A program made the position numbers and the translations under genes. Positions 1-24,082 of a stretch of 24,082 nucleotides of DNA are shown one piece after another (position 1 is the first letter of the stretch; every line of letters begins with the position of its first letter). Source of the DNA: a virus (Duplodnaviria; Heunggongvirae; Uroviricota; Caudoviricetes); IMG/VR virus record IMGVR_UViG_3300028840_000472; one strand, given 5' to 3'. The notes under the pieces were generated by a model. The model was not told where the DNA came from and searched no databases. It was given only the letters and a program-made list of their open reading frames with translations.

Positions 1-174
1 GTCGACCCAGTAGTCCAGCGTGCGCGTCGCTTCGATCAGTGCAGTTTCCTGCAGTGACGATGCCGCCGCCGTCCAGACGTCTGAATTCAATCGCTCGCTA
101 AAATAAACGCTTGCCTCCGCAAGTGTCACGTAACTGTTTGCATTCTCCCCTGCGACAGTTGTGTCTAGTGGCAT
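1..174 (-). CDS. Phage head-tail connector/adaptor, DnaT-like family (5' part only; runs off the window)
   Basis: Not in the ORF track. Hand translation from ATG at 174: MPLDTTVAGENANSYVTLAEASVYFSERLNSDVWTAAASSLQETALIEATRTLDYWVD. The ANSYVTLAEA..YF...W...AL..ATR.LD pattern is typical of this family. The ATG directly follows the upstream TAA (TAAATG). Confidence 0.75.
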   Translation of the reverse strand, partial: MPLDTTVAGENANSYVTLAEASVYFSERLNSDVWTAAASSLQETALIEATRTLDYWVD

Positions 175-903
175 TTAGATCACCTTGTCGCGGACCTCGC
201 TGTAGTGGTCGCGTTTCGTTGCGTTGAGACAATGGCGAAGGTAGTCGTATTCTTCCCACCATATATCGCCGTATGAACAGTCCCGATAATCTTCGAAGTA
301 GGGACCGCCTTCCGTGTAGTGAAAGTTGTAGATCGTCGACGGATCACGGTTCGGATAATAGTCGACAAGGAAGTTCCATTCCAGCGGAAGATCGCCGATC
401 TTCCAGTCGCCTTCCAGCCACTTGAACTGGTGCAGGTCAAGACCGTGCGCCGTGTTCACGTACTCAGGCGTCAGCGCTTTGCACTGGTCGCAGTTGAACA
501 ACATGACCGACGACCAGTTCTTCTTCGGGTAGCGCGTCTGCGTCGTGCCCAGATACTTCTTTTCCGCCTTCGGCTGGTGATCGTGTTTAACGACCTGCAC
601 GGCGTAGTCGTCGACGCCCAGCGCGAACAGGTTCGCAATATCATCGCGCACAAGCATGTCGCAATCCATGAACAGCGCCTGACCTTCGTAGCCAGCCATC
701 CACGGAACAAGCCAGCGGGAAAACGCGAAGTCGTTAGACTGCAGCGGATCCCGTTCACGCGTTAGCGTGTGCGACAAATGTCGCAGCGCGACCGGTGTGA
801 TTGATACCGGTACAGAAGCGCGACGCATAATGCTGGAACACAGCACATGGTAGGCGACTTCTTCTGCGTGATCGTACCCGATGAAAATGTTTAACGGCTT
901 CAT
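175..903 (-). CDS. Glycosyltransferase, GT-A fold, GT8-like (242 aa)
   Basis: IFIGYD N-terminal strand, FAFSRWLVP, DxD motif (FMDCDML), KNWSSVMLFN, LHQFKWL, HYTEGGP. RBS GGGGGAG upstream. Confidence 0.8.
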   Translation of the reverse strand: MKPLNIFIGYDHAEEVAYHVLCSSIMRRASVPVSITPVALRHLSHTLTRERDPLQSNDFAFSRWLVPWMAGYEGQALFMDCDMLVRDDIANLFALGVDDYAVQVVKHDHQPKAEKKYLGTTQTRYPKKNWSSVMLFNCDQCKALTPEYVNTAHGLDLHQFKWLEGDWKIGDLPLEWNFLVDYYPNRDPSTIYNFHYTEGGPYFEDYRDCSYGDIWWEEYDYLRHCLNATKRDHYSEVRDKVI

Positions 904-918
904 GTTCTCCCCCTGTGG

Positions 919-1476
919 TTACGCGATAACAGATGAACGAATTTCCCTGAAGCGCATAGTCAGCATCGTCAGTTCGTTCGCTATCTGTGATACTTCCATC
1001 GATTCACATATTGCCGGCATGTGATCCGGCTTTATATACGCCGGCATTTCAGCGCCGCCCATGTAGTTGACATGGTCGAAGGTAACGTGGACGCGATCAC
1101 CGGGACGAATGCCGTATATGGCCTTGTCGTCGACGTAGACTTCCAGATCGACGATACGATGCGACGCCTTCGTTTCTCTAACTGCCCTGTCCGCGCGCAG
1201 GTAGTCGTGTTCGTAAGTAACTTCCTGCGACACGTTTGCCGATCGCACCATCATTTCGCTTGTGCGGATGTGGTTCGGCGTGACGACGTCCATGTCGATC
1301 GCGGACGCGTATATATGCTGCACGTCTGCGAAGTCGCCCTTGAATGGTGATTCAGTCGGCGGCGGTAAGTCCTTGACGACTTCCGCTTCGATTGCTTTAG
1401 GCACAGCCACTACCGCAGCCCCTGCTGCTGTTGCCTTTCCGAATAGCTTCATGAAATCCCGCCGGGAAATCTTCAT
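919..1476 (-). CDS. Hypothetical protein with twin-arginine (Tat)-like signal peptide (185 aa)
   Basis: N-terminus MKISRRDFMKLFGKATAAGAAVVAVPKAIEA matches S-R-R-x-F-x-K, followed by a hydrophobic stretch and A-x-A. AGGAG RBS; ATGA overlap with the upstream stop. Confidence 0.65.
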   Translation of the reverse strand: MKISRRDFMKLFGKATAAGAAVVAVPKAIEAEVVKDLPPPTESPFKGDFADVQHIYASAIDMDVVTPNHIRTSEMMVRSANVSQEVTYEHDYLRADRAVRETKASHRIVDLEVYVDDKAIYGIRPGDRVHVTFDHVNYMGGAEMPAYIKPDHMPAICESMEVSQIANELTMLTMRFREIRSSVIA

Positions 1477-1847
1477 CGCCTTTGCTCCTGTTTGTCGTAA
1501 AGTCGCTGCAGTTCCAGATCCAGATCGCGCAGCTGTTTCTCTTCGCGGTTTGTAAGACCGCGCCGGTCCTGTTCATCTAGCAGACGCATCTGTCGCTGTT
1601 CAGCCTGCTCGATTCGCAGTTCTAAAAGGTAGTTGCTTGTCGCTTCCTGTGCCGCCATTAGATCCGCCTTCGTCACCGCCTTTTCCTCGAAGGCGTCCTT
1701 CGTTATTCCTGTGGTCGCTGTCAGGTAGCGATCTTCCAGCACGTACACGCCAGTGCCGATCGAACCGATCAGCGCTGTCGCAGCCGCTGCGATCGCAGAA
1801 ATCATCTTCGCACTCGCTGTCTTTCGGATCTGTTCAAGTGAAGCCAT
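1473..1847 (-). CDS. Small membrane-anchored coiled-coil protein (124 aa, or 110 aa if it starts at ATG 1805)
   Basis: Hydrophobic ISAIAAAATALIGSIGTGVYVL is followed by a heptad-like E/Q/R/L-rich C-terminus. The alternative start at 1805 gives an ATGA overlap with the upstream stop. Confidence 0.6.
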   Translation of the reverse strand: MASLEQIRKTASAKMISAIAAAATALIGSIGTGVYVLEDRYLTATTGITKDAFEEKAVTKADLMAAQEATSNYLLELRIEQAEQRQMRLLDEQDRRGLTNREEKQLRDLDLELQRLYDKQEQRR

Positions 1848-2656
1848 GGCAAGCCCTTTCGCATTTCTTCAAGGTTCCACTGTGTGAACGCAAGGTTATA
1901 CGCCCACTGTTGCACAGCATCGATCGACGGCATGAATGCAGTATTCAGATTTTTACTTGCGACGTCCCACGCCATTGACCCGACGTCTTCCGCGTAAATC
2001 GGTACGCCGGCCAGTACAGATTCTACCCCGGCGTTCGAATTGAATGTCGCGACGAACTTCGCATCTTCAAGATCTTCTGCAAGTGGACGCGTTGATGTCT
2101 TCGCGTGCAGCATGGTAGGCGTGCGGTCGATCGCCAGCGGATGCGGACGGAAAATAATCGGCGCGTCAGGATCTATCGCGCGCAGCTTGTTGATCGTGTT
2201 CGAACACCAGTCGATTATGTCGATATGCTGAACGCTGGCATCCGACGGAACCTGTCCGCAGACGATGATGTTCTTCCCGGTGCGCCGCCATTCCTTGACC
2301 TCGACGCCCAGCTGTTCCCAGCGCGACGACGGCATGAACACGTTGCGGAAATCCGCGCGACCGTTCAGACCGCCCCAGCCGGCAGCGTAGTATTCATCGC
2401 GCCGGACGTAGCCCTTTTCCAGAACGAGCACGGGCTTCTTACGCGCCGTATGGGCGTTGATGATCGCGCCCCTTGCGTAGCTTGCCGGAACGTTCTTTTT
2501 GCCGATACCGAAGACGACAGCCACGTCGCATTCGGCATACTGCGATATGTCGTACGCTAGGACATTAAGCCCCAGTTCTCGCAGCCCGTGATAGAACGCC
2601 CCCAGAACGCGACGGTGTTCTTGATTATCCGGGGGAACAAAGACGCCTATGTGCAT
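1802..2656 (-). CDS. GT-B fold glycosyltransferase, capsule polysaccharide biosynthesis (KpsS/KpsC-like) family (284 aa)
   Basis: VLEKGY, IIVCGQVPSDAS, FRPHP (HP motif), VATFNSNAGVESVLAGVPIY, WAYNLAFTQW. Confidence 0.7.
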   Translation of the reverse strand: MHIGVFVPPDNQEHRRVLGAFYHGLRELGLNVLAYDISQYAECDVAVVFGIGKKNVPASYARGAIINAHTARKKPVLVLEKGYVRRDEYYAAGWGGLNGRADFRNVFMPSSRWEQLGVEVKEWRRTGKNIIVCGQVPSDASVQHIDIIDWCSNTINKLRAIDPDAPIIFRPHPLAIDRTPTMLHAKTSTRPLAEDLEDAKFVATFNSNAGVESVLAGVPIYAEDVGSMAWDVASKNLNTAFMPSIDAVQQWAYNLAFTQWNLEEMRKGLPWLHLNRSERQRVRR

Positions 2657-2659
2657 AGG

Positions 2660-3295
2660 TCACACTTTCAGCTTCGCGCTAACGATGAACCCCATGCCAT
2701 CGTCCGCGTCTTCGTATACAATGCCGGGGATCTTGTCGTACTGCGTAGCCCACGCCAGCACTTCGTAGCCGTGGTCGTTCAGCAGCTGTTCAAACTCCTG
2801 CCGGGTATAGTGACGAAAATGGAAAGGATGCGAAGCCTTGTTGAAGGGTACGATCTGTTCGTTCGGTACAGACGCGACCAGATACGGTGCGGTTTCCGCG
2901 TAGCGGTGAATCAGTGCAGACGCATGTTCGACATGCTCAATCGTTTCTATCGAAACTATGACGTCTGCCGTTATATCGGCAACCGCGTTTGTCCACTGCT
3001 CAGGATTGCCAAGATCCACTGCTGCGAATGAATTGTTAGAAATGCCGTAAGCACGACGCGCAACCTCGACTGCTTTCGGTTCAATGTCGAAGCCGTGCGC
3101 GTGTCCGTTCTCGAACGCATCGGCAAGCATTAACGTCCCGTAGCCCACGCCGCACGCGCAGTCGATAATCACCGGGTCATCTTTTTCGATGTCCCGCTTG
3201 ATCATGTCGATCGCGAACTGGTATCTGTTCCTGTGGTTCGGCTTGATACCGTCGAGTGTTTCCGCGACCTGTCGTTCACCTGTTTGTGGCAGCAT
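2660..3295 (-). CDS. Class I SAM-dependent methyltransferase (211 aa)
   Basis: Motif I IIDCACGVGYGT, HGFDIE, DVIVSIETIEHV, VASVPNE. The N-terminal H..RYQFA pattern is common in methyltransferases of glycan clusters. Confidence 0.85.
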   Translation of the reverse strand: MLPQTGERQVAETLDGIKPNHRNRYQFAIDMIKRDIEKDDPVIIDCACGVGYGTLMLADAFENGHAHGFDIEPKAVEVARRAYGISNNSFAAVDLGNPEQWTNAVADITADVIVSIETIEHVEHASALIHRYAETAPYLVASVPNEQIVPFNKASHPFHFRHYTRQEFEQLLNDHGYEVLAWATQYDKIPGIVYEDADDGMGFIVSAKLKV

Positions 3296-4307
3296 GTTGC
3301 AGTCCCCCTGATTCGGAAATAAGCGCCACGTAGTCGATACCGTGACGATGTAGATCGTTGATCATCATGTCGTACACCAGATCGTTGAAAGTGATGTACG
3401 GTGCCCAGCCTAATTTATCGCGCGCCTTTGTCGCGTCACCGCGCAGCATCGGCACTTCTGCAGGGCGCATGTAGCGTTCGTCCTGCTTGATGTAGTCGAC
3501 CGCGTCAAGCCCCGCGACAGCGAACGCCAGATCGATGAACTGCTGCACGCTGTGCGTTTCACCTGTCGCGATAACAAAGTCGTCAGGTTCATCCTGTTCG
3601 AGCATCAGATTCATCGCGCGAACATAGTCAGCCGCGTGTCCCCAGTCGCGCAGCGCTTCCGTGTTGCCTAGTGTGATGAACTCGCGATCGCCGGCAACAA
3701 TCGCGGCGACGCCGTCGGTGATCTTGCGCGTCACGAATTCGATACCGCGTAGCGGGGATTCATGATTGAACAGGATCCCGCTACAGCAGTAGAGATCGTG
3801 CGCTTCGCGATAATTCTGGACGGCGTAATGCGCGGCGGCTTTTGCGACACCGTACGGACTGCGCGGATGGAACGGTGTCGATTCGTCCTGCCGTTCGGCG
3901 TTGACCAGTCCGAACATTTCCGACGTGCTCGCCTGATAGAAATGCGAGTCGGGGGAATGCTGGCGAATAGCTTCCAGCAAATTCAGAACGCCGATGTAGT
4001 TGATGTGCGCAGTCGCGATCGGCGAGTCGAAGGATTCCTTGACGAACGACTGCGCTGCAAGGTTGTAGATCTGGTCGAACTGGTTTTCGGCAACCGCCCG
4101 CGTAACAGATGCGGCACAGGTTACGTCCAGCGGCTGATACTCGAAGTTCGGATGATCAAGTGCGCCGACTTCCTGCAAGCGCCACATGTTCTTCCCGTCA
4201 TCGCTGCGTCGTGGCGAAGTGCCGACTACCTTGTAGCCACGCGACAGCAAGTGCGCCGACAGATAGGCTGCATCCTGTCCAGTACAGCCCGTTATCAATG
4301 CGCGCAT
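3276..4307 (-). CDS. gmd: GDP-mannose 4,6-dehydratase (343 aa)
   Basis: ALITGCTGQDAAYL Rossmann motif, YNLAAQSFV, FYQASTSEMFG, PRSPYGVAK (YxxxK), GILFNHESPLRG..FVTRKI, RDWGHAADYV, DDFVIATGETHSV, YMRPAEV..LRGDATKA. Confidence 0.96.
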   Translation of the reverse strand: MRALITGCTGQDAAYLSAHLLSRGYKVVGTSPRRSDDGKNMWRLQEVGALDHPNFEYQPLDVTCAASVTRAVAENQFDQIYNLAAQSFVKESFDSPIATAHINYIGVLNLLEAIRQHSPDSHFYQASTSEMFGLVNAERQDESTPFHPRSPYGVAKAAAHYAVQNYREAHDLYCCSGILFNHESPLRGIEFVTRKITDGVAAIVAGDREFITLGNTEALRDWGHAADYVRAMNLMLEQDEPDDFVIATGETHSVQQFIDLAFAVAGLDAVDYIKQDERYMRPAEVPMLRGDATKARDKLGWAPYITFNDLVYDMMINDLHRHGIDYVALISESGGLQHAATNR

Positions 4308-4315
4308 GTTTCCCC

Positions 4316-5077
4316 CTATGCAGTTTTCTGCGTCAGTTCATGTTCGTGCGATTTGCCGTTTTCCTTGCGCTGCGGTCCCTTCATGTGATCCATGAATTTA
4401 CCCAGCACGGAATCGTTGAACGGATGGTTCGACTTTTCGTCCGTGGTTAAATTCACGCGCGACACATTGAACAGCTTGATCAGGTAGTCGAGAACGTAGC
4501 AGTCGTGCCACTCGCCCAGCAGCTTGAACGACCCGTTAAAGTATGTCGCCATGAACAGTTCCATGAACGTCTTGTTCACGGAATGCTTCGTGTTGAACGC
4601 GACGAAACCGGTTTCGCTGTACAGCCATTCGCGTTGCAGATGCGCGATGTATGTACTGTCCTGCACAAGTGTGCGCAGGAAGTTCTGCGGCATCGTGTTA
4701 TGGAAGTACACGTCGGCATCGACCCACGCGACACGATCGTCGGCAGTCTCTTCGGTGCACGCGTGAAACATGCAGAACACCTTCCGGTAGAATCGATTCA
4801 CATCGAAGCGGAAGTTGTACGCGTTCTTCCCATCCGGCATTCGAATGATGCCGCTGAACATGGGATCGCTTTCCTTGACGACGTTTTCGAACTCGACGAA
4901 ATCAGGGAAGTCGTACAGGTTCACGTACTCGACGCGTTCATCACGCGGCGCACTGGTCGGTATGCCGCGCTCGTAATAGACGCGCAGCTTTTCATCGGTC
5001 CAGTGTTCTAGGAACGTTTCGATAAAACGCTTCCCGTAGTCGTGATACCCCTTCTGGCTGAACGACGTTATGATCAT
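4316..5077 (-). CDS. Putative nucleotide-sugar transferase, GT-A fold (253 aa)
   Basis: IITSFSQKGY..YGKRFIETF, RFYRKVFCM, DxD motif (AWVDADV), YSETGFVAFN, EWHDCYVLD, MDHMKG.RK. Confidence 0.7.
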   Translation of the reverse strand: MIITSFSQKGYHDYGKRFIETFLEHWTDEKLRVYYERGIPTSAPRDERVEYVNLYDFPDFVEFENVVKESDPMFSGIIRMPDGKNAYNFRFDVNRFYRKVFCMFHACTEETADDRVAWVDADVYFHNTMPQNFLRTLVQDSTYIAHLQREWLYSETGFVAFNTKHSVNKTFMELFMATYFNGSFKLLGEWHDCYVLDYLIKLFNVSRVNLTTDEKSNHPFNDSVLGKFMDHMKGPQRKENGKSHEHELTQKTA

Positions 5078-5082
5078 CGGAT

Positions 5083-5418
5083 TCAGTCGTCTGACCGCAG
5101 GACACCGCCTTCGGTGCTGAATGCGGGCGCGTCTTCGGCGTCGTCGGTGTCTTCGGCTTCGTCGTCATCGGCAGCTTCCACTTCCTGTTCGGCTTCCAGT
5201 TCGGCGGACAGTGCAGCAGCTTCGCGCTGACGTGCAGCTTCGGCTTCTGCTTCGACGTTGATCTGCGGCGCGGCTTCGTCGCCGTGTGTCTCACGACCGA
5301 CGCGTTCCCAGCCGTCGTACCGACCTTTGCCCAGATCGTGTGACCAGTCCTGTTCGTTGATGATGCGCGTCTTGCCGTTGCGCTTGTTGCGGATCGTTAC
5401 TGTCGCAAGTCGTGACAT
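5083..5418 (-). CDS. Hypothetical protein with acidic C-terminal tail (111 aa), first gene after the capsid terminator
   Basis: Clean ORF between the terminator and the GT gene. Basic N-terminus; C-terminus EAEQEVEAADDDEAEDTDDAEDA. Confidence 0.7.
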   Translation of the reverse strand: MSRLATVTIRNKRNGKTRIINEQDWSHDLGKGRYDGWERVGRETHGDEAAPQINVEAEAEAARQREAAALSAELEAEQEVEAADDDEAEDTDDAEDAPAFSTEGGVLRSDD

Positions 5419-5434
5419 GTTAAAAACCCTCTAT

Positions 5435-5469
5435 AAAAAAATGCGCCCCGGCTGTTACACCGGGACGCA
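5435..5469 (-). terminator. Rho-independent terminator after the major capsid gene
   Basis: Minus strand TGCGTCCCGG-TGTAACAG-CCGGGGCGCA-TTTTTTT: 10-bp stem with one G-U pair, 8-nt loop, 7 U. A second hairpin, GCACAC-N4-GTGTGC, lies at 5476-5491. Confidence 0.85.
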
Positions 5470-5505
5470 ATCAAAGCACACTACTGTGTGCAGGAGCAGA
5501 CCCGG

Positions 5506-6657
5506 TTAGCCAGCGAGTCGGGCGGCAAGCTGCGGACGTACCAGCTTCGCACCCCACAGCACGTCGAACTCCCAGACGACCTGCTTGTGCTGACGTGAGA
5601 CTTCCAGTCGCAGGGTGATGCCGGTCTGCGGGTCGGTCATCGACATGATCTGGTTGCCCAGTGCCATGTCCATGGTATTCGACACCAGCGGACGATTCGC
5701 AAAAGCGAAGGCATCGCGATGGAAGACAAGGTTCACAACATGATCACCGACGATGGTGATCGCCGCGCCGGAAGTAGCGCCAGTAGCCAGCGGCGGATCA
5801 ATGCTGACAGACTGCGCAGTACCGGACACGATCGCGGACACGGTCGCCTTCGCGACGTATGTCTGCGTGTCGCCGGCGATGGTGAAGATGTCGCCGATGT
5901 TGATGTTTCCCTGTGCAGATGCCGACTGGATGTCCAGTGTAGAAGCGCCTGCAGCAGTGGTAGATCCGACCAGCGCGCCCGGAACAGACAGGGTGCCGGC
6001 GGTGTGAGTGACGACAGCGTCATCGGCGAACCAGTCGATGCCGTACTTGCGACCGATCTCGCCTTCGATCTTCACGCCTGCGCTGCCGATCTTCTCCGCA
6101 TCGGAGAACGGCGACAGTGCCAGCGCCTGTGCTTCAGCGTCATAGTCCAGAACGCCACGACGTTCGGTACGCGGGGCACGCTGCTGGTGCAGTACCTTGC
6201 GGCTGTTGGTAGCGTCAGTGACGGTAGACGCAAACGGAGTCGTGCCGGCGGTGCCGGTGTAACCGTAGACGCCCTGATATTCGGCGTGAATATCTTCGTT
6301 GATGACGTTCGCAAGCGAGCGCACAGCTTCCGACATTTGCATCGGCATGAAGTGGGCGTTCTTGTCGATCTCCACCATTTCCTTGTCGGTCAGGTAGAAG
6401 CCAGCCTGCTTCCAGTTGTCCAGCGGGATCTGCACCTTCTGCGGCGTACTGTCAGCCGGGGTCGGCGGCGTGTTGGACGGAACGACGTCGGTCGCGGTAA
6501 CTTCGGACGGAATCGGCACGTCGATGGTGTCGCCCTTTTGGGCAGCTTCTGCGGAGTAATCGCCATTCACCAGTCGGGGCATGATAGCCTGTTCACGCAA
6601 GGCCAGCAGACCACGTGCAAGGATCTTGGCGAGAATGTTCTGAACGTTGTTAGCCAT
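5506..6657 (-). CDS. Major capsid protein, P22 coat protein gp5-like HK97 fold with beta-rich insertion domain (383 aa)
   Basis: LLALREQAIMPRLVNGDY..E..QKGDTIDVPIP, RSLANVINEDI, IGRKYGIDWF, NLVFHRDAFAFA, FDVLWGAKLVRPQLAARL. Follows the scaffold gene, has a strong GAGGA RBS and is followed by a terminator. Confidence 0.92.
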   Translation of the reverse strand: MANNVQNILAKILARGLLALREQAIMPRLVNGDYSAEAAQKGDTIDVPIPSEVTATDVVPSNTPPTPADSTPQKVQIPLDNWKQAGFYLTDKEMVEIDKNAHFMPMQMSEAVRSLANVINEDIHAEYQGVYGYTGTAGTTPFASTVTDATNSRKVLHQQRAPRTERRGVLDYDAEAQALALSPFSDAEKIGSAGVKIEGEIGRKYGIDWFADDAVVTHTAGTLSVPGALVGSTTAAGASTLDIQSASAQGNINIGDIFTIAGDTQTYVAKATVSAIVSGTAQSVSIDPPLATGATSGAAITIVGDHVVNLVFHRDAFAFANRPLVSNTMDMALGNQIMSMTDPQTGITLRLEVSRQHKQVVWEFDVLWGAKLVRPQLAARLAG

Positions 6658-6747
6658 GTCAGTAAATCCTCTATATCAAGTTAGTTGCAAGTGTGTTGTA
6701 ACTGTCTAACCCCGCCGGGGTCTGCTTGTCGTCACCGACGACGTGCT

Positions 6748-7563
6748 TTAATCACCGCCTACGGAAACCTTCCCGCTGGCGATGTCTTCGATACTGGCGT
6801 TCAGTGCATCCTGATCCCCGACATTGATGACTTTGCCACCGATGTCAGAAGACCCGCCCATACCGCCACCTGCCCCGCCGCCTTTCGACGGCTCGAACAG
6901 ATAAGGTGCTTCGTCCCGCATTGACTGTGCCCACTCTTCCATGGAAAGCGTACTTTTCCCGTCCTTGCCGTACATAACCTTTCCGTCACTACCAGTAGGC
7001 ACCGGTGTCCCGTCGTCATTGATGGACCACACCTGTCTTCCACGCGATAGAATGTCCTGCATCGCGCCCTGTCTCACAGCCGCCGTGCGACTTACTGCAG
7101 CCTGCAGTGAATTGTCGATCACGACTTCCGCAAGTCTTTCTTTGAAGATCTTGCTTTCGTTCTTCGTTGAATTCAGTGATTCGTTCAGCGCCTTGATCTG
7201 GCCTTCGTAGTCAGAACGCAGACGCTGCGTGCGCTGATCCAGCACTTCGTCCAGCTTGCCGGCGTCGATCAGCTTCTGTTCGTTGATTGCTTGTAACTTT
7301 TCCAAAGCGTCGCGCGCTTTTTGCGGATCCAGACCTTCGTACTGCTTCAGCATTTCCTGCAGCTGATCGGCTTCCTTCACCTTGCCGGTCTGTTCTGTCA
7401 GCTGCTTGTTCAGGTCGATGTTCGTGTTGCGGAACTCCTGAATGCGCGCCTTGTAGTCACCGTCGTCGGTGTCCAGTATGTATTCATCGCCGACCTGCGC
7501 GTACAGTTCCTGCAGATGTTCGGGGATTTCTTTCAGATCTTTTACGACTACCTTCAGTGCCAT
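6748..7563 (-). CDS. Capsid scaffolding protein (271 aa)
   Basis: Coiled-coil, E/K/Q-rich; C-terminal APYLFEPSKGGGAGGG pattern; lies immediately upstream of the MCP; GGAGG RBS. Confidence 0.85.
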   Translation of the reverse strand: MALKVVVKDLKEIPEHLQELYAQVGDEYILDTDDGDYKARIQEFRNTNIDLNKQLTEQTGKVKEADQLQEMLKQYEGLDPQKARDALEKLQAINEQKLIDAGKLDEVLDQRTQRLRSDYEGQIKALNESLNSTKNESKIFKERLAEVVIDNSLQAAVSRTAAVRQGAMQDILSRGRQVWSINDDGTPVPTGSDGKVMYGKDGKSTLSMEEWAQSMRDEAPYLFEPSKGGGAGGGMGGSSDIGGKVINVGDQDALNASIEDIASGKVSVGGD

Positions 7564-7578
7564 GTTAATAACCTCCGG

Positions 7579-8484
7579 TTATTTGCCAAACGATGCACAG
7601 CTGTTGAGAAAATCGTCGTCCTTGTGCACAAGCTTCGACGGAAGTGTGTCGCCAAGAAATACGATGTCGTTCGGACGCTTCTTTGCAAGTTTCGCAAGTG
7701 CGACGCCCGATGCCAGCATGTCAGGTCTGGTCATCCATGGCTTGCCATCGACAACGCCGTTGTCGCACATGTCGACGCCCTCGCGATGTGCGGGACCGTC
7801 GGCGTACATTGTTTCGTCCTTTCTCCACCCACAATCGGTTCCCGCCAGAATAACTTTACGGGCACCCATGAAAAATGCGGCGGACACCGCACGATTGACG
7901 ACGTTATAGCCGCCGCCCATGCAGGTAGATGTTGCGAATAGTTCGTTATACAGCTTGACTTCGTTTTCGTAACCCGTCGCGCTGTGGAAGATGATCACGT
8001 CTTCGTCCTTCAGGTAGTCGAACAAAGCGGGATCGGAAGATGAAGCGATGATGTGTTTCGTCCCCGGTGCCTTGAAGATCTTGTTCGGCTTCGCGATGTG
8101 CGCGCCGGGGTCCATGCTCACGCCATAGTCGACCTTGAAGCCGGCGTCGTGCAGGATCTTGATCGCGGCCTTGCAGCCGAAGATGATCGCGTCTTCTTCG
8201 TCGACTGCCTTGCGGATGCTGGCGATGACTTCGGGATCGTTCAGGGTCGGACCGGATCCGGCGACCACGACAACAGGGCCGACGCCGTCCTTCTTCAGTT
8301 CGTCCTGTTTGTAACAGGGCATCCCGGCCTTGTGCAGTTCGCCGGCGTGCTTGATGTTCCGATCGTAGTTGTCGACGTTCGGGTTGACGAACTTGATTTT
8401 CTTGTTCGGGTTTTCACCCGGTGCCGGCTGGTTGATGGTCAGATGACGCGCATGAACCGGCGGCGTGATAGGCGCTGCTATCAT
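7579..8484 (-). CDS. DUF115 / MptE-like / Maf-type putative glycosyltransferase (301 aa)
   Basis: VVVVAGSGPTL, AAIKILHDAGFKVDYGVSMDP, GGGYNVVNRAVSAAFFMGARKVILAGTD match the DUF115 (Maf_flag10) motif order. GGAG RBS. Confidence 0.7.
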   Translation of the reverse strand: MIAAPITPPVHARHLTINQPAPGENPNKKIKFVNPNVDNYDRNIKHAGELHKAGMPCYKQDELKKDGVGPVVVVAGSGPTLNDPEVIASIRKAVDEEDAIIFGCKAAIKILHDAGFKVDYGVSMDPGAHIAKPNKIFKAPGTKHIIASSSDPALFDYLKDEDVIIFHSATGYENEVKLYNELFATSTCMGGGYNVVNRAVSAAFFMGARKVILAGTDCGWRKDETMYADGPAHREGVDMCDNGVVDGKPWMTRPDMLASGVALAKLAKKRPNDIVFLGDTLPSKLVHKDDDFLNSCASFGK

Positions 8485-8532
8485 ATTTTTACGTGCTCCA
8501 CGATTTATCCTGCCTCCCCCAAAATTAGGGCA

Positions 8533-8561
8533 AGCATAATCGCGGGCCGCTAAAAAAGCAA
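8533..8561 (-). promoter_or_regulatory. Sigma70-like promoter upstream of the Maf-scaffold-capsid genes
   Basis: Minus strand TTGCTT (8561-8556), 17-nt spacer, TATGCT (8538-8533). It sits in one of the few real intergenic gaps, about 50 nt upstream of ATG 8484. Confidence 0.6.
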
Positions 8562-8565
8562 GCGC

Positions 8566-8754
8566 CTAGTTTTCCTTCAATTTCGCGGGGACTTCTATCC
8601 CCAGTTCTTCCAGTTCTGCTATCTGTTCTGTGACGGGATTATCGTACACAGTGGGATCGAATTCAAGATCATTATCGAAAATGTCGTACGTCATGCGCGT
8701 CCCGTCTTTGAAACGCATCGGTCGTCCGTTCTCTTTTTTCAGAACTTCGGCCAT
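8566..8754 (-). CDS. Small acidic hypothetical protein (62 aa)
   Basis: TAATG coupling to the upstream ORF; D/E-rich C-terminal half. Confidence 0.65.
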   Translation of the reverse strand: MAEVLKKENGRPMRFKDGTRMTYDIFDNDLEFDPTVYDNPVTEQIAELEELGIEVPAKLKEN

Positions 8755-8912
8755 TATTTTTTCCTGTTCATCGCATTGGCCTGACGCTGCGCAGCGGCAC
8801 GGGATGCGTGCCCGCCGCCGTCGCGCGCCTTGCCGGTCGACGTCTTGGCGATCCGCCCGGATGGTTCAACCACCCGGAACTTCCCGCCGCGTTTCGCTAC
8901 TTTTACAGGCAT
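8754..8912 (-). CDS. Small highly basic protein (52 aa), missed by the ORF track
   Basis: Hand translation MPVKVAKRGGKFRVVEPSGRIAKTSTGKARDGGGHASRAAAQRQANAMNRKK. It fills the gap exactly: TGA-T-ATG at its 5' end and TAATG at its 3' end. Confidence 0.75.
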   Translation of the reverse strand: MPVKVAKRGGKFRVVEPSGRIAKTSTGKARDGGGHASRAAAQRQANAMNRKK

Positions 8913-8913
8913 A

Positions 8914-9285
8914 TCAAATACCTACGTCAAATCGCATCTGTTCCTTGCCGGCTTCGTGCGCGGCCCGGTTCTCCCGAACCTGCAGATCGTGCATGACGCC
9001 CCAGACGCCCATGTATGCCCGATGCCGGGGTTCGTCTTCGATCGGGATGCTGCCCTTGAAGTTTGTATAGTCGATATTCGCCAGCCTGTCAGCCAGCACT
9101 TCCGCGACCATTTCACGCGGCACGAATGCCCGGAACAGGTAATCCGCCGTCACGTCCGTGAACGTTTCGATCAGCGGGAACGTCCGTTCGATGTCGCCTT
9201 CGCGGCGCGCACGGACCAGCAACGTAGCCGGGTCGTCCCGGTTCTCCACGATAGACAGCATGGCGTCGTTCATAAATATCCACAT
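8914..9285 (-). CDS. Conserved-looking hypothetical protein (123 aa from MWIFMND; the track starts at 9300); candidate immunity protein
   Basis: MWIFMNDAMLSIV..LLVRARREGDIE..ADYLFRA..IDYTNFKGSI..AYMGVW. A GGAGAAC SD precedes ATG 9285. Second gene after the MuF fusion. Confidence 0.75.
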   Translation of the reverse strand: MWIFMNDAMLSIVENRDDPATLLVRARREGDIERTFPLIETFTDVTADYLFRAFVPREMVAEVLADRLANIDYTNFKGSIPIEDEPRHRAYMGVWGVMHDLQVRENRAAHEAGKEQMRFDVGI

Positions 9286-9311
9286 TGTGCAGTTCTCCAT
9301 TTTCAGTTCTG

Positions 9312-9677
9312 TTAGCGTAACCCCAGATCCTGTTCCTTCGCACGCTGATAAGCTTCTTCACGCGTGCACCGATCGTTACCCTTCTTCCACTGCTTCCATT
9401 CGTACCAGTCGAAGAAAAGCGGATCCGTATCATCGATGACATTTATTCTAGCGCTGCCGATCTTATATGGCAACCTGTCCGAAAGTTCACCCTCGACAAC
9501 ATGGTACGGCATACCGGTCAGCTGCATGTCGCAAAAGCCTACATCTACAAACAGGATCCCATTCGGATGATCGAAGACTTCCGCGATCACGCGCCGGTTA
9601 TCGGGATCGATTTCAATCACCAGCGGTTCGCGACCTTCGTCGATAATGCGCTGCATATTTTCGACTTGTTTTGACAT
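9312..9677 (-). CDS. Hypothetical protein (121 aa from MSKQVEN; the track starts at 9728); candidate cognate immunity protein of the MuF C-terminal domain
   Basis: ATG 9677 overlaps the TAA of the 2392-aa gene (TAATG). Acidic, globular-looking sequence. Confidence 0.7.
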   Translation of the reverse strand: MSKQVENMQRIIDEGREPLVIEIDPDNRRVIAEVFDHPNGILFVDVGFCDMQLTGMPYHVVEGELSDRLPYKIGSARINVIDDTDPLFFDWYEWKQWKKGNDRCTREEAYQRAKEQDLGLR

Positions 9678-12600
9678 TACCACCCTATCACTTTCACAAT
9701 TTCGTCGAGCGAACGACCGTCCGGCCATTCATTGATGCCGTGCTTCTTAAACAAGCGTACCACAGTTTTCTTTTGCGATTCGCTTTTGACGTTGATACTT
9801 TCCAGATCATCGAAAATCGACAAGCTGTTCTTGAAGATCGTTTCGTTACCGCCGGACCCCGCCGTTTGCTTCCATTCTTCGATGCCCGTCTTGCGGTTGC
9901 GCTGAACGTATTGACCCTTCACCTTGCCGAACGCGTCGTGGTTATAGCTGATCGAATCCAGCCGGCGAAGATGATCGGCCTTCCAGACGAAGCCGGAATT
10001 CTGTGCCGCGCTGTTCGCGGTTTTTATGCGCGTGAAGAAATACGACGCGCCACCTGTGCCCATGTCGGACGATGGCGACATACCGCCGATCGGTATGCCG
10101 CGTCGCAGCTTGTCTGTCGTCGGTGCCATCTGCCCGCCGCTGTTCAGGATCGCTTCGAGCGACGACACGATGTCGCCCTGCGTGATGCTGTGATGCAAGC
10201 GGTAGTTCTCCGCGAAGTCGTCCCATTCCTTGCCGAACAGATCCGGGCGCATAAGATGCCGCTGTCCGTGCCCGAACGCCTGATACTGGCCTTTGAAGTT
10301 ATACATGGGTAGTTCGGTTACATCCCTACCGATCGCCGCGCTAACAAGATCACGCGCACGCTGAACGCGCTTTGCAGGATCCTTGATACGGTTAATCGAC
10401 GCATTGAAATCACCGAACCCTTCGCGACGGTGCGCCATGATTTGCCGCAGATATAGTTCTTCAGCATCGAAGTCTGTCGCGCGGTCGACGTTAATGCCAA
10501 GCTTGCGCAGTGTATTCAGCGCCTGTTCGTGTGTCTTGCCCGGTGCGATAACTTCCAGCCTGTTCTTAATAGCGAACACCTGATCGTTGTCCATGCCGGC
10601 CCAGTAGCGCACAGTGACGTCGTCGATCGTGGTTTCGTACATCGTGCCCCATTCCGACGACCCGCCTTTCACGCGTGCTATACCGTTGTTCACGTCCTTG
10701 TGTTCGAACTCGCCGCGACGCTTCGTCCACTTGATCACGTCGTCGTCTGCGGCCTTCTTTGCGACAGGCTGTAGCGTGCCCATCCTGCCGGTGTTGAAAA
10801 GCTTGTCACCGAACCAGTGCTTTTCGATCTTGTCGTCGGCGTCGTAATAAATCACCGCTTCCTTGATCGCGTCAATCCATTCGTCGTATGTACTGTCGAA
10901 CGTTTTCAGAACAGCGCGATCCAGCGTGCCTTCATTGATCGCGTCAGATATTTGCTTGCGTATTTTCTTTGACGCCTGCAGCGCATCGTTCAATCGCGTT
11001 TCGATTGTATTGTCGAACGTGCCGCCAGTCTCCACGCGGTGCTTCAGACCGATGATCGATTTCTTTATCAGGTCGTCCAGCGGTGCCGTTTCGATAGACG
11101 GCAAGCCGGAATTCGATGCACGCCCGACAGCACGATCCAGACCTTCAGCGGCATCACCGCGCAGCTTCATCTGCAGCATCGAACGCGGATCCCCGTTCGC
11201 GTCTAGTTCCTTCCATGCCAGTACGGCTTGATCTTCGATCGCGTCCTTGTCGCGGTGCAACACGTAACCGTTCAGGCGCGCGTCTTCGATCTGCTGAACC
11301 TCGAAGTCGGTGACGTCCTTGCCAGTATCCTTCGGCGGCGCTGCCGGCTTGCTTTCTGGTGCCTTGCGCGTCGCCCGGATCTTGAAACGTTGCTTGATGT
11401 ATTTCTTGCGCGCGATCAGTGTTTCGATCAATTCTTCTGCAACCTCTACATCGCGCGGCCCGTACAGCAGGACAAGCTGCCGGATCTCTGCGTCGCTTAT
11501 GTTTGCGACACGGCGCGCGCTTTCCTTCAGCTGCGCGTCGGTCAGGTCGCCGAACACGGATGCCGACTGGCTGTTCGTGGACGGGTTGCGAAGGGAATCG
11601 ATTTCGTCGACCGTCTTGCCGAACGCCTTGCCCTTCAGTCCGCCCTGTGCGCGATAGCGCAGTGCGCCGCCTGTGTCGATGCGTATGGCGCGATTCGCTT
11701 TCACTAGCAGGTTATCATAGCCAAGACCCACAACGTCCCAGTTGCCCAGCCACGCGTCCGCTATGAAGCCATCGCCGACGCCCGACACCTTGCCGGCTTT
11801 CAGTGCCGACGGATTCGACTGCAGTCCATCGATAATCTTTGACGCGACGGACGGCTTCCCGTTGCGCGTGACGATGTGCAGTTCAGGGACTTCGATCCCC
11901 ATCTTTTCATAAAGCTTCGCGGCTAGGACTTCATTCCGCACCATGTCTTCCGACACTGGCGTCTTCACGTACCACTTGATCCCGGTTTCGGGATCCTGAT
12001 ACATCGCGCCGGAATTCGATCCGCCCTGCCCGCCGATCTGGTTCATGTCTTCGGCATTCGGCGGCGTATCTGTCTTCGGTGTCTTGACCTTCGTTTTCGA
12101 CTGGTCTTCCGCGATGTCCGCTGCGACCTTCACAGACGGGGCGTCCTTTGCGACAGTATTACCGCCCGCCTTGATGGCGTCTTCGGCAGCTTCCTTGCTT
12201 TGGATCAGCTTCTTCAGTGCGGCAGCATCGACGTCGATCTGTTCGTCGATCTGCGACGCTGTCAGAAGATCCCAGATTTCCTTGTCTGCCGGTTCAGTGC
12301 CCAGCAGCTTCGACGCTTTCTGGTGAAACGCAAGTTCGTCAAGTTCGCCGAAGCGGAAGTCGTGCAGGACGTCTTCGGCATCGTCAACGATCTGCGCGAC
12401 AGTAACAGACTTCGACGCTTTCGCGGCTTCCTTGCCGACCGCTGTCAACGTGTCATCGAAGTCGGGGATGTCTTCCCACTTCTTCGTCTGCAGGAACTTC
12501 TGCAACGCTGCGTCGTCCGTGGTCAGCGTCAGCATTTTGCTTTCCATCTTGTCGACGAATTCGTCGATCTTTTCGGAAAACAAAAAGTCGTCCAACGCCT

Positions 12601-15600
12601 TGCCCTTCGGGAAGTCGTCAGCTTCGACGAACAGCTTCTGCAGTACCGCGCTTTTATCAAGCTGGTTCGAGAATGACGGCGTAAGATCCGACAGAGTGTC
12701 GTACTCGACTACTACGTCGTCCATGGTCTTCTTGTAGGTAGTCGCTTCGATCGGGCCGGCCTGCGGTTCGACCTTCTCGACAGTTACCTTTGCCTTGCCG
12801 AAGTCGACGTCCGCAGGTTTCGCCATCTTCGCAGCGACGGACACATTGTCTGTGACGTTCTGCATTTCGACACTAAGCTTCGACATTTTCGCCAGCTTCG
12901 CCAGTTCATCGCCGGCGATGTCTTCAAGCGCCGAATACGCGGTCGGCTTTTTACCCAGAAAAGTTTCATACTTGTTGACAAGAAAAACAAATTCGTCGAC
13001 GTCGATTGAATCGATCTTCGGTAGCACTTGTTCGATTTCGATGTAGTATTCGAAAGCCTGACTTTGTACGGCGTTGATGTTCTCGCCTTCGATGTCGACT
13101 GCTGTCTTCTTCGCCGGTCGTACCTTCTTCGCCTTTGCGACGTCAACGTCGTTAATTGTTTTCGATGCCAGATGCTTCGCCAGTAGCTTGTCGTCGTCTA
13201 GGACGGCATTCAGCTTCGGCATGATTGTTTTTATGAACGTTTCCATTTCGATGTCTGACATGCTTATGAAATCGTCGTATGTCAGCGCATCATCGAAGTA
13301 CGGCTGCGTCGTCTTGATAATCTTCATGACGTTGACGCTATCAAGATCGCCGACGTCTATGTCGTCCATGAACTTCGCCATCGCGATTTTAACGTTATTC
13401 GCGACAGGAATAGCAGCGACGCCGGTTGCCTTCGGCACATCTGTGTACGACTGGTTCGCCATAACCTTGTTGAACCATTCGTCATTCGACTGCAGTGTCT
13501 TGGTCTTCAGGTACGCGTCCTGCAGGAATAGCTTCAGCTTCTTCGCAGCCTGCACGCTTTCCAGCGGATCGATAGCCGGTGCCGTAATGAACCCGCCTAG
13601 TTCATCGTTCAGAATTTTGGACGCGTCCATCAGGTTGTCAACATTAAGCGGGTTCTTTTCGACGTAGTCCGTGAACTTCTTCATCTTGCGCTTCAGCACG
13701 GAACCGGAAACCGACGGCGCTAGATCCAGCGTTACATCGACGACGTCGAACGACTTGTGCTGCAGGAAGTTCTTCAGGGCGTCGTCATCACCGAGCAGCG
13801 TCGTGATCTTACCGGGTAGATCATTCAGGAAGTTCTTCGCAGCCGGCGCGCCTTCCGTAATCGCGGACACAGGGATTTCCATCTTCCACCCCATCTTGTC
13901 CGTGAACACGTTGTAGTCGAAGCCCTTGCCGGCGATAGTGTCTTCGACTTCAAGACTTGCTTTCAGGAACTTCAGTTCTTTCTTTGCTTTCTTGAAGTCA
14001 GCTTCAAGCGCTTTCTGTGCACGCGCGGCTGTCTTTGCCGCGACTTTTTCTAGCAGGCTGTCACGGTGCCCGATCAACATGCCCTGCTTCCATGTCGCAA
14101 GCAAGTCGACGTCGTTGTTCTTTTTCAGCGTGTCGATCGCTGCATCCATTGCGGTCAGTATCCCGTGTTCAGGGACAGTCCCGTCAGCTGTCGACATCTT
14201 GATGTAGATCTGTTTGAACTTCTTGTCAGGTATCTTGCCCGGTGCCTTGTACTTCTTCACCAGTGCGTCGTATTCGTCTAGCGCTTCTTTCGGCGTGACC
14301 TTCGATGCGACAGCGTTGTCGGCAAGTTTCTTGTCGATCTCTTTGACGATCTTGACCTGCTTCGCGTCGTCCAGTTCGTTGAAGATTTTCTGCGCAGCCG
14401 GCGGCGGCACCTTGCCGGCGATGATCGCTTTCTTGTAGTTGACGATGCCGTCGCTGATCTTCTTCGCAGCCTTGTCGATCTCGACCTGCTTCGCGATGGC
14501 TTCCAGAATGTCGGTATCGTTCAGTCCGTCAAGCGCGCCCTGCTTCTTCAGCTTGTCATACGCGCGCTTCTCGAACGTACCCTTCTGCGCCTTGATGGTT
14601 TCCAGCTGCTGCTTCGCTTCGACTGCGGCCTGCTGTTGCGCGGCCTTCTCTGCGGCTGCTTTCGCTGCGGCCTGCTGCGCGGCGATCTTCTGTTCGATCT
14701 CTGCGCGTATTAGTTTCTTTTCCGCGATCGGCAGCGAGTTATACGAAGCCTGCACGCCCTTCGACGGTTTGATGCCTTTTGCGACTTGGTCCTTGTACTT
14801 TGCCAGATCATCGGCAAGCTGCTTCGCCTGTTGTTCAAGTGACACTCCCCCTTTGCCGATCATCTTCGGCTTCGCGCCTTGGTTGTCGTAGAACTCCCAC
14901 TTCTTGAAGTGCTTTTTCATCTGGTCCCAGTGCACTTCGTTGACCTTGTTCGCCAGTATCACTTCCGGCGGTACGAAGCGACCGCTGAAGTCTTTCTTCG
15001 GACCGACGAAACGCTTCACCGCACGCAGTGCCGCTTCCTTGCGCGGGACGTGCATGTAGTAGCCGTGTATGTCGTAGCCTGCTTTCTTGAAGCGGTCGAT
15101 CCACTTCAGCGGGGTGTTAATCCCCTTCATCGTGATGTCGTGCGCGACATTAAGCCCCAGACGTTCCGCAATGGACGTCGCCCGGTTGATGATATGCAGA
15201 CTTTCTTCGTGAAGTGTTGCGGCGTTGAAGCCCTTGTATTCGGGCAGCAGCTTTTTTATTTCATCCGCGTCAAGAACAATGGTACTGTCTTTGTCGACAG
15301 CGCCGATCCCGCCGTTCTTTTTCGGCGTCGTGAAAGACCCCTTTCCGCTTCCGCCACGACCGCCAAAAACTGAATAGATCGGCTTTTCGCCAGCATCGGG
15401 GGTAGCAGCCGCGACGCGTTTCTTCGTGAAGATCTTCCGAAGGATGTCGTCGTGGACGTCTTTCTTTCTGCTTGCGCTCCATGTGCCGTCGGTATTGCGG
15501 TAAATGGATGCGGTCGTCGCTTGCTTCTGCAAACTGGCGGCAGTGTCTTCCAGTGCCGCGACCGTCGTGTCGTCAAGTTGTGCATAAATGTCCTGCTTTG

Positions 15601-16855
15601 AAACCGGTTCGTCGAACGCTTCATACCACTGTTTCCCCGATTTGAATTTCGTATCGGCGATCTTCAGATGGTCGGTCGCTTCTGCTAACGCTTGCTCTAA
15701 CGTCAACGTCGGCGCACCTGTTTTCTTTAACAGCGCATCGATCGGCAGCGGGTTATGTGACTGGTCTATCATGTCACGTAGCGACAGCTGCCCGGATTGC
15801 CACAAGCGGAACTTCGTCGATCCTAAGACGTCCAGCTGGAACTGTGGCGACTGCTGTCGCAGCCAGTCTTCGTAGTCCAGCTTGTCGGATACTGCACCAT
15901 TCATCGAAGCGCGCAGTCCGTCGCGCTTGCGCGGCGCTATGGTCTGCAGCTTCTTCTTGATCTTCGGGTTTTTGGTTAGCTCGCTGAATGACTTCATCAC
16001 AGGGACAAGTGTCGACCTGCAGTTGAAGTGCGCCGGCGGCGGACCCTGCCATGCCGATGTCGTTCCCGGCAGCTTCTTCCCGTCCATGTCCCATGCTTGC
16101 TGATCCAGTGCGATGCAGATGTCGGTCGTACGCCCGTCCAGCGTAGACAGCCACTGCATCCCCTTGATCACGTCCTTGTTCCGCTGGTACACGGATTCGC
16201 GCGCCTTGTTGGCTGTCGCAAGTACCGATGATCGTACCAGTGTCTGCGCCTGCCGGCGGCTGGCGTGCATGATGCCGTCCTTGAAACCAGCCGCAGCGGT
16301 GCCCCTGACACGTCGCGACAGCTGGTCAATCGTTTCGCCAGCCAGTAAACCTTCGCGCATTTCTGCAAGGAATGCGTCTTGAAATGCCGGTATCTGTTTG
16401 CTGAACCACTTGTCGAACGGCGCGCCTTCGATCATCGCGCGACCCGGTAACAGCTTCAGGATGTCCGGCGATATTTTTTTGAAACCAAGATCGACAGTCA
16501 CCGCGTGCTTCAGTTCGTTCAACATGATTTCCTGCTGAACGCCCGCGACCTTTGTCAGCTGCGAATTCGCCGTGTCGGTGATCTGCTTGTATGCCTTGCT
16601 GACAGTCGGCGCGACGGACCCGGTCAGCTGGTTCAGCTTCTTGTTAACGGCGGCAACAGACGCGCCCTTCGCGGTGCCGGCTGCGTTGATCTTGCGAATG
16701 ATGTCGCCCTGCATTCCGTTCAGGGTCGAAAAGATTTCCTTGCGCAGCGCAGCGTCAAACCGAAGCAGATCGATGTCGTGCTTCAGCAGTGCCTTCGCTA
16801 GTGCGGTGTTAAAATTATCCGCCACGCTTCGACCGTACCGCGTCCAGCGGTTCAC
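9677..16855 (-). CDS. Giant MuF (SPP1 gp7-like) minor head protein fused to zeta-like kinase, atypical kinase and probable ADP-ribosyltransferase domains (2392 aa; the start may be GTG 16825)
   Basis: Uninterrupted 7.2-kb ORF upstream of scaffold and MCP. MuF signature WLSTLDGRTTDIC...PPAHFNCRSTLVPV. See the domain entries below. Confidence 0.9.
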   Translation of the reverse strand: MNRWTRYGRSVADNFNTALAKALLKHDIDLLRFDAALRKEIFSTLNGMQGDIIRKINAAGTAKGASVAAVNKKLNQLTGSVAPTVSKAYKQITDTANSQLTKVAGVQQEIMLNELKHAVTVDLGFKKISPDILKLLPGRAMIEGAPFDKWFSKQIPAFQDAFLAEMREGLLAGETIDQLSRRVRGTAAAGFKDGIMHASRRQAQTLVRSSVLATANKARESVYQRNKDVIKGMQWLSTLDGRTTDICIALDQQAWDMDGKKLPGTTSAWQGPPPAHFNCRSTLVPVMKSFSELTKNPKIKKKLQTIAPRKRDGLRASMNGAVSDKLDYEDWLRQQSPQFQLDVLGSTKFRLWQSGQLSLRDMIDQSHNPLPIDALLKKTGAPTLTLEQALAEATDHLKIADTKFKSGKQWYEAFDEPVSKQDIYAQLDDTTVAALEDTAASLQKQATTASIYRNTDGTWSASRKKDVHDDILRKIFTKKRVAAATPDAGEKPIYSVFGGRGGSGKGSFTTPKKNGGIGAVDKDSTIVLDADEIKKLLPEYKGFNAATLHEESLHIINRATSIAERLGLNVAHDITMKGINTPLKWIDRFKKAGYDIHGYYMHVPRKEAALRAVKRFVGPKKDFSGRFVPPEVILANKVNEVHWDQMKKHFKKWEFYDNQGAKPKMIGKGGVSLEQQAKQLADDLAKYKDQVAKGIKPSKGVQASYNSLPIAEKKLIRAEIEQKIAAQQAAAKAAAEKAAQQQAAVEAKQQLETIKAQKGTFEKRAYDKLKKQGALDGLNDTDILEAIAKQVEIDKAAKKISDGIVNYKKAIIAGKVPPPAAQKIFNELDDAKQVKIVKEIDKKLADNAVASKVTPKEALDEYDALVKKYKAPGKIPDKKFKQIYIKMSTADGTVPEHGILTAMDAAIDTLKKNNDVDLLATWKQGMLIGHRDSLLEKVAAKTAARAQKALEADFKKAKKELKFLKASLEVEDTIAGKGFDYNVFTDKMGWKMEIPVSAITEGAPAAKNFLNDLPGKITTLLGDDDALKNFLQHKSFDVVDVTLDLAPSVSGSVLKRKMKKFTDYVEKNPLNVDNLMDASKILNDELGGFITAPAIDPLESVQAAKKLKLFLQDAYLKTKTLQSNDEWFNKVMANQSYTDVPKATGVAAIPVANNVKIAMAKFMDDIDVGDLDSVNVMKIIKTTQPYFDDALTYDDFISMSDIEMETFIKTIMPKLNAVLDDDKLLAKHLASKTINDVDVAKAKKVRPAKKTAVDIEGENINAVQSQAFEYYIEIEQVLPKIDSIDVDEFVFLVNKYETFLGKKPTAYSALEDIAGDELAKLAKMSKLSVEMQNVTDNVSVAAKMAKPADVDFGKAKVTVEKVEPQAGPIEATTYKKTMDDVVVEYDTLSDLTPSFSNQLDKSAVLQKLFVEADDFPKGKALDDFLFSEKIDEFVDKMESKMLTLTTDDAALQKFLQTKKWEDIPDFDDTLTAVGKEAAKASKSVTVAQIVDDAEDVLHDFRFGELDELAFHQKASKLLGTEPADKEIWDLLTASQIDEQIDVDAAALKKLIQSKEAAEDAIKAGGNTVAKDAPSVKVAADIAEDQSKTKVKTPKTDTPPNAEDMNQIGGQGGSNSGAMYQDPETGIKWYVKTPVSEDMVRNEVLAAKLYEKMGIEVPELHIVTRNGKPSVASKIIDGLQSNPSALKAGKVSGVGDGFIADAWLGNWDVVGLGYDNLLVKANRAIRIDTGGALRYRAQGGLKGKAFGKTVDEIDSLRNPSTNSQSASVFGDLTDAQLKESARRVANISDAEIRQLVLLYGPRDVEVAEELIETLIARKKYIKQRFKIRATRKAPESKPAAPPKDTGKDVTDFEVQQIEDARLNGYVLHRDKDAIEDQAVLAWKELDANGDPRSMLQMKLRGDAAEGLDRAVGRASNSGLPSIETAPLDDLIKKSIIGLKHRVETGGTFDNTIETRLNDALQASKKIRKQISDAINEGTLDRAVLKTFDSTYDEWIDAIKEAVIYYDADDKIEKHWFGDKLFNTGRMGTLQPVAKKAADDDVIKWTKRRGEFEHKDVNNGIARVKGGSSEWGTMYETTIDDVTVRYWAGMDNDQVFAIKNRLEVIAPGKTHEQALNTLRKLGINVDRATDFDAEELYLRQIMAHRREGFGDFNASINRIKDPAKRVQRARDLVSAAIGRDVTELPMYNFKGQYQAFGHGQRHLMRPDLFGKEWDDFAENYRLHHSITQGDIVSSLEAILNSGGQMAPTTDKLRRGIPIGGMSPSSDMGTGGASYFFTRIKTANSAAQNSGFVWKADHLRRLDSISYNHDAFGKVKGQYVQRNRKTGIEEWKQTAGSGGNETIFKNSLSIFDDLESINVKSESQKKTVVRLFKKHGINEWPDGRSLDEIVKVIGW
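9680..10230 (-). other. Probable ADP-ribosyltransferase-fold C-terminal domain (approximate bounds)
   Basis: RLHHSIT ... AILNSGGQM ... GGASYFFTR ... NETIF gives the H / IL.SGG / YF / E order seen in HYE-clade and DarT-like ARTs. Recognised by pattern only. Confidence 0.5.
11380..12050 (-). other. Atypical kinase domain, HipA / PI3-PI4-kinase-like fold (approximate bounds)
   Basis: Gly-rich loop GGQGGSNSG, beta3 Lys WYVK, helix-C Glu RNEVLAAKLY, catalytic loop DAWLGNWDVVGLGYDNL, DFG-equivalent RIDTGG. Confidence 0.72.
14850..15490 (-). other. Zeta-toxin-like P-loop kinase domain (approximate bounds)
   Basis: FGGRGGSGKGS Walker A (about 15335-15365), IVLDADEIKKLLPEY, LHEES, FKKAGYDI...VP..EA..RA..RF...GRFVPPEVI, WEFYDN. 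Confidence 0.82.
15720..16300 (-). other. MuF / Phage_Mu_F domain (approximate bounds)
   Basis: AQTLVRSS, QWLSTLDGRTTDICIALD, PPAHFNCRS (HFNCRS near 16014-16031), YEDWLRQQ...VLG..KFRLWQSG. Confidence 0.92.
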
Positions 16856-17003
16856 GTGCGAACGGGTTATCTTCCTTCAGCCGCTTGCCTTCAGCTGCTG
16901 CACGTTCCCGGCCTTGCGCGCCACAGTACACGCGACCGCTGTGTCCCCACTGGAAGCACTCACGCCCGCGTCGCATCGGATCCTGTACCTTGCGTACTCG
17001 CAT
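16815..17003 (-). CDS. Small basic hypothetical protein (62 aa)
   Basis: GAGGGG SD; CFQWGHSGRVYCG..GRERAAAEG motif; overlaps the MuF start region. Confidence 0.6.
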   Translation of the reverse strand: MRVRKVQDPMRRGRECFQWGHSGRVYCGAQGRERAAAEGKRLKEDNPFAREPLDAVRSKRGG

Positions 17004-17005
17004 TG

Positions 17006-18019
17006 CTACCCCTCTCTGTCTCGCATGATCTGCATAAACAGCGCGAGTATTTCCGCATCGTCTTCGTCGACGTGCGGTGCCGTGTCGTGCAGGATTGCAC
17101 TGACCGACCCGCCGAATATGCCCAGATTCAGCGCAGCCTCTACACGTACCACGATCCGGTAGTCGTCCGAATCGAACCAGTACGTCGCCGCGCCGCCGAT
17201 GTCTGCTACTGCGACAGCCCTGTGCGAGTGTTCCCGGTAGTCCGCCGGCAGATGCCTGATCGACGCTTCGCCGTAGACCTGTCCGGCCTTCGTTGCGACA
17301 TGGTCGTGCGTCCGGGGTGTCGTATTTTGTACGACAGTCGTTTCTTGTACGACCGGCTGCGGTGCCGGTTCTGTCTTCGGTGCCGGTGCTGGTGCCGGTG
17401 CTGGTGCCGGCTGTACCGGCGCTGGCGCTGGTTGCGGTGCCGGCCTGACCTTCGGCCCCTTGTGCGGCCTGCCCGCCCAGTGCAGGGCGTCGGCTTCGCC
17501 GCCCATGCGCGCCGTCAGTTGCGACACGTGCACGAAGTCGCCCGGATGGTAGACACGTGCGACAGTGTTGCTGCGGATCTCTACGGCGTGCGCCGGCCTG
17601 CCGGGGTATAACGTGCCCTTGTCAGCGTAAACGTCGCTGACAAGCCCCAGCAGGGCGCGTGACGACGCTTTCTGCAGGGAACTGTAGCCGGTGTCGCTGA
17701 TCCCGGTGACAAACAGGTCAAGCGCGGACCGGATTTCGTGCTGTGCGATCTGTGCGCGGTCAAACTCGACACGCGTCTGGTCGAACAGTTCGACCCACAG
17801 CGGCGATACGTGTTCATGCAGCCGGGGGTATTCAAGAACAAACCGTTCGCCCGGTGCGCGGTAGCGCGAGACACCGCCCGTCGGCTGTGTGACAGGAACT
17901 TCCGGTTCGACGACTGCTTCTGCCGGCTGCAGCGCGCCGTTCGTTGCGACAGTAAGCGGGAACGCGGTCAGGACGCCGACAGTCGCCAGCGTTAGCGCGC
18001 GATTCTTGAACGTCGCCAT
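17006..18019 (-). CDS. Hypothetical protein with signal/anchor-like N-terminus and Pro-Ala linker (337 aa from MATFKN; the track starts at 18109)
   Basis: TGATG coupling at 18017-18021. KNRALTLATVGVLTAFPLTVA hydrophobic stretch; 30-aa PA-rich linker. Confidence 0.7.
   Translation of the reverse strand: MATFKNRALTLATVGVLTAFPLTVATNGALQPAEAVVEPEVPVTQPTGGVSRYRAPGERFVLEYPRLHEHVSPLWVELFDQTRVEFDRAQIAQHEIRSALDLFVTGISDTGYSSLQKASSRALLGLVSDVYADKGTLYPGRPAHAVEIRSNTVARVYHPGDFVHVSQLTARMGGEADALHWAGRPHKGPKVRPAPQPAPAPVQPAPAPAPAPAPKTEPAPQPVVQETTVVQNTTPRTHDHVATKAGQVYGEASIRHLPADYREHSHRAVAVADIGGAATYWFDSDDYRIVVRVEAALNLGIFGGSVSAILHDTAPHVDEDDAEILALFMQIMRDREG
17354..17443 (-). repeat. Pro-Ala low-complexity repeat; GGTGCCGGTGCT 12-mer x2.7 at 17379-17410
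   Basis: Encodes PAPQPAPAPVQPAPAPAPAPAPKTEPAPQP. Confidence 0.85.
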
Positions 18020-18237
18020 CAGTGCGCCCTGTCTTCGTCGTGCGCGATGTCGTATTCGATCTGCGTTGCCAGTTCGCGCAGCATTTCGATGACCTGCGTC
18101 CGGTCGCAATCGATCGGCATTTGCCCGCTGAAGAAGCGCAGCGGCTGGTCACTGAACGCGATATTCAGCGACAGCTTGCCGTGCAGTTCGTCGCCTTCGA
18201 CGGGGTGTTCGTAGATGTTTATTTCGTGCAGCATCAT
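18019..18237 (-). CDS. Small acidic hypothetical protein (72 aa from MMLHEI; the track starts at 18363)
   Basis: ATGATG at 18232-18237 overlaps the upstream TGA, and its own TGA overlaps the next ATG. Confidence 0.6.
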   Translation of the reverse strand: MMLHEINIYEHPVEGDELHGKLSLNIAFSDQPLRFFSGQMPIDCDRTQVIEMLRELATQIEYDIAHDEDRAH

Positions 18238-19622
18238 GTCCGTGTAATTGTAATCGACTGATCCGGTGTGCCTGTTATCGACTGCGTCACGCTTGCGCCC
18301 GCAGTGCGTGTGCTGGTTGTCGTCAGCAGCGGGTTGACAGGATCCAGACCAAAAATCTGCCATAGTTCGGTAAGCTTTTCGGACTGCGCCGCAGTCAGAC
18401 CGCCCGTCGTTGCAACCATTTCATCGATGACCGTTGCGCCGTTGCTGTTGTCGGTTAGCTTGCCCACACCACGACACACGATCGTGCCGGCGGTGCAGGT
18501 CGACGCGATAATGATCTGACCCGCGCCCAGATCCAGCGAGATATTGTTGTTCGCCGTGTTGTTCTGGATCGTGATGCCGCCCCAGTATTGCCGAAATCCC
18601 AGATCGACGTTTTTGCCGTTCATGTCGATGATCGGTGTCGACGTGCCGGGTTGCCCGCTAAAACAGTTCAGGAAGTGCGACGAATTCGCGCCGGTAATCT
18701 GCACGGTGCCGGGGTTCAACATGCACTGGTGTGCGACACCTTGGAAGCCGGTCACGTTTTCCAGTACCGCTTCGCGACACACTACCCAGCCGTCCAGTGT
18801 TGCGTTGCGCATATACAGTTCGCGGAACTGCGTATTCGTCGTCGATACATTCGCCGATGTTTGCAGTTGCACCTTCAGCGGATGGTCGCCTTCAATCAGG
18901 TAGCCGCCGGCATCGGTGCCGGATGTCAGCACGCCTTCGCTTAACATGCGAACGACCGTCCGGCTTTCCCGGTCTGCGATGGTGAATGCGTCGGCGAAAT
19001 TGTTCACCGGGTAGCGATGCGTGCCCAGCGGAATGTTCGTGCCGGCTGTGCCCAGATCCCCATCGAAGTGAATGTGCGGTCCGAACATCTGCGAGCGCAT
19101 GACTTCGCCGTAGCTGCTGGACGCGACGGCTGTCGTGACCTGCGCGTTCCAGACGGCGGAAGCAATCGCGGTGTTGTCCGTGGTTGCCGACACGGTTGCC
19201 GACACGACGACAGACACCAGCTGTTCCGCGACCGTCTGCGTCAGCTGTGAACGTTCCAGAATCGTCGCTACGGTATGGATGGCAGATGTCGCAACGATCA
19301 GCGTATCGGCTGCGTTAATCGGGTACAGGTTGCCCGTGATGGTCAGTTCGTGGTCGGCGTCGTACGGCTGCACCTTCCAGCCCAGATCGGTTCGCAGGAA
19401 GTAGTAGTCGCCGGCTTCCAGACCGCCGCCCAGATCTTCGCCGCCGATCGTGGTGAACGGGAAGTCGAACTTCTGCAGATCTGCATCGCCGTTCCAGTCT
19501 TCTTTCGCGTCGCTGTACAGATCGACCTGTGTATCGATCGACACCTTGTCGTTCACGTCAGGCGCGACCAGATCCAGCCGGATTGTAAACGTCGACGTAT
19601 CAAACGTCGCCTTTGCGCCCAT
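18234..19622 (-). CDS. Virion structural protein, tailspike/beta-helix-like (462 aa)
   Basis: IHFDGDLGTAGTNIPLGTHRYPVNNFADAFTIA resembles the pre-beta-helix motif of spikes and is followed by short G/N/T/I-rich beta rungs. The N-terminal module is shared with the 810-aa protein. Confidence 0.6.
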   Translation of the reverse strand: MGAKATFDTSTFTIRLDLVAPDVNDKVSIDTQVDLYSDAKEDWNGDADLQKFDFPFTTIGGEDLGGGLEAGDYYFLRTDLGWKVQPYDADHELTITGNLYPINAADTLIVATSAIHTVATILERSQLTQTVAEQLVSVVVSATVSATTDNTAIASAVWNAQVTTAVASSSYGEVMRSQMFGPHIHFDGDLGTAGTNIPLGTHRYPVNNFADAFTIADRESRTVVRMLSEGVLTSGTDAGGYLIEGDHPLKVQLQTSANVSTTNTQFRELYMRNATLDGWVVCREAVLENVTGFQGVAHQCMLNPGTVQITGANSSHFLNCFSGQPGTSTPIIDMNGKNVDLGFRQYWGGITIQNNTANNNISLDLGAGQIIIASTCTAGTIVCRGVGKLTDNSNGATVIDEMVATTGGLTAAQSEKLTELWQIFGLDPVNPLLTTTSTRTAGASVTQSITGTPDQSITITRT

Positions 19623-19625
19623 GTC

Positions 19626-20009
19626 CTATTCCTGCTGCGTGAATGCAGTAGGCGAGCAGATCCGCTTCTGTCGTGTTATGCCGTCATCGCATAACTCGCT
19701 GATCATGTCGAACTTGCCGCCCTTCGCTTCCCATTCGAACATCGAAACAACCTTCAGGGGATCGTTCGGTGCGATGTCCCAGCTGAACGTAAACTGTTCC
19801 AGCGTGTCGCGCCCTTCCAGTTGTGATTCGATAAGCTTCTTCAAGCCCTTGTCGAACTCGTTGCGACCCTCACGTATGCGGAAGATACGGTAGCGTATTT
19901 GCCGCCGCATGTGCCGCCGCATACGCGGGTTCGCTGTCTGCGCCTGCATCTTCAAATCGATCAAGTGATCAGCTTCTTCGTCTGTCAGTTTTTCTTTAAG
20001 TTCGGTCAT
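19626..20009 (-). CDS. Hypothetical protein (127 aa from MTELKE; the track starts at TTG/upstream 20063)
   Basis: GGGGA SD, TAG-CA-ATG junction; R/K-rich helix followed by FTFSWDIAPNDPLKVV. Confidence 0.65.
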   Translation of the reverse strand: MTELKEKLTDEEADHLIDLKMQAQTANPRMRRHMRRQIRYRIFRIREGRNEFDKGLKKLIESQLEGRDTLEQFTFSWDIAPNDPLKVVSMFEWEAKGGKFDMISELCDDGITRQKRICSPTAFTQQE

Positions 20010-20011
20010 TG

Positions 20012-20212
20012 CTATCCCCAGATTGAAACCGGAACAAAGTCGGTCAAGGCAGCGTTTTCGCATTGCGTCTGTGCAGCATCCTCTAAGCTGTCAAACTTCG
20101 CCGCGAAAAGTCGTTCAGTCGTCCAGTTGCATTCGCCAATAGACGGACCGGCGTAGTATACAGATCCGCCGTTATTCGTGCGCGGATCGTGTGCCTTGCG
20201 TAGTACCCACAT
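20012..20212 (-). CDS. Small hypothetical protein (66 aa from MWVLRK; the track starts at 20350)
   Basis: AGGGA SD before ATG 20212. This start avoids overlap with the 810-aa gene. Confidence 0.55.
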   Translation of the reverse strand: MWVLRKAHDPRTNNGGSVYYAGPSIGECNWTTERLFAAKFDSLEDAAQTQCENAALTDFVPVSIWG

Positions 20213-20312
20213 AACTTTGTCCCTGAATTTATGCACCCGTATTGCGACGCGATGGAACGGGGCAAACCACCGGAGGAAGCACGCAGGGGAACGTGCTTTG
20301 CGCCTAAGCTGC

Positions 20313-22745
20313 TTACGGGTTGCTGTAGTTACGTTCGAGAGGCGACACAAGCGAGAAGGTCAAGCCCTTCGCACGTGTGATGGTGCCTGTCGTGATAACG
20401 TACTGCGCCGTATCCAGACCGATTGCCACGATCGTGACCGGGGCGTCTTCGCCGGCGGATGCTGCACCGCGCTGCGTGTTGCCGTCATAGTCGAACGTGA
20501 ACGACCGGCTTGCACCGATTACCGTGTACGCCACATCTGCGCCGTCGGCATCCTGCACCGTGATGGCGGTCGATGTACCGAAGTCGCGACCCGTGTTGTC
20601 GCCGGCATCGTCGTTCGTGAAGAACATCCGCACCTTCGCGCTGCCATCTGTCACAAGGTTCGTATTGTGGTTGATGGTGAACGAAGACACGAACGCTTCC
20701 AGTCGCGACACGCCCGTGGCGTCGACGTAGGTTGCGTTGTTGGTATCGTCGGCATTGATGTCGTCGATGTACAGGTTCGCCGTCGTACCGGTCGGTGTCG
20801 CAAACGCCAGCAGCAGATCGGTGACGTCGCCGCGCGATGTACCCGCACCCCAGTCGATGTCGCCAGTCTGTCGCAGCTGGTGCTGGATGAACTGGTAGCA
20901 GTTCGCCAGCGTTGCGTTATTACCGGTCAACTTCCAGTTGAAGCCGTACGTGACACCCGCGATCGTCCGCTTGAAGCCGTCGGCTGCAGTCACGCTTGCA
21001 CCAGCAGTCGGTCCTTCGTCGGTGATACGCGTCACGTCAGTCGATACCAGTTCGATGTCTGTCGTTCCAGCACTTGCGACAGTGAACGAAATGTTATTCG
21101 ACGTCGTAGACGCGAAGGTCACGATCGTGCCCGTGGTAACACCGTCAGCGGTCCAGCTGCCAGACGAACGCGTGATCTTGTTCGTCGTACTGGCGAACGT
21201 GACGTTTCCTACAGCGGCCAGCGACAAGACGTCGCGCTTGTATTCGAGGAACATTCCCGCTTCGTACACGATAATGTCGTTGCCGCCAACGGACGTGAAC
21301 GGATGATCCTGATCGTTCACCAGCGCCACGGTTTCCGACACGACGGACGTGATCGGGTAGACGCCTTCGAAGTTACCGGTCGAAGACACGATGGCAATGA
21401 TGTCGCCGACCTGCACACCGCGCGTCTGCAGTTCACCGTTCAGCACCGACACGATGGCAACAGCCGAAGATGCGCCGGCGGAGATCGAAGCCGACAGCGT
21501 GCTGGCGACGTTCGCGTCCTTGTTGGCGTACACGACCGGACTGAAGATGTCGTAGTCCAGCGATGTCGCACCAGTCCAGATGCCGTTCTCTGTTGTGTCG
21601 ACATACACCGTCGACGCGTTCACAACACTGGTGATCGTGTAGTATCCGGCGTCCGTTTGCGTGCCGGTAATGAACAGCGCGTCACCGACGACCACAGCGG
21701 AAGCGGTGAACGGTGCCGCAGCTGAATCGCGGAACGAACCGACCGTGGAACTGATCGCACTGGTGACACCGGCGGAAGCCGTGACCACGGACGCAGCCGA
21801 ACGGAAAGGCGAAGTACCAAGGATCGCGGCGTCGCTTGCGACAATGGCCGCGTCGTCGCTGTGCGCCAGCGGGAAGCGGTTCACAATGGTCTGAATGTTC
21901 GTAACACCGATGTCCGCGATTTCGGATCCGGCGTACGTCTTGCCCTTCTTGCGGACGAACAGCTTCAGGAACGTCGTATAGTCGAACGCGGTAGACGACA
22001 GTGTCGGGATGGCTTCGTTGACAACACCTTGGAAAGTGAAGTTCACCGGATCGTTCTGTGCGCTGACCTGCTGGTAGTAAACCTGCGCGTCAGTATCCAG
22101 ACTGCCCAGTGTGATGATGCCGGTATATTCGCGGTTCGTCGATGCAGCGGCGTCCTTCTTCGCCCATCCGCCGGTCCTGATCTTCTTCCGCGTGTACTCG
22201 TTCTGGTAGTCCCAGTCCTTGTGCGAATCACCGCCGCCGATTTCGAACTGCTCAGACGTAATCGCCTCGAACGGGAATTCGTGCCGGATCAGGTCGTCGG
22301 ACAGCGCCGTGGCGTAAGTGTCCGTGCGCCACTCTTCCTTCGCAAACGAATACAGCGCCTGCTTCGTCACGCCGTCCTCGATTGATCCGCCGGTCGGGTT
22401 GTGCACGGCATACACAAGCGCGCTGCCGTCAGCAGACCAGCCGGTGAAGCCGTCGTCGGTTGCCAGTTCAAGCGTCGACGCGTTAACAACAGCCGACACC
22501 GTGTAGTGCGCCGCGTCCGCACCGTTACGCAGGACAAGAATGTCGCCTGCGTTTACGTCAAAGGTCGTGGTGAACAGCGCGTCGGGATCGATGAACGCGG
22601 TAGCGCCCGTCGAAACTGTCGCATTGTTGCTGCTCGCCGTGACCGACGTAATGGCACCGACCGGGTACAGCGATACGCGCTGCGTTTCGGTGCCGAAGAT
22701 AACTTGGTCGCGATCCAAGTTATCCGGGTCGATAACAATAGCCAT
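20313..22745 (-). CDS. Large T/S/A/V/D-rich virion structural protein with four internal beta repeats (810 aa)
   Basis: GGGAGA RBS; beta-strand-rich composition; repeats of GD.(L/I).I.G....Y.IT.VV...T; no catalytic motif recognised. Confidence 0.75.
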   Translation of the reverse strand: MAIVIDPDNLDRDQVIFGTETQRVSLYPVGAITSVTASSNNATVSTGATAFIDPDALFTTTFDVNAGDILVLRNGADAAHYTVSAVVNASTLELATDDGFTGWSADGSALVYAVHNPTGGSIEDGVTKQALYSFAKEEWRTDTYATALSDDLIRHEFPFEAITSEQFEIGGGDSHKDWDYQNEYTRKKIRTGGWAKKDAAASTNREYTGIITLGSLDTDAQVYYQQVSAQNDPVNFTFQGVVNEAIPTLSSTAFDYTTFLKLFVRKKGKTYAGSEIADIGVTNIQTIVNRFPLAHSDDAAIVASDAAILGTSPFRSAASVVTASAGVTSAISSTVGSFRDSAAAPFTASAVVVGDALFITGTQTDAGYYTITSVVNASTVYVDTTENGIWTGATSLDYDIFSPVVYANKDANVASTLSASISAGASSAVAIVSVLNGELQTRGVQVGDIIAIVSSTGNFEGVYPITSVVSETVALVNDQDHPFTSVGGNDIIVYEAGMFLEYKRDVLSLAAVGNVTFASTTNKITRSSGSWTADGVTTGTIVTFASTTSNNISFTVASAGTTDIELVSTDVTRITDEGPTAGASVTAADGFKRTIAGVTYGFNWKLTGNNATLANCYQFIQHQLRQTGDIDWGAGTSRGDVTDLLLAFATPTGTTANLYIDDINADDTNNATYVDATGVSRLEAFVSSFTINHNTNLVTDGSAKVRMFFTNDDAGDNTGRDFGTSTAITVQDADGADVAYTVIGASRSFTFDYDGNTQRGAASAGEDAPVTIVAIGLDTAQYVITTGTITRAKGLTFSLVSPLERNYSNP

Positions 22746-22801
22746 GGCTTAATGTCTCCCAGTTACTTTTCAAGGATCGCGCCCCGCCGGGACGCTACGA
22801 T

Positions 22802-23290
22802 TTACGGGTTCAGGTACACCCTGTCTGTTTCCTGCTGTATAGGTATGCTTTGGTTTGTATTCGATAGAACAAGATTTAGCAGTCTTTCTTCTTTGAAGTC
22901 TGTATGGAATATTACCGCGAACATGTCCACATCGGAACCTTGATACACGTAGTTGTATGTGAACGACGTCGCACCTAGACGATAAATTTGTAAGTTATCA
23001 ATCTTCCCCTTGAACGTATGCGCCTGCAGTCCGTGCACCTTGCTGGTCGTGTGCCCAGCCGATGCCGTCACTTCGTAGTCGTAATAGCCTTCGGATTCCG
23101 CGCTTGCACCGAATACCGTACTGCCGAACACTGGCTGCACTGCGCCGGCTGTGTACGAAGCGATCTGGAATACGATCTGGTACTGCACAGTATCGATCGG
23201 CAAGAACGACACTGTCGACGCCATCGACAGGGTCGATACCGTCGCACTGGCGACCGCCTTGCTGCCGGTTATCGTCCACGGATCAGGCAT
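22802..23290 (-). CDS. Virion surface protein, paralogue B (162 aa), CBM/jelly-roll-like N-terminal part
   Basis: Aligns end to end with residues about 40-200 of 23283..23885. ATGCCTGA overlap. Confidence 0.75.
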   Translation of the reverse strand: MPDPWTITGSKAVASATVSTLSMASTVSFLPIDTVQYQIVFQIASYTAGAVQPVFGSTVFGASAESEGYYDYEVTASAGHTTSKVHGLQAHTFKGKIDNLQIYRLGATSFTYNYVYQGSDVDMFAVIFHTDFKEERLLNLVLSNTNQSIPIQQETDRVYLNP

Positions 23291-23768
23291 TCTGGTACAC
23301 CCTGTCGACGCGTTGCTGGATCGGGATCGACTGGTCGGTGTTCGATAAGACCAGATTCTTCAGCCGGCGTTCGCGATAATCCAGATGGAACACAACGGCG
23401 AACGCATCGATGTCCGACCCCTGATAGCTGTACGTGTACTGGAACGTCTGCGGCGCTGTCAGGTCGTAGATCTGAAAATTGTCGACGTAGGCGTTCAGGG
23501 CACTGGCCTGCAGCCCGTGCACCTTGTTCCCTGCCTGCCCCGCCGATGCGACAAAGTCGTACGTGTAGATCCCCGGTGCTTTCGCTTCCGCACCGATGAC
23601 CGCACTGCCCAGTACCGGATAGACGCCGCCGCTTGAATAGCTCACGATCTCGAACGTCATGCGGTATTCGGTACTCGCAACAGCCGCGAAGGATGTCGTC
23701 GACACCATGTACAGCAGATCGCTTGTACCGTCCGCCCATGCTTGGCTTCCCGTTATCGTCCATACACC
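22802..23768. repeat. Diverged tandem duplication, unit about 485 bp
   Basis: CTGCAGTCCGTGCACCTTG (about 23023) versus CTGCAGCCCGTGCACCTTG (about 23508), plus a collinear protein alignment. Confidence 0.9.
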
Positions 23769-23885
23769 CGACTGTGGCGGCGCGGCACCGCCGCCGGTGC
23801 CTTGAAACGCCATGCCATTCCAGACATACGCATCGTCGCTGTCGTCATAAAAAATCGCACCGTCGAGTAGAAAAGCATTCGCCAT
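23283..23885 (-). CDS. Virion surface protein, paralogue A (200 aa)
   Basis: TAATG coupling to the upstream gene. WTITGS...KVHGLQA...VDNFQIY...YQGSDID...LVLSNTDQSIPIQQ. Confidence 0.78.
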   Translation of the reverse strand: MANAFLLDGAIFYDDSDDAYVWNGMAFQGTGGGAAPPQSGVWTITGSQAWADGTSDLLYMVSTTSFAAVASTEYRMTFEIVSYSSGGVYPVLGSAVIGAEAKAPGIYTYDFVASAGQAGNKVHGLQASALNAYVDNFQIYDLTAPQTFQYTYSYQGSDIDAFAVVFHLDYRERRLKNLVLSNTDQSIPIQQRVDRVYQNA

Positions 23886-24082
23886 TAACTCAGACCGATC
23901 TGCCAGTTCAGGTATATGCCGGTAAGACTTGACGTATACACTTCAATGCGCGGATGTACTACTGTCTTTTGCCCAGCGTCGCCAGACGTATCAAGTTCCA
24001 TTTTGTAATACTTCGGCGCAGTCAGCCCGCCCGTCCCGGTCCATGCCGTACCGTCAAGCGTTGACGATGCCAGCGTCGAACC
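23885..24082 (-). CDS. 3' end of an upstream structural-type gene (partial, 65 aa in window)
   Basis: Hand translation GSTLASSTLDGTAWTGTGGLTAPKYYKMELDTSGDAGQKTVVHPRIEVYTSSLTGIYLNWQIGLS*. Its TAA overlaps ATG 23885. Confidence 0.75.
   Translation of the reverse strand, partial: GSTLASSTLDGTAWTGTGGLTAPKYYKMELDTSGDAGQKTVVHPRIEVYTSSLTGIYLNWQIGLS

What the first reader, a model, noticed from the sequence alone, without database searches (positions are those of the whole stretch)
9677..16855. 2392-aa MuF head protein stacking three different putative enzyme domains
Seen: one open 7.2-kb ORF with an N-terminal MuF domain, then a zeta-like P-loop kinase, a long helical repeat linker, a HipA/PI3K-like kinase, an unassigned domain of about 380 aa and an ART-like C-terminus. 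Known: SPP1 gp7/MuF proteins are packaged at low copy near the portal and accompany DNA ejection, and MuF polymorphic toxins typically carry a single C-terminal toxin followed by an immunity gene. Inferred: this is a virion-delivered multi-enzyme effector that could hit a nucleotide or sugar-nucleotide, a protein or lipid, and an NAD-dependent target at the moment of infection. It may serve host takeover or anti-defence rather than simple killing.
Basis: partly seen in the sequence, partly recalled or inferred. Interest (0 to 1): 0.85.

Follow-up and report, generated by a model that had tools for sequence, protein, structure and literature searches.

The report
Giant phage head protein carrying three enzymes
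A complete 88-kb marine phage encodes a 2392-residue head (MuF) protein that strings together a zeta-type kinase, a HipA/PI4K-like kinase and a DarT-like ADP-ribosyltransferase, most likely cargo injected into the host with the DNA. The delivery principle is already described, but this widespread enzyme block has not been studied.

Summary
Window 9677-16855 (-) is one open 2392-aa frame. It was assembled identically, as ~88-kb contigs, in runs of two different studies, one or both of which may be the window's own source.

Domains, in order:
- MuF / SPP1 gp7 domain, above the Pfam cut-off.
- Zeta_toxin P-loop kinase, above the cut-off, with the Walker Lys and the catalytic Asp in place.
- A K/A/D-rich linker of about 900 aa, only weakly repetitive.

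The block is one of the commonest MuF payloads: 5193 cluster representatives match. A homologous, translationally coupled gene of about 121 aa follows it in five loci examined.

What is special here is the added zeta domain, present in 3 of 240 relatives, and the long private linker.

The best reading is a capsid-packaged, DNA-co-injected multi-enzyme effector, that is, a "polyvalent protein" in the sense of Iyer 2017. Targets are unknown.

This scan has already found the MuF-kinase-DarT-like cassette on other DNA, in at least 13 genomes. I class it as a new variant of a known kind, of moderate interest.

The parts
9677..16855 (-). Whole ORF, 2392 aa from the GTG (2382 aa from the GTG at 16825 used by the public gene call); stop codon TAA at 9677-9679
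15491..16822 (-). MuF / SPP1 gp7-type minor head (head morphogenesis) domain, aa 12-455; Pfam core aa 164-283
   Evidence: PF04233 43.3 bits (cut-off 29.6), TIGR01641 41.7 (39.65), PHROG 241 E 7e-91. 33% identical to the head morphogenesis proteins of Vibrio MAR10-like phages.
14786..15448 (-). Zeta-toxin-like P-loop kinase, aa ~470-690. Walker A is GGSGKGS (K505); D531 aligns with zeta D67.
   Evidence: PF06414 61.6 bits (cut-off 22.3). Alignment to zeta 1gvn_B. Motifs conserved in P0003 and P0039.
12074..14785 (-). K/A/D-rich, Arg-poor linker, aa 691-1594. The first ~180 aa (684-865) are homologous to the post-MuF linker of shorter relatives. Aa 870-1590 have no relatives. There is a weak internal repeat, 1009-1185 against 1433-1598.
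11321..12073 (-). Atypical kinase domain (CtkA / PI4KII / HipA-like), aa 1595-1845. Gly-loop 1608-1616. K1631, E1642, D1700 and D1707 are invariant; N1705 and D1727 are in at least 98% and N1715 in 88% of 89 relatives.
10247..11320 (-). Unassigned middle region, aa 1846-2203: a curved beta-sheet split by a three-helix bundle, then helices leading into the ART core. G1863, D1869 and E1874 are invariant; R1860, N1862, D1875 and K1897 are in at least 94%.
   Evidence: Model pLDDT 93.6. Only generic helical-bundle matches, plus repeated weak CYTH/TTM-like hints.
9680..10246 (-). DarT-like (H-Y-E class) ADP-ribosyltransferase-like domain, aa 2204-2392. H2222 ends a strand, R2251/R2252 lie in the loop, Y2272 and E2338 each start a strand.
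9312..9677 (-). 121-aa partner gene, translationally coupled: TAATG overlaps the stop of the giant gene. Candidate inhibitor, immunity protein or chaperone of the middle+ART module.
   Evidence: Sequence. Homologues directly downstream in L004, L005, L006 and phage Pan1. Family of 35 clusters. Complex prediction gave weak support, 0.46 against a best control of 0.02.
8914..9300 (-). 128-aa conserved small gene of the head module. It is probably not specific to this effector.
   Evidence: 61% identical to L004:9251-9637. Homologues follow a 531-aa NUDIX protein in other phages.
16815..17003 (-). 62-aa Arg/Cys-rich ORF that overlaps the 5' end of the giant gene. Small ORFs occupy the same position in related loci.

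Best explanation
The gene encodes a capsid-internal MuF (SPP1 gp7-type) minor head protein that acts as a carrier for enzymatic cargo, a 'polyvalent' effector.

Inferred life cycle:
- It is made late, together with the scaffold and capsid proteins.
- It is packed in a few copies through its N-terminal MuF domain.
- It is released into the next host cell together with the DNA.

It brings three catalytically intact-looking enzymes:
1. A zeta/PezT-type P-loop kinase, whose likely substrate is a nucleotide or nucleotide-sugar.
2. A CtkA/HipA/PI4KII-like atypical kinase, most likely a protein kinase.
3. A DarT-like H-Y-E ADP-ribosyltransferase. It is physically integrated with an unassigned middle domain and may modify nucleic acid or protein using NAD+.

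Enzymes 2 and 3 plus the middle domain form one conserved block of about 800 aa. That block is a very common MuF payload. The zeta domain and the private linker of about 900 aa are lineage-specific additions in the variable slot between MuF and the block.

The coupled 121-aa gene product probably binds the middle+ART part in the producing cell. It would keep that part inactive, or help fold or package it.

What is shown: the domain identities, residue conservation, synteny and distribution. What is inferred: packaging, injection, the substrates and the partner's role.
For: Domain identities:
- MuF and zeta match above their curated cut-offs.
- The block model is confident, pLDDT 92.8 and pTM 0.87, so the domain packing is confident too.

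Catalytic residues:
- Across 89 relatives the catalytic-type residues are invariant or nearly so: kinase K1631, E1642, D1700, N1705, D1707, D1727; ART H2222, R2251, Y2272, E2338.
- The zeta Walker Lys K505 and D531 (= zeta D67) are conserved in all three zeta-bearing relatives.

Context:
- The gene lies in a head module with the scaffold and major capsid genes downstream. The same synteny holds in a relative.
- In Mu-like phages the short form sits directly after terminase and portal.

Distribution and variability:
- The block matches 5193 cluster representatives at E<=1e-3 and 1492 at E<=1e-30.
- The slot between MuF and the block holds zeta, NUDIX, ART-PolyVal, ADPrib_exo_Tox or inteins in different relatives. 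This is polyvalent-protein behaviour.

Virion evidence from a relative:
- A 2146-aa protein of Yersinia phage fHe-Yen8-01 with the same kinase domain is annotated 'phage particle associated protein'.

Partner gene:
- It is conserved downstream in five loci, including the kinase-less MuF-middle-ART protein of phage Pan1.
- The complex prediction passed weakly. The score was 0.46 against a best control of 0.02. That mark was reached by 58 of 80 solved complexes and 2 of 110 mismatched pairs. At 0.60 or under, only 7 of those 80 reached it, and so did both mismatches that passed. The runs agree in at least 68% of contacts, and the partner's pLDDT is at least 78.

Literature:
- MuF-zeta fusions and head-packaged effectors are described in PMC5512222. 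MuF toxins with downstream immunity genes are described in PMC5576092. The MuF-type ART Bxa is neutralised by a small binding protein, Bsi (PMC11699363).
Against: - There is no direct evidence that this protein is in virions or is injected.
- Neither the DarT Pfam model (PF14487) nor any other Pfam ART model matches the sequence. HipA_C is sub-threshold. The kinase and ART assignments therefore rest on predicted structure plus motifs.
- The H-Y-E triad was placed from conservation and the model's secondary structure, not from a residue-level superposition.
- The portal gene is 11.6 kb upstream, not adjacent.
- A 2392-aa protein must pass the portal and tail channel unfolded or after processing. 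No cleavage site was identified.
- Jamet et al. found MuF toxins only in temperate phages. This complete genome has no integrase or resolvase.
Confidence: 0.7

Rival explanations
1. The protein is a classical MuF polymorphic toxin. The payload's main role would be to kill or arrest competing or superinfected bacteria that lack the cognate immunity protein, rather than to take over the phage's own host. The 121-aa gene would be the immunity gene.
For: The layout is an N-terminal MuF domain, C-terminal toxin-like enzymes, and a small gene directly downstream and translationally coupled. That gene is conserved with the block. This matches the definition in PMC5576092 and the Bxa/Bsi precedent (PMC11699363). 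Zeta and DarT are bona fide toxins in TA systems. Many short relatives sit in Mu-like, temperate-type phages.
Against: This complete 88-kb genome with direct terminal repeats has no integrase or resolvase. No lysogen would therefore exist to carry immunity. A small partner is equally expected as a producer-cell inhibitor of an injected effector. Three stacked enzymes and variable internal payloads fit the polyvalent-effector pattern better (PMC5512222).
Confidence: 0.15
2. The enzymes act in cis on the phage itself. They would modify phage DNA, for example by ADP-ribosylation as an anti-restriction mark, or modify virion proteins during assembly or at ejection, rather than host targets.
For: DarT enzymes modify DNA bases (PMC11543638). 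MuF/gp7 proteins lie beside the packaged DNA near the portal (as cited in PMC5576092). The phage carries an unusual set of modification genes around the head module: an MptE-like gene, an epimerase and a methyltransferase.
Against: NAD+ and ATP are not expected inside capsids. The low copy number of MuF proteins argues against stoichiometric genome modification. No ADP-ribose-removing enzyme (macro or NADAR domain) is present in the genome. There is no direct evidence.
Confidence: 0.08
3. The extension is mainly structural: a long internal head or ejection protein that spans the envelope or sets DNA packing. The enzyme-like domains would be vestigial or only binding modules.
For: The ~900-aa charged linker has no relatives and no recognisable fold. 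The middle domain has no enzymatic assignment.
Against: Catalytic residues of all three enzyme domains are invariant or nearly invariant across relatives that are only 27-54% identical overall. That indicates selection for catalysis.
Confidence: 0.07

Closest known systems
Polyvalent proteins and MuF-fused effectors of phages (Iyer, Burroughs, Anand, de Souza, Aravind 2017, PMC5512222; Iyer et al. 2022, PMC9503650)
   Same: A large multidomain protein in a virion-gene context. An N-terminal MuF domain is followed by several conflict-type enzymes. The paper explicitly mentions zeta-toxin-like kinases fused to MuF, kinase domains in polyvalent proteins and head-packaged ARTs. The middle slot carries variable payloads.
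   Different: [quoted passage not shown] The polyvalent kinases described there are a clade that lacks the C-lobe, mainly from Verrucomicrobia/Chlamydiae and Bacteroidetes. I found no description of the conserved kinase-middle-DarT-like block or of its 121-aa partner. I did not read the supplementary files.
MuF polymorphic toxins (Jamet et al. 2017, PMC5576092) and Bxa/Bsi of a Bacteroides stercoris prophage (PMC11699363)
   Same: An N-terminal MuF domain, a C-terminal toxin-like enzyme and a small gene directly downstream. Bxa is an ART that is neutralised by a small binding protein.
   Different: Those proteins carry a single toxin domain and are reported only in temperate phages. Here there are three enzyme domains in an apparently integrase-less 88-kb phage. 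Ct_MAD, their domain for unassigned C-terminal extensions, was built from families that hit the C-terminal region of COG2369. It is probably not this block, but I did not compare the two.
DarT1/DarT2, the DNA ADP-ribosyltransferase toxins of DarTG (PDB 7OMU, 7OMV, 8BAQ, 7YK3; Pfam PF14487)
   Different: There is no match to the PF14487 profile. There is no macro or NADAR antitoxin. The domain is fused to a kinase and a middle domain, and it is encoded by a phage rather than by a host defence system. The substrate is untested.
CtkA (H. pylori JHP0940), HipA, PI4KIIα and CotH atypical kinases
   Different: HipA_C is below its cut-off for this protein. Sequence identity to any solved kinase is 20% or less. 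The substrate class (protein, lipid or other) is unknown.
Zeta/PezT toxins (PDB 1GVN, 2P5T), and the MuF-zeta fusion in cyanophage PSS2
   Same: PF06414 matches above its cut-off, with the Walker A Lys and a D67-equivalent Asp. The 'head morphogenesis' protein of cyanophage PSS2 contains a homologous zeta-like segment.
   Different: The Walker A reads GKGS, as in adenylate kinases, not GKT. The domain is internal rather than terminal. No epsilon/PezA-like antitoxin was recognised. The substrate is unknown: UDP-GlcNAc for zeta, and NAD for AvrRxo1 according to an earlier unchecked note of this scan.

Membership tests
MuF / SPP1 gp7 minor head protein (PF04233, TIGR01641) | Profile match above the curated cut-off | tested here: met
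   PF04233 43.3 bits against 29.6; TIGR01641 41.7 against 39.65; PHROG 241 E 7e-91
MuF / SPP1 gp7 minor head protein (PF04233, TIGR01641) | Encoded in the head-morphogenesis module (portal - MuF - scaffold - capsid) | tested here: met
   The scaffold and major capsid genes lie downstream. The portal is on the same strand but 11.6 kb upstream. In Mu-like relatives it is directly adjacent.
MuF / SPP1 gp7 minor head protein (PF04233, TIGR01641) | Present in the virion at low copy and ejected with the DNA | not testable with these tools
   This needs virion proteomics. The only indirect support is that a giant protein of Yersinia phage fHe-Yen8-01 with the same kinase domain is annotated as particle-associated.
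Zeta toxin family (PF06414) | Profile match above the cut-off, with the Walker A Lys and the catalytic Asp (zeta K46/D67) | tested here: met
   61.6 bits against 22.3. K505 and D531 align with zeta K46 and D67 in the 1gvn_B alignment. Both are conserved in P0003 and P0039.
Zeta toxin family (PF06414) | Adjacent epsilon/PezA-type antitoxin | tested here: inconclusive
   No downstream small gene has a Pfam hit. The 128-aa gene also occurs beside zeta-less NUDIX proteins.
HipA / PI3-PI4 kinase-like atypical kinases | Kinase fold with the ATP Lys, the αC Glu, the catalytic-loop Asp/Asn and the metal-binding Asp | tested here: met
HipA / PI3-PI4 kinase-like atypical kinases | Pfam HipA_C (PF07804) match above the cut-off | tested here: not met
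   14.2 bits against a cut-off of 30.5. Three relatives have a precomputed PF07804 hit. I therefore file it as 'works like', not as a member of HipA_C.
DarT (PF14487) DNA ADP-ribosyltransferases | Sequence-profile match to PF14487 | tested here: not met
   No match at E<=10 anywhere in the phage genome. None of the 89 C-terminal domains hits any Pfam ART family.
DarT (PF14487) DNA ADP-ribosyltransferases | ART fold closest to DarT, with an H-Y-E triad and an NAD-loop Arg | tested here: met
DarT (PF14487) DNA ADP-ribosyltransferases | Paired macrodomain (DarG) or NADAR antitoxin | tested here: not met
   No Macro or NADAR match in the complete genome. An unrelated 121-aa partner is found instead.
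DarT (PF14487) DNA ADP-ribosyltransferases | ADP-ribosylation of ssDNA bases | not testable with these tools
   A biochemical assay is needed.
Polyvalent proteins (Iyer et al. 2017) | Two or more effector-type domains in one polypeptide, encoded among virion or packaging genes of a phage | tested here: met
   There are three enzyme domains plus MuF in a head module. Relatives carry variable payloads.
MuF polymorphic toxins (Jamet et al. 2017) | MuF N-terminus, C-terminal toxin domain and a small downstream immunity-type gene | tested here: met
   A TAATG-coupled 121-aa gene is conserved with the block. Its immunity function is untested.
MuF polymorphic toxins (Jamet et al. 2017) | Carried by a temperate phage or prophage | tested here: inconclusive
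   No tyrosine or serine recombinase was found in the complete DTR genome. Other lysogeny modes were not excluded.

The most novel reading that the evidence does not exclude
The conserved kinase-middle-DarT-like block would be a previously unrecognised virion-delivered nucleic-acid ADP-ribosyltransferase machine. On entry it would ADP-ribosylate host DNA or RNA, or mark the entering phage DNA. The fused kinase and the CYTH-like middle domain would act on the same substrate or adduct. The 121-aa partner would hold it off in the producer cell. In this phage, a zeta-type kinase would be added to deplete or modify a nucleotide cofactor at the same moment. This would turn the anti-phage DarT chemistry into a phage weapon.
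Probability: 0.18. Interest if true: 0.8.

Novelty: new variant of a known kind. Interest (0 to 1): 0.55.

Why it matters
Proteins injected with phage DNA act before any phage gene is expressed. They are therefore prime candidates for first-line counter-defence and host takeover.

The kinase-middle-DarT-like block matches thousands of sequence clusters from uncultured phages and prophages, including Mu-like phages. No full-length copy was found among 50,697 deposited phage records. I found no experimental study of it.

Three points make it directly testable:
- It has a conserved small partner gene.
- It can occur without the kinase, as in cyanophage Pan1, which is a cultured system.
- It is combined with further enzymes such as a zeta kinase.

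If the ART targets nucleic acid, it would be a phage-side counterpart of the DarTG defence toxin.

Tried and rejected
- Near-identity DNA search against 50,697 phage records: no match.
- phmmer of aa 1540-2392, and a profile of the block, against PDB sequences: nothing, or only low-complexity helical hits.
- NCBIfam gave only the MuF model. PADLOC gave nothing.
- Pfam on all 89 C-terminal domains: only scattered noise.
- The sub-threshold Pfam hits Fapy_DNA_glyco (aa 1212-1274, E 0.0055) and FliG_M were rejected as below their cut-offs.
- ESM Atlas feature searches of the middle domain and of the linker: no usable hit.
- BLASTP self-comparison of the linker found no repeat. Only a Smith-Waterman test against shuffles showed one weakly similar pair.
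- The idea that the second small gene (128 aa) is a zeta-specific antitoxin was rejected. Its homologues follow a zeta-less 531-aa NUDIX protein elsewhere.
- Profile comparison of Pan1_16 with the partner family was inconclusive (probability 12%), and there was no direct BLASTP alignment to the window's copy. Pan1_16 does match the L005 partner at E 9e-12.
- The MAR10 terminase found nothing in this genome.
- Ct_MAD of Jamet et al. was considered as a name for the block. It derives from the C-terminal region of COG2369, so it is probably a different domain.
- Literature searches for MuF+DarT, CtkA+phage and fHe-Yen8-01 gave nothing relevant.
- The Pan1 paper's supplement did not let me confirm detection of gp15 by mass spectrometry.


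Full report
**The object**

Window 9677-16855 on the minus strand is a single open frame of 2392 codons starting at a GTG. The public gene call for the identical protein starts 10 codons later, at a second GTG, giving 2382 aa (P0002). A 62-aa ORF overlaps the 5' end.

The window belongs to an IMG/VR virus record of 88,061 bp with direct terminal repeats, rated 100% complete.

The frame is not an assembly chimera:
- Runs from two different studies (sediment 2018, seawater 2021) each contain the whole 7.8-kb stretch in one ~88-kb contig with zero differences. One or both may be the window's own source.
- A third study holds identical fragments.
- Two relatives at about 50% identity (P0003, 2217 aa; P0039, 2535 aa) have the same order: MuF, zeta, linker, block.

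**N-terminal part**

- MuF. Aa 164-283 match Pfam Phage_Mu_F (43.3 bits, cut-off 29.6) and TIGR01641. Aa 12-455 match PHROG 241 'head morphogenesis' (E 7e-91).
- Zeta. Aa 485-635 match Pfam Zeta_toxin (61.6 bits, cut-off 22.3).
- In the HMMER alignment to zeta toxin 1gvn_B, the Walker A lysine (K505, in GGSGKGS) and D531 align with zeta K46 and D67. Both are conserved in P0003 and P0039.
- The Walker A reads GKGS rather than GKT.
- Iyer et al. 2017 already note zeta-like kinases fused to MuF. The head morphogenesis protein of cyanophage PSS2 contains a homologous segment.

**Linker**

- Aa 691-1594 are rich in Lys (13.8%), Ala and Asp, and almost free of Arg.
- Aa 684-865 are homologous to the linker that follows MuF in the shorter relatives.
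- Aa 870-1590 have no relative among the 240 family members retrieved, and no Atlas hit.
- Only segments 1009-1185 and 1433-1598 are detectably similar (z 6.5 against shuffles). 'Repeat linker' is therefore only weakly true. I could not model its helicity.

**C-terminal block**

Aa ~1600-2391 are conserved as one unit in more than 90 MuF proteins, mostly of about 1320-1700 aa. An exhaustive search gave 5193 cluster representatives at E<=1e-3 and 1492 at E<=1e-30. An AlphaFold2 model built on an 89-sequence alignment is confident, at pLDDT 92.8 and pTM 0.87.

Kinase (aa 1595-1845):
- Foldseek agrees, with CtkA at E 2e-5.
- The Gly-rich loop, K1631, E1642, D1700, N1705, D1707, N1715 and D1727 are invariant or nearly so.
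- Pfam HipA_C is sub-threshold here but is recorded for three relatives.

ART-like domain (aa ~2204-2392):
- H2222 ends a strand, R2251/R2252 lie in the following loop, and Y2272 and E2338 each begin a strand.
- This reproduces the order of the ARTD H-Y-E motif and the NAD-loop arginine described for DarT (PMC11543638).
- The equivalences are inferred from conservation and secondary structure, not from a printed superposition.
- The DarT Pfam model does not match, and no Pfam ART family does. This is 'works like DarT', not membership.

Middle region (aa 1846-2203):
- It was modelled separately at pLDDT 93.6.
- It is a curved sheet interrupted by a three-helix bundle. G1863, D1869 and E1874 are invariant, and R1860, N1862, D1875 and K1897 are nearly so.
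- It stayed unassigned after five fold searches. Weak CYTH/TTM-like rows recur in three of them.

**Modularity**

- The kinase domain also occurs alone in many other giant proteins that carry ADPrib_exo_Tox, NUDIX or LPD38 domains.
- Among these are 'ADP-ribosyltransferase' proteins of ~90-kb Pseudomonas, Aeromonas, Yersinia and Escherichia phages. The Yersinia fHe-Yen8-01 protein is annotated as particle-associated.
- Conversely, cyanophage Pan1 has a 927-aa 'head morphogenesis protein' with MuF, the start of the middle domain and the ART-like domain, but no kinase.
- In block-bearing relatives, the slot between MuF and the block holds zeta, NUDIX, ART-PolyVal, ADPrib_exo_Tox or inteins.
- Zeta occurs in only 3 of 240 retrieved relatives, counting this phage's own record (P0002); the other two are P0003 and P0039.
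- No full-length copy of the block was found in 50,697 deposited phage records.

**Neighbourhood**

- Downstream lie a TAATG-coupled 121-aa gene, a 128-aa gene, a 62-aa ORF, an MptE-like gene, the scaffold gene and the major capsid gene.
- The same order holds in the locus of P0039.
- The portal gene is 11.6 kb upstream on the same strand. Large ORFs of unknown family lie in between.
- In two Mu-like phages the ~1320-aa form follows terminase and Portal_Mu directly.

**The 121-aa partner gene**

- A homologue lies directly downstream of the block gene, starting at or within a few bases of its stop codon, in L004, L005 and L006. BLASTP against the window's copy gives E 9e-9 for L004 and 5e-13 for L005. 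L006 aligns at 20% identity.
- Pan1 gene 16, which starts 35 bp downstream of gp15, is homologous to the L005 copy (E 9e-12).
- The partner therefore tracks the middle+ART part, not the kinase or the zeta domain.
- The family has 35 clusters and no Pfam match.
- A complex prediction of block plus partner gave weak support. The score was 0.46 against a best control of 0.02. That mark was reached by 58 of 80 solved complexes and 2 of 110 mismatched pairs. At 0.60 or under, only 7 of those 80 reached it, and so did both mismatches that passed. The runs agree in at least 68% of contacts, and the partner's pLDDT is at least 78. No interface was reported.

**The 128-aa gene**

It is 61% identical in L004. 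Its homologues also follow a zeta-less 531-aa NUDIX protein in other phages. It is probably a head-module gene rather than a zeta antitoxin.

**Lifestyle**

The complete genome has no tyrosine or serine recombinase, and no Macro or NADAR domain. The head genes are distantly related to those of Vibrio MAR10/SSP002-type siphoviruses. The runs that hold the sequence are marine sediment and seawater metagenomes.

**Interpretation**

- Packaging and injection are inferred from SPP1 gp7/MuF biology and the polyvalent-protein concept (PMC5512222, PMC5576092), and from the particle-associated annotation of a protein that shares the kinase domain.
- The conserved partner parallels Bsi, which blocks the prophage ART Bxa (PMC11699363).
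- With no sign of lysogeny, host takeover or counter-defence is more likely than interbacterial killing, but the latter is not excluded.
- Substrates are open. The nearest kinases are protein kinases (CtkA, HipA) but also lipid kinases. DarT enzymes modify ssDNA. Zeta-family enzymes phosphorylate nucleotide-sugars.

**Novelty**

- The class is known.
- I did not find the specific kinase-middle-DarT-like block, or its partner, in the papers I read.
- This scan has reported the same cassette in at least 13 other genomes. My own tests agree with those notes.
- What this locus adds is the zeta insertion, the private ~900-aa linker and the integrase-less 88-kb phage context.

Noticed in passing
window 9312-9677 (-); L004:8824-9195; L005:9945-10310; L006:10002-10373; L007:4935-5267: A family of small proteins of about 110-123 aa, with no Pfam match, is encoded directly downstream of MuF proteins that carry the middle+DarT-like module. 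In four of the five loci its start overlaps or abuts the stop codon of the MuF gene. It is also present after the kinase-less version in the cultured cyanophage Pan1.
   Followed up: yes
window 16856-~28400 equivalent (G000:C1:56887-68517); window 17006-22745: The usual portal-MuF adjacency is broken. The portal gene lies 11.6 kb upstream at G000:C1:55520-56887. The gap holds large ORFs of 810, 462 and 367 aa with no PHROG or Pfam match.
   Followed up: partly
window 8914-9300 (-); L009:6001-6327: The 128-aa gene after the partner gene belongs to a small family. In other phages this family follows a 531-aa NUDIX-containing protein, probably a head morphogenesis protein. It looks like a conserved head-module gene of unknown role.
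   Followed up: partly
window 7579-8484 (-) and 175-5077 (-): An MptE-like (PF01973) gene precedes the scaffold gene. A nucleotide-sugar epimerase, a methyltransferase and further genes follow the capsid gene. The relative L004 has the same arrangement, so a sugar-modification gene set is embedded in the head module of this phage group.
   Followed up: no
window 16815-17003 (-): A 62-aa Arg/Cys-rich ORF overlaps the start of the giant gene. Small ORFs occupy the same position in L004 (50 aa) and L006 (91 aa).
   Followed up: no
L008:1222-7662 (Yersinia phage fHe-Yen8-01) and hits H1-H9: Cultured phages of about 86-95 kb from Pseudomonas, Aeromonas, Morganella, Yersinia, Escherichia and Enterobacter encode proteins that carry the same kinase-like domain (44-52% identity). 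In four of the nine records the gene is annotated 'ADP-ribosyltransferase'. The Yersinia phage protein is 2146 aa and is annotated as particle-associated.
   Followed up: partly
P0001 aa 1846-2125 (window ~10481-11320): The sheet of the middle domain gives weak but recurring similarity to CYTH / triphosphate-tunnel enzymes in three searches (Foldseek against the PDB, AFDB clusters, ESM Atlas). The similarity is too weak to assign a fold.
   Followed up: partly
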